DNA from: Callorhinchus milii
Taxonomy: Eukaryota
DNA length: 64,000 nucleotides
Assembly: GCF_018977255.1 (NCBI RefSeq)
Contig: NW_024704743.1
Coordinates: forward strand, 3,412,001 to 3,476,000
Direction: 5' to 3'
The position numbers were made by a program, and so were the translations under genes. The notes beneath the pieces were generated by a model that had not been told where the DNA came from, made no database searches, and was given only the letters and a program-made list of their open reading frames with translations. Positions 1-64,000 of the stretch are shown here, piece by piece (position 1 is the stretch's first letter; every line of letters starts with the position of its first letter).

Positions 1-619
1 CACCCATACGCACAGACACAGACTCACAGGCACAAACACATACAGTTCTGGTCCCCTTGACATAAGGCCCTAGAGCCAGTGCCGAGGAGAGCAACGGGGA
101 TGATCCTCAGTGTTGAAAGGAATGAGCTGTGATCTACGATTAGACGAGTTCGAGCTCTTCAGTCTCGGGAGAAGCCGACTCACAGGGGACCTCATAGAGT
201 TGTGTAACAGTGCAACTGGGATTAACAAAACAGCTATGGCTGTGGAGTGTGCAAATTGGCCCCCAGTCACGGCCCCAGTGCCCCGCTGAGGAAACACAGT
301 ATCTGGGACACTCTCCAGGCACTTCTGTAAATACTGTGAGTTTCTTTGACCTGTAGTGACCACTGTGTAGGGAAGTGGGCCAGAGAATCCCCCTGCGGGA
401 GGGAGACAATGACCTCTCTCTGGTTAACTATAATAATAATAATATTAATACTAATAATCCTTGCATTTGATATAAGGCTTTATCATGTCGTTGAGACATC
501 TCAAAGTGCTTCACAGAATGAAGAGATGGTGGTGGTGGGGGAGAGGTGGGGGAATGGGGGACAGGACACAGGGAGACAGAAACTCCCTTCTCTTTCTCGA
601 TGGATATTTAACGTCCACC

Positions 620-1130
620 TGAACAACAACAACTTACATTTATATAACGCCCTTCGCTCTGGGTAGCGTCCCACAGCACTTAACAGTGGCGGAGTCTGAC
701 CCCGAGCCGGGGGAGAGGGAAGGTGGGGGAGGTGACCATAAGCACCATCAAAAAGGAAGGCCTTGAGGCGGAATTTGAAAGTGGGGTGGGAGGGGGGCAA
801 GGCGGAGGGATTGAGGCAGAGAGTGCCAGAGTTTCGGGGCATAGTGACTGAAAGTGCGGCCGCCGATGGTGGAGCGGAGGGAACAAGGGATGAACAGAAG
901 GCTGGAGCCAGCCGAGCGGAGACAGCGGTCGGGGGGGCGGGGGGCTGGGTGAAGAGAAGGTGGGGGTGAGAGAGTCGGAAAGGTAGGGAGGTGCCAGGGC
1001 ATGAAGGGATTTGAAAATGGGAGAGAGGTTATTATTATTATAACTATCTTGAAGTCGATCCGTTCGGAAATTGGGAGCCAGTGCAGCCCGGCCAGGACTG
1101 GTGTGATGGGGACAGGCCCAGACAGGACCT
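620..1130 (-). mobile_element. L2-like LINE 3' fragment
   Basis: Degenerate RT C-terminus (IFKSLHALAPPYLSD..IGGRTFSHYAPKLW.SLP) and (gtt)n tail. Similar fragments at about 9050-9590, 21720-22080, 29860-30400, 40965-41310, 63570-63870 (-) and 28020-28460, 62600-63090 (+). Confidence 0.8.
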
Positions 1131-1299
1131 AAGGTTAACATCTCAGTGGGTGCGTGGTTAGGAGGGGGCGGCGGAGGGGAGGAATGACTAAGCTCAGGTC
1201 TCAAGTTCACCGAGACCCTGTATGGTCAGGGGCTGGTGCAGGGCTAGGTTTTCGGGGTGGGGGGGGGGTGGGGGGGAGTTGCTGGGAATGGTGTGACGT

Positions 1300-4240
1300 T
1301 CATGGAAGGCACAGGGAATTACAGGGGTCCCCGGAACGGAACAGGCTATACACACTGACCAGGGGGAACATGGTGAGAGCCCCCAGCATAGAGCCCAGCT
1401 GCACCACCGCTCCGCACAGTAGAAGGGCACTATGGCCTTCTTCTCGTAGAATCACCCCAATCATGACCTTCACGTAGGACAGACTCCCTGTGAACAGGGT
1501 CCACGACAGCACCTGGGAGACACAAAGGGAGCACACGTTACACGTCCTGCTCACAAGAGCGCAAACAGAGAAACCGGCTTAACACGGCATGGAGCGGTGG
1601 AAATTATAATAATAATAATAACCATAATAGTAATCCTTGCATTTGATATAGCGCCTTATCGCGTCTTCGAGACGTCTCAAAGCGCTTCACAGGATGCAAT
1701 ACACCGTAAAGTGTAGTGGCTGTATATTTTGTGGGCGAAATGCGGCAGCCCATTGCCCGCAGCAGTGTCCCACGAACAGTCGTGGATTGAAAATGACCAG
1801 ATTATCATTTTGGTTATATTTCTATTTATTTTTTGAAGGGGATCATTACCCCCGGAAAAGCGATCCGCCAATCAACTAAGATCCAGGTTCCTACTTACCC
1901 CGAGGTAAACAGAGGCGTGTGGAGTAAGGAAACCTGCCCAATGTTTTGCCCTGCCGGGAATCGAACCCAGTGTCCTCTCGCACCGCTCAAAGCCTCTTAT
2001 CCTGAACAGCGGGCGGTGTGGGGTGGGGTGGGGTGGGGTGGGGGGGGGTGCAGAGCTTACCATGAGGGCAGTGCCCGTGTGGGTGTGAACCAGCCAGGGG
2101 CAGGGGCTCAGCACGGCCATACCCATGATATAGGCACCAATTGTGGTGCCGGTCACCGTCAGCAACAACATCAACCGCAGAGACCTGCAATACAACCAGC
2201 GCAGCATCAGTTTGGGTTACTGAGGGGAGGGTCTAACACCTGCAGAAACCCGTCGTTGTTGCTTAAAGGGTATCCGAGCCACCCTGAGAATTCAATACTT
2301 CCCACCTAAACGTGGAAATCCCGGAGCTAGATTTCTGGGATGGGGCCACTGTTTGTTGCTCGGTGGGCGTTTACGTCCCTCGTTTCCGTGTGTTGAATGT
2401 TGCAGCAGAGACGGGTGTCTCTGAGGTGTAAGAGTTGGTGCGAGGAGTGTTAGTGACCGCACGAGAGGGAGCCGCGGTCGCAGGGATCACCGTCGGGAGG
2501 CAGCGGGAGCTGTACAAACCTGGCCGCTGAACCGTCATCTACCTACAGCGATAAAGACAAAATGTCTGTCCGTGTGTCTGTCCGACCGACATGATTTATA
2601 CCTCATCGGAAAGGTCTTGCGTGGGGAGTGTCATGGGCATATTTTATTGATTAGCTTATTTGGGTCATGAGAGGCGAACCCCGAAAAAAATATGCCTATG
2701 ACACTCCCCACTCCCTCTCATTCAGTCACTAACACTCCTCACACCGACTCTTACACCCCAGAGACACCCGGGGCCAGCTGACTTCTCCATTGCGACATTA
2801 ACCACACCTCACCTCCCAGTGACACCATCCCAATCACTGCTCTCACCCAGCTTCCTGCCCCCCTTCCTGTGTGTGTGGTGAGTATGGTATGTGCGTGCCT
2901 GTGTGTGGTGTGTGTTGCGTACGTGGTGATTACGGTGTGGTGTGTGTGTGGTGTATGCGGCGTGCAGGGCACGCTCTCACCTACCTGCTGGGCAGGAACA
3001 TGGCGAGGAAGCAGGCCAAAGGGTTGGCCATGGCGCCCAGCGTGGCTGACAGGTGGTAGGCCAGGCTGCCATAGGGCAGGCAGGAGTAGGACTGGACCGA
3101 GGGCAGCACTGCGTTGGTCAGCCCGTTCACCCAGGCCAGGACCAGGAAGATAAAGGTGGCTTGTGGCCAGGTGTAGTGTCCGGCTTGGAAGGTGCTGGGC
3201 CTCGCCTTGTACCAGCAGGAAGGCCTGCGGCTGATCATCGGTCTCTGTTCCGGCTCTGGTTCTGGCTCCCTCTCGGTGTCTCTCTCCCTTTCTGGCTCCT
3301 GCTCAGTCTCTGTGTCTCGCTCGTTCTCCAGCTGCCGCACCCGCTCCCTCTCCCTCTCTGGGTCTCGCTCCTCCACTGGCTCTGGCTTGGTGCTCCTGTC
3401 GGCTTCCCCACCGGGGCAGGCGGGCGAATGTTTGCCGTACTTGCCCGGCGTGCGGTGGTGTTGTTGGTGATGACGGCGGGCGAGCGGCAGGTGGTTGAGG
3501 AGCCCGAAGGCCATCAGACACATCAGCATCATCCCCGCCAGCAGGAAGAAGAAGACCCGGGGTGAGAAATTGGCTGGTTGGTAATGGGCGACCAGCTTTG
3601 TCAAGGTCAGGTTGGCATCGGTGAGGTTGGCCATGGTGGCGGTGGTGTTGGTGTTGATGATGACGCTGTTGATGGTGGTGATGTTGTGGACGTCGGTGTT
3701 AATGGCATTGGTGTTGCCGATGACGGTGACATTGTCCTGGTGGCACGTGACCACGCCCACGCCCTGTGCCAGGGCCACCAGGGCGGGCACTAACCCGCTC
3801 AGGCCCTCCCCGGTGTAGTAACTGGTCAGGTAGCGGGCTTGCAGGCGGCTCATGAAGGGCAGGAAAGTGACGGAGGAGGTGCAGTCCACCAGCGACAGGA
3901 AGAAGGCGAGCGCCAGCAGCGCCGTGCTGTGCCGCTCCCCGCCCACCATGCCCGTCTCCTTCCAGAACAGGGCGACCAGCAGGCAGGAGACCACGCCGAG
4001 GCACACAATGGCGTACACCACCCGCGTCTCGGGCAGCCAGCCCGGCCGGAAGCGGTGCAGGAGGGTGACCAGCAGGGGGCCCACGTTGGCCAGCTGGATG
4101 AGGATGGTGAGGTAGGAGGGCAGGTACCAGCCTTCGGGGGTCTCGGGCACCAGCAACGGCAGCTCCACCCACAGTCCGTTAATGGCCACCCAGGACCCCA
4201 GGCCGAAGAGGGCGGACAGCACGTGGAGCAGCAGCGCCAT
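1300..4240 (-). CDS. SLC52A3: Riboflavin transporter, SLC52A3 (RFVT3)-like paralogue, 530 aa, 3 coding exons
   Basis: Exons 4240-2985 (ATG..PS-AG|gtaggt), 2184-2061 (ttgcag|G..ATG|gtaagc), 1512-1300 (cccag|GTG..TGA); 1593 nt in frame. The N-terminus [50 protein letters not shown] is closer to SLC52A3 than to SLC52A2. Family motifs [32 protein letters not shown]. Strict orthology to SLC52A3 not established. Confidence 0.88.
2412..2770. repeat. Nested inverted repeats (fold-back element)
   Basis: 2412-2457 pairs with 2725-2770 (43/46 matches); 2621-2645 pairs with 2687-2711 (24/25 matches). Confidence 0.8.
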
Positions 4241-5564
4241 GGCTGGCTGACTGGCTCGCCCCGTAGGGGCACGGACACTCCACACTCAGCCTCCGCCACC
4301 GGTCGCCAGCTGGTTCTCGCTCTGCGGAGAGGCGACGAAGACACCGTTCACTTCCTCTGTCCGCAAAGCTCCTGTCTGTCAGCAATCCTCAGGTGCCCTG
4401 GCACCTCCCAACCTCTCTGACCTGCTTACCCACACAGCCCAACCCCGCCCGCCACCACCCGCTGCCTCCATTCGACTGGCTCTGGCCTCCTACATGTCCC
4501 TCGTGCCCTCTGCTCCACTATCGGTGACTGGGCTTTCAGCCATTACTCCCCCAAACTGTGGAACACTCTCCCTCTATTCCTCTTCCACAATACTCCAACT
4601 AAGGCCTAACCCGTGACTTAAAAAGGTTTAGCAGAGGTTCCTTGCTTTTGTACTCTAAGCCTTTGTTTATAAAGCCAAGGATCCCATATGTTTTTTTTAA
4701 ACAGCTCTACAACAACACCAACAACAACTTGCATTTATATAGCGTCCGTCATGCAGGGCGCTCGACAGTGGCGGAGCACGATGCCGACATGTAACTCCAT
4801 CAACCTACCTACCAACGCGCACCCTTACACACACGCGCACCCCTACGCACTCATGCACCCCCCCACACACACCACACGCGCCTACACCCACACACATGCG
4901 CACTCCCACACACACATTCACACGCTCACACACATACACACACACCCATACACACATATTCACGCGCCCACACACGCACACTGACCCACACCCACATGCC
5001 CACACACCCACATGCCCACATGCCCACACACGCAAGCACACACCCACTTTCTCAGTCTGTAGCGCTCTCACCTCAGGAGGTTGTGGGTTCGGGCTCCAAC
5101 GTTGAGACTCACAGTCTAGGCTGACGCTGCAATGTAACGCTGGGGGTGGGCGCCTTGTCAGAGGTGCCGTCCTTCGGCTGAGACATTAAACTGAGGTCCT
5201 GTCTGTGTCTGTTCAGGTGGACGTTAAATATCCCGCGATCAGAAATACAAGGGATTTTCACTCTCTCTGCTGGAGTGAGTCCTGGCTGACAATCCCCCGG
5301 ATAGAATTGGTCACTCACTTTATGGCTGTTTGCGAGACAAAATACAAAATACACAGTCACTTTATAGTAAAACCCCGTGAATCACTTTGGGATGCGGTGA
5401 AAGGACGACGACAACATATCAAATGATTAGCATATTAATTCACTGGGTAAAATATGGAAGGGTGTTAAATCTCACTCCCTGTTCTGCGTTGAGCTTGTCA
5501 GAGGTGCCGTCCTTCACAGAAGTTAAACCCAGATCGTGCTCAAGTGGAGGTTAAAGATCCCGCG

Positions 5565-5890
5565 GTGGAGTCCTGTAGCTCAGTGGTTAGAGCACTCGCT
5601 TTGCAAGTGAGAGACCTGAGTTCAATTCCAGGCAGAGGGCGAAACCTTGGGCAAGTTTCCTTACTCCACACAGAGCCTAATAATAATCCCTCCAAAAAAC
5701 CAAAACAATTAAATTGGTCATTTTCAATCTACGACTGTTTGTGGGACATTGCTGTGCGCAATTGGCTGCCGCGTTGGCCCACAAATATACAGTCAATTCA
5801 CTTTACAGTGTGTTCTGTGAAGAGCTTTGGGACGTCCTCCCGACGTGAAAAGCGCTATATCAAATGCAAGGATTATTATTATTATTATTT
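5565..5890 (+). mobile_element. tRNA-derived SINE, short (internally deleted) subfamily
   Basis: Head ggagtcctgtagctcagtggttagagcactcgctttgcaag..gttcaattcc with Pol III A/B boxes; tail gcgctatatcaaatgcaaggattatt(att)n. Confidence 0.85.
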
Positions 5891-7926
5891 ATTATTCGAG
5901 AAGAGAAGGGAGTTTATCTCTCTCTCTCTCTCCCGGTGTCCTGCCCGACAATTCCCCCAGATAGAATCGGTCAATCCAATTTCTTATCCATAGCTGCCTG
6001 CGGGACGAAGCTGTGCACAAATTGGCCGCAGCGTTTCACCCACAAAATATAACGATAATAATCCTTGCATTTGACGTATCGCCTTCGAGACGTCTCAAAG
6101 CGCTTCACAGGATATGCTGCAAAGTGAATTGACTGTGCGTGTGTGGGCCAAACGCGACAGCCGCGTCCCACAAACAGTCGCGGATTGAGTGACCAAATTA
6201 TTATTAATTTTTAAAATGTATTTATTGTTCTGAAGGGATGATTACCCCCCGGGAAAAGCAATCTGCCAATTGACTAACAACCGGGTTCCTACTTACCGCT
6301 GGATACTGCGAAGCGAGCGCTCTAACCACTGAGCAAGTGGACTCCGCAAACACACAGTCACTGCACTTTGCAGTCCATCCTGTGAGATGCTTTTTGAGAC
6401 GTTGACGTCGAAGACACTGCGATTTAATAATAATATTTTTTGATCTGATACAGGGACTTATCATGTCATCGAAACGTCTCGGAGCACCGCTCAGGCTTTC
6501 ACAAACCCAAAACCTGTATTTTTGTACACAGCAAAAGTCCTTCAAACAGCCGAGAAGTAAATGACTCATTCTATTTGAGGGATTCTAGGCCAGGGCAGCG
6601 GGAGAGAGAAACTCCCTTTTCTTATCCAATAGTAAGTGTGCTCCCTGTGAATTAGCACAGGTTAAAGAACCACATTGCAGTGGATAAAATTAGGCCGACA
6701 TTATCGCAGTTAGTAACTCAAATTTACAAGACAAGTTTGACTCTCAATGAACCTCTTGTTAATGTTTTGCTGTGTTACACTTTATTCCATAACTCAGATC
6801 GTTTACCAATTAGGTCCATCGAGTGTATTGGAATGACATCAAACGCAGAAAAACATGGAAATAATTCAGCCCAACTCGTCCGTGCCAGTGATACAAGTCT
6901 CTTGTTTCTTCTCCCGCGTCTCCTCTGTTCCCTTCAGTGTTGAGGGGGGAACGCTGCATTGTCAGAGTCGCTGTCCTTCGGATGAGACGTTAAACCAAGG
7001 CTCGAGCTGTGCCTCTTCAGATGGATGTTAAAGATCCCGTGGTACTATTGGGAAAGAGGAGTATCTTTCTCTCTCCCACTATCCTGGCCAACGATCCCCC
7101 AGATAAAGTTTGTAGGACACGACTGTCCACAAATTGGCTGCTGTGTTTTGCCCCAAAATACAGTTACCCCACTTTACAGTAAATCCTGTGAAGAACTTTG
7201 GGAGGTGCTCCTGATGTGAAAGGCGCTCTGTTAAACGTTGATTCTGGTTATTATAAGTTGCCTTCGCATTCGAGGGCAAGGGGAATAGCGTGGGAGGGGG
7301 ATGGGACTAGCAGGGGGAGGGGGATAGTAGGGGAGGGAGAGGGGAATAACCAGGGTGATGCGGGGGGGAGAGACTTTGGGAAAGGATACGACGAGAGAAC
7401 CCTTTCTAGATCTCAGGGAAAGACAGAGGGAACGGGACGAAGCCCGGCAGCAGCGACAACAACTTGACTTGGAGATATATTCTCTCAGGAAGAGATGCCG
7501 GTCGGGCGGGGGGGGGTGGGGGGGGGGGGGGGGTGAGAAAGGAAAAGAGAGGCTGGTCGGATTATGGACGTTAAGATTCTAAAGGGACGAGATACTGTAG
7601 ACCAACATAAACCATAAACTGTTATATCCTGTACTGAATGGTAGAACCAGAGGACACACAGCCTCCAATTGAAATTGGGTAAATTCCGTACAAATACGCG
7701 ACAAATACTACTTCGCTTATGGAACGGGGCTCCCGAGGGAGACGGATCGTAGAAGCTTAAAGTGTTGTTTGTTTCAAGAAGAAATTAGATCGATTTCTGC
7801 TAGAAAATATTACCTGAGGATACGGTATACAGTTTGGGACACGGACATGTCAAGCGACCGCCAGGGACGGTGGAAGGCGAATGAGATGAACGGCGATCTT
7901 TATCCGCCAGCAAATTCTTATGTTCT

Positions 7927-7929
<3 letters not shown>

Positions 7930-7959
<30 letters not shown>

Positions 7960-8263
7960 CCTTGCATTTGATATAGCGCTTTTCACGTCGGGAGGACGTC
8001 CCAAAGCGCTTCACAGAATATACTGTAAAGTGAATTGACTGTATATTTGTGGGCGAACGCGGCAGCCAATTGCGCACAGCAATGTCCCACAAACAGTCGT
8101 GGATTGAAAATGACCAATTTATTATTGTTTTTTGGTTTTTGGAGGGATTATTATTAGGCGTGTGGAGTAAGGAAACTTGCCCAAGGTTTCGCCCTGCCTG
8201 GAATTGAACTCAGGTCTCTCACTTGCAAAGCGAGTGCTCTAACCACTGAGCTACAGGACTCCA
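7930..8263 (-). mobile_element. tRNA-derived SINE, short subfamily
   Basis: Reverse complement of the 5565 element; abuts a LINE tail (ttcttatgttctt). Confidence 0.85.
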
Positions 8264-8550
8264 CAGGACTCTACAGGACTTGCGTGACTGAGTGTCACAC
8301 AAAGAGAAAGAGAAGCTGACAGTGTGTGTGTGTGTGAGAGTGTCAGACTGTGTGTGTGCGTGTGCGCGCGCGCGTGTGTGTGTGTGTCACAGAGAGTGAG
8401 AGAGAAGCTGACGGTGTGAGACTGTGTGAGTGGGTCACACGGAGTGACTTTGTAAGGATTCACCCTGAGGGTTACTGAGCAGTAATGAGCAACAACAACA
8501 ACAACTTGCATTTATATCGCACTCTCGAGTGGAAACCGTCAGTCACTCAC

Positions 8551-8900
8551 CTCCATGTGGTCGGGATCCTCAGTGTAGCCGCACACAGAGACCGTGTCAG
8601 CGTATGCGTGTGTGTGTGTGTGTGTGTGTGTGCGTGAGAGCTTGCGTCAGAGTGACAGACAGACCGGTTTTGCGTCTCTTCCTCATTACAGCAGACGAGG
8701 GGGTGGGGAACTTGAGTCACAGAACAGTCGAATCAGCCTACAGCTGCTCCACAATGAGAGGTGTTTCCTCGGCTTCAGCTTCTTACTGTGCCTGAGTGAG
8801 AGTGTGTGCGAGAGAGAGAGAGAGAGAGAGAGAGACAGGAAAGAGTGCAGGCAAATAGCTGGCACTGAATACACAGCCCAGCTTCCTCCTGCGAGAGTAC
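8551..8900 (-). promoter_or_regulatory. Candidate non-coding first exon/promoter of the SLC52A3-like gene
   Basis: Consensus donor GAG|gtgagt at 8551/8550 in mostly non-TE sequence; strong acceptor cctctccgcag| at 4322, 81 nt upstream of the ATG. The pairing is inferred. Confidence 0.4.
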
Positions 8901-11094
8901 GTGCGGGTGGTGTGAGCGTGTGTCTCGATCCCAGGACGGAGAATCACGACAGAGGTTGAGAGAGAATGCAGGGGGCAGGAGCATTCACCATAATAATCCT
9001 TGCGTTTGATACAGCGCCTTGTCATGCCGTCAAGACAACAACTACAACAAATGACATTTACGCGGCGCCTTTCGCGTCCAAAGGCGCTGAATAGAGAGGG
9101 ATTTGGACGCAAGGCTGGGGTTGGGATTAGGAGGGCTGGAGGGTAGGAGTTGGAGGGTGGCCGAAGGCAACATCGAAGAGGGGGGGGGGTCTTGAGACGT
9201 GCCTTCAACAGGCAAAGGAGGGGGCGATGTGAAGGGACTGTGGGATAGAGTTTCGAAGGGTGGGGGCAGAGGGGCTGAAGCCCCGAGCGCCAATGGTGGG
9301 ATGGGCCGGTGGTGGTGGAGCAGGCCAGAGCTCTGCTGAGCGGAGGAAGAGAACAGGTTGACATGGAGTCAGTAGGTCACTGAGGTAGGAAGGAGCAAGG
9401 CCGTGGGGGGCTTTGAAGGCGAGGTCGAAGATTTTGAACTCTATCCGCTGGGGGACGGGGAGGGAGCCAGTGGAGCCGGGCGAGGGAGGGGGTGATAGGG
9501 TCATGGAGCCCAGTGCGGGAGGGGGAGGACACGAGCTGCAGAGTTCTGGATGACCCGCAGCTTGCGGAGGGGAGAGTTGGGAAAGCTGACAAGACATCTC
9601 AAAGCGCTTCACCGAATATATTGTGAAGTGCAGTGGACTGTATGTTTTGTTCGTACAACGTGGTAGCCCATTTGCGCGCAGCAGTGTCCCGCAAACAGCC
9701 ACAGAGCGAGTGATTTATTTTCTGGGATTGGTCGCCCAGGATAAGCTGTTTCATCTTGCGCTGAAAAGTAGAACCAGAGGACACGGCCCGCGATTGAAAG
9801 GGGGGTCAATTCAGAACAAATCTACGGAAGCGCTACTCGGTGAGCGAGTGGTAAACTTCTGGAAACAGGCTCCCGAGGGAGACAGACGGTGGAAGCAGCA
9901 AATGTTGTTTCTTTCAAGAACAAATGAGATAGGTTCCTGCAAGAAAATAATATCTGGGGATATATAGTATATAGCTTGGGTCACGACATGTTGAGCGATG
10001 GCCGGGATGGTGGAAGGCGAACCTGAATGGTCCTTGTCGGCAAATTCTTATGTTCTTAGGACATCAGCAGAGAGAAATTCCCTTCTCTGGTTGAGTTGTC
10101 AGGAAGTGTGATGACATTAATAAGAGGCATCGCATTGTCGGAGGTGCCGTCCATTGGGTGAGACGTTGAATCCAGGTCCCAGGCGGACGCTAAGGCACAA
10201 TTGAGAGGAGAAAGGTTCTCCCATAAAAACGTCTCAAACCTAAGTATATAATCCTTGCATTTGATACGGCGCCTTCTCCCGTCTTCAAGACGCCTCAAAG
10301 CGCTTCACAGAATATACTGCAAAGCGAATTGTATGCTTTGTGGGCGCTTGTTGTGCCCAGCGGCGTCCCAACAACAGTCGTGGACCGAGTGACCAATTTT
10401 ATTTATTTATTTCGAAGGTATTATTACCCCCGGAAAAGCGATCCACTAATCGGCTAACAACTGGGTTCCTACGTACTGCCAAGGTGAACAGAGGTGTGTG
10501 GAGTACGGAAACTTGCCGAAGGTTTCACCCTGCCCGCGAATCGAACCCACATCCTCTCCCTTGCGAGATGAGCGCACTAACCACTAACCACTAACCCACT
10601 GGACTCACGTAGAGTATGGCTGAAGCAAGATAAACCCTTAGCTTAGGTTGGCTCCTCATTAAACCATTTACGTTGCATGTGACGTGCTGAGCCCTGGTCT
10701 GCAAATTGAATAACTTGATCTTTAATATTAGATTTGCTGACCCTGTCATTGCCAATTTTCTCACAGGATGTGTGTGTAGTCCTGGCCTGAGACGTGGGGA
10801 GATGGGGGATGGGAGGGTGGGGTGGGGGGAAGAGAGAGGGAGCGAGAGAGAGTGAGAGCGAATGGGAAGAAAGAGCAAGAGAAGGGGAGAGAGTGAATCC
10901 GCATAGGAGGGGGGGAGAGAGATGGGTAGGGGGGGGGGGAGGGGGGAGAGAATCAGTGTGGGGAGGGGGAGAGAGAGAGAGAGAGAGAGCGAAGGGGGGT
11001 GGGGGAGAGAGCGAAGGGTGAGAGAGTGAGGGAGAAAGAGAGGTGGGAGAAAGAGGGGAGAGAATCAGTGTGGGGTGGGCGGAGGGCGGTGGGG

Positions 11095-11134
<40 letters not shown>

Positions 11135-13309
11135 AGGTAAGAATAAAGGAATAGAGGCAGCATACAGCTGTTGGAACAACAACAGCAGCAGCAACAAACG
11201 GCACTTGTTTGCACAGGGCCTTTCCTCTTAGGAAGATGTCCCGCGGCTTATTATTATATTGTCAGTCTATCAGGTTCTTGGCAGATATTTCAATTCAATT
11301 GGGATCAGGAAATGAGTTGATTTTTATAGCTCCATCACGCGCCAATTTGTGAAAGCGTTTCCCTGCGACGCGGAGTCCTGGAGCCTCGACGGTTAAGGGC
11401 TCTCGCCTCGCGAGCGAGCGAGAGCACCTGGTTTTGATTCCCGGGGTCAGGGAGAATTCCCGGTCGGCCAGTTTCCTCGCTCCGCACGCCTCTCTGGCTG
11501 ACCTAGCGGCCAGTAGTCGATTGGCGGATCGCTCTTCCGGGGGGAGGTGGGGGAATAATCCCTTCGAGAAAAATAAATAATAATAATTGGGTCGCTCGAT
11601 CCACGACGGTTTGTGAGACGCTGCGGCGGGCAATTGGCTGCCGGGTTTCGCCCACAAAATATGCAGTCAATTTACCTTACGCTATATTCTGTGAAGAGTT
11701 TTGAGACGCCTCGAAGACGCGATGAGGGGCAATATCAAATGCGAGGATTATTACTGCTATGTTTAACTATATGTGGTCGGCCCACAGCCAGGAGATCAGC
11801 CATTAATCTGGGGGATTGTCGGCCAGGACACCGGGAAAAGCTCCCTGATCTTTTCCACCAGCTCCGTGGGATCGTTCAGCGTCCACCTGAACAGAGACAG
11901 ACTGGACCTCAGTTTAATGTCCACTCTAAAGGATGGCATCTCCGACAGTGCTCCTCACAGCACTGCACTGTGGAGCGTAACCTGGACTGTGATCTTTAAG
12001 AGGCCCGATGTGGGGCTCCATCCCACAACCTCCTGACCAAACCTTTCTGTTGCGCTCTTTCCGTCTGTCTCACTTTCTGTCTCTCTCTCACTCTCTCTGT
12101 CTCTCAATCTCTCACTCTCTGTCTTACTCCCTCCGTCAGACTATCTCCCTGTCTCACTCTGTCTTTCTTCCGCTCTCCGTCAGTCTCTCTCCCTGTCTCA
12201 CTTCCTCTGTCTCACTCCCTGTGCCTGTCTCACACTCTTGTTTGTCTCTCTCCCTCTCCCTCTCTGTCTGTCTCACTCCCTCTGTCTGTCTCACTCCCTC
12301 TGTCTGTCCCACTCCCTCTGTGTCTCACTCCCTCTGTCTGGCTCTCTCCGTCTCATTCTCTATCTCCCTGTCTCAGTCTTTCTCTCTCACTTCGTCTGAA
12401 TCACTCACTCTGTCCGTCTCTATCTCTCTCTCTCCTCCCGTCTCACTCTCTACGTCTGCCTCACTCTGTCTCTTTCCGTGACTCGCTCTCGCTCTCTGTC
12501 TCTCTCTGTCAGTCTCAGTCTCTGGATCCACTGCTGTTGGTGTCCTTGAGTGTGACACAGTGTGTATCTGGGAGCTCGTGCCAGGCAATGGATACGGTCA
12601 TAATCTCTCGCTGATACGATGTTCTGCTGCGGCATTGATTAGATGCACACGCGCATCTCCTTCACCTTTACTCTGACCCGCGCTCAGCTCCCGTCTCACC
12701 TCGGCTTGCGGCGAGACGTCTCACAAGTGCAACACTTTTGACGGGCCGGTTCGCACGCAGCAGTGTCCCACAAACAGCCATGGAGCGAGTGACCGACCGT
12801 GCATAAGGGGGGGGGGTTCGCCCACAAATATACGGTCAATTCCCTTTACAGTCTATTCTGCGACGCGCTTTGAGACGTCGAGATCAAGGCGCTGTATCAA
12901 ATGCAAGGATTATTATTATTATTATTATTATTGTCGGCCAGGACATCGGGAGAGAGAGAGAAACTTCCTTCTCTTTTCCAATAGCCCCGCGGGACCTTTA
13001 ACGTCCACCTGAACAGGCACAGACGGGACCTCAGAAGGACAGCGTCTCCAACAGTGCAGTGCTTCCCCAGCAATAGACTGGAGTGTCACCTTAGACCGCA
13101 TGAGTTTCATGGGGCTTGAACCACAACCTCGAGAGGTGAGAGCGCTACCATTGACCCACATATTGCTGTGCAGTCTTAGGAAATCGAGGGTTAAGTAAAT
13201 AATTCCTGTAAACACGCCGGGCATTAAACCTGTGACCAATGATTCCTTATTCCTCACCGCGTGACTCAGAACCTCTCAGCCAGGATAAAGTGACCCTTAT
13301 CACTGCTAA

Positions 13310-13625
13310 CGCCAGCATGGACACGATGGGGAGAGAGAGAGAGAGTGCAGAGAATGGGGGTTAGAGTAGAGAGCTCCAGTGGGGGAGCGAACACCAGCAC
13401 AGACACGATGGGGAGAGAGAGAGAGAGTGCAGAGAATGGGGGTTAGAGTAGAGAGCTCCAGTGGGGGAGCGAGCACCCGCACAGACACGATGGGGAGAGA
13501 GCAGGGAATGGGGGTTAAAGTAGAGAACTCCAGTGGGGGAGCGAGCACCCGCACAGACACGATGGGGAGAGAGAGAGAGTGCAGAGAATGGGGGTTAGAG
13601 TAGAGAGCTCCAGTGGGGGAGAGAA
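13310..13625 (+). repeat. Dispersed 60-70 bp tandem repeat family
   Basis: Unit gagagagcagggaatggggttagagtagagagctccagtgggggagcgagcaccagcacagacacgatggg. Other arrays at about 38090-38345, 41660-41895, 51940-52015, 52625-52820 (+) and 29525-29615, 42385-42580 (-). Confidence 0.9.
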
Positions 13626-13774
13626 GAGGGTACCACACTCACTAACCTTGTTGCACAGCCTCTGAGCAGCGAGCAGGTTGGGGGAAGAACTGACAAACTC
13701 GAAACTCAGCGTTCTTCACAGCGGCAACTCACGGATCCAGCCATTAACCCCGTCACTCCCACTACCCCAAGCAT

Positions 13775-14240
13775 GTGGAGTCCTGCGGCTCAGTGGTCAG
13801 AGCACTCGCTTTGCAAGCGAGAGACCTGAGTTCAATTCCAGGCAGAGGGCGAAACCTCGGGCAAGTTTCCTTACTCCACACAGAGCCTAATAATAATCCC
13901 TCCAAAAAAAAACACAATAATAAATTGGTCATTTTCAGTCTACGACTGTTTGTGGGACATTGCTGTGCGCAATTGGCTGCCGCGTTCGCCCACAATTATA
14001 CAGTCAATTCACTTTACAGTGTGATCTGTGAAGCGCTTTGGGACGTCCTCCCGACGTGAAAAGCGCTATATCAAATGCAAGGATTATTATTATTATTATT
14101 ATTATTGCTGTGCGCAATCGGCCGCCGCGTTCGCCCACAAATATACAGTCAATTCACTTTACAGTGTGTCCTGTGAAGCGCTTTGGGACGTCGAGAAGAC
14201 GTGAAAAGCGCTATATCAAATGCGAGGATTATTATTATTA
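13775..14240 (+). mobile_element. tRNA-derived SINE, short subfamily, with duplicated 3' half
   Basis: Full copy to about 14105, then a repeat of the 3' 130 nt and tail. Confidence 0.85.
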
Positions 14241-14600
14241 ACCCTGTCTCTCCCGCTAACCCAGCCATTAACCTCTTCTCTCCCACTACCCACTAACCCA
14301 CCCATTAAGTCTGTTACTTCCGCCACCCGCTAACCCAGCCATTCGCGCCTTCATTTCCAGCACCCGTTAACCCGCCATTAACCTTTTCTCTCCTGCTACC
14401 CACTAACCCAGCCATTAACTGTGTCACTCCCAATGCCCGCCAACCCAGTCATTAACTCCTTCACTTCCAACACCTGTTAACCCAGCCATTAACCCCTTCT
14501 CTCTCACGAATCCAGCCATTAACCCTGCCACTGCTGATACCCCAACCGTTAACTCAACCCGATTACACCAGCCACACTGCTCATCCTCACTGTTAACCCC
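14240..14600. repeat. Degenerate tandem repeat containing ctaacccagccattaac
   Basis: Motif recurs about every 35-45 nt. Confidence 0.75.
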
Positions 14601-15711
14601 TTTTTTTCCAACTCGTTCCAAATTATTACCCCCCCCAACACACACACACACATCTCTCTCTCTGCTGCCCCGGTCTCAGTAACAGAATAGTGGATGAGTG
14701 TGCGGTGTGTTAGGGCCGAAACAAAGTCACGCATTTGATAAAAGTCATTATTTAATAAACATCCAGCAAACGTGGCACATGATAGCAATCCTCCTTACCC
14801 GCCTGTGGCGAAAAAAATGGCACAATCTCACCTCACTCTCAGTCAGTGTAGAGACCCTCACTCTTTCACAGTGCTTGACTGGTCATTGTGGTCGAATGTT
14901 TCCGTAGCAAACTGTGTGACAATTCTGCGCAGAGCAGCGTCTCACACACACACACACACACATACAGCGAAGAGGGTTGGATCTGGGGATTCTATCTTCA
15001 AATCCTACTCCTTTTCATCGGGGTCTTAATTGTTACCTCTGCCACTCACCACCCCGTCAAGCTTGGTGTCTGACTCTGTCCCTGTGCAGCCCCCCATACC
15101 CTGTGTGAGGAGTGCCATATAAATGACAGTTGTCGTTGTTGTTGTTGGCCCAGAAGAGAACTCGTTTTCTCGGGCCAAGGGAAGGCTGTCGCTGGGAGAC
15201 CGAAGGCTATGTGTAGCTGATGGAAAGGGTGCAGCTGTATGCCCCCGATTCCCAGGACAGGACCCGGATCAGGATTGTGTCCCTGGGGCCAACTTCCCCC
15301 CCCGTCTTGATGTCAGCATCAAACTGAACGAGAACAATAACATTGTAAACCGGAGACACTCATCAAGAGAGACACAGCCATTAATTCCCTCCAACACACT
15401 TCTCCAGCATCAGCGATTGTGCGGAGTTGGTTTTATACATGTGCGTTCCCCCCCGGATTTGGTTTACAAAATATGGTTTCCCCTTACTGGTGGACACAGT
15501 CACTACACCAACGGCAATCACAGCCCAGCCCAGGATTTGCATCGTTGTCTCCCTCCGTCACCGTGTGACCCACTGAAGGCCTTCACATAAACAGTGGGTG
15601 AAATGTTTGTGTGGGTGGGCTGGTTTGGGTGTGGATAGGTGGTTGAGGGTGAGGGCCAGTTGGATGTGAGTTGGGTCTGAAGTGGATGTGGTAGGTGGGT
15701 TGGGAGGGAGG

Positions 15712-18700
15712 TCATAGGCTGCAGTTGTCCACACAGGGCTCGCTGGCCTGGAATTGTTGGTAGATACTGACCATTGGGAACATGACCAGGGCCCCGAGCA
15801 GGGAGCCGGCCTGGATGGCAACCCCACACCATATCAGCGCCTTGTGGCCTGCCTCGTGCAACAGGCTGCCCAACGTCACCTTCAGGTAGGAGAAGACACC
15901 AGTGAAACTAATCCATCCCAACACCTGGTACAGAGAGAGAGAGAGAGAGATAGAGAGTAGTTTATAGTGGAGTCCTGTAGTGTAGTGTTTAGAGCACTCG
16001 CCTTGCAAGCGAGAGGACCTGGGTTTGATTCCCAGGCGGGGCAAAACCTTAGGCAAGTTTCCTCACTCCACATGCCTCTGGTTACTTAGCAATAAGTAGG
16101 AACCCAGTTGTTAGTCGATTGGCGGATCGCTGTTCCACTGGAAATAATCCCTCTATATAAAAAAAATTGGTCACTCAATCCACAACTGTTTGCGGGACAT
16201 CGTTGGGTGCAATTGGCTGCTGTGTTTCGCCTACAAAATAGTCAATTATAGTATATTCTGTGAAGCGCTTTGAGACGTCCCAGCAATGTGATAAAGCGCA
16301 ATACCAAATGCAACAATTATTATTATTATTGTTATTATTAAGTCTTGGCCTCGTCTGCTGAGCGCAGCTTCACTCCAACAGTAACATCCTGGGATGTGGG
16401 ACAGGGGTTGAACGCCTGTTTCCTGTCAGTGTGATCCTTAGGCCAGTTCATTCCCACAGATAGTTTGCTCAGCAACTCAAGGGCACAGATATCAGGAGAT
16501 TACCAAATAGAGCAAAGGGAGAGATTGGATGTATTTTACACTGTGGTTAGATGTGGAACCCTGGTTCAGACAGAATCCATATTTAGCTAAAAAGAGGGAA
16601 TGAGATAAATATCTGATAAGGAGAAATATAAAAGTGAGGGACGAGGTGGTGTGACATAATAATAACTGTATTTGGTATAACTCCTTATCCCCATTAGAAG
16701 GACATCTCACAGCGCTTGCTTCACAGGATTTAATAATAATAATAATAATAATCCTTGCATTTGATATAGCGCTTTTCACGTCTTCTAGACGTCTCAAAGC
16801 GCTTCAAAGGAGTGACTGTGTACTTTGTAGGCAAATGCGGCAACACAATTCCGCACAGCAATATCCCGCAAACAGCAATGGAGAGAGGTTTCAATTCCAT
16901 TTGGGGGGAATTGTTGGCCAGGATACAGAGAGAGAGAGAAACTACCTTCTCTTTTTGAATAGCCTCGCTATTATTATTTAACTTTGTTTTTAAAAATAAA
17001 TTATTACTCCCGATCTTTAACGTGCACCTGACCAGGCAGACCGGACGGACCTTGGTTTAACGTCTCACCAAAAGGACGCCACCTCCGACAATCAAACAGC
17101 CCCCCAGAGCTGTATTGTAGTGTCAATTTAGGCGATGTAATTCCAAGTCCTGAGGTGGGGCTTGAACCCACAACCTTCTGACTCGGAGGCAAGAGTGCTA
17201 CCGACTGAGCCCGGCTGACACACACACACACACTGAGCCCGGCTGACACACACACACACACTGAGCCCGGCTGACACACACACACACTGAGCCCGGCTGA
17301 CACACACACACACACTGAGCCCGGCTGACACACACACACACTGAGCCCGGCTGACACACACACACACACTGAGCCCGGCTGACACACACACACACACACT
17401 GAGCCCGGCTGACACACACACACACACACTGAGCCCGGCTGACACACACACACACACACTGAGCCCGGCTGACACACACACACACTGAGCCCGGCTGACA
17501 CACACACACACTGAGCCCGGCTGACACACACACACACACACACACTGAGCCCGGCTGACACACACACACACACTGAGCCCGGCTGACACACACAGATGTT
17601 GGGCGAATGGCCTTGTGTAGTGACTGTTTGCGCCGCACTTACCACCAGCGTGTCCCCTGACACCTCTCTCAGCAGCGGGGGACAGGGGCTCAGAGCTGCC
17701 AGAGCCAGGATGTAGGCACCAAAGATGGTCCCGAGCACAGTCAGGATCCCCAGAACCACATCCGACCTGCAACAAACACACCACAGTTACCAACCCACCA
17801 ACAGCCTCCCTCCCACAGCTCTCAGCCACTGAATGCTAGATTGAGCTGTTAAATAATGGTTTAAGGTGATGAAAAAAAAACTTTGAATAATCCTTGCATT
17901 TGATATAGAGCCTTATCACATCTTCGAGACGTCTCAAAGCGCTTCACAGAATAATCTGTAAAGTGTAGTGACTATATTTTCTGGGCAAAACACGGCAGCC
18001 AATTGCGCACAGCAGTGTCCCACAAACAGTCGTGGATTGACTGACCAAGATATTATTTAACTTTTTTTTGAAAAAGGAATTATTACCCCCGGAAACGGTC
18101 CGCCAATCGACTAACAACCGGGTTCCCATTTACTGCCAGGCTAACAGAGATGTGCGGAGTGAGGAAACTTGCCTAACGTTTCGTCCCACCCGGGAATCGA
18201 ACCCGGGTCCTCTTGTTTGCGAGGCGAGCCCTCTAACTAAAACGCCACGGGACTCCATGACAACAGTAATACACAGTCAATTCACTTTACAGTATATTCT
18301 GTGAAGCGCTTTGAGTCGTCGTGGGGATGTGATCCAGCACTGGAACAAATGCAAGGATTATTATATTATTGTTTGATAAAAGTGCCTTTCACGTTGGGAG
18401 GACGTTCTCAAAGGGCTTCACGGGATATACTGTAAAGAGTAGCGGCTGTGTGTATTTGTGGGCAAATGCGGCAGCCAATTTTCACACAGCGACGCCCTAC
18501 AAACAGCCGTCAAGTGAGTGATCAGTTTTTAAATCTGGGGAATTGCCGACCAGGACATCAGCAGAGAAAGAGAGACAGAGAGAGAGAAAGAGAGAGAGAG
18601 AAACTCTTTGCCTCTCTTTCCCAATAGCTGCGGGATCTTTACCAGACGTCTCGAAGTTTCACGTCTCATTCAAAGGATGGCGTCTCCGACTGCGCAGAGC

Positions 18701-21162
18701 GGCCCCAGCACTGAGCCGGGGTGTCAGCCTGGACTGGGCGCCTCTCCACTCTCCCCCTTGTCCATTGCCCTCTCCCCTGCCCCCACCTTCACCCTCACCT
18801 CCCACTCCATTTGACCTCCCTTATGCCCTCTCCCCTTCCTGCTCTCCCTCTCCCCCTTGTACCTTCCCCTGCTCCCCCCTCCCACTCGCCCCTCACTTCC
18901 CTCTTGCCCCTTGCCCCCCTCACTGTGGCTGTCCCTCACCTGCACAGGATGAACATGGCTATGAAGCAGGCGATGGGGTTGGCCAGGTTGCCGAGGACGA
19001 CAGCCAGATGGAAGGTCAGGAAGCCGTAGGGCAGACAGGAGTAGGTCTGGATGGAGGGCAGGACCCCATTGACCAGGGCGTTGGAGAAGCCCATCAGAGC
19101 CAGCAGGTACATGTTTCTGGACGTCCAGAACGTGGGTAGGGGTTGTGGCTGGGGAGCCTGTTTGCTGGCCTCTGAATCATCCTCAGAGAGGGGGTCCGAC
19201 TCCACGATGTCCCCTGCTCCCCCGGGCCCCGAGCCTCCAGGGGCCCGAGGCATGACCACCTGCGTCAGGGTGGTGAAGGCCAGCCAGGACACCAACAGGG
19301 TCGCCAACAGGAACCAGTAGAAGGTGGAGGCCTCGAAGTTCTCCTGTAGGTACTCAGGCCGCAGCTCGGAGGCGTTCCCCAGGGATTGGTTGCGGCACTC
19401 CAGCTTGCCCACGCCTTGTGCCAGGGCAGCCATGCAGGGCACCAGTGCGCTCAGCCCCTGCCCCACAAAGAAGGTGCGGATGTACCTAGGCGGCAAGCGG
19501 TACATGAAGGGCAGGAAGGTGACGTTGGAAGTGCAGCAGGCCAGTGCCAGCACGAAGGCCAGGCTGAGATAGGCCACACTGACCTGCCGCTCGCCAGCAG
19601 ACACCGTCCGATGCCAGAAGCAGGCCAGCAGACCCGAGGCCACCACGCTCAGCCCCTGCACCAAGTGGATCATGTAGCCCTCGTTCAGCAGCCCCGGGGC
19701 CAGGCGATAGGCCAAGGTCACAGCCAGAGGCCCCACGTTAGCCAGTGCGATCAGCACTGTCAGGTACGCTGGCAGGTTCCATCCTGTGGACAGAAGAACA
19801 TAAGAATTTGCTGGGCAAAGTTCATGGCCGTCGCTCAACATGTTGTGTCTCAAACAAACACTGTATCCCCAGATATCATTTCCTAGCAGAACTCTATCTC
19901 ATTTGTTCTTGAAAGAAACAACATTTGCTGCTTCCGCCGTCTGTTTCCTGAAGTTTACGACTCGCTCACTCAGGTAGTGTTTCCGCAGATTTGTTTTGAA
20001 TTTGCCCCCCTTCGATCGCAGGCCGCGTCCTCTGGTTCTATTATTCAGCACAAGATAAAACAGATTATCATGGTCCACATTATCTCCTCCGCCAACTCAT
20101 TCTTACCACAATCTTTGAGTTGTGGAGTTTCTCTGTCCCTGTCTTACCTTCCTAGTGTGTACAGGGCATGCCTGGCCTACACTTCTTGTAGTGTGCCTGT
20201 AAGTATAGTTTATTAGGTACATTATAATAATAATAATAATTATTCTTACATTTGACACAGCACCTTATCACGCGCTTCACAGAATATGCTGAAAAGTGAA
20301 TAGTCTGTACTTGCCTTGGGCGAAACGCGGCAGCCAACTGTGCACATCAGTGTCCCACCTGCTCTAACCACTAAGCTACAGGACTCCATAGTTTACGTAT
20401 AGTTTATTAGGTGCATTAGTTACTAACTCTAACGCAGATTTCCAGTGACGTACTCCATACACCTCTGCCCGGAGTGAACCTGTTTTGTGAAGTGCCTGAG
20501 GTTTACCTGTAGCGTTACCTATAGAGTGGCGGCTGTTATCTGTGACTGCGGCTGTAGTGTCTTTAATCGTGTGCCTGTAGCACACCTGTAGCACAGGAGT
20601 CCTGTAAGCTCAGTGGTTAGAGCACTCGCGTCACAAGCAAGAGGACCTGGCTTCGAATCCCTGGCGGGGCAAAATGTGGGGCACGTCTCCTTACTCCCCA
20701 CATCCCTTTACCCAGCAGTATGTTGGTAGTCGATCGGCGGATCGCTTTTCCGGGGCTACAAATCCCTCCGAAAAACAAAAATGGTAGAAAAACAATAACC
20801 CGGACACTCGATCCGCGACTGTCTGCGGCGACGCTGCTGTGCGCCATTGGCTGCCGCTTTTCTCCCGCAAAACACACAGTCGGTTCACCTCACAGCATAT
20901 TCTGCGGAGCGCTTTGAGACGTCTCGAAGCCGTGATAGGGCGCGGTGTCAAATGCGAGGTTATTTATTTATTATTACAACTGCGGTGTGTCTCGTGTGCG
21001 CCTGCGGCGAGGGCTTGATATGCGCCACTCACCTTCCGGGAGCACTTTTGTCACCACTGGAAGCTCGACCCACAGGGCGTTGACCGAGACCCAGGAGCCC
21101 ATTCCGAAGAGCGCCACCAGGAGATGAGTGAGGAGAGGGTTAGCCAACGTTAGCTCTGCCAT
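15712..21162 (-). CDS. SLC52A2: Riboflavin transporter SLC52A2 (RFVT2/GPR172A), 436 aa, 4 coding exons
   Basis: Exons 21162-21033 (130 nt, G|gtgagt), 19783-18940 (844 nt), 17766-17643 (124 nt), 15924-15712 (213 nt, TGA); 1311 nt in frame. Motifs [58 protein letters not shown]. The intron after coding nt 130 and the head-to-head position with FBXL6 match SLC52A2. Confidence 0.93.
15967..16340 (+). mobile_element. tRNA-derived SINE, long subfamily
   Basis: Same head and tail plus the middle segment ..agtaggaacccagttgttagtcgattggcggatcgc. Other long copies at about 1610-1985(-), 10245-10585(-), 11372-11755(+), 17887-18257(-), 20596-20975(+), 27645-28015(-), 33360-33730(+), 36825-37197(-), 55395-55746(-). 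Confidence 0.85.
17203..17595. repeat. Minisatellite ctgagcccggctga(ca)n, 14 copies
   Basis: Read directly; constant 14-mer with a variable CA tract. Confidence 0.95.
19795..20060 (-). mobile_element. CR1-like LINE 3' end with ttcttatgttctt tail
   Basis: Homologous to + strand copies at about 7600-7927 and 9720-10057 (agtagaaccagaggacac..gcaaattcttatgttctt). Confidence 0.7.
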
Positions 21163-21213
21163 CCTCCTCGCTCAGCTGGAGGGGGTGGTGGGGGTGGTGG
21201 GGAAGGGTGGGGG

Positions 21214-21259
<46 letters not shown>

Positions 21260-22131
21260 TGTCAAGTCTCAGGTACGAGGCTCAGATTTGTTCTGAATTT
21301 ACCCGCCTTCGATCGCGGGCCGTGTCCTCTGGTTCTACTGTTCAGCACAAGATAAAAGGGTTCAAGCCCCCACGTCAGGTCGTGGAATCACATAGTCTAA
21401 GCCGACATTGAGGGTGTGTTGCGTTGTTAAACCGAGCCAGTTCGGGTGGACGTTAAAGATCCCGTGGGGTGTATTCGAAAAGAGGAGGGTAGTTTCTCTG
21501 GCCAACCATCCCTGGCCAATCCCGGGTGTCCTGGCCAACCATCCCCCCAAATAAAATTGGTCACTCACTCTACGGCTGTTTGCGGGACACTGCTGCGCGC
21601 AAACTGGCCGCAGCGTTTCACCCGCAAAGTACGATCACTGCACTTTACAGTAAGTCCTAAGAAGCCCTTTGTGACATCCATATCAAATGCAAGGATGATT
21701 ATATATAAACAAGAACAACAACATTACACTGTATAGCTCCTTTCACCTTGCGTGGACGTTCCCGCATCGAGGGGACAATCAGCGTTTCGGACCCGGGCTG
21801 AGGGTCGGGGTCAGGATCGGGGAGGGTGGAGGCCAGGCGGGGGGGAAGGAGGGCGATCGAAGGCATGGTCGAAGAGGAGGGTCTCGAGACAGGTCTTGGA
21901 GGAGGCAAAGGGAGGGGACTGCAGGACGGAGTACCAGAGGGTGAGGGCAGAGTGCCCGAAGGCCCGTCCACCAGTTGCGGGGCGGGGGGGGGTCAAGGCG
22001 GGGGACGTGAAGCAGGCGGAGCCCACTGAGCGGAGGGAGCGGGCAGATCGACGGGGTGGGGGGGGGGTGGAGGCTTATGAGGCTGTGGAAGTAAGGGGGA
22101 AGGGAGCACTTCCCAACTCCTGGATTAGGAA

Positions 22132-22451
22132 CGTGGAGTCCTGTAGCTCAGTGGTTAGAGCACTCGCTTTGCAAGCGAGAGACCTGAGTTCAATTCCAGG
22201 CAGAGGGCGAAACCTTGGGCAAGTTTCCTTACTCCACACAGAGCCTAATAATAATCCCTCCAAAACCAAAAACAATAATAAATTGGTCATTTTCAATCTA
22301 CGACTGTTTGTGGGACATTGCTGTGCGCAATTGGCTGCCGCGTTCGCCCACAAATATACAGTCAATTCACTTTACAGTGTGTTCTGTGAAGCGCTTTGGG
22401 ACGTCCTCTCCCGACGTGAACAGCGCTATATCAAACGCGAGGATTATTATG

Positions 22452-22485
<34 letters not shown>
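22132..22485 (+). mobile_element. tRNA-derived SINE, short subfamily
   Basis: Near-identical to the 5565 and 13775 copies; long (att)n tail. Confidence 0.85.
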
Positions 22486-22954
22486 TGCCGCTGTAACTGT
22501 TTTGTCACTGTCTTTCCGGGGGCGGAAACGTTGACCGCTTCCTGCCTTCCTGCTCAAGTGGGCACTGCTCTGCGCGTCTTTGTGTCGGGTGCGTTTGCCA
22601 GCGAGCGCCGGTTACACGCGCACACACACGCGCGCACACGCACGCACACACACTCACACGCACAGACACTCGCTCGTCTGCGCACGTCTCAGCTCTGGGC
22701 ACGGCCACACTGTGGAACGCGCAGCGAGCCCCAACCAAACCAAACCGAACCGAACCGAACCAAAGCAAACGTACCTGCTCTCTCCAACCGGTCTGGCGTG
22801 TGCGCAGTGAGACGAGCAGCACTCTGTGACCAGTGGGATCATCAGCAGTCATCAGCCCGGCTTCACACTTCCTCCTGTCCCTACGCGACAGGGGCGCTCG
22901 AATGGAAAGTTGCGACGCGGAGTCCTCGAGGGGGGACTGTGGGCGGAACACACA

Positions 22955-24240
22955 CAGACAGAGCTGGAGCGGGGGCTCTGGGTGTCACACACAGACACAG
23001 ACGCAGACAGACCCGGAGCGGGGGCTCTGGGTGTCACACACAGACACAGACGCAGACAGACCCGGAGCGGGGACTCTGGGTGTCACACACAGACACAGAC
23101 GCAGACAGACCCGGAGCGGGGGCTCTGGGTGTCACACACAGACACAGACGCAGACAGACCCGGAGCGGGGACTCTGGGTGTCACACAGACACAGACACAG
23201 ACAGACCCGGAGCGGGGGCTCTGGGTGTCACACACAGACACAGACGCAGACAGACCCGGAGCAGGGGCTCTGGGTGTCACACACAGACGCAGACGCAGAC
23301 ACAGACAGATCCGGAGCGGGGACTCTGGGTGTCACACACAGACGCAGACAGACCCGGAGCAGGGGCTCTGTGTGTCACACACAGACAGACCCGGAGCGGG
23401 GGCTCTGGGTGTCACACAGACACAGACGCAGACAGACCCGGAGCGGGGGCTCTGTGTGTCACACACAGACAGACCCGGAGCGGGGGCTCTGGGTGTCACA
23501 CAGACACAGACGCAGACAGACCCGGAGCGGGGGCTCTGTGTGTCACACACAGACAGACCCGGAGCGGGGGCTCTGGGTGTCACACAGAGACACAGACGCA
23601 GACACAGACAGACCCGGAGCGGGGGCTCTGGGTGTCACACACAGACGCAGACGCAGACAGACCCGGAGCAGGGGCTCTGGGTGTCACACACAGACAGACA
23701 GACCCGGAGCGGGGGCTCTGGGTGTCACACAGACACAGACACAGACAGACCCGGAGCGGGGGCTCTGTGTGTCACACACAGACACAGACAGACCCGGAGC
23801 GGGGGCTCTGGGTGTCACACAGACGCAGACACAGACAGACCCGGAGCGGGGGCTCTGTGTGTCACACACAGACACAGACAGACCCGGAGCGGGGGCTCTG
23901 TGTGTCACACACAGACACAGACAGACCCGGAGCGGGGGCTCTGTGTGTCACACACAGACACAGACAGACCCGGAGCGGGGGCTCTGGGTGTCACACAGAC
24001 ACAGACACAGACAGACCCGGAGCGGGGGCTCTGTGTGTCACACACAGACACAGACAGACCCGGAGCGGGGGCTCTGTGTGTCACACAGACACAGACAGAC
24101 CCGGAGCGGGGGCTCTGGGTGTCACACAGACACAGACACAGACAGACCCGGAGCGGGGGCTCTGGGTGTCACACAGACACAGACAGACCCGGAGCGGGGG
24201 CTCTGTGTGTCACACACAGACGCAGACGGACCGGGGGCTC
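22955..24240. repeat. Minisatellite cagacccggagcgggggctctg(g/t)gtgtcacac(agac..)n, about 28 copies of 37-55 bp
   Basis: Read directly; explains the 477-582 aa repetitive ORFs. Confidence 0.95.
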
Positions 24241-24844
24241 CGGGATACCCCCCACTTGACGCACCGGTGTCTGCTGTGACCCGGTGAGGCAGTGCAATGA
24301 CCCACCCGCTCGCTGACCGGCCCCGGCGGCCCCCGCGGCCCCGGCCAACCAAGGCCGAGCTGGCAGGGTCCGGCCTCTTAAAGGGACAGGCGTTCCATAG
24401 CCAGCGACAGGGGACCCGGGTTCAGTTCCCGGGGGGACAGACGGGCGGGCGGGCGGCGGGGGGGGGGGGGGGCGCGAAAAAAACCCGGTCCAGTTCCTTT
24501 ACTCCGCTCACGCGCCTCTGTCTACCCCTTTCGAGGCGCCTCGAGGACGTGACGAGGCGCTGCTGTGTCGAACGAGAAGTCCCGGGGATCCGGGAAAGGC
24601 TCATAATAATAATAATATAATAATAATAATAATAATAATAATCCTCGCATTGGCGGTAGCGCTTTGAAATTCAAGACGATGCCCCCCACCAACCCCCCAC
24701 CCCCGAGAAGGTCTCGGACCCGAAACCCTCTCTCTCTCTCTCTCTCGCTCTCCATCGACGCCGCCCGACCCTCCGAGCGGTCGTCCGGGTGAGAAGTCCG
24801 TGCGTGTTTTTAAACCCGAAAGACCGGGGGGGGGGCGCGCGGGG

Positions 24845-25330
24845 TTTGGTGGGGGGGTGTGTGGGGTTGGGGGTGTGGGGGGGTGTGTGTGGGGTTGGGG
24901 GTGTGGGGGGGGTGGTGGGGGGTGTTGGGGGGGGTGTGGGGTTGGGGGTGTGGGGGTTGGTGGGGGTGTGTGGGGTTGGGGTGTGGGGGGGGTGTGGTGG
25001 GGGTGGGGTGTGGGGGGGGGGTGTTGGGGGTTGGGGGTGTGGTGGGGGGGTTGGGGGTGTGGGGGTTGGGGGTGTGGTGGGGGGGTTGGGGGTGTGGGGG
25101 GGGGGTGTGGGGGGGGGGTGTGGGGGTGGTGTGGGGGTGTGGGTGGGGGTTGGGGGTGTGGTGGGGGTGTGGGGGTGTTGGGGGGGTGTGGTGGGGGGGT
25201 GGGGTTGGGGGTGTGGGGGTTGGGGGTGTGGTGGGGGGGGTTGGGGTGTGGTGGGGGGGTGGGGGTTTAGGGTGGGGGGGGGGTTTCCAGTTGACCCCAT
25301 ATTTTTTGGGGGGTGGGGGGGGGGGGTCCA
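24845..25330 (+). repeat. G-tract low-complexity array (GGGGT/GGGGGTGT)
   Basis: About 450 nt almost entirely of G runs separated by T. Confidence 0.9.
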
Positions 25331-25529
25331 GTAATTGGCCACCTGCTGAGCTGCTGACGTCTGCAGCCGGTGTTGATGCAGCTCAGGAGGGGCTGTCAGG
25401 GCTGTGGCTCTGTGTGACGTGGCTTTCATGTGTGAGTGAGTGAGTGAAGTGAAGTGACTGAGGCTCAGACACACACACATCAGTATAATAACCCCCTGGG
25501 GAATTTGTGTCGGCTCAAAGTGGACAGCA

Positions 25530-25950
25530 GCAGCAGCACGTGACCCGGCCGGTGGAGCGACGTTACCTTTAAAGCCTGCGGCGGCAGCGGCGGCGGAGGT
25601 GGTGGGGGGGGGGGCTGGCGGGAGCGGGGCCGGGGAGGAGGAGGAGGAGGAGCCAGAGCAAGAGCGGCGCGCGCAGAGAGCCAAGTGACGTACGTGCGAG
25701 CGGGCCAATCAGGAGAGAGAGGGGGGGGAGGAGGGCGGGGCGGCGCTCAGTGAGCGAGTGCGACTGACGGGCGAGCGGACCAATCGGAGCCGCGCGGAGC
25801 CGGGCCGGAGGGACGGGCGAGCGGGCCAATCGGAGCGAGGGAGGGCGGGGCAGACGGAGGAGCGGCGGCCAATCGGCGTGCGCGAGCCGCGGTGGTGGGG
25901 GCGGGACCCCCGAGGCAGCGATCAGGTGAGTGGGTGACGTGAGCTCGCGG
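25530..25950. promoter_or_regulatory. Bidirectional CpG-island promoter of SLC52A2 and FBXL6
   Basis: CpG-dense. CCAAT at 25705, 25780, 25826, 25869; GC boxes (GGGCGG); TGACGT and CACGTG motifs. Divergent donors: minus-strand AAAG|gtaacg (exon ends 25567) and plus-strand TCAG|gtgagt (exon ends 25925). Matching acceptors at 21176 (-) and 28589 (+). Confidence 0.8.
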
Positions 25951-26119
25951 CGGCGGTGGCGGTTTATCCCGGGGGGGGGCGGGCCCGGGGGGGGGGGGTG
26001 TATTGTACAGATATATGTGTGTGTGTGTGTGTGTGTCTGAGGGCTGTGTGTGAGGGGAGTTTTACACCACACTGTACGCGGTGGTGGGGGTGGGGTGTGT
26101 GCTCCGTATACACAACACG

Positions 26120-27075
26120 GGGGGGGGGGTGTGTACTGTGTGTACACAGGAGGGGCGCGCGCATGAGGGTGGGTGTGTGTGTGGGGTGTACTGTATATAC
26201 ACAGGAAGGGCGCGCGCATGAGGGTGGGTGTGTGTGTGGGGGGGGTACTGTATATACACAGGAGGGGCGCGCGCATGAGGGTGTGTGTGTGAGTGTGGGG
26301 GGGTACTGTATATACACAGGAGGGGCGCGCGCATGAGGGTGTGTGTGTGTGGGGGGGGGTACTGTATATACACAGGAGGGGCGCGCGCATGAGGGTGTGT
26401 GTGTGTGGGGGGGGTACTGTATATACACAGGAGGGGCGCGCGCATGAGGGTGTGTGTGTGGGGGGTGTACTGTATATACACAGGAGGGGCGCGCGCATGA
26501 GGGTGTGTGTGTGTGGGGGGGTACTGTATATATACAGGAGGGGCGCGCGCATGAGGGTGTGTGTGTGTGGGGGGGGTGTACTGTGTATATATACAGGAGG
26601 GGCGTGCGCATGAGAGTGTGTGTGTGTGGGGGGGTGTACTGTGTATATACACAGGAGGGGCGCGCGCATGAGGGTGTGTGTGTGGGGGGGTACTGTATAT
26701 ACACAGGAGGGGCGCGCGCATGAGGGTGTGTGTGTGGGGGGGGGTGTACTGTGTATATATACAGGACGGGCGTGCGCATGAGGGTGTGTGTGTGTGGGGG
26801 GGGTGTACTGTGTATATATACAGGAGGGGCGCGCGCATGAGGGTGTGTGTGGGGGGGGTGTACTGTGTATATATACAGGAGGGGCGTGCGCATGAGGGTG
26901 TGTGTGTGTGTGTGTGTGGGGGGGTACTGTATATATACAGGAGGGGCATGAGCATGAGGGTGGGTGTGTGTGCGGGGTGTGTACACGAGGGGCGTGCGCA
27001 GGAGGGCGTGTGTGTGCGCGCGGGAGGGTGTACACGAGGGGCGTGCGCGGGAGGGTGTGTGTGTGAGGGGGTGCA
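26120..27075. repeat. Minisatellite of about 55-62 bp, ggggtactgtatatacacaggaggggcgcgcgcatgaggg(tg)n, about 15 copies
   Basis: Read directly; lies in FBXL6 intron 1. Confidence 0.95.
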
Positions 27076-28654
27076 CACACACACACGGTACAATACACCC
27101 GTCAATTTGCATATGAACTGCCCTTTAAACATCACATCGGTGCCTCGACCCGTTCAGCTTTCTCCCCCCCCACCACCACCTCCACAGCATCGCCCGCCTC
27201 CGCCACTGCCTCGGGCCACCAAGACCCTTTTAGCTTTGACCACTCCAACTCCCAACCCCCTGGACTTCCCAACCCCCTGGACTTCCCAACCCCCTGGACT
27301 TCCCAACCCCCTTCCCGCCACACGTTACAGACTATTTGAAACTCTGCGGCTTGTGTCCTCTCCCGCTCTGTGACCCTATCATCATCATAATAATAATAAT
27401 AATCCTTGCATTTGATATAGCGCTTTTCACGTCGGGAGGACGTCCCAAAGCGCTTCACAGAACACACTGTAAAGTGAATTGACTGTATATTTGTGGGCGA
27501 ACGCGGCAGCCAATTGCGCACAGCAATGTCCCACAAACAGTCATGGATTGAAAATGACCAATTTATTATTGTTTTGGTTTTTTGGAGGGATTATTATTAG
27601 GCGTGTGGAGTAAGGAAACTTGCCCAAGGTTTCGCCCGCCCATCATCATAATAAATCCTTGCATTTCATATAGCGCCTCGTCACATCTTCTGGACGTCTC
27701 AAAGCGCTTCACAGAGTATACTGTGAAGTCCATTGACTGTATATTACTTGAGCGAAACGCGGCAGCCAATTGCGCACAGCAGCGTCCCACAAACAGTCGT
27801 GGATTGAATGACCAAATGTTTTCTTTGACGGATTATTATCCCCAGAAAGCGATCCGCTGATCGACTAACAACCGGGTTCCTACTTACTGCTCGGTAAACA
27901 GAGGCGTGTGGAGTAAGGAAACTTGCCCTAACATTTCGTCCTGCCCGGGAATTGAACCAACCCAGGTCCTCTCGCTTGCGAGGGGAGTGCTCTAAACACT
28001 GAGCTACAGGACTCCGCTATCAACCCCATCCTCACCCGGTTTCCCGTCTCCCAGAAGATCGAGTTCGAAATACTCCTTGCTTTTAAAGACCTCCATGATC
28101 TTGCCTCCACCCTATCTCTGTGACCTCCGAAAATCTTCCCGACCCGCCCGCCCGCCCCCTCCTCCCGGCGGGCACCGGCCTGCTCCACTTCCCCCTGCCC
28201 TGCCCACTCCACCAACATACCTCCAACCCTCTGTAACTCTATCCTGAAGCCTCTCTGCCTTGCCCCCTCCCTTGCCTCCTTCAAGGCCCATCTCAAAAGA
28301 CTTCCTCTTTTTGACCGTGCCTTCTGTCATCATCCAACCTCCACCATCCCTGCCCTCCACCTCCCTCGAATTCAGCACCCAACTGCGGTACAGACCTCAA
28401 CTGTCCAGCGCCTTGGGACATCCTCCCCAAGTGAAAGTAAATGCAATTTGTTGTTGAGTATAATTTTCTAAAAAAAATTGAACGTATGTAAAGAGGCACG
28501 TTAAGGCGGGGGATGGGGATTAGGTGGTGGGTTGGTGGGGCGGTTATATGGAGACCTCCCAACGCTGACGGCTTTGCCTCTGGTTGCAGTGACTGTTTAT
28601 TGGTGAGTTACATTGGGTGAGGAGTGAGTTTGATGAGGAGAGCTGAGCGGGCAC

Positions 28655-31600
28655 ATGGAGATACCCCACCACACCCTCAGACGCCCGTTGCCGAAACAGG
28701 GTGGCAGTGTGGAGAGCCAACGCCGGTCTAACACCAGAGTGGGCTCACTGAAGCCGGTCAGGAACCTCCGCAGGACCCTGAGGAGAAACCGTCCCAACTA
28801 CACGGTGCACGAGACAGACAACGACATGCTCCTGATCATCTCCAACGAGGAGGAGACGGACAGACGGCCCTCCAAGAAGCTGGGGGTCAGGAGGAGCACT
28901 GGTAGGCGGAACCCCAGCCGCAGGGTTAGAGTCAGGCTGCCTCCGAGCTTCTCTCGGCACCGGGTTTCCCTCAAGAAGGTCAGCTCGCGCAGCGCCAAAG
29001 CCCTGCACAAGGTGGGGGTGCCGGAGGTGAGGGAGGAGGAGAACGGGCTGCCTGAGGTGGACCGATGGGGCCAGCAGCTGCCCGCCGAGGTCCTTGTGCA
29101 CATCTTCCACTACATCGTGTCGTCGGAAGGGGCCGTGCCATTCCTGTGCAGGTAAGGCTCTCGCAGAGATCCCGAACCCTCAACCTTACCACTCAAAACC
29201 CCCACCCACAGCCTGATCCCCTCTCCACTGCCCCACTCTCCACTGCCCCACACTCAGTCTAACCCCCTCTCCCACTGCTCCAACCCAGCCTTACTCCTCT
29301 CCACCCCACTCAAACCCCCCACCCGAGCCTCACTCCCTCCCCCACTGCCCCGCCCCCAGCCTCAACCACTGCCCTGCCCCCCTGCCTTAAATTGGCCACC
29401 CTCAAATTTGCCCACTCCCCACTGCCCCACCTCCAACCCTCAACCGCCCCGTCTCCCTCGGCCCCCTCACCAACAGCCACGGATCACACCCAACTGTTCA
29501 CTGCCCCGACCCATCTTCTCAGCTCCTCCACTGGAGCTCTTTACTCTAATCACATTCCCTGCTCTCTCCCTATCGCTCCCCCGCTGGAGCTCTCTAGTCT
29601 AACCCCCATTCCCTGTATCTCAGTGACTGACTCGGCTGCTGTAGGCCTGGTAGCAGCCTGTGGGGAAGGTGAGGATCAAGAACGGTCATTCTTTGTCGAG
29701 GGCGAAACCCCAGGGAGGTTTCCTTACTCCACGCGCCTCTGATTACCTGTTCCCTCAATCCATGTCAGTTTGTGGGACACTTGACACGCGTTGCGTCCCA
29801 CAAAATACACAGTCACTCCACTACGCAGTCACTGGGGGAGGTGACAACGACGCATCAACAACAACAACAACAAATTTCATTTACACAGCGCCTTTCACGT
29901 CGGGAGCACGTCCCAAGGCGCTGAACAGTCAGGGATGTGGACCCGAGCTCGGGGTTGGGATCAGGAGGGGTGGAGGGTAGGCTGGGTAGGGAGAGGAGGG
30001 TGGCTGAAGGCACGGTCGAAGAGGAAGATCTTGAAACGTGCCTTGAAGGTGGCAAGAAGGGGGCGGGCAGGGGGGTGGTGGTGAGGTGAAGGGACTGTGG
30101 GATGGAGATCCAAAGGGTGGGGGTAGAGAGGCTGAAGGCCTGACCCGTCGATGGTGGGTTGGGCGGGGGACGTGGGGCAGGACGGGTTATTATCATTACG
30201 CCTGCGGGTAAGAAGTCAGCAGGTCACAGAGGTAGGAAGGAGCAAGGCCATGGAGGGCTTTGAAGGCGAGGACAAGGATTTTGAACTCTTATCCTCTGGG
30301 GGATGGGGAGCCAGTGGAGCCGAACGAGGGTGGGGGTGATTTGGGTCACGGAGCCTGGTGTGGGAGAGGACGCGAGCTGCAGAGTTCTGCTCGATCTGCA
30401 TCAAACGCGGACCGACTCTGGCGTTCAGACAAAATAACCATCCGACCGAGCTTTGTAACCGGTTAGACCCGAAGTGAATGCGTTTCTAAGGGTGTTTCTT
30501 ACCTGTGTGTTGTGATTTATGCGCGAAGAAGATGTCCTGTACGAGGAGGTCGGTGATAAAGTGAGTTAATTACTTTTTAACTGGAACAGATCAAAGGTGG
30601 GCATTGAGTCACTGGACGTTTCTTCACAGACACAGTGTGCGCGGGTGCCCAGCCCAAACCCCACTCCCCCACTCGCTGCCCTCAAACCCTGTAAAATTCC
30701 TCCTCTTAATCCCGTCTGGTTCAATTCTGGTTTATGTCCGAGACCCCCACGTTCACACAGGTTTACAGGGAAGGGCAAAAAGAGAGTGCATTTAACCTCC
30801 CCTTTAATTCCTCTTTGTGACTATCACCAAGTTTATGCTCCCACGTGACTCAGTCATGATCACATTGCAAATCATTGATCACATTTATCCTGTTGTGAAC
30901 CCTCAAAAATCATCGCAGCCTCCATCAGGGCATCCTGGTCAGCTCCGGTGACAAGAGCCCCATCTTTTAAAATGTAATAGTTCTTGCATTTGTTATAGCG
31001 CCTTATCGCAACATTGAGATGTCTCAAAGCCCTTCGCAGGAAAGCCCTTACACTGGAAAGTGAAGGCGACTGTGTGTATTTTGTGGGCGATACGCGGCAG
31101 CCGATTTTGCACAGCAGGGTTCCGCAAGCAGACGTGGAATGAGAGACCATATTTTTTTGACCGCAAGCAAGAGCACCCGGGTTCGATTCCCGGGCGGGGT
31201 GGGGGGGGGGGGGGGGGGCGAAATGTTGGGCAAGTTTCCTGACTCCACACGCCTCTGTTTCCCTAGCAGTAAGTAGGAACCCGGGTTGTTAGCCGATTGA
31301 CGGATCGCTTTTCCGAGGGTAAGAATCCTTTCAAAAAAAATTATAATTTGGTCACTCAATCCACTGTTTGTAGTACGCTGCTGTGGAACCAGAGGGTGGG
31401 GGGGGTGGGGTGGGGGTACAGGGTAGGTTTTCACAATGGAGAGATATAAACAGTGACCCCCAGGGAGCAGTGTTAGCGCCACTGCTTTTTTTCCATTTCT
31501 ACACATGATCTGCATTCTGGTACAATTTGTAAATTTGCAGATAATAACAACAATAATAATCTTTGCATTTGATATAACGCTTTTCACGTCTTCAAAGACG

Positions 31601-34600
31601 TCTCAAAGTACTTCACAGAAGATGCTGTGAAGTGAATGGACTGTATATTTGTGGGAGAAATGTGTAGCCAATTGCGTACAGCAGTGTCCCGTACCAGTGA
31701 CTCAAATCTATTATTTTTTTCTTGGAGGGATTATTATCCGTGGAAAGTGATCCGCCAATTAACTAACAAACAGAGGCATATGGAGTAAGGAAACTTGCCT
31801 AAGGAAGGTTTCGCCGTGCTCGGGTATTGAATCCAGCAGCAGATCAATGAACCAGCCCAGCCAATTCTTACAGTTTACCAGGTTTTGACAGATCGTTTAA
31901 CCCCTTTTCCCCGTCCTTGCTCCTTACCTATTAACAGCCTTATTTCCCCAACTATCTAAAAACATCCCAGTTTACTCTGCCTCTGAGGCTGTGAGTCCCA
32001 CACTCTCACGGCCCTCTGGGTGAGTTAATGCTCCCTCATCTCATCTCTAACAAAATATGTTTTGTCCTCAAAATACATCAAACTTTACAGTATATCCTGC
32101 GAAGCGCTTTGAGAAGTCCCAACGTCTCTATAGCATTGTCTTGATAAGGCGCTATATCAAATACAAGGATTATTATTTTAAAAAATAATAATTTGGTCAC
32201 TCAATCCACGACTGTTTGTGGGACACTGCTGTATGCAATTGGCTGCTGCATTTCACCCACAAAATATACAGTCAATTCACTTTGCAGTGTGTTCTGTGAA
32301 GCGCTTTGGGACGTCTCGAAGACGTGATAAGGGAGATTATTATTATTAAGCGTCCTGGCTCTAATGTTAAGACCACTTCCCCTGTTTTCACTCCGACACC
32401 AGAGGGCAGAGTCATCCATTCTCAAACTTATCGATTCTTTTTATTATATTATTTTACATACCTCAGTCAGATCAGCCCACAGATTTTGAGCTCACCATTT
32501 AAGCCAACCCTCCAGTGCAGTGCTGGTGGGGCGCTGCGTTGTGGAAAGTGCCGTCCTTCGGGTGAGACATTAAACCGAGGCCCCATCTGCCTGTTAAAAG
32601 ATTCCTCGGTCCAAATCGAAAAGGTGTCCTGGCCGACAATCCCCTCCCCCTCCCCGATAAAATTGGCCATTCACTTCATGGCTGTTTATAGGACATTGCC
32701 TACAAAATACAGTCACTACAGGTGACGCTAAACCCTGTGAAGCACTTTGAGATGATATGAAAGGTGTATGAAATGTAAGGATTACGGTTCAGCCGTGATG
32801 CCGGGCGAGGACAGGAGTCTTATCTTCCTGTGTCTCGGCACAGCATGGCACGGATTGCCCTGACCGCTGTGCTCTGTGTTACAGGGTGTCGCGAGTTTGC
32901 CGCCTGTGGTATGGAGCCGCTGCTAGCCCCAGCCTGTGGCACAGAGTCACCATCGGCTACTGCTGGGTACAGCCCGGTAACCAACAGCTTCCTCCCATTC
33001 AGAGAAAGATCCAGAACACTCTCGACTGGCTGCGAGTGGCAAGGTTTGTACAACAACAACAATAACTTGCGCTTTTATAGCACCTTTCACGTGGGTAGCA
33101 TCTTGGAGCGCTTAATGGTGACGAAGCCTGACCCTGAGCTGAGTGGGAGTTGGGGGGCAAGTTAACAGTCTCTGTCAGGTCCCCCTCTTACCTTCGCTGG
33201 TTCAGTGAAAACAGACCCATGTTTTACCTATACCTCCTCAGCCGTGTGGCCTCTCCATTGCTCTGAACTCTGTTCTGTAAACAGGTGGCTACCCAGGTAT
33301 TCCAGCTATCGCTTAACCAATGGCTTGTGTAAATGTTTCTTCACCTCCCGACCTCTATTGTGGAGTCCTGTGGCTCAGTGGTTAGAGCACTCGCCTCACA
33401 AGCAAGAGGACCTGGGTTTGATTCCAAGGCAGGGCGTAAAGTTGGGCAAGTTTCCTTACTCCACAGCAGTAAGTGGGAACCCGGTTGTTAGTCGATTGGC
33501 GGGTCGCTTTCCGGGGATAATAATCCCTTTGCATTTTCAAAAAAAAAATTATAATTTAGTCACTCAATCCACGACTGTTTGTGGGACACTGCTGTGCGCG
33601 ATTGGCTGCCGCATTTGGGCCACTAAATATACAGTCAATTCACTTCACAGTGTGTTCTGTGAAGCGCTTTGAGACGCCTCGAAGACGCGAAAAGGCGCTT
33701 TATCAAATGCAAGGATTATTATTATTATTCAGTGCTGCTGCCACCAATGCTCACTTTCCTCTCTTCCAGCCTCTTACAATATGAGCTCTCGAGTACGGAA
33801 CATTTGAAATGTACAGAGTAGCTTTGCTGAGGTTTGACCAGTGCCTTGTGTTGACATCCTGGCTCAGCCCGGGACCCTGTCAGAATGCTGGCAGCTCCTG
33901 TTATCGAGGGCCAGCCGATATTCCGAGTCTCCAATGGACACATTATGACCCTGGAGACCCTCAATCAGCATTGGTGAGAGAGTCGCTTTCCCCCTCGTGC
34001 TGAGATGTCAGTGTCTCCAGCATGTCAGTGTACTCGAGCCACCCAGAGGCTCGTTGCTGAGACGTTCAGTGTGATATTCCCTGTTCAGCAACTGCAACAA
34101 CTTGCATTTATATCGCGCCCTTCACACGGGGTAGCGTCCCGGAGCACTTGACAGTGACGTAGTCTGATACTGAGCCAGGGGGAGAGAGAGTGAGAGGGAG
34201 GAGGGAGGTGACCATAAACAATCAAAAAGGAAAGTCTTTAGGTGGGGAGGGAGGGGGGCGAGGTAGAGGGATTGAGGGAGAGATTTCCAGAGTTCTGGGG
34301 TGTAATGGCTGAAGGCACGGCCACCGATGGTTCAGTGTGATATTCCCAGTTTATAGGATCATAGGATCTTACAGCACAGAAGGACGCCGTTCGATCCATC
34401 GTGGCTGTGTCGCTCCTTGAAAGAGTTACCCAATCAGTCCCACTCCCCCGCTCTTACCCCATAGTCCTACTATTTTTTTCTTTTCAAGTACCTATCCAAT
34501 TCGCTTTTGAAAGCTATTATCGAATCTGCTTCCACCACTTTTTCAGGCAGTGGGTTCCAGACCGTAACAACTCTCTGGGTTAAAAAAAAAAAAAATTCTC

Positions 34601-37600
34601 CTCATCTCCCCTTTGCCCCTTGTGCCAATTATCTAAAATCTATGTCCTCTGGTTACTGACCCTCCCTATCTACTGTATAAAAAACCCTCATAGTTTTGAA
34701 TACCTCTATTAAATCTCCCCTCAACCTTCTCTGCTCTAAGCAGAATAATTCCAGCCTCTCTATTCTCTGTTCAGTGTGATATTCCCTGGTCAACGTGACA
34801 TTTCCTGCTGTGGTGAGGCAGTGAGCAGGTTGACCTTGTTGAAAAGGAACATAGAGGTTATGTGGTAAAGTGGAGAGTTTTGGGGCCTGTTTAACGGTGA
34901 GATGCTCCCTCTCTCTTTTGTCCTGTCCTCGCAGGTTTACACAGCTTCGGGAGTTTTCTCTCTGCCACTGGACCAATCTCGTGGGTTACGTCATGCAGGT
35001 CAGGTTTCCAGTCGTCGGACATCCAGACAGGACATTCCACCTGGGAGCCGCCGTCAATTTTTAAAAATTTTAAACTAAATCTATATTTATCGGTAGACAT
35101 ACATCTACACGTATCTCAAAAGGAATCAAATCCCATCACAGAATGAAGAAACGCAATACGCTGTGACAAGTGGAGTGTTGTACCACCCCCCCCCCTCCCC
35201 ATCTCCCGCCCCCATCCTTTATGGGGAGTGTGGACAGGTTAACGGCACACAGGATGTGCACGTGCTTTTTGGCACGCTCGCTTTAAACGCAGTCGGGAAA
35301 TGCTCCCGTGCGCACTACGTACATGTGCGTTTCAGCACACACCCCGGTAAGGGGCGCTTGCTGATCACGGATGGCGCCCAGATGTGCACCGTACGCGCAC
35401 ACGATTCCACAACCAAACACCCGGATACGTCGCAACACAGACCATTACAAGTACGCTAAATACCCAACAAGTCCGTTTATAGCTTGCGCCGTGTTATACC
35501 AGCAGCAAAAACATGCGTTTATAATTGCGCCCCTCCCCGGGGAAGGGTTGGGGACTGGGGGCATGGTTTGGGTGTCTGGGGACAGCGAGAAGGGGCGGGG
35601 GGGCAGCAAGACAGCGGAAACAGTGAAGGTCCCGATCGAGCAGTCTCTCTGATTACTGTTTGGCTGTTGTTTCAGGCTGTGACGGAGTCGTGCCCTCACC
35701 TGGTGTCTCTGTACCTCACTAACTGTGTCAGCGTGACCTCCGATGTGTTTGAGCGGCTGGCCACACACTGCCCCAAGCTGGAGAGTCTGAACCTGCAGCA
35801 TTCTGTGGTAGGTGGCCATGAGACAGACATTCCCCCCCCCGCCCACCCCCCCCACCTTGCCCCCACCTCTCGACCTGCCTTCACTCTGGCCTCTGGGTCA
35901 GTCCTCACTCACAGCAGTGTCCCACAAACAGTATATTCTGTGAAGCGCTTTGAGAAGTCTCAAAGACATGATAAGTATTGATGCTGCGGGGGCGCAGTGG
36001 CCTGTATTGCTGTTGTGGGTGGGGGGTGGGTGGGGGGCGTTCTGTATTGATCCTGTATTGTGGCTCTGTCCTTGCAGATCGACTCCGCGGCTGTGGTCAG
36101 CTACTTGGAAGCTGCCGGCCACAAACTGAAGCAGTTTCGTGTGACCTACAGCACCCGTCTGAACTCCATCTTTAACGCCATTGTGGTAAGTCGGGGGTGG
36201 GGGGGAGTTTAAGAGTCAAGAGTCCTGTCAGGTTCCTCTCCAGTCTCCTCCTCCCCCCTCTCCTCTCTGCCCACCATCAGCTGCCGAGCTCGCATTCAGT
36301 AACTGCACACCCCGCTGTCTCTCGAGTTCTCAATCCCATTCTCACTCTTCCTCCAACAATCCTTCTCTGGGCTTTCCGTGTGTAGGTGGGATATACGGAA
36401 ATCTCAGCTCGGTTTGGAGACTCTTTCGCCTGGTGATGGGTTTTCCACATATGTCTGGGTGGGGGGAGGATTGTGTCGGGTGCTGGCCTGTAGCTGTGTT
36501 ATGGTTCTCTCCCCAGGTTGTGTTGTGCTGTGTGTGTGAGTGGGTGGGGGCTGGGGGACGGGGGGACGGAGATGCCGGCTATATAACTGTATGTTATGGC
36601 TATCTCCGCAGGGTGGCTGCTGCACTGAGCTACGGCTGCTGGAGGTGAACACCGAGATCAAACAGAGCAATGCTTACTTCCAGTTCTGTATCGAGTTGCT
36701 TCAGGCCAGCTGTCCTAAGCTCCAGGTACCCTACCACTTCTCTTTATTACTCTCACACTGTAACCCTCTCTGTTACTCTCACACTGTAACTGTTAGTCTG
36801 TGTGTTGCTCACACTGTACACTAACAATAATAATCCTTGCACTTGATAGAGCGCCTTATCACGTCTTCAAGACGTCTCAAAGTGGCCTGTATTGCTGTAT
36901 TGCTATCACAGAATATACGGTAAAGTGAATGGACTGTAGATTTTGTGGGTGAAATGCGCACAGCAGCGACCCACAAACAGTCGTGGATTCAGTGACCAAA
37001 TTATTATTATTTTTTTAAATTTATTTTTATTCTGAAGGGTTTATTACCCCTGGAAAAGCGATCCACCAACAACCGCATCGCTATTTACTGCTGGGTAAAC
37101 AGAGGCATGCGGAGTAAGGAAACTTGCCCAACGTTTCCCCCTGCCCGGGAATCGAACCCGGGTCCTCTCGCTCTAACCACTGAGCTGCAGGACTCCATAA
37201 GTATGTGTGTTACACTGTATAATATAAGCCTCTCTTTTGCTCAAGTTCACGCCTGTCTCTCTCCCCCCCCACCCACACCCCACCCCAGGTGCTGCGGCTG
37301 CTGAACCTGACCTGGTTCCCGAAGGGGAGTGGGGTGGCTGTGTCGTCGGGGGTGGGGTTCTGTCAGCTGGAGGAGCTGTGTCTGGCCACCTCCTCCTTCT
37401 CGCTGGTCACCGACGAGGTTCTGGGAAAACTGCTGTTCATGTCCTGCCGTCTGCAGACCCTGGACCTGCGCGGCTGTTACCGCATCACTGCCGCCGGACT
37501 GCAGCTGCTGCCCTGCCACAGTAAGCCCCGCACCGCCGTCCATTCCCCCCGCCATCCCCTCCCCAACACACACACAAGCCCCCGGCCTTAACCCGTACGT

Positions 37601-38597
37601 TCCCCTCGCTCCGCTACCCCACCACAGCAAGACCCCTGCTCCGCCACTTCGCCCCACACACAGTTAGCTCCCGCCATACCCTATACCCCTATTCTTGCTA
37701 CCGCCCCCCCAAGCGCACACAGTAAGCCTTACCCCCTCCCCGCCGCACTAAACCCCCTCCATTGTATCACTGCTCTGTGCTACTCTGCCCTGCCTGAGGA
37801 CCGACCGATGTCTTGCTTGCAGACTTGGAGAGGCTGTTCCTGGGGCTGTACTGCAGCACCACCAACCTGGTGCTGGCCAAGCAGGGCTCCGAGCAGATGG
37901 CCCTGAAGTGGCGTCACTCACTCCGGGACCTGGACCTGACCGGCCAGTGCTACAAGGAGAAGGACCTGGAGCAGGCCATGGGCATCCTAGCCGGGCCCCA
38001 GGGCAACCACGTCCTGCGTTCACTCAACCTCGCCGCCACCAAGGTCACTCTGGACGCTATCAGGTAACCGCTTTTGTCCTGGGATTAGAGGAGAGAGCTC
38101 CAGTGGGGGAGCGAGCACCAGCACAGACACGATGGGAGAGAGAGAGAGCAGGGAATGGGGTTAGAGAGTTCCAGTGGGGGAGCCAGCACCAGCACAGACA
38201 CGATGGGAGAGAGAGAGAGAGCAGGGAATGGGGTTAGAGAGTTCCAGTGGGGGAGCCAGCACCAGCACAGACACGATGGGAGAGAGAGAGAGAGCAGGGA
38301 ATGGGGTTAGAGAGTTCCAGTGGGGGAGCCAGCACCAGTACAGATCCACTGAATCGCCTGTGCTGAGGATGGTGAGTGTGTGCTGACGTGCTGCTGTGTG
38401 TGGTCTCTCTCAGGGTGGTGGTGAGCAGCAGCCCAGCGCTCAGCTACCTGAACCTGACCTCCTGCCGCTGCCTGCCGCGGGGACTCAAACGCATCTACCG
38501 CGGCGAAGAGGAGATCCGACAGTTTGTCAACAAGCTACTGGCCAGCCGCGAGGACCTCAGCTCACCAGGAGAGACGGAGCGCCGGGCAAGGCACTGA
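28655..38597 (+). CDS. FBXL6: F-box/LRR-repeat protein 6, 576 aa, 9 coding exons
   Basis: Exons 28655-29151, 32885-33043, 34935-34998, 35676-35807, 36078-36185, 36612-36725, 37289-37520, 37823-38063, 38414-38597; all GT-AG, 1731 nt in frame. F-box [30 protein letters not shown], then cysteine-containing LRRs ([36 protein letters not shown]). Confidence 0.93.
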
Positions 38598-38821
38598 GCC
38601 GGGGAGGGGGGGACGAGCTGTAGGACCCCCTCCCTCCTCGCTTCCCCCGGCACGCGTCTCCGGGCGAGCAGTGTGGTTGGGGCACGATGGTGGGGAAAAG
38701 AAATGTGTGCGTATCGGGTTCTATAGAGTTGGAAGCACATGGGGTGAACGGAGGATAGAAACATAGGGAACAGCCCCACGCTGGAGCTCGCTCCACTCCA
38801 TTCCACTCCACGGTGTGCAGC

Positions 38822-38827
38822 AATAAA
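38822..38827 (+). terminator. Candidate polyadenylation signal of FBXL6
   Basis: AATAAA about 225 nt after the stop codon. Confidence 0.5.
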
Positions 38828-39344
38828 GTGGTTATCCAACTGTTCCTGCTGTGCCTCAGCCTCCTGCCTGCCGCAACCTCCCCCTCCTCCCCCACTGACC
38901 CCCCCCCCCCCCTTCTCCCCTGCCCTCTCCACCACCCTTCCTTCCTTCCTTCCTCCCTCCCCTCTACCCCACCTTCATCCCCCCCTCCCCCGCCCTCCAC
39001 AGCTCAGTGGGGGAACATGTGGGGAAAGTGTGTCTCAGGTGTGTGTTTTGTAGAGTACAGGCAATTGCTTTTTTTTTAAAATGCTGGTCTGTGCTGGTGT
39101 CCATCAGCCTGCGTTGTCCTGGTTTGAGCAGAGCTGATGTATAATGTACATATTACATTATGGATTTGTGTGTAGCTGTTAATGTGGGATTATAATCAAG
39201 AATTAGAGACTTGATTTGGGGCAGTGTTTTTTTTTTCTGTTTGACCTGGTGATCCAAGGGATTTAACTAAAGAAAGACTTTTATATTCTGAAGTTTGAAG
39301 GCATTTTTCTTTCAGGTTAGCCAAGTGTGACACACACAGAAACT

Positions 39345-39600
39345 CATCACTGTGATCAGCCCGGTGTCTGACACACCAAGGAAATCCGTCACAGTGATCA
39401 GCCGGGTGGCTGAAACATGGAAACCCATCACCACGATCAGCCGGGTGTTTGACACACATGGAAATCCGTCACCGTGATCACCCGGGTGTCTGACACTCGT
39501 GGACACCCAGCACCGTGATCACCCGGGTGTCTGACACTCGTGGACACCCAGCACCATGATCAGCCGGGTATCTTAACACATGGAAACCCATCATCACGTT
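39345..39600. repeat. Minisatellite of about 40 bp, tgatcagccgggtgtctgacac.., about 6 copies
   Basis: Read directly. Confidence 0.85.
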
Positions 39601-42600
39601 TATGAGTGTGAAGCAGACAGTTTGACATATTCCATCTATACGTGGAGATTACATGTGTATAGCGCCTTTCACGTCGGGAGGACGTCCCAAGGCACTGGAC
39701 AGTCGGATTTGGACCCGAGCTGGGTGTTGGGATCAGAAGGCATGCAGGCAGAGAGGGTAGGGGGAGGGTGACCGAAGAAGAGGAGGGTCTTGAGATGGGC
39801 CCTGACGCAGGCGAGGGAGGGAGGGAGGGAGCGAGGGGAAGGGATGAATTTCAAAGGGTAGGGCAGAGTGTGTGTAGAGAACAGGGTCCTGTCTGGCACA
39901 ACCCCCGAGTCTCACACCCCCCCCAACCTTCCTGCAGTCAATCTGAGCCTTCAAGCCTTTCTGTTGCATATTAGAATTTATTTACATGTGTGTGTGCATA
40001 TATATATATATCTATTATATATATTACATGTATAAAAATAGTGGTTATGGAGGAATGTTCTGGGCCTGATGGTGAGAAGATTTGGCACTCACTTCAGTGT
40101 TGCCTTTTTGTGGGGAGGGAACGATGAAAGTTCTAAGGAACTGAAGCTTTCTACTCTAATCCCATACTTTTCCCAACATGTCTGAATTACTATTTTATTT
40201 TTAGGATTGCTCAATCAATATAATGACACATTCCCGGTGAGGGGTTGTGCCATCATTTGCCCAGAAACCTTTTCCGTGCCTGCTCTGTGGGCGGGCAGTG
40301 AAGCTGCTGTTCTTTCTTTCTCACTGGTGACCCACTGGCTTCTCACCTGGCCTCCCCCAGAGCCACTGGCACCCAACACATGTAACTGCACTCACCACTT
40401 GAGGAGCGAGGAATTCTCAGGACCAGAGCGCGGCTGAAGTCTAGAGCGGGCTCGCCGATGGAATCCTCACTCTCTGTTCGAGACAATTCTTGAACTGCCA
40501 AACACATTACACAGTCACAGCAGAGGAAGAGGCCATGCACAGCAAGAAGTAAGTCACCCCTCCCCTGATCTGGATCTCCAGATGCCAGGAGGAGAATAGT
40601 CACTATATAGTCATTTGACATCTAACCATAACAACAACAATAATAATCCTTGCATCTCATATAGGGCATTATCACGTCTTCGAGAGGTCTCAAAGTGCTT
40701 CACAGAATATACTCTAAAGTGAATTGACTGGATATTTTTGTGGGCGAAATGCGCACAGCAATGTCTCAGAGGTGAAGTTACAATTTTGTAAGTGAAAAGC
40801 CAAACTGAATTTTACAATTTTCCGATAATTGCAAAGTTTAAGCCAAAGAAACGTTTTAAGAAAAAAAACAGCATGTTGTGTTGTTTAGTCCGAAGGCCAT
40901 GGTGATATTCTGAATGTGAGGTTGTTAAGGTACTGTATGACCAGCCGCAGGCCGGGATAGACCACAACAACAACTTGCATTTATATAGGGCCTACAGGGT
41001 ACAGGGTAGCACCCCAGAGTGCTTGACAGTGGCGCAGTCTAACAATGAATCAGGGTGAGAAGGAGGGGAAAGGTGACCTTAATCACAATTGAAAAGGCAG
41101 CATTTGAAAGTGGGGAGAGAGACGGAGGGATTGAGCGAGAGAGTTCTAGAATTTCAGGGTCTAGTGGCTGAAGGCACAGCCCACCGATGGTGGAGCGGAG
41201 GACACGAGGGACGAACAGGAGGCCGGAGCAAGCCAACAGTAATAGATTGGGAAGTAAGCAGATCGGAGAGGTAGGGAGGTGCCAGAGCATGAAGAGATTT
41301 GAAGCACAGGTATGAGCCCTCACTAGCTGGAGATAGATACCCTCACTAGGTGGTGGCTACTCCCTGCGAACTTCTGGGTGAGCAGCATAACTCAGCATGA
41401 AATGCATGAGAGCATTGCCACCATCTTCCTGCCCACTTTTCTCCAATAACCTTCCTGCTTCCTGCCGTGCTTGGTTTTAAGTTACCTAAGCAGAAGTTCA
41501 AGCTTGCTCCAAGGAAGCTTTTAGTACTACTTTAAAGGCCCCCTGCTTTCGCCTAAAAGCTCTCCCCACTTTTGACAGGCACCGTTTCAAGGATGAATGG
41601 CTGTAGGCTCAGCTTCAGTTTCCTTACTACCTTAGCGCCTTGGCTACAATCAATAATTATGGTAGAGAGCGCCAATTGGGGAGCGAGCACCAGCACGGAC
41701 ACGATGGGGAGAGAGAGCAGGGAATGGGAATTAAGAGTAGAGAGCTCCAGTGGGGGAGCGAGCACCAGCACAGACACGGTGGCGAGAGAGCAGGGAATGG
41801 TATTAAAGTAGAAAGCTTCGGTGGGGGAGAGGACACCAGCACACACACGAAGGGGAAAGAGCAGAGGTTTAGAGTTCAGTGCTCCAGTGGGAGAGGAAGT
41901 AACAGCACAGGCCATATGGACTGAATTGCCTTTTTGCTGTTATCTCTGTGACCATCATTGTAAAGCAACGATGATCATATAACTGAGCAACCCCGATAAT
42001 AAATTGTAAAGACAGGTGACAGGTACCAACCAGGAAGTGAATCTTCGCTGATTTGACATGAATTGCTCGCTTCAGTCTGTTCTTCATCAGTTTCCATCAC
42101 CTCCTCCTCTGGTGGCTTGCCTGAGCTGTGAGCATTTGCCAGAGAGTCTCAGATTGTGGGCAGCCTTCCCATGGTGTCAACATCAAGCTTTGTGACACAG
42201 AAGAAAGCCAATGATGCAAGCAGACTTGTCCTGCAGTCACAGGGCTGCTCTGCTTCATTCAGTCAAAACAGATTATTGCGGGGACGGACCTTTACACGAA
42301 AAAGTGTAAAGAGCAACTCTTGAGCAGCTTTCCACGATCATGGACATCAAAGAAAACCATTCAGCCCGTGTGTCTGTGCCGCCGCTCTCCCACTGGAGCT
42401 CTCTACTCTAATCCCATTCCCTGCTCTCTCCCCATCGTGTCTGTGCTGGTGCTCGCTCTCCATTGGAGCTCTCTACTCTAATCCCATTCCCTGCTCTCTC
42501 CCCATCGTGTCTGTGCTGGTGCTCGCTCTCCATTGGAGCTCTCTACTCTAATCCCATTCCCATTCTCTCTCCCCATCTCTCCTGGAGCTCAGATGTTGAT

Positions 42601-43449
42601 TGTCCAATCCAGTGAATTTATTCTGTTGCTCCTGTGTGTAAAGAATTAAGTGATATTTTTATAGAGCCTTCTCTTGTCGCAATATCTCAAAGACTGCTAT
42701 GGACAGCGCTCAGAAAGCACAGCGCAAAGGAAACCCATGGTCAGTGCTGCAACCAAGGCTTCCTGTTCATTTCACCCCATCTTCTTGTTACTGATAAAAT
42801 CCAGTCTGATCCTTTTCACTCCGATCTTTAACATATTGTGGGTGAGATTGATCACACAGTATTGACCAGGATTCTCAAACTCCATGGGGGGTTATTTTGT
42901 GTGATTTTAAAGTGAAAGTTCTTTTACAAATATTGTTCAATCAATGTATTTTGGGCTGCCGAGAGCAAACCTACTGAGAAGCACTCAACCAACAGACAGT
43001 CAGGCATTCCACTCCTGTTTTCGGGGGGGGGGGGGGGGGGGGGCACGGCTCGCTCTGGCTTAACGTCAGATCTCAACCAGGGGCAGGGGGCTGGGCTGTG
43101 CTGAGTGACCGATCTCAGCCGGGGGTCGGGTGGGAGGTGTGTGGGATGCGAGATTGTGCAACATTTTCAAATATCCGTATGAATATGATTCCAAAGAAAC
43201 CAATTGCAAATGGACATGAGGTGGCGCCATTATTCACAGAATGGTGATACTGTGCTGTGATGTGAAGTGGAGTCTGAATTATCAACTTCTCCTTCTATAT
43301 TTGTCATCCTCACTCATTCCCCACATAGGGAGAAGATTGTAGATAAACTGAGGGTAGACTGAGAGGGATGGACCGGGGATAAACTGAGGATAGGGACTGA
43401 TTGGGGATAGCCTGAGAAGATAGATGGGGGGATAGAGGAGGGGACAGAC

Positions 43450-44240
43450 AACAACAAGTTGCATTTATAATGCACCGCTCACGCGGGCAGGCATCTCAGA
43501 GTGCTTGGCGGTGGCTGAGCAGGATGCCGAGCCGGGGGGAGGGGAGGGGCAGGTGACCGTAGGCACGATCGAATAGAAAGATCTTCAGGCCCAACCTGAA
43601 GATGAGGAAGAAAGGGGCAAGATGGAGGGATAGACTGAGGGGATAGACAGGGGATAGACTGAGGGGACAGACAGGGGAAGGAGGGATGGACAGAGAGTTG
43701 AATGGAGGGGGAATTGAGGAAGGACGGCAGGAAGGCCAGTCATTGCATTGGTGGAGGGAGAGCAGAAAGAAGAAGGGAGGAATGAACGCGCTGAGAGACA
43801 GACACTGATTGGCACAGACAAAGGATGTTCCACTGTGTCATAAAGCCCTTCATCTTGGAGCACTTAGCCATGAGGTAGCAGAGGTGGGGAGGAGCAAGGC
43901 CATGGAGGGCTTTGAAGATGGAGGACCGGGATCTTGAACTGTATCCTCTGTGTAATGGGAAGCCAGTGGAGTCGGGCGAGAATGGGATGATAGGTGCGGG
44001 AGAGGACACAAGCTGCAGAGGTCTGGATGATCTGCAGCCTATGGAAGGAGGAGTTGGGGAGGCCGACAAGCAACGAATTTGCGCAGTCGAGCCTGGATGT
44101 TATAAATGTGCATATGAGGGTTTTGGCGGCCTGCGGTGTGAGACAGTGGCAGAGCGGGGCGATGCTGCGGAGGTGGGGGAAGGCAGAGCAGGTCATGGCA
44201 CGGATGTGGGGTAGAAAGGATAGTTGAGAGTCAAACAAGC
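43450..44240 (-). mobile_element. L2-like LINE ORF2 fragment
   Basis: FDSQLSFLPHI..HLRSIA..FITSRLDCANSLLVGLP..LARLHWLPI..RIQFKI is a typical L2 RT C-terminal region; frameshifted. Confidence 0.85.
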
Positions 44241-44276
44241 CATCTTAAAAAGGTTGCTGTTCAGGATAAGTCATAT

Positions 44277-44645
44277 TGGAGTCCTGTAGCTTAGTGGTTA
44301 GATCATTCGCCTTGCAAGTGAGAGGACCCGGGTTCAATTCCCGGGCAGGGCGAAACCTTAGGCAAGTTTCCTTACTCCACACGCATCTGTTTACCTAGTA
44401 GTAAGTAGGAACCCGCTTGTTAGTCAATTGGCAGATTGCTTTTCCGGGGGTAATAATCCCTTAAAAAAACGGGGTGACACAGCAGTGTCCCACGACTGTT
44501 TGTGGGATAGTGCTGTGTGCAATTGGCTGCCACGTTTCGCCCACAAAATCCACAGTCAATTCACTTTTACAGTATATTCTGTGAAGCGCTTTGAGACGTC
44601 TCAAAGACACAATAAGGCGCTATATCAAATGCAAGGATTATTATG
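44277..44645 (+). mobile_element. tRNA-derived SINE, long subfamily
   Basis: Complete head, body and tail as above. Confidence 0.85.
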
Positions 44646-45834
44646 AGAAATCCCACCTTAATATCAACCAGGTGCCTATGCTCCTCCCTGCTCAGTGTCC
44701 TGCCCCACCGCTGTGGAGAGTGCTCCAGTGTGACAGGCGATGTATAAATTCAAGTTGTTGTTGACGAAACGTCCTGAGGAGAGCTTTTGAAATTGGGGAG
44801 GGGCGGGTAGATGGGGTTCCAGAGAGTTGGGGCAGAATAGCTGAAACTGAAATTGTCCTTTACAACTCTAAACCTGTATCCTCTTGTTCTACTGTCTCAT
44901 TGCTTCCCAAACTATTGATCTGGGTTTTCCTCTTTCAATTCCATTTAAAATTTTATACAAATCTAAAGATAGGGGGTGACCATATTTCGTAAAACAAATC
45001 CAGGGGCACCTTGAACTCAAAATTGGAACTCGCCACAATTGCCGAGGCTGGAAGTTACTGGAGAAGTGTGTTGGGTTAACGGCTGTGTTTCTCGGACGAG
45101 TGTCTTCGGTTTTAGGATTGTATTGTTCTTGCTCGGTTTGCTGCTGAACTCAAGACAGGGCACACATGCTCATCCGAGGCACGTCCCCAGGAATCAGGTA
45201 CAGCCGCAATGACCAGAGCTGTGTGCAAGTACTCCTCAAGATCCTCTTCAAATCTCTTCAAGGCTTGCTACCCGCTACCTCCGCTCAACAAGCTTCTTGC
45301 TTATCCCTCATGCCCTCCGTTCCACCATTGGCGTCCACATTTTTAGCCACGATATGCCCTGAAACTCTGAAACATTCTCCCTCTATCTCTCCATCTTGCC
45401 TGCCGTTCCCCATCTTCAGGGAGGGGGTTGCTGATGGTCAGGGAGGGGGTTGCTGATGGTCAGGGAGGGGGTTGCTGATGGTCAGGGAGGGGGTTGCTGA
45501 TATCAGAGAAGCGTTGAAATGGGTCAGGGAGGGGTTTGCTGATACAAAAACGGAAGTTGCTGGGAACACTCAGCGGATCAGGCAGCAGCTGCGGAGAAAA
45601 GAAAGTGAGTCAACATGTCAGGTTGGGATTGCGAGAAAACAGGGGACAAGAGGAGATCATAATGCAAAACAAAAGGGGGGAATATTGCAACATAATAGGC
45701 GGACCAGAGAGAGAAAAGGTGTGTGTGTGGCACCAGGTGATGTGGCAATGGTCACAGAAGAGGGGAAAGGGGAGCTGTTGTGGTCTGAAATTGTGGCAAT
45801 CAATATTGAGCCCAGAGGACTATAAGGTCCCGAG

Positions 45835-46520
45835 GGGGGTGATGGGGGGGGGATGGTGGGGGGGAGGGTGGGGGGGGGGATGGTGGGGGGGGATGGGGGG
45901 GATGGTGGGGGGGTATGGTGGGGGATGGGGGGTATGGTGGGGGTATGGTGGGGGGATGGGGGGGTATGGTGGGGGATGAGGGGGTATGGTGGGGGATGGG
46001 GGGGTATGGTGGGGGGGATGGGGGTGTATGGTGGGGAATGGGGGTATGGTGGGGGTATGGGGGGGATGGTGGGGGGTAGGGGGTGGGGATGGGGGGTATG
46101 GTGGGGGGGATGGGGGGTGGGGGGGATGGTATGTGGGGGGGATGGGGATGGTGGGGTGGATGGTGGGGGGGGATGGGAATGGGGTATGGGGTGGGGGGTA
46201 TGGGGGGAGGGATGGTGGGGGGGGGGTATGGGGGGGGTGGGGATGGTGGGGGGTGTATGGGGGGGGGTGGGATGGTGGGGGGAGGTGGGGGTGGGTTGGG
46301 GGGGGGTATGGGGTNNNNNNNNNNNNNNNNNNNNNNNNNACCCCTCGCTGTGTGTGTATATATACCCCCCTCGCTGTGTGTGTATATATACCCCCCTCGC
46401 TGTGTGTGTATATATACCCCCCTCGCTGTGTGTGTATATATACCCCCCTCGCTGTGTGTGTATATATACCCCCCTCGCTGTGTGTGTATATATACCCCCC
46501 TCACTGTGTGTATATATACA
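45835..46520. repeat. G-rich (ggggatggt) array, assembly gap (Ns, 46315-46339) and 27-bp tandem repeat
   Basis: Read directly; 27-mer cccccctcgctgtgtgtgtatatata in about 6 copies. Confidence 0.9.
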
Positions 46521-46544
46521 CAGACACAGGTTAGGGTTAGTGTG

Positions 46545-47290
46545 AAAATGCTTGACTGGAAAAGGGCTAATTTTGATGGGCTAAAAAGGGGACCCGGAGT
46601 TGGTGGACTGGCAAGTGAGAATGGCCGGTAAGCCGACTCGTGAGCAATGGGAGATCTTCAAAGATACAACAGCTCAGGGCCTTACATAGATATATTCCCA
46701 CAAAAGGCAAATGGGCGAGAACCAAGCCGGCCTGGGTGGCCAGGGATATTCTGTCTCGGATGAAAAAAGAAGAAGACGGCGTACGACAATTGGGAGACGC
46801 AAGACACTGAGGACAGCAAAGCGCATTGCAGAGAATGCAGGAGCCATCTTAAAAGGGGGGGGGTCAGACGGGCTGAAAGATCGCATGAGAAGAGGTTAGC
46901 GGGTAACATGAAGGGGAATCCTGAAATATTTCACAAGCACACGAAGGAAAACAGGTTGAGTCAAAGGTAGGGTGGGGCCAATCAAAGGCAATGACGGCCA
47001 TCTTGTTGTGGAGGCAGAGTACTTTGCATCTGTCTTCACAACGCAAGTGGATGCCCCAAATGCCGCAGTATTGACTGAGAGGGCAGAGGACACGGATCAG
47101 ATTACTATAGACAGAGAGGAAGTTTCTGAAAAGATTGACTGGGCTCAAAATTGATATAAAGTCTTCCGGGACCAGACGGGTTTCACCCACGGTTGCTGTG
47201 GGAGATACGGGTTCAAATAGCGGAGGCTTTGGCCATTATACTTCAATCTTCATTGGACACAGGAGTGGTGCCAAGAGACTGGAGAGTGTT
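46545..47290 (+). mobile_element. CR1 LINE ORF2 internal fragment
   Basis: LDWKRANFDGLK.., AEYFASVFT, IAEALAIILQSSLDTGVVPRDWR (CR1 endonuclease-RT linker); frameshifted. Confidence 0.8.
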
Positions 47291-47850
47291 ACCCCCACTC
47301 TCCCTACACCCCCCCTCCCCATCCCCTCACTGTCCCTGTGTATATAACCCCTCCACCCCCGGCCCCTCACAGTGTGTGTGTGTGTGTGTGCATAGCCCTC
47401 TCCCTACCCCCCACCCCCACCCGACCCTCACTGTGTGTGTATATACCCCTCTCCACCCACCGGCCCTTCACTGTGTGTGTTTAAACCCCTCTCCTTACCC
47501 TCCTCCCGGCCCCTCACTGTGTGTGTATATACCCCTCTCCCTACCCTCTCCCCGGCCTCTCACTGTATGTGATACACTAATCCCAGCCCCTGACTTCGAT
47601 TACTGGGCAGAGCGAAACGTTGGACAAGTTTCATTACTCCACACGCCTCTGTTTATCTAGCAGTAAGTAGGAACTCGGCTGTTAGTCGATAAGGCATCTC
47701 AAATGCAAGTATAATTATTATTTTTATCTTTGTCTTGTTCCCTTGTAGGTGGAGTGAAGTGGTTCCAGCTCTCACCAACCTCCTCACCCAAGCCAGACCA
47801 GGTCAGGGAATCCAACCAATAGTTATTTTTCTATCTACGCATCTGCCACG

Positions 47851-50800
47851 ATGACCCTACGTGAGTCGCCTTTCTCTAACCCCTGTGCTCGGGGGCTGCA
47901 CTGTGTGGCCTGGGCCCTGATCTTCCCCTGTTTCTGGAGCCTGGACTGCACGGTGGCTGTCTGCAAGCCCACCAGCTACGAGAAGGACCAACAGGAGGAA
48001 GAGTGCTGTCTTCGGCCGGTCAAGCTTTCTCTCTCCTTCCTGCTGCACCTGCTCCTCATGATTGCTTTCACCCCATTGGCCTTGTTGGGTTTCCTGCTCT
48101 GGGCTCCTCTGCAGAACGCTCGCCGGCCTTTCACCTACTCACAAGCCAGGACGAAGACAGGGGGGACCCAGCAGCAGGAGACCTGGACGGGGAGCGCCGG
48201 TGGCAAAGGTTTTGGCTTTGTCACTGCCAACCTGTGCCTCCTGCCTGAGTCGCTGGCCCGCTTCAACAACCTGGGCCACACCAAGAAGAGGGCCGAGCAA
48301 ATAGCCAGCCGCGTGCTGCAGACCAGCCAGAGGCCCAGGCTGCGGGTGGAGGTGGAGTCGCCCACCAGCCTGGCTGCCAGTGTGGGGAGTGGGAGCAGGA
48401 GCAGCCTGGGGCCCTACCCCGGCCCCACCCTCAGCCTCCCCCCCGGCCTGCGCCACATGGACAGCTCGGAGAGCAGCGAAGCTAGCTCCCCGGGCCCCCT
48501 CCCCCCGCCAGACGCCCCGCTGACCGCGAGCCAGCCCGGGGCGGCTCTGGCACCGCAGTCGGCGGGCTCCCTCCCCCCGCCAGGGGCCCTGCTGACCCCG
48601 AGCCAGCCCGGCGCGGCCCCAGCGCGTCGAACGGCCTGCACCGAGCAGCCTGATCCCCGGGACCTACCCTTGGGGGAGATCACGGCCCTCTTCCCGCCGG
48701 ACGTGGCGTTCCTCTGCTTCCAGGAAGTGTTCGACAAGCGTGCGGCGGGCTTGCTGCGGCGGCACTTGGAGCCGTGTTTCCCGCACACGCTGTCAGACGT
48801 GGGCGTCTACGCCTTCCAGGGTGGCTGCAGCTTCAAGTTCCTGAACAGTGGGATGTTCGTGGCCAGCCGCTACCCCGTGCTGCAGGCCAACTACACCTGC
48901 TTCCCCTCGGCCCGCGGGGAGGATGCGCTGGCCGCCAAGGGACTACTGTGTGTCAAGGTGAGTCCAGCAGCCGCTCGCACTCACTACACACTTCTTCTGC
49001 TGTACAAGGCAACGCCGTAAGCTGGACTGGGTTAGTTTGGGACAAGCCGGGTGTCTTTGCTGTCTCCCTCACCCCCCCCCCCGACCCGTATCTCCTCGTC
49101 TGGTTGCTCTACAGTAACCCCATGATACGCCGCCTGTTTCAGGTGCTGGTCGGCCGGTCTGACAGAGGCCAGAGGATCGTAGGCTATTTCAGCTGCACTC
49201 ACCTTCACGCCACGGCAGGTAGGCAGGCCGTCAGAGGGGGAGGTGTGGAAGAGGAGACTGTGGGGGAGGGCGATGGGGGGACGGGGAGGTGTGTGGTGTG
49301 GAGGGGCTGTGTTGGGTAGAGGGCTAGAGGGAGGGGGATGTGTGGAAGAGCGGGCTGCGTTGGGGAGGGGGCTGCGTTCGGGAGGGAGTGGGAGTTGTGG
49401 GGTGGGGGTTGCTGTGAGGTAAGAGTGATCTCCCCACCCACAGAGGACTCTGCAGTTCGACAGCAACAGCTGGACGAGGTGGTGGACTGTGTGCAACTGT
49501 TCCTGAGCAGTTCGCGGGGGCCTGAGGAGAAGGTGGTGTTTGACGTTATCTGCGGCGATCTTAATTTCGACAACTGCTCCCAGGGTGCGTCTCCCTCTCG
49601 CTGGACCTCCGCGCACCGGTGTCTCCCTCTCGCTGGGCCTCCAGACAGGTCACCCACGTCTCCCTCACGCTGGGTCCCCGCACACACGTGTCTTGCATGC
49701 ATGTCTCTCTTGCTGAGTGCCTGCACAAGTGTCTTGCTCCTGCTGGGTGAGTGAGTGCACACGAGGAGTGATGTGTGTGTGTGTGTGTATATATATGTGT
49801 GTGTGTCTGTGGCCTGCGTGACTGACTGGTATCTCTCTTCACAGATGACCACCTTGAGCAGCACCACCGGCTGTTTAACATGTACAAAGATCCGTGCCGG
49901 GCCAGGCCAGGCCAAGACAAATCCTGGGTTGTAGGTTGGTACTTGCCCCCAAGCTGCCGGCTCTCACCTTCCCGACTCCTGCCAGCAGGGCCAGGAGCCT
50001 GAGCTGCACGGGATAGAGGCCTGAGGCCATTAGGAAGCCCGTATGTTTGTCAGGCAATAAGGTGTGCCGTTTACATAGGGACCTTCACATGGGATAGCAT
50101 CTCCGACACTCAGTGGGGGTACCATAGAATCATAGAATATTACAGCACAAAAGAGGCCATTGTGGAGTCCTGTAGCTCAGTGGTTAGAGCACTCGCCTCG
50201 CAAGCGAGAGACCTGGGTTCGATTGTCAGCAGGGCAAAATGTTCCTTAGGCAAGTTTCCTTACTCCACGCGCCTCTGTTTACCTAGCAGTAAATAGGAGC
50301 CCGGTTGTTAGTCGATTGGCGGATCGCTTTTCCAGGGGTAATAATTCCTTCTAAAGAAAATTGGTCACTTAAATCCACGACTGTTTGTGGCACACCGCTG
50401 TACGAAATTGGCTGCCGTATTTCGCCCACAAAACACAGTCAATTCACTTTACCGTATATTCTGTGAAGTGCTTTGAGACGTCTCGGAAGACTTGATAAGG
50501 CGCTGTATCAAATGCAAGGATTATTATTGTTGTTATATTCGGCCCATCGTGCCCGTTCCGGTTCTTTGAAAGAGCTCCCCCATCAGTCCCACTCCCAGCT
50601 CTTACCCCATAGTCCTGCAATTTTTTTCATTTTTGTCGGGCATGAATTTCTCATTGAAGCAGAGTTGCGATGTGCAGTGTGTAATATCTCTCGTCTGCTT
50701 CCCCAGGGACTCTGCTGGAACAAGCCAGCATGTACGATGAGCCTGTGAACACTCCAGAAAACCTGCAGCGGTGAGTGAGCACCTGGGGCCAGATCTCAGG

Positions 50801-51933
50801 CTGGCGTCTGTCCCACGCGGAAACCCAGCACCACGTCCAAACCACAGTGAGACCTCCATGTCTTTCACTGACGCGTGGCAATTCCTGCGTCTGGAATGGA
50901 ACCCGCACTCTTCCTGGAGGGACACATCCTGCTTGCCTAATCCTGGAAAGTATTTGGTGCGCATTGGCAAGAGCCAAGGCTTGGGGACCCCAGAGTGTGC
51001 GTTGGGGTAACCGATGGGAGTCTAACCAGCTAAAACTGCATAGCTTGTCATTGATATTGCTGTCTGGCCAAGCTTTCCTGCTGCTTGTCCAGCTTGGACC
51101 ACCCTACCCGTTAGGGCTTTGGCTTGCAGGGTTAACAGGAGCTGAGTGGATGACTCCCTCCCCCAGTGACTGGTCTGCCCTTCCAGGACCTGCCAAGGAG
51201 GCTGGCTGTGCTGCCATCAGCAGTGTCCTGGAACACTGCAGACTCATTACCAAACACGTCACCTTGCAGGCAGTTCACCTTGCAGATAGACGTTTACCTT
51301 TCCACCCCCTCCCCACACACACAACACGCACCTGAGGAGTTCCCAGTAGACCCTCTCTCCCCCCCCCCCCCCCCGCCCAGGACCCCAGGAATGGTATGTA
51401 ATGTGAAGCTTGAGACACTGTGTGGGTTGCAGGACCCTGGAGAACGAGGAGACGAGGAGAAAGTACCTGGCATTGCCGATCACTCCGGGATTCTCGGATC
51501 ACCTGGAGCTGGGAGCAGCAGGGAACGGCCGCAGGATCGATTACTTACTGTATCGGGAAGAGACAGTCGACAGCGATGTGACCACGGTGAGCGCTGCCCT
51601 TCTCCCGCTGACCCACACACACACACTGATCTCCTCTTCCATAATAATACTTGAATTTGTACAGCGCCTTAGCAAGTCAGGAGAACAGCCAGCGCTAATA
51701 TTACAAGTGCGTAATAATAATTTGATTCCCAGGCGGGGCAAAATCTTAGGTAAGTTTCCTTACTCCACTTAGCCTGGCTTGAGACTCGGCCTCCTGCGGC
51801 CATGATTAACATATACCTCTGTTCCTGACAGGAGGTAGAGGAGTTCAGCTTCATCACCCAGCTGGCTGGACTGACCGACCATCTTCCCGTCGGGATGAGG
51901 CTCTATGTTTCCATTGAAAAAGGGGAAAGCTGA
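47851..51933 (+). CDS. SMPD5: Neutral sphingomyelinase SMPD5 (MA-nSMase, SMPD3 family), 577 aa, 7 coding exons
   Basis: Exons 47851-48957, 49143-49218, 49444-49584, 49845-49934, 50707-50770, 51433-51586, 51832-51933; 1734 nt in frame. N-terminus MTLRESPFSNPCARGLHCVAWALIFPCFW has two hydrophobic segments. Catalytic motifs ANLCLL, FQEVFD, THLHA, GDLNFDN, RRIDY, LTDH. Upstream acceptor at 47748 implies a non-coding first exon. Confidence 0.92.
50162..50530 (+). mobile_element. tRNA-derived SINE nested in a CR1 3' end
   Basis: Interrupts catagaatcatagaat..gaggccatt / cggcccatcgtgcc, a minus-strand CR1 tail, in SMPD5 intron 4. Confidence 0.8.
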
Positions 51934-53815
51934 TGTGGTCAGGGGAGCGAGCACCAGCACAGACACGATGGGGAGAGAGCAGGGGGACGGGATTAGAGAA
52001 GAGAGCTCCAGTGGGATAGCGAACACTTTTTTTTTGGTCAGCCACGCGTCTGACATATGCGGAAACCCATCATCATTTTTAAGAGTATCCAAATCAAGCT
52101 GAGATTTCCATGCATCCCACCTACACTTGGAAATCCCAAAGATTGAGTGTTGGAATGGAATGTGCTCTCTCTTCCTGGAGGAATGCATCCTGATTCCCTA
52201 ATTCCGGAGAGTATTAGGTGAAGGTCAGCCAAGTCTTGGGGACCCCAGAGTGTGCGTTGCAGTAACTGCTGGAGTCTAACCAGCTAAAACTGCTTAACGT
52301 GCGATTGATATTGCTGTCTGGCAAACGTTCACGCCTCTTGTATAACTAGGACCACCCTACCCATTAGGGCTTTGGATTGCAGGGTTAACAGGAGCTGAGT
52401 GGGATGACTCCCTGCCCCCAGTGACTGGTCTGCCCTTCCAGGTTCTGCCGATGAGCCAGGCCGGGCTGTGCTGTCATCAGCAGTGCCCTGGAATACTGCA
52501 GACCCGCCTGGCTCAGGAACCGGACTACTGATACGCCACAGATTCTGACATTCCGTAGCCAAGCATGTTACCTTGAGCTCCAAGGAGACCCAAGGAGACC
52601 CGCTTACCTCTCTCCCCAAGGAGGAAAGAATGAGCACCAACACAGACATGATGGTGAGAGAGCTGGAAATGGGTTTAGAGTAAAGAGCTCCAGTGGGGGA
52701 AGCAAACACCAGCACAGACATGATGGGGAGAGAGCAGAAAATGGGTTTAGAGTAGAGAGCTCCAGTGGGGAGAGAGCACCAGCACAGTCACGATGGGGAG
52801 AGAGCAGGGAATGGGATCCAGTGGAAACTCCGATTGGCTGAGCATTCCAATTCTCCTGGTCCTGAGAATTTCTTGCACCACAAGTGGTGAGTGCAGTTTC
52901 ATGTGTTGGGTGTGGGTGGCTCTGGGGGAGGAGAGGTGAGACGTGCCAGATGCACTCTCTCACCATTGGGAAAGAAAGTCCATATTAGTGAATAGCAGGA
53001 TCACTGCCCACAAAGCGGGCATGGCAAAGGTTTCTGAGCAAATTCTATACTGAGGGACAGTCAGACCCGGGGTCGGTGCCCAGCGCTGATATTCTGTGTT
53101 AATTACAGACCTGGGGAACTATACAGCTGCCCTGACTACAGATTTGCCAGAAGTGGAGAACTATGCACATGTGGAAGATGAAATGGCAGAAGAATCAGAA
53201 CAAGCGAGTGTAAGGGGTGAGTATGAGAGTGAGGTGTCGACAGCGATATAGAGTTCGGTTATAAAGCAGGAGAGAAGGTGGTGGAGCCAGGCTGGTAAAC
53301 TGCGTGCATGGCCAGCACCCCACCACCATGAATGGTCTCATCCAGAGTGATTACTGAGATGGCTCTTCCATAAATTAGGTCCCCCAAGACCAGGGTATAT
53401 TTCAAAGTTTATTTACCACATTGCCGTGAGCGCCAAGCTTCAGATCACCCAGTAAACTGCAGCTGAAGACTTGCCTTTATCAGACTCCGCATGTCCCTGT
53501 ATATCGAACTTGTTTCATCCTCCTTTTTGGGGTATGAGGGAAGCGGGATCTCCTTGGACCTGAACTGGCTCCAATGTGTCCTGCTTGGCAACGGAATGTT
53601 GGAACCAAGCCCACCTCTTTGGCGGACTCCAGTTCGATTCCTGAGCCAGGCGGGTCCACAGTATTTCAGGGCATTGCTGATGACTGCACAGCCCAGCCTG
53701 GCTCGTCGGCAATACTCGGAATGGCAGACCAGTCACTGCGTCAGGGAATCCTCCCACTCAACTCCTGGTAACCCCACAAGCCAAAGCCCTAACGGCTAGG
53801 ATGGTCCTAGCTGGG
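50860..53815. repeat. Unclassified local repeat: copies at about 50860-51265 (+), 52115-52610 (+), 53535-53815 (-)
   Basis: Shared ttagggctttgg..gggttaacaggagctgagtgg..cagtgactggtctgcc..catcagcagtg.cctgga. Confidence 0.8.
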
Positions 53816-56800
53816 CAAGCAACTGGAATGCTTTAGAGAAAATCGTAGTTATCACGACTTTTTTGGTCACCCCATAACAATCGAGTTGGCGTTTTATAAT
53901 GATATATCTAATTTATTACAGATTACCGTTCTCTCTGGATGCGTTTGTGAGTCCCAGATTATTGTGATGTTTCCTTTGGATGTCACTTTTGCTGATTGAA
54001 AAAGCTGTTTTTTACATTAATATCAAAGTTATTACAAATTGTCCAGTGAATAAATATATATATATACATATATATATAGCTACATTGTTATGTTGATTCA
54101 GGTCCTCAGCTGGACATGATGGCAACATGTGGTTTGCTCTTTCTGTGCTTGATGGCATAGTCATCATTTTCGATCAATGTTTTTCTTCAAAATCCTATTT
54201 TCATAAATACAGCTTGATCTTGTGCTGATATCATGAGAGCTTCTGTTTCAGCTCTCGGATCTCCAATGGTCAACCAGCCAGCTGTGTTATTATTATATAT
54301 TATATTATATTATTTTGCACACAAAATATACAGTCAATTCTCTTTACAGTATATCGAGTGAATCGCTTTGAGACGTCTCAAAGACACGCTAAGGTGCTAT
54401 ATCAAATGTGAGGATTATTATTATTTGTTTATTGTGTAGTAAGATGTTATTCTTTTGCAGAATTCCAGCAGGAGATGGATGAGGTTGAACAACAGCCTTT
54501 AGGTGAACATATGTTTTTACCGAATCCAGCCATGAGAAGTTCCCAAAGTGGTGAGTCCTGGAGAAGTGCAAGTGGCACCAGAGAGGCTCATTGAGGTTAT
54601 TAATTTTGCCTACACTGTACAGTATACCCAGCAATGGTTTTGAGACATCCTCCTGATATGAAAGGTGCTGTATCAGATCAAAAGATTATAATAATCTTTG
54701 CATTTGATATAGCACATTATCACGTCTTTGAGACATCTCAAAGACATGCTAAGGTGCTATATCAAATGTGAGGATTATTATTATTTGTTTATTGTGTAGT
54801 AAGATGTTATTCTTTTGCAGAATTCCAGCAGGAGATGGATGAGGTTGAACAACAGCCTTTAGGTGAACATATGTTTTTACCGAATCCAGCCATGAGAAGT
54901 TCCCAAAGTGGTGAGTCCTGGAAAGTGCAAGTGGCCCCAGAGAGGCTCATTGGGGTTATTAATTTTTCCTACACTGTACAATATACCGAGCAAATGGTTT
55001 TGAGACATCCTCCTGATATGAAAGGTGCTGTATCAGATCAAAGGATTATAATAATCTTTGCATTTGATATAGCACATTATCACCTCTTTGAGACGTCTCA
55101 AAGACATGCTAAGGTGCTATATCAAATGTGAGGATTATTATTATTTGTTTATTGTGTAGTAAGATGTTATTCTTTTACAGAATTCCAGCAGGAGATGGAT
55201 GAGGTTGAACAACAGCCTTTAGGTGAACATATGTTTTTACCGAATCCAGCCATAAGACGTTCCCAAAGTGGTGAGTCCTGGAGAAGTGCAAGTGGCACCA
55301 GAGAGGCTCATTGGGGTTATTAATTTTGCCTACACTGTACAGTATACCCAGCAATGGTTTTGAGACGTCCTCCAGGTGCTGTATCAGATCAAAAGATTAT
55401 AATAGTCTTTGCATTTGATATAGCACATTATCACGTCTTTGAGACATCTCAAAGCGCTTCACAGAATATACTGCAAAGAGCAGTGGCTGTATATTTTGTG
55501 GGCGAAACGCAGCAGCCAATTGCGCACAGTGGCGTCCCACAAACAGTCGTGGATTGAATGACCAAGCTATTTTTTTAAAAAATATATTTTTTTGAGGGAT
55601 TATTGCCCCGGAAAAACAATTGGCCAATAGACTAACAACCGGGTTCCTACTTACTGCTTGGCAAACAGAGGCTTGTGGAGTAAGGAAACTTGCCCAACAT
55701 TTTGCTTGTGAGGCCAATGCTCAAACCACTAAGCTACAGGACTCCACTTATTATTCTTATTCTTATTACTGTTGTTTATTTGCAGTGATGACAGCTAACA
55801 TCAGTCACGAGCCACTGGATGAGGATGCAGATGAAGAAGGTAATTTAGATACAAGCTGAACCCAACCCACAGAGTGAGTAGGTTTACTTTCTTTAAAAAA
55901 ACATCTCTTTTTGGTATGCACTCTTTTCATAAAAAATAAAAGAACAAAGATCTGACCAGCTGGCTCCAGAGACTGGAGTCTCCGACAGTCTCTCTTCAAC
56001 GACACACCCTGGATCAGGTATCGTTGGACTAAGGTCACCTCCTGCTGCCCTTCTCCCTGCTCGGGGTCAAGGCCCGGCCTTTGTCCAGATTTATCCGGTG
56101 TGACGGGCTCTGTATAAATACAAGTTGTTGTTGAAAGGAAAGCTCTTTAGATGAGTGAGTTTTTGACAGTCATTACTGTCAAGTGTAGTGACTGTTTTAT
56201 GCCTTTTAAAAAAAAAGGCAGCAGATAATTTTCACACCACAAAATCCCACACATGGCAAATGAACCGATTAATCTGTTAGCCATAACCCCAGGAAAAACT
56301 CCCTTTTTTCTAAGAGCATCGTGGAGTCATGGAATCCACTTGATAGGTCACTGACTGGACCTCGGTCTAATCTGAAGGATAGTTTGTGAAGAGAGAGAGG
56401 AATTGTTCGACGTGGTGAGAGGCAGGACAGGGCTTTGTTTGCTACCCAACAAAAGGCATTTCACCTCTTCACCTCAGCAAATATCACTCTTCAAGCGAGT
56501 TAATAACTCTCAGCCTCACAGACAGGGGCTTTGTGTCTAAGCTTTACCTTCCGTGCTTCTGTTGTCTTACAGGATTCCAGGAGGGTTCACGGGAGCTTCA
56601 AGATGTATGTCTGGGGCAACATTTGTTTCTACCCAATTCAAGCATACCATCAAGTCCAACAGGCACCGAACCCCAGGGTGGTGAGTCCTGTAGTGTAGCA
56701 CCAGGAAGGCTCTCAGAGCCCATTCCTCTCCTGTCTTATTGGTCAGGGTGTGATGGGCAATGTGGTAGGAGGATAGAAGTGGTGAGGAAAGAAATCACTG

Positions 56801-59800
56801 TGAGGAACAGTGACGTGCAGGGTCAATGCCCAGCACTGATAATAATAATACTTTACAGTGTATCCTTTGAAGCGCTTTGGGATGTCCTCCTAATATGAAA
56901 GGCGCTGGATCCAATAATAATCATTGCATTTGATATAACGCCATATCACGTCTTTGAGACGTCTCAAAACACTTCACAGAATACACTGTAAAGTAAATTG
57001 ACTGTATATTTTGTGGGCGAAACGCGGCAGCCAATTGCACGTAGCAGAGTCCCACAAACAGCCGTGGATTGAGTGACTAAATTATTAAATAACATTCTGA
57101 TATTCTATACTGCGGGACAGTGATATGCGGGGCCAGTGCCCAGCACTGATATTCTGTGTTAATTGCAGACCTAGCGAGGTTCACATACCCCGTGAATCAT
57201 GATTCACTGGAAAGCGAGTCCATTGAAGATGAAGAAATATTGGGAGGAGCCCCCACATGCGGTGAGTGAGCATCTAAGCGCTCTGAGACGCTATCCTGCG
57301 TACAGGGCGCTATATAAATGCAAGTTATTGTTGTTGTTGTTCCTGTTACACTGCATCTCTCCCTTTCGCCCGGGGGCTGGTGTGTGAAGCGAAGGGCTAA
57401 TGATATGAAGGCAGGAGAATACTGATGCATAGGAACAGAGTTAAATGTGACAATAACAATACTCCTTACATTGCGTGTGCCTGTCTGGTGCAGTGGTAGC
57501 ACTCTCTCTCTCTTTCTCTCCCTCTCTCTCACCTCTGAGTCAGAAGGTTGTGGGTTTGAGACCCACGTCGGGACTTGGAAACATATAGTTTAAGCTGATG
57601 CTCAAATGCAACGCTGTGGTGGGGGGGGGTGTTGTATGTCGGAGGTGCTGTCCTTCAGATGAGACTTTTTACTGAGATCCCGTCTACCTGTTCAGGTGGA
57701 CGTTAAAGATCCCGCGGCGCTATTTGAAAAGAGGAGGGAGTTTCTCTCTCCTGGTGTCCTGGCCAACAATCCTCCAAAATAAAAAAAATTGATCATAATA
57801 ATAATGATTATATAGAGATACACAGGTGGCCGCACAAGGAAACAATCATTTCCTATATGATGGCATTCTGCTCTGATAGAAACTCTCAGTCTCACAGTCC
57901 GGTGGTTTTCTGTCTTATCCTTGGTGATTCTGTTCTTTAAACGCTACGAGATGCTGCCGCATGTGAATGGTGCTATAAATGCAAGTTGTTTGTTTGTTCT
58001 CTTACCAGCAATCCAGCAAGAGGCATGTGAGCAGGAGGCAGAAGGGTTTCCAATGAGTCCCCTGGCAGTCTCTAGCCCAGTAAACCCTGAAACGTGTCCC
58101 CAGTTTGGTGAGTCCTGGAGAAGTGAGCGTAGCTGCGGCAGGCCCTGGGGTGCTGTTGGGCATGAGGTGGTGGATCAGGTGCTGTGAGCAGCTAGAGATG
58201 GGCAGAATGTCACTGTGAGGTGACATTTTACAGTGCCTTCCATGTCGGGGGCATCTCAGAGCTTCACAGAATGGCTGGGGGTGTGGGAGGTAACTGAGGC
58301 AGGAAGTGGGATGAGGGGAAAGGCAATAAAATAGGAAGGTCTTTAAAATGGGGAGGGAGGAGGGACTTTGGGAGGGAGGGGACTAGGCGGAGGGACTTTG
58401 GGAGGGAGGGGACGAGGCGGAGGGAAGCGCAGAGCGAGGGAGGCGGAGTGACTCCGGGGAGGCAGGGGGAAGAGACGGAGGGACACTGTGGAGACGGGGG
58501 TGAGGTGGAGGGGTTCCGGAAAGTAAGTGGGTGAAGCAGATGGACTCTGGGAGAGAGGGAGGGGGGAAGAGAGGCGGAGGGACTCTGCGATAGAGTTCCA
58601 AAGAGTGGTGGCAGAATGATGGGGCGGGTGGGGCAGGATCAGGAAGCAGGCTCGGGATCACTGAGCAGAGGCAGCTGGGGTTGCAGGGGATCGCGGAGGG
58701 AGGATGGGGCAAGGCTGTGGAGGGAATTCAATGCGAGAGCAAGGATCTGCAAGTCAATCCAAGGTTGTGGCTATCAACTGATATTGTGTTTTGAATTACA
58801 GGCTGGCTGAAATACACACACCCTGAGCAGCGCGTTTTACCAGGTGGAAACATATATAAAGATGACCAAATAATGAGGGGAGCCCCAGGATGTTGTGAGC
58901 GAACTTTCTGTTACTTTTCGTCTGCTGAGATTGGTGTGTGAGATGGTGGGTAGGTCAGCAGCAGGGTGGTGGGAGTCAGGATTGGCTGGTCTCAGTCGTG
59001 GTGAGTTGACTGAAGTTAATAGGTTAACAAGATATCTGGTGTGTAGACAGAGGATGGTGTCAGCATTACATACAGCATCTTGGGATGTCCTCCTGACATG
59101 AAAGGCATTATACAAATGTAATTTGTTGTTGCATTACATGTGAGACAACAAACCACACCAGTAATGGTTTCAATCAATAATAATAATAATAGTAATCCTT
59201 GAATTTGATATAGCGCCTTATCATGTCTTCGAGACGCCTCAAAGCGCTTCACAGAATATATGGTAAAGTGGATTGGCTGTGTATTTTGTGGGTGAAATGA
59301 GTTCTTTACTAAAATATAAACAAAAGTGCATAACAAAATCTCAGTTGAAGTACAGTCAAGTAGAGTAACGACAAATTGATATTATGATGACTTAATAAAG
59401 TCGGAAGTAACGCAGAGAGTAGGTATGATCAGTTACCTTTTCTGGGAGGTTTGGCACTAAGTCTATCTTTCCTCCACGCTCTTCTTCACCAAACGTAGCT
59501 AAACTTCCAACTATTACACCACAAAGTTAGTCCATGTGAACCTCACAGGCAAAAGCGGAGTTCAATGCTTATTTTGCCCAATCACAGTTCACAGCTGAAT
59601 TGTCTTATCGTATTTTGGAACCATTCCATCCAATCTCCTTTCCATACACAGGGTATGCCCATGTGTCATGCCCTAACCCTAAAGGAATTTGGGGTTCATT
59701 TATGTTCTAACAGATTGGAGGGTGAGAGGTTTACCTCGACACTGAATTGTCTTATTTTTACACCCGAAGTAGTAAAATCCTTTCAGTATCTTGTTGTAGC

Positions 59801-62800
59801 CAATACTGCTGATACCTGCCTTTGTAACTGGGAACACTCAGCAGGTCAGGCAACCTTTATGGAGAGAGGAAAGTGAGACCATCGTTTCAGGTCGGTGATC
59901 TTTCGTCAAAAGACACTAAGTAGGTTAGGCAGCATCTATGGAGAGAGGAAAGTAGGTTAATGTTTCAGATGGATAACCTTTCATGGAATCATAAAATTAT
60001 ACAGCACAGAAGGCCATTTGGCCCATCATATCTGTGCTGGCCCTTTGAAAAGAGCTATCCAAATCAATCCCACTCCCCCGCGCTCCCCCCATAACCCTGC
60101 AAACCTGTCCTCCCCAAATAATTACTTTCTTAAAAGTTATTACCGAATCGGCTTCCACCACCTTTTTAGGCAATGCATTCCAGTTCCGAACAACCTCACA
60201 GTGTGAAAAAATTTTCTTTGATGAAAGGTCATCGACCTGAAACTTTAACTCACTTTCCCAACGACTTCTGTTTTTATTGATGCTATTATCTGTTGTCCTT
60301 ATCAGCACAATCCAAATGAGGGAAGGATAACACCTATCTGTCAGATCCACCAAGACACGTTTACAACAAAGCAAGGACACAGCACCAATACATGTAGTTA
60401 ATCTCCCTTCCCACATTCCAAAACTGGTCTCACTCAGTTTTTCACATCCAGCCCCACATCAAGCAATAATTTTAACTTTCCTTACAAGAGTCAGTGTGGA
60501 AAGGCATTTTTCAGACTGTCAGAGTGTGGTGAGCGGTGTCTACAAGGCTGTGTTGGGGCTACTCTTATTTACTATAAATTATTATTGTAATAAACATCGA
60601 TGATCAAGGATTGAGGGAATAATTTTGAAATTTACCGAGACACTAAATTGGAAGCAAGTTGTAACAAGGGTCGGGAACAACTGCAGGACGACCATAGATA
60701 AACAGATAAACGAGCAGGGTGGGCAGCTCAGTGGCAGATGCAGTTGATTAATGAAAAATGTGAATTGTTATATTTTGATATTAAGAATAAAGAATGGAAA
60801 TTCACCTTGAATGATCAGATTTTGCATGGAGCAGAGGTTGACCTTAGTGCAGATACACAGGTCACTAAAGGTGGACACACAAGGAAACAAACATCCTCTT
60901 AACTCTTCATACCAGTAAATATGAGTCTCTCAATATGATGCCATTCTGCTCTGACAGTAACCCTCAGCCTCACAGTCAGGTGGTTTCCTGTGCATGCATT
61001 GCCCTCAATGCTTCTGTTCTCTTAACAGCGTACATGATGGAGACAACTAATCGCGAGAATGAGCCTTTTCTAATGGCATGTTTTTTGGAAAGTCCAATTG
61101 GAGCATCCAGCCCGGTGATCCCGGGATCAGTCCCGCAGTACGGTAAGTGTTGGCACAGTGCGAAAGGCAGGAGGCAGCCTCTGGGACCTCATTCCTCTCC
61201 TATCTTATTGGGCGAAGAAGAGGGGAGAGGGAGGATGGGCAATATGGTAGCCAGGGGATAGAAATGAGAAAAAGGAAGTTACTGATATTCTGTACTGTGG
61301 GACAGTGATGTGTGGGGTCAGGGCCCCACCACTGATATTCTGTTTCGTTATAGAAGGCACAGTTCCTCAGAGACCAGGCAGCGTGAGCTTTGAAGATGAA
61401 ATAATAGCAGGAGCTCCCAGATATGGTGAGTTTCCCGTCAGTGTCTGTCCCTCTGCCCGAGGTCCGGTGAGGGGGACAGTAACCTGAATATTCCTGTTCT
61501 CTGTTTCCAGAGTTTCTCCGGGAGGATGTGACTCAACGATCTCCAGCATCTCAATCGCCCCCGAGAAGGCCGATAGCTGCACTTGGTAAGAGCCGCCTCG
61601 ATGTTCCAATCGCCTTTCTCGTCGGTCTCCCCAGTATGAAGCTCTGAGGGGCTGGGGGGGGGGGGGGGGGGCAGAGGGTGGGGGGCAGAGGACAGCATTT
61701 ACTGTGGACAGTAACCTGAATATCTCTGTTCCCAGAGTTTCCCCAGGAGGTTCTGGCCCAACAATTTCCAGTAGCTCAGACGCCCCCAAGAAGGCAAATG
61801 GCTATACCTGGTAAGAGCTGCCTCAATGTTCCCATCACCTTCCTCGCCGGTCTCCCCAGCTCAACCGCTGATCAAATCCAATTCATTCAAAACTCCGCTA
61901 ACCACATCCTCACCTGTCCTAAATCTTTGAAAGTGGCAGGCAGGACAAGTTAAAAAAGCTATTGAAAAGCATATGGGATCCTTGGTTTTATAAATGAAGG
62001 TATTGACTATAAAAGGAAGTTATGTCGAACATTTACAAATGACTGCTTAGGCCTCAGCTGTTTTGTTGAGTTGTGTCCAATTCTGGGCACCACACTTTAG
62101 GAAGGATGTCTGGACCTTGAGAGTGTGCAGAAAATATTTACAATAATGATACCAGAGATGAGGGACTGCAATTATATGGAGAGACTAGAGAGGCTGGGAT
62201 TAATCTCCTTAGCGCAGAGATGGTTGAGGGGAGATTTGATAGAGATGTTCAAGATTATGAGGGGTTTTGATGGAGTAGATAGTGAGAAACTGTTTCCTCT
62301 GGTGGGTGGGTCAGTAACCAGAGGTCACAGATTTAAGATAATTGGCAAAAGAACCAGAGGCGAGATGAGGAGAAATTGTTTTACCCAGAATTGTCACTGT
62401 CTGGAATGCACTACCTGAAGGATGGTGGAAGCAGATTCGATAATAGCTCTCAAGAGGGAATTAGATAAGTATTTAATAAGGAAGCAGGGGAGTGGGACGA
62501 GTTGGTAGCTCTTTCAAAGAGGCAGAGGCACAGGCACAATGGGCCAAATGGTCTCCTTCTGTTCTGTAATATTCTATGATTCTTTATATTAAACTCCGCA
62601 GCCCATCATGTCAGTCCTTGCCAAAACACCGTCCTGGGTGAAGGATGCTATATAAATGCAAGTTGTTGTTGTTGCCAGGCTCCACATTACAGAACAGATC
62701 AATTTCAAGATCCTCAGACTCGCATATAAATCACTTCATGCTCTGGGGCTTCCCTACCTCTCTGACCTCCTCACACCCACTCCTCTACCCATCCCTTTCA

Positions 62801-64000
62801 CTCAGCTGGCTCTTGCCTCCTGCACGTCCCTCATGCCCTCTGCTCCACCAATGGCAGCCATGCTTTCAGCCTCTACGCCCCGAAATGCTGGAACTCTCTG
62901 CCTCAATCCCTCCACCTTGCCTTCTCCTTGCCCGGCTTCAGATTATATCTGAAGACCTGTTTCTTCGATTGTGGAAACCGTCACCTCCCACCCCTCTCCT
63001 CAGCTCCACGTCGAGTTCCACCACTGTCAAGCGCTCAGAGTTTCTAGCCTGCGTGAACGGCGCTGCAAGATGTTGTTGTTGTTGCTGCTGCTGCTGCCCT
63101 TGGACATGAGGAAATACTGTACTAAGGAATAGTGAAGAATATAATTCTCTTTGAGGTTATGATCCTGCCTCTGTCCACTCACGCCTGTTATAAACACGCT
63201 GACTGTGTTACACTGTCTGTGAGGCTGTTGCTGAGGGGAATGTTGTGTTTGCTCACAGGACCTCCTTACGAAGGTGCAGCGTTCTTTCCCACTGATTTTG
63301 TGGCGCCCACAGATTTGGAACCACCTCCAATTGGTAAGTGCTGCGGTGGGAACCTGGCGCTCAGCGACATTCCAGCCTTTGGGAACAGACACTGCTGAGA
63401 GCGGCCAGCCAGCCTGCCTCATTACACAACCTGAGGAGCAGACGAGGCTGGGATTTTTCTCACTTGGCTCCTGTTATCTGTGCAAGCCAAGGCCCTAATG
63501 GTAGTGCTCGCTGAACAAACAGCAGACAGAGTCCCAATGTTGGGATTGGGGAGCTGGTTGTGCTGCAGCAGCAATACACTGTGGCCCTGTATGGGGGAGA
63601 GCCGAGAAGAAAGAGGGGAGGTAACTGTAGTTGCGATCAAAGAGACTGGTCTTCAAGCATGATCTGAAGATGGGCAAGGAGCAGGTAAGACGCAGGAATT
63701 GAGGGGCATAGTGGCTGAAAGCATGGCCGCTGATGGTGGAGTGGAGGGCTCGAGGGACGTGCAGGAGGAAAGAGCCATAGAGAATGGAGTGGGTAGAGGT
63801 GTGGGAATGAAAAGGTTGGAGAGGTAGGGAGGTTCCAGTGCACAAAATGATTTTCAGGAGCCATTGTCTTGTGTGATGGCCACTGGTGTGTAGGTGCTGT
63901 AACTCTGGGATTCCTCTGTAGTCAGATGGTATCTTGTGTGTGTGTACAGTGTGCCCGATGCCTGAGTTCAGGAAGCCATCGCCACTTCCAGTCCAAACCG
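52811..64000 (+). CDS. Unrecognised gene of repeated symmetric phase-1 mini-exons, acidic/Pro-rich product, 3'-incomplete
   Basis: Candidate exons: 52811-52886 (ATG, tentative), 53109-53216, 54461-54550, 54821-54910, 55181-55270, 55786-55839, 56573-56680, 57169-57261, 58009-58107, 58802-58894, 61029-61142, 61354-61425, 61511-61585, 61736-61810, 63259-63333, 63950-window end (tentative). All 14 internal exons have pyrimidine-rich yag acceptors, gt(a/g)ag-type donors (one gtaatt), lengths divisible by 3 and no stop in the shared frame. Confidence 0.7.
54049..54054 (+). terminator. Candidate polyadenylation signal, possibly of SMPD5
   Basis: First AATAAA I found after the SMPD5 stop, within an AT-rich UTR-like stretch. 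Confidence 0.3.
54365..55445 (+). repeat. Three tandem 360-bp units, each carrying one 90-nt exon
   Basis: Near-identical sequence at 54421, 54781 and 55141 (360-nt period). Confidence 0.95.
57490..57790 (+). mobile_element. DeuSINE-like element (second SINE family)
   Basis: Head gtggtagcactc..ctctgagtcagaaggttgtgggtt and core ttcaggtggacgttaaagatccc..ggtgtcctggccaaca, as in the AmnSINE1/SacSINE1 Deu domain. Further copies at about 5055-5425, 6930-7235, 21361-21700, 32490-32785 (+) and 12930-13155, 16800-17220 (-). Confidence 0.7.
60480..62585 (+). mobile_element. CR1 LINE 3' fragments (about 60480-60900 and 61930-62585)
   Basis: [33 protein letters not shown] and a ttctatgattct tail. Minus-strand CR1 3' ends also at about 34350-34765 and 59985-60210. 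Confidence 0.75.

What the first reader, a model, noticed from the sequence alone, without database searches (positions are those of the whole stretch)
52811..64000. Hidden gene built from at least 14 symmetric phase-1 mini-exons encoding an unrecognised acidic/Pro-rich repeat protein
Seen: the ORF track shows no gene here, yet 14 segments of 54-114 nt each have a good acceptor and donor, a length divisible by 3 and phase 1 at both ends. They join without a stop: [36 protein letters not shown] / [30 protein letters not shown] (x3; third copy ..PAIRRSQS) / [18 protein letters not shown] / [36 protein letters not shown] / [31 protein letters not shown] / [33 protein letters not shown] / [31 protein letters not shown] / [38 protein letters not shown] / [24 protein letters not shown] / [25 protein letters not shown] / [25 protein letters not shown] / [25 protein letters not shown]. 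Known: 1-1 exons are typical of modular, often extracellular proteins and can be skipped in any combination; SCPP genes use phase 0, so this is not a canonical SCPP. Inference: a lineage-specific, fast-evolving, probably disordered protein with combinatorial splicing potential. I recognise no family.
Basis: partly seen in the sequence, partly recalled or inferred. Interest (0 to 1): 0.85.

Follow-up and report, generated by a model that had tools for sequence, protein, structure and literature searches.

The report
Orphan mini-exon gene cut by inversion
A probable cartilaginous-fish genome holds a gene of about 45 tiny interchangeable exons for a floppy repeat protein with no relative found, and a DNA inversion has cut off its front end, so it is either a gene that found a new start or one that was recently beheaded.

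Summary
All 14 exons are real (AG/GT, phase 1-1, open). The array runs 26 kb past the window: 44 open exons, about 1,300 residues. A splice-site scan gave 35 phase 1-1 donors in 38 kb, against 0-2 in three controls. Duplicated exons show 0 frameshifting indels where 10 are expected (p 0.0002), but dN/dS is about 1: frame was selected, most residues were not. No homologue or domain was found. New here: the start at 52811 is not an original first exon. It is half an exon whose inverted 79% copy lies at 40166-40494, and one 72-bp repeat unit is split between the two ends (63 of 66 bases when rejoined). An inversion flipped SMPD5 in front of the array and severed its 5' end. Most likely this is a disordered intracellular phospho-scaffold, NBPF-like in build but not in family, that gained a new start. 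If the inversion is young it is a freshly beheaded gene. Expression is not shown.

The parts
40140..40165 (-). right half (26 nt) of a split 72-bp dispersed repeat unit; left inversion breakpoint
   Evidence: 24 of 26 bases match an intact unit, 0 of 2000 shuffles reach the score; continues the unit that stops at 52817
40166..40494 (-). inverted copy of 52818-53122: an open 99-nt phase 1-1 exon (40494-40396, weak acceptor, good donor), the intron, and a decayed start of the next exon
   Evidence: 212 of 267 aligned bases identical, longest identical run 18
47851..51933 (+). SMPD5-like neutral sphingomyelinase gene, 7 coding exons, 578 codons, intact; inside the inverted segment; phase-1 donors at 49218, 49584 and 49934
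   Evidence: model by coordinates; best hit a fish SMPD5, then SMPD3 proteins
52025..52630 (.). high-copy dispersed repeat; with the 72-bp repeats it fills the space between the SMPD5 stop and the half exon
   Evidence: 12,397 first-look candidates in the genome, 40 scored at 79-85% identity besides self
52632..52817 (+). 72-bp repeat array ending in the left half of the split unit; supplies the ATG at 52811; right inversion breakpoint
52811..52886 (+). half exon: repeat-derived ATG in frame with the 3' part of an older 1-1 exon, phase-1 donor; candidate new first coding exon
53109..53216 (+). exon 1 (class B-like, 108 nt)
54461..54550 (+). exon 2 (class A, 90 nt; first of three 360-bp tandem units, 54366-55454)
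54821..54910 (+). exon 3 (class A)
55181..55270 (+). exon 4 (class A)
55786..55839 (+). exon 5 (short class B-like, 54 nt)
56573..56680 (+). exon 6 (class A)
57169..57261 (+). exon 7 (class B)
58009..58107 (+). exon 8 (class A)
58802..58894 (+). exon 9 (class B)
61029..61142 (+). exon 10 (class A)
61354..61425 (+). exon 11 (class B)
61511..61585 (+). exon 12 (class C; S/T-P followed by a basic patch)
61736..61810 (+). exon 13 (class C)
63259..63333 (+). exon 14 (class D)
63950..64000 (+). start of exon 15 (class E; ends 30 nt beyond the window). 29 further open 1-1 exons follow up to G000:C2:3502280; probable 3' end near C2:3504300-3504600

Best explanation
A real, lineage-restricted protein-coding exon array that grew by serial tandem duplication of phase 1-1 exons: single exons, A-B pairs, then three blocks of 7-10 exons (class order BAAABABABABCCDEF AABCGGCDEF u AABCGCDEF ABA uuuuu, u = unique). 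It encodes about 1,300 residues of mostly disordered chain. Selection kept frame, splice sites and a few short motifs, not most residues (shown). An inversion of about 12.6 kb (40.2-52.8 kb) flipped SMPD5 in front of the array, left the array's old 5' part on the opposite strand, and separated SMPD5 from a likely poly(A) signal (inversion strongly indicated; the poly(A) step inferred). The array probably stayed coding afterwards, starting at the repeat-derived ATG at 52811 or carried by SMPD5 read-through (inferred). The product most likely works inside the cell as a multisite substrate and docking scaffold for proline-directed kinases: repeated S/T-P sites and basic patches let copy number set valence and charge (inferred from motifs alone).
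For: Exon reality. Frame selection: in 13 duplicated blocks, exons have 1 indel (6 nt) in 1,323 aligned bases and introns 35 indels (29 frameshifting) in 3,784; expected 10.1 in exons, observed 0, p 1.7e-4; substitutions 5.2% against 6.9%, p 0.037. Inversion: inverted copy plus a split repeat unit, 63 of 66 when rejoined. Old age: the inverted copies are 79% alike, while most large block duplicates that kept their frames are 84-97% alike. The ATG at 52811 is in the same frame as the inverted exon. Intracellular reading, 28 non-redundant exons: S/T-P 26 against 15.3 shuffled (p 0.002), S/T-P-x-K/R 4 against 1.1 (p 0.02), dibasic 13 against 4.8 (p 0.001). In class A a five-residue hydrophobic motif lies exactly 10 residues before an S-P site in 5 of the 5 exons that have both. 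Highest 19-residue hydropathy 1.2, so no membrane segment.
Against: No transcript is shown. dN/dS is 0.97 over 24 non-independent pairs, and absence of stops alone is weak (0 seen, 2.7 expected, p 0.065). The exons were picked as open, and two dead copies exist. Introns may mutate by indel faster than exons for reasons of sequence context. The repeat halves look young (3 differences in 66; p 0.07 if the event were as old as the 79% copies). No unique sequence is left for a promoter between the SMPD5 stop and 52817. N-glycosylation sequons are also enriched (8 against 2.5, p 0.003). The class A motif fits the MAPK D-motif consensus in only 1 of 8 exons. The 3' splice path is ambiguous.
Confidence: 0.48

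Rival explanations
1. Freshly beheaded gene. The two 79% copies are old tandem duplicates, the inversion is young (perhaps polymorphic or limited to this haplotype), and the array is now a young pseudogene whose clean frames date from before the inversion.
For: Repeat halves differ from an intact unit at only 3 of 66 bases. No unique upstream sequence for a promoter. dN/dS about 1. The minus-strand exon is still open with its donor. Tandem duplication is the rule in this locus.
Against: The breakpoint would have to fall inside the short junction exon between the two duplicates, which a staggered break explains without coincidence (inference). A young severed 5' part should still show strong exons and a start; only one exon with a weak acceptor was found on the minus strand of 38.6-47.8 kb, though a 26-base N stretch at 46315-46340 could hide more. 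Longest identical run between the copies is 18 bases, a poor substrate for recent recombination (general knowledge).
Confidence: 0.3
2. The product is a secreted acidic glycoprotein or a granin-like precursor cut at basic sites, with the 52811 piece acting as a signal peptide.
For: Sequons 8 against 2.5 and dibasic sites 13 against 4.8 in shuffles. Acidic first third. A 10-residue hydrophobic stretch in the 52811 piece (mean 2.5) before a phase-1 intron, as in many secreted proteins (recalled).
Against: The sequons are not kept between paralogous exons, whereas S/T-P sites are. S-x-E sites are not enriched. The hydrophobic stretch is short, and its ATG comes from a broken repeat. R-x-K/R-R occurs once (p 0.16). 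No signal-peptide predictor was available.
Confidence: 0.12
3. The array is the tail of a membrane-anchored protein: either an SMPD5 splice form (N-terminal membrane helices, truncated enzyme, disordered tail) or, before the inversion, an adaptor whose anchor lay in the open frame 40621-40397.
For: SMPD5 has three phase-1 donors that join the first array exons without a stop. The first AATAAA after its stop codon is at 54049, inside the array; the only minus-strand poly(A) hexamer in 38700-40165 is at 39982. The minus-strand frame has a 19-residue hydropathy of 2.25.
Against: No SMPD5-array fusion was apparent among 114 longer relatives, judged by name and length; one 823-residue SMPD5 was read and is an internal duplication (8,000 candidates scored). 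The minus-strand hydrophobic stretch is what a T-rich acceptor tract spells. Tyrosine docking motifs are not enriched.
Confidence: 0.09
4. Chance or assembly artefact: amplified intronic repeats that only look like exons.
For: The youngest copies are 95-100% alike, so part of the count is copied signal.
Against: Seven exon classes plus six singletons all share phase 1-1; 35 against 0-2 in controls; frameshift avoidance; copies 79-97% alike cannot be assembly doubles; neither breakpoint lies at the N stretch.
Confidence: 0.01

Closest known systems
NBPF genes / Olduvai (DUF1220) domains
   Same: Lineage-specific expansion of exon doublets and of higher-order blocks, encoding disordered protein (PMC9313022 and bioRxiv 10.1101/2021.07.06.450945; passages seen).
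   Different: No Pfam hit on single exons. Olduvai doublets are one small exon (most often 52 nt) and one longer than about 140 nt; here all 44 are 51-120 nt and fall into seven classes. Different genomic neighbourhood (SLC52A, FBXL6, SMPD5).
Disordered proteins built from successive symmetric exons, as a general class (Schad et al. 2013, PMC3632108; abstract and passages)
   Same: Consecutive same-phase exons, internal tandem duplication, disorder, repeated short motifs.
   Different: Scale (44 in a row), no folded domain found, no homologue found, and a 5' end cut by an inversion.
SCPP and Sparc-L N-terminal acidic repeats (PMC9122587; passages)
   Same: Acidic and Pro/Gln-rich composition; small exons.
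   Different: Phase 1 rather than mostly phase 0; S-x-E density 0.8 per 100 residues against 1.7-5.1 in that paper; no sparc-L among the genes recognised here; no conserved signal peptide.
Titin PEVK, calpastatin and SP100/SP140 small-exon regions (recalled, not read here)
   Same: Runs of small exons for disordered segments (recalled).
   Different: No Pfam hit for any such family on 29 peptides and no flanking domain in 85 plus-strand frames at the 3' end.

Membership tests
SCPP | Mostly phase-0 introns | tested here: not met
   44 of 44 listed exons are phase 1-1; feature from PMC9122587
SCPP | Abundant S-x-E (Fam20C) sites | tested here: not met
   7 in 839 residues against 7.6 in shuffles
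SCPP | SPARC-type signal peptide and sparc-L synteny | tested here: not met
   Neighbours are SLC52A, an F-box/LRR gene, SMPD5 and interferon-like genes; the ATG piece is repeat-derived
NBPF/Olduvai | Pfam Olduvai match | tested here: inconclusive
   No hit on single exons at E up to 5; a two-exon unit was not scanned
NBPF/Olduvai | Small exon plus large (over about 140 nt) exon doublet | tested here: not met
   Exons 51-120 nt; feature from PMC9313022
NBPF/Olduvai | Tandem higher-order blocks of disordered repeats (works-like feature) | tested here: met
Transmembrane adaptor (LAT/NTAL type; features recalled) | N-terminal membrane helix with nearby cysteines | tested here: inconclusive
   Absent from the plus-strand array; a hydrophobic, Cys-rich open frame at 40621-40397 may be only an acceptor tract
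Transmembrane adaptor (LAT/NTAL type; features recalled) | Enriched tyrosine docking motifs | tested here: not met
   Y-x-N 1 against 0.7, Y-x-x-hydrophobic 4 against 5.2
MAPK docking-motif substrate | Basic residue then alternating hydrophobic residues (consensus of PMC4670726) | tested here: not met
   1 of 8 motif-bearing exons fits
Expressed protein-coding gene | Spliced transcript across the predicted junctions | tested here: inconclusive
   No RNA holder was served for it; see Tried and rejected
Expressed protein-coding gene | Frame conserved in orthologues of related species | not testable with these tools
   No related genome is held

The most novel reading that the evidence does not exclude
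An inversion beheaded a 40-kb repeat gene and re-headed it in the same event. SMPD5, cut off from its poly(A) signal, now reads into the array and splices from a phase-1 donor, or a broken repeat supplies promoter and ATG. The result is a new membrane-tethered or free phospho-scaffold with up to 44 frame-neutral cassette exons that kept expanding after the break.
Probability: 0.2. Interest if true: 0.8.

Novelty: new variant of a known kind. Interest (0 to 1): 0.55.

Why it matters
It is a gene that ORF scans and homology searches both miss: 44 exons, none over 120 nt, and no relative found. It is a clean case of selection on frame rather than on sequence. The inversion leaves both breakpoints readable to the base, so gene death and gene re-birth can be told apart with a few PCRs and long reads. 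The inversion also predicts a changed 3' end for SMPD5. If the array was re-headed, it shows how an NBPF-like repeat protein can arise and survive outside mammals.

Tried and rejected
Expression: no RNA holder listed for window 61000-61830 (4 holders of unknown kind from one study, 8 guessed RNA runs with next to no words). Contigs of 4 of those 8 runs laid on L007 gave cover at dispersed repeats, depth under 0.5 in the bins lying on or beside the unique exons (1003-1336, 4009-4342, 6013-6346, 7015-7348), and no GT-AG joint among the 15 joints shown (269 not shown). Neither result is evidence on expression.

Homology: exon 10 with flanks, no candidate. Class A alignment, 0 of 2,965 candidates at E up to 10; the same library does hold vertebrate proteins, including a chimaera SMPD3. 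Class A profile against 1.84 billion representatives gave 19 hits. I examined 12: 10 are RCC1-type repeat proteins matched on a short Ser-Pro word and 2 are unrelated tandem repeats; 7 were not examined. Pfam: 1 hit below cut-off among 29 peptides; 1 hit at E 0.047 among 85 plus-strand frames of L007. The 84 frames of L008 listed were not scanned. ESM Atlas: no usable hit for 2 exons. Own genome: 2 exon proteins matched only themselves; exon DNA matched only within the locus apart from repeats.

Minus-strand unique stretch 41915-43430 as the lost N-terminus: no Pfam hit under E 0.06. A PDB match to a herpesvirus thymidine kinase at E 1.9 is at chance level, since an unrelated frame scored E 0.19; rejected. 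An acidic exon-like piece at 42120-42031 is only weakly like class A (z 4.5); left open.

Candidates left out of the 44 for weak acceptors or position in repeats: 52621, 68868, 70083, 74743, 91966, and the frameshifted remnant near 76223.

Literature: searches for SMPD5 synteny and for a described gene of this kind found nothing on it (listings only). PMC6640115 and PMC13176653 were searched by term and gave no synteny; their supplements were not read and may list the interferon locus.
Full report
Setting. The window is G000:C2:3412001-3476000 in a 991.5-Mb genome. Earlier AI notes on the same genome call it elephant shark (not checked here). Coordinates above 64000 continue the window into loci L005-L014. 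Upstream lie SLC52A riboflavin-transporter genes (minus strand; Pfam E 5e-96), an F-box/LRR gene that I read as FBXL6 from its sequence and position (name from recalled human 8q24.3 order) and an intact SMPD5-like gene at 47851-51933. Downstream lie interferon-like genes on the minus strand (Pfam E 0.006, below cut-off).

Observation. All 14 of 14 exons are present, open, AG/GT-flanked and phase 1-1. The array continues: 44 of 45 hand-listed candidates are open 1-1 exons of 51-120 nt between 53109 and 90280, together 3,900 nt and 1,299 residues with no stop. A fixed-threshold scan found 35 distinct 1-1 donors in 38 kb, against 1, 0 and 2 in three control stretches of the same length. Beyond about 92,600 exon density on + falls to background and an AATAAA lies at 92569. 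The last exons (90968, 91988, 92296) can be joined in more than one way, so the C-terminus is unresolved. No Pfam domain was found in the 85 plus-strand frames of that region.

Architecture. DNA similarity sorts the exons into six clusters plus singletons; with one subgroup split off by eye this gives seven classes, in the order BAAABABABABCCDEF AABCGGCDEF u AABCGCDEF ABA uuuuu. This records three layers of duplication: a 360-bp unit three times (95% alike), A-B pairs, and three blocks of 7-10 exons spaced 7-17 kb apart, mostly 84-97% alike. Two dead exon copies lie in introns, near 76260 and 80280.

Selection. In 13 duplicated blocks, exons had 69 substitutions and 1 in-frame indel in 1,323 aligned bases; introns had 260 substitutions and 35 indels, 29 of them frameshifting, in 3,784. 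Expected frameshifts in exons 10.1, observed 0 (p 1.7e-4). Stops: 0 against 2.7 expected (p 0.065). dN/dS over 24 non-independent pairs is 0.97. So the frame was under selection during the block duplications, while most residues drifted. Caveats: exons were chosen as open, the two dead copies are outside this count, and intron sequence may be more indel-prone.

Product. Pro 13%, Ser 9.5%, Glu 8%, Trp 0.3%. 62% of 51-residue windows have FoldIndex below 0; the first 300 residues are strongly acidic, the rest alternate in charge. In 28 non-redundant exons S/T-P sites (26 against 15.3), S/T-P-x-K/R (4 against 1.1) and dibasic pairs (13 against 4.8) are enriched and S-x-E is not (7 against 7.6). 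Sequons are also enriched (8 against 2.5) (11 motifs tested, no correction applied). The sequons are not kept between paralogous exons. The S-P site is: in class A a five-residue hydrophobic motif lies 10 residues before it in 5 of 5 exons that have both, although the spacer differs. That motif fits the MAPK D-motif consensus (PMC4670726, passages) in only 1 of 8 exons, so its partner is unknown. I take an intracellular multisite phospho-scaffold as most likely; this step rests on motifs alone.

Homology. None found (details under Tried and rejected). The searches used single exons or one exon class of 37-43 residues, so a diverged shark orthologue could be missed. The locus looks single-copy in this genome.

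The 5' end. A genome search with this piece found an inverted copy at 40255-40426. The alignment extends over 52818-53122 against 40462-40166, 212 of 267 bases identical. The minus copy has a whole open 99-nt exon but a decayed next exon; the plus copy has half an exon but an intact next exon. Everything between the SMPD5 stop and 52817 is repeat. One unit of the 72-bp repeat stops at 52817, and its missing continuation starts at 40165 on the minus strand; the two share a 7-base word, and rejoined they match an intact unit at 63 of 66 bases (0 of 2,000 shuffles reach the score of the minus half). This is the signature of an inversion of 40.2-52.8 kb. Before it, SMPD5 faced FBXL6 and the array had its 5' part in front of it. 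The only minus-strand poly(A) hexamer in 38700-40165 is at 39982, a candidate for SMPD5's old site; today the first AATAAA after the SMPD5 stop is at 54049, inside the array. Neither breakpoint is at the N stretch (46315-46340), so a scaffolding flip does not explain it.

Age decides the verdict. If a staggered break made the two copies, 79% identity dates the inversion before the 84-97% block duplications; the array then stayed coding without its old head. That needs the repeat-derived ATG (in frame with the old exon) or splicing from one of three SMPD5 phase-1 donors. If the copies are older tandem duplicates, the inversion can be young, as the well-kept repeat halves suggest (p 0.07 under the old model), and the array is freshly beheaded. 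I put these at about 0.5-0.6 against 0.3.

Comparison. It works like NBPF/Olduvai genes (PMC9313022 and bioRxiv 10.1101/2021.07.06.450945; passages) and fits the general pattern of disordered proteins built from symmetric exons (PMC3632108; abstract and passages). It is not filed under either NBPF or SCPP (PMC9122587; passages): defining features were tested and not met. I found no paper on this locus (listings only; the library lacks most subscription journals). Earlier AI notes describe similar hidden arrays in three other genomes (unchecked), so the kind is not rare; the inversion is what sets this one apart.

Verdict. Real feature, new variant of a known kind, no relative found, expression unproven. 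Interest 0.55; the re-heading reading has probability about 0.2 and would merit 0.8.

Noticed in passing
window 2981-4285, 15.7-17.8 kb, 18936-19898 (minus strand): At least two SLC52A riboflavin-transporter genes in tandem; one carries a Glu/Arg/Pro-rich insertion in its long exon.
   Followed up: partly
L008:9717-9858 and L010 near 430-570, with L009:9493-9834 (minus strand): Two near-identical signal-peptide-like first exons and an exon with a weak Pfam interferon match (E 0.006): a small intron-containing interferon-like cluster next to the array.
   Followed up: partly
G000:C2:3541500-3551800 (L011-L012, minus strand): Exon candidates that look like an NME8/NME9-type thioredoxin and nucleoside-diphosphate-kinase gene (by eye; name recalled, not tested).
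   Followed up: no
window 41915-42388 (minus strand): Unique 119-codon frame with four stops, all TGA, ending in an acidic stretch and a weak phase-1 donor; possibly a decayed 5' part of the array gene.
   Followed up: partly
window 51934-54054: SMPD5's stop codon is followed directly by repeats, and no canonical poly(A) signal occurs for 2.1 kb; its 3' UTR may overlap the first array exons.
   Followed up: partly
window 46315-46340: A 26-base N stretch between low-complexity repeats inside the inverted segment; it could hide 5' exons of SMPD5 or of the array gene.
   Followed up: no
window 22948-24244 and 26126-26984: Long GC-rich minisatellites between the SLC52A and FBXL6-like genes give the longest open frames of the window; they are repeats, not genes.
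   Followed up: no
protein P0032: The 823-residue fish SMPD5 record is long because of an internal duplication, probably an assembly or annotation error.
   Followed up: yes
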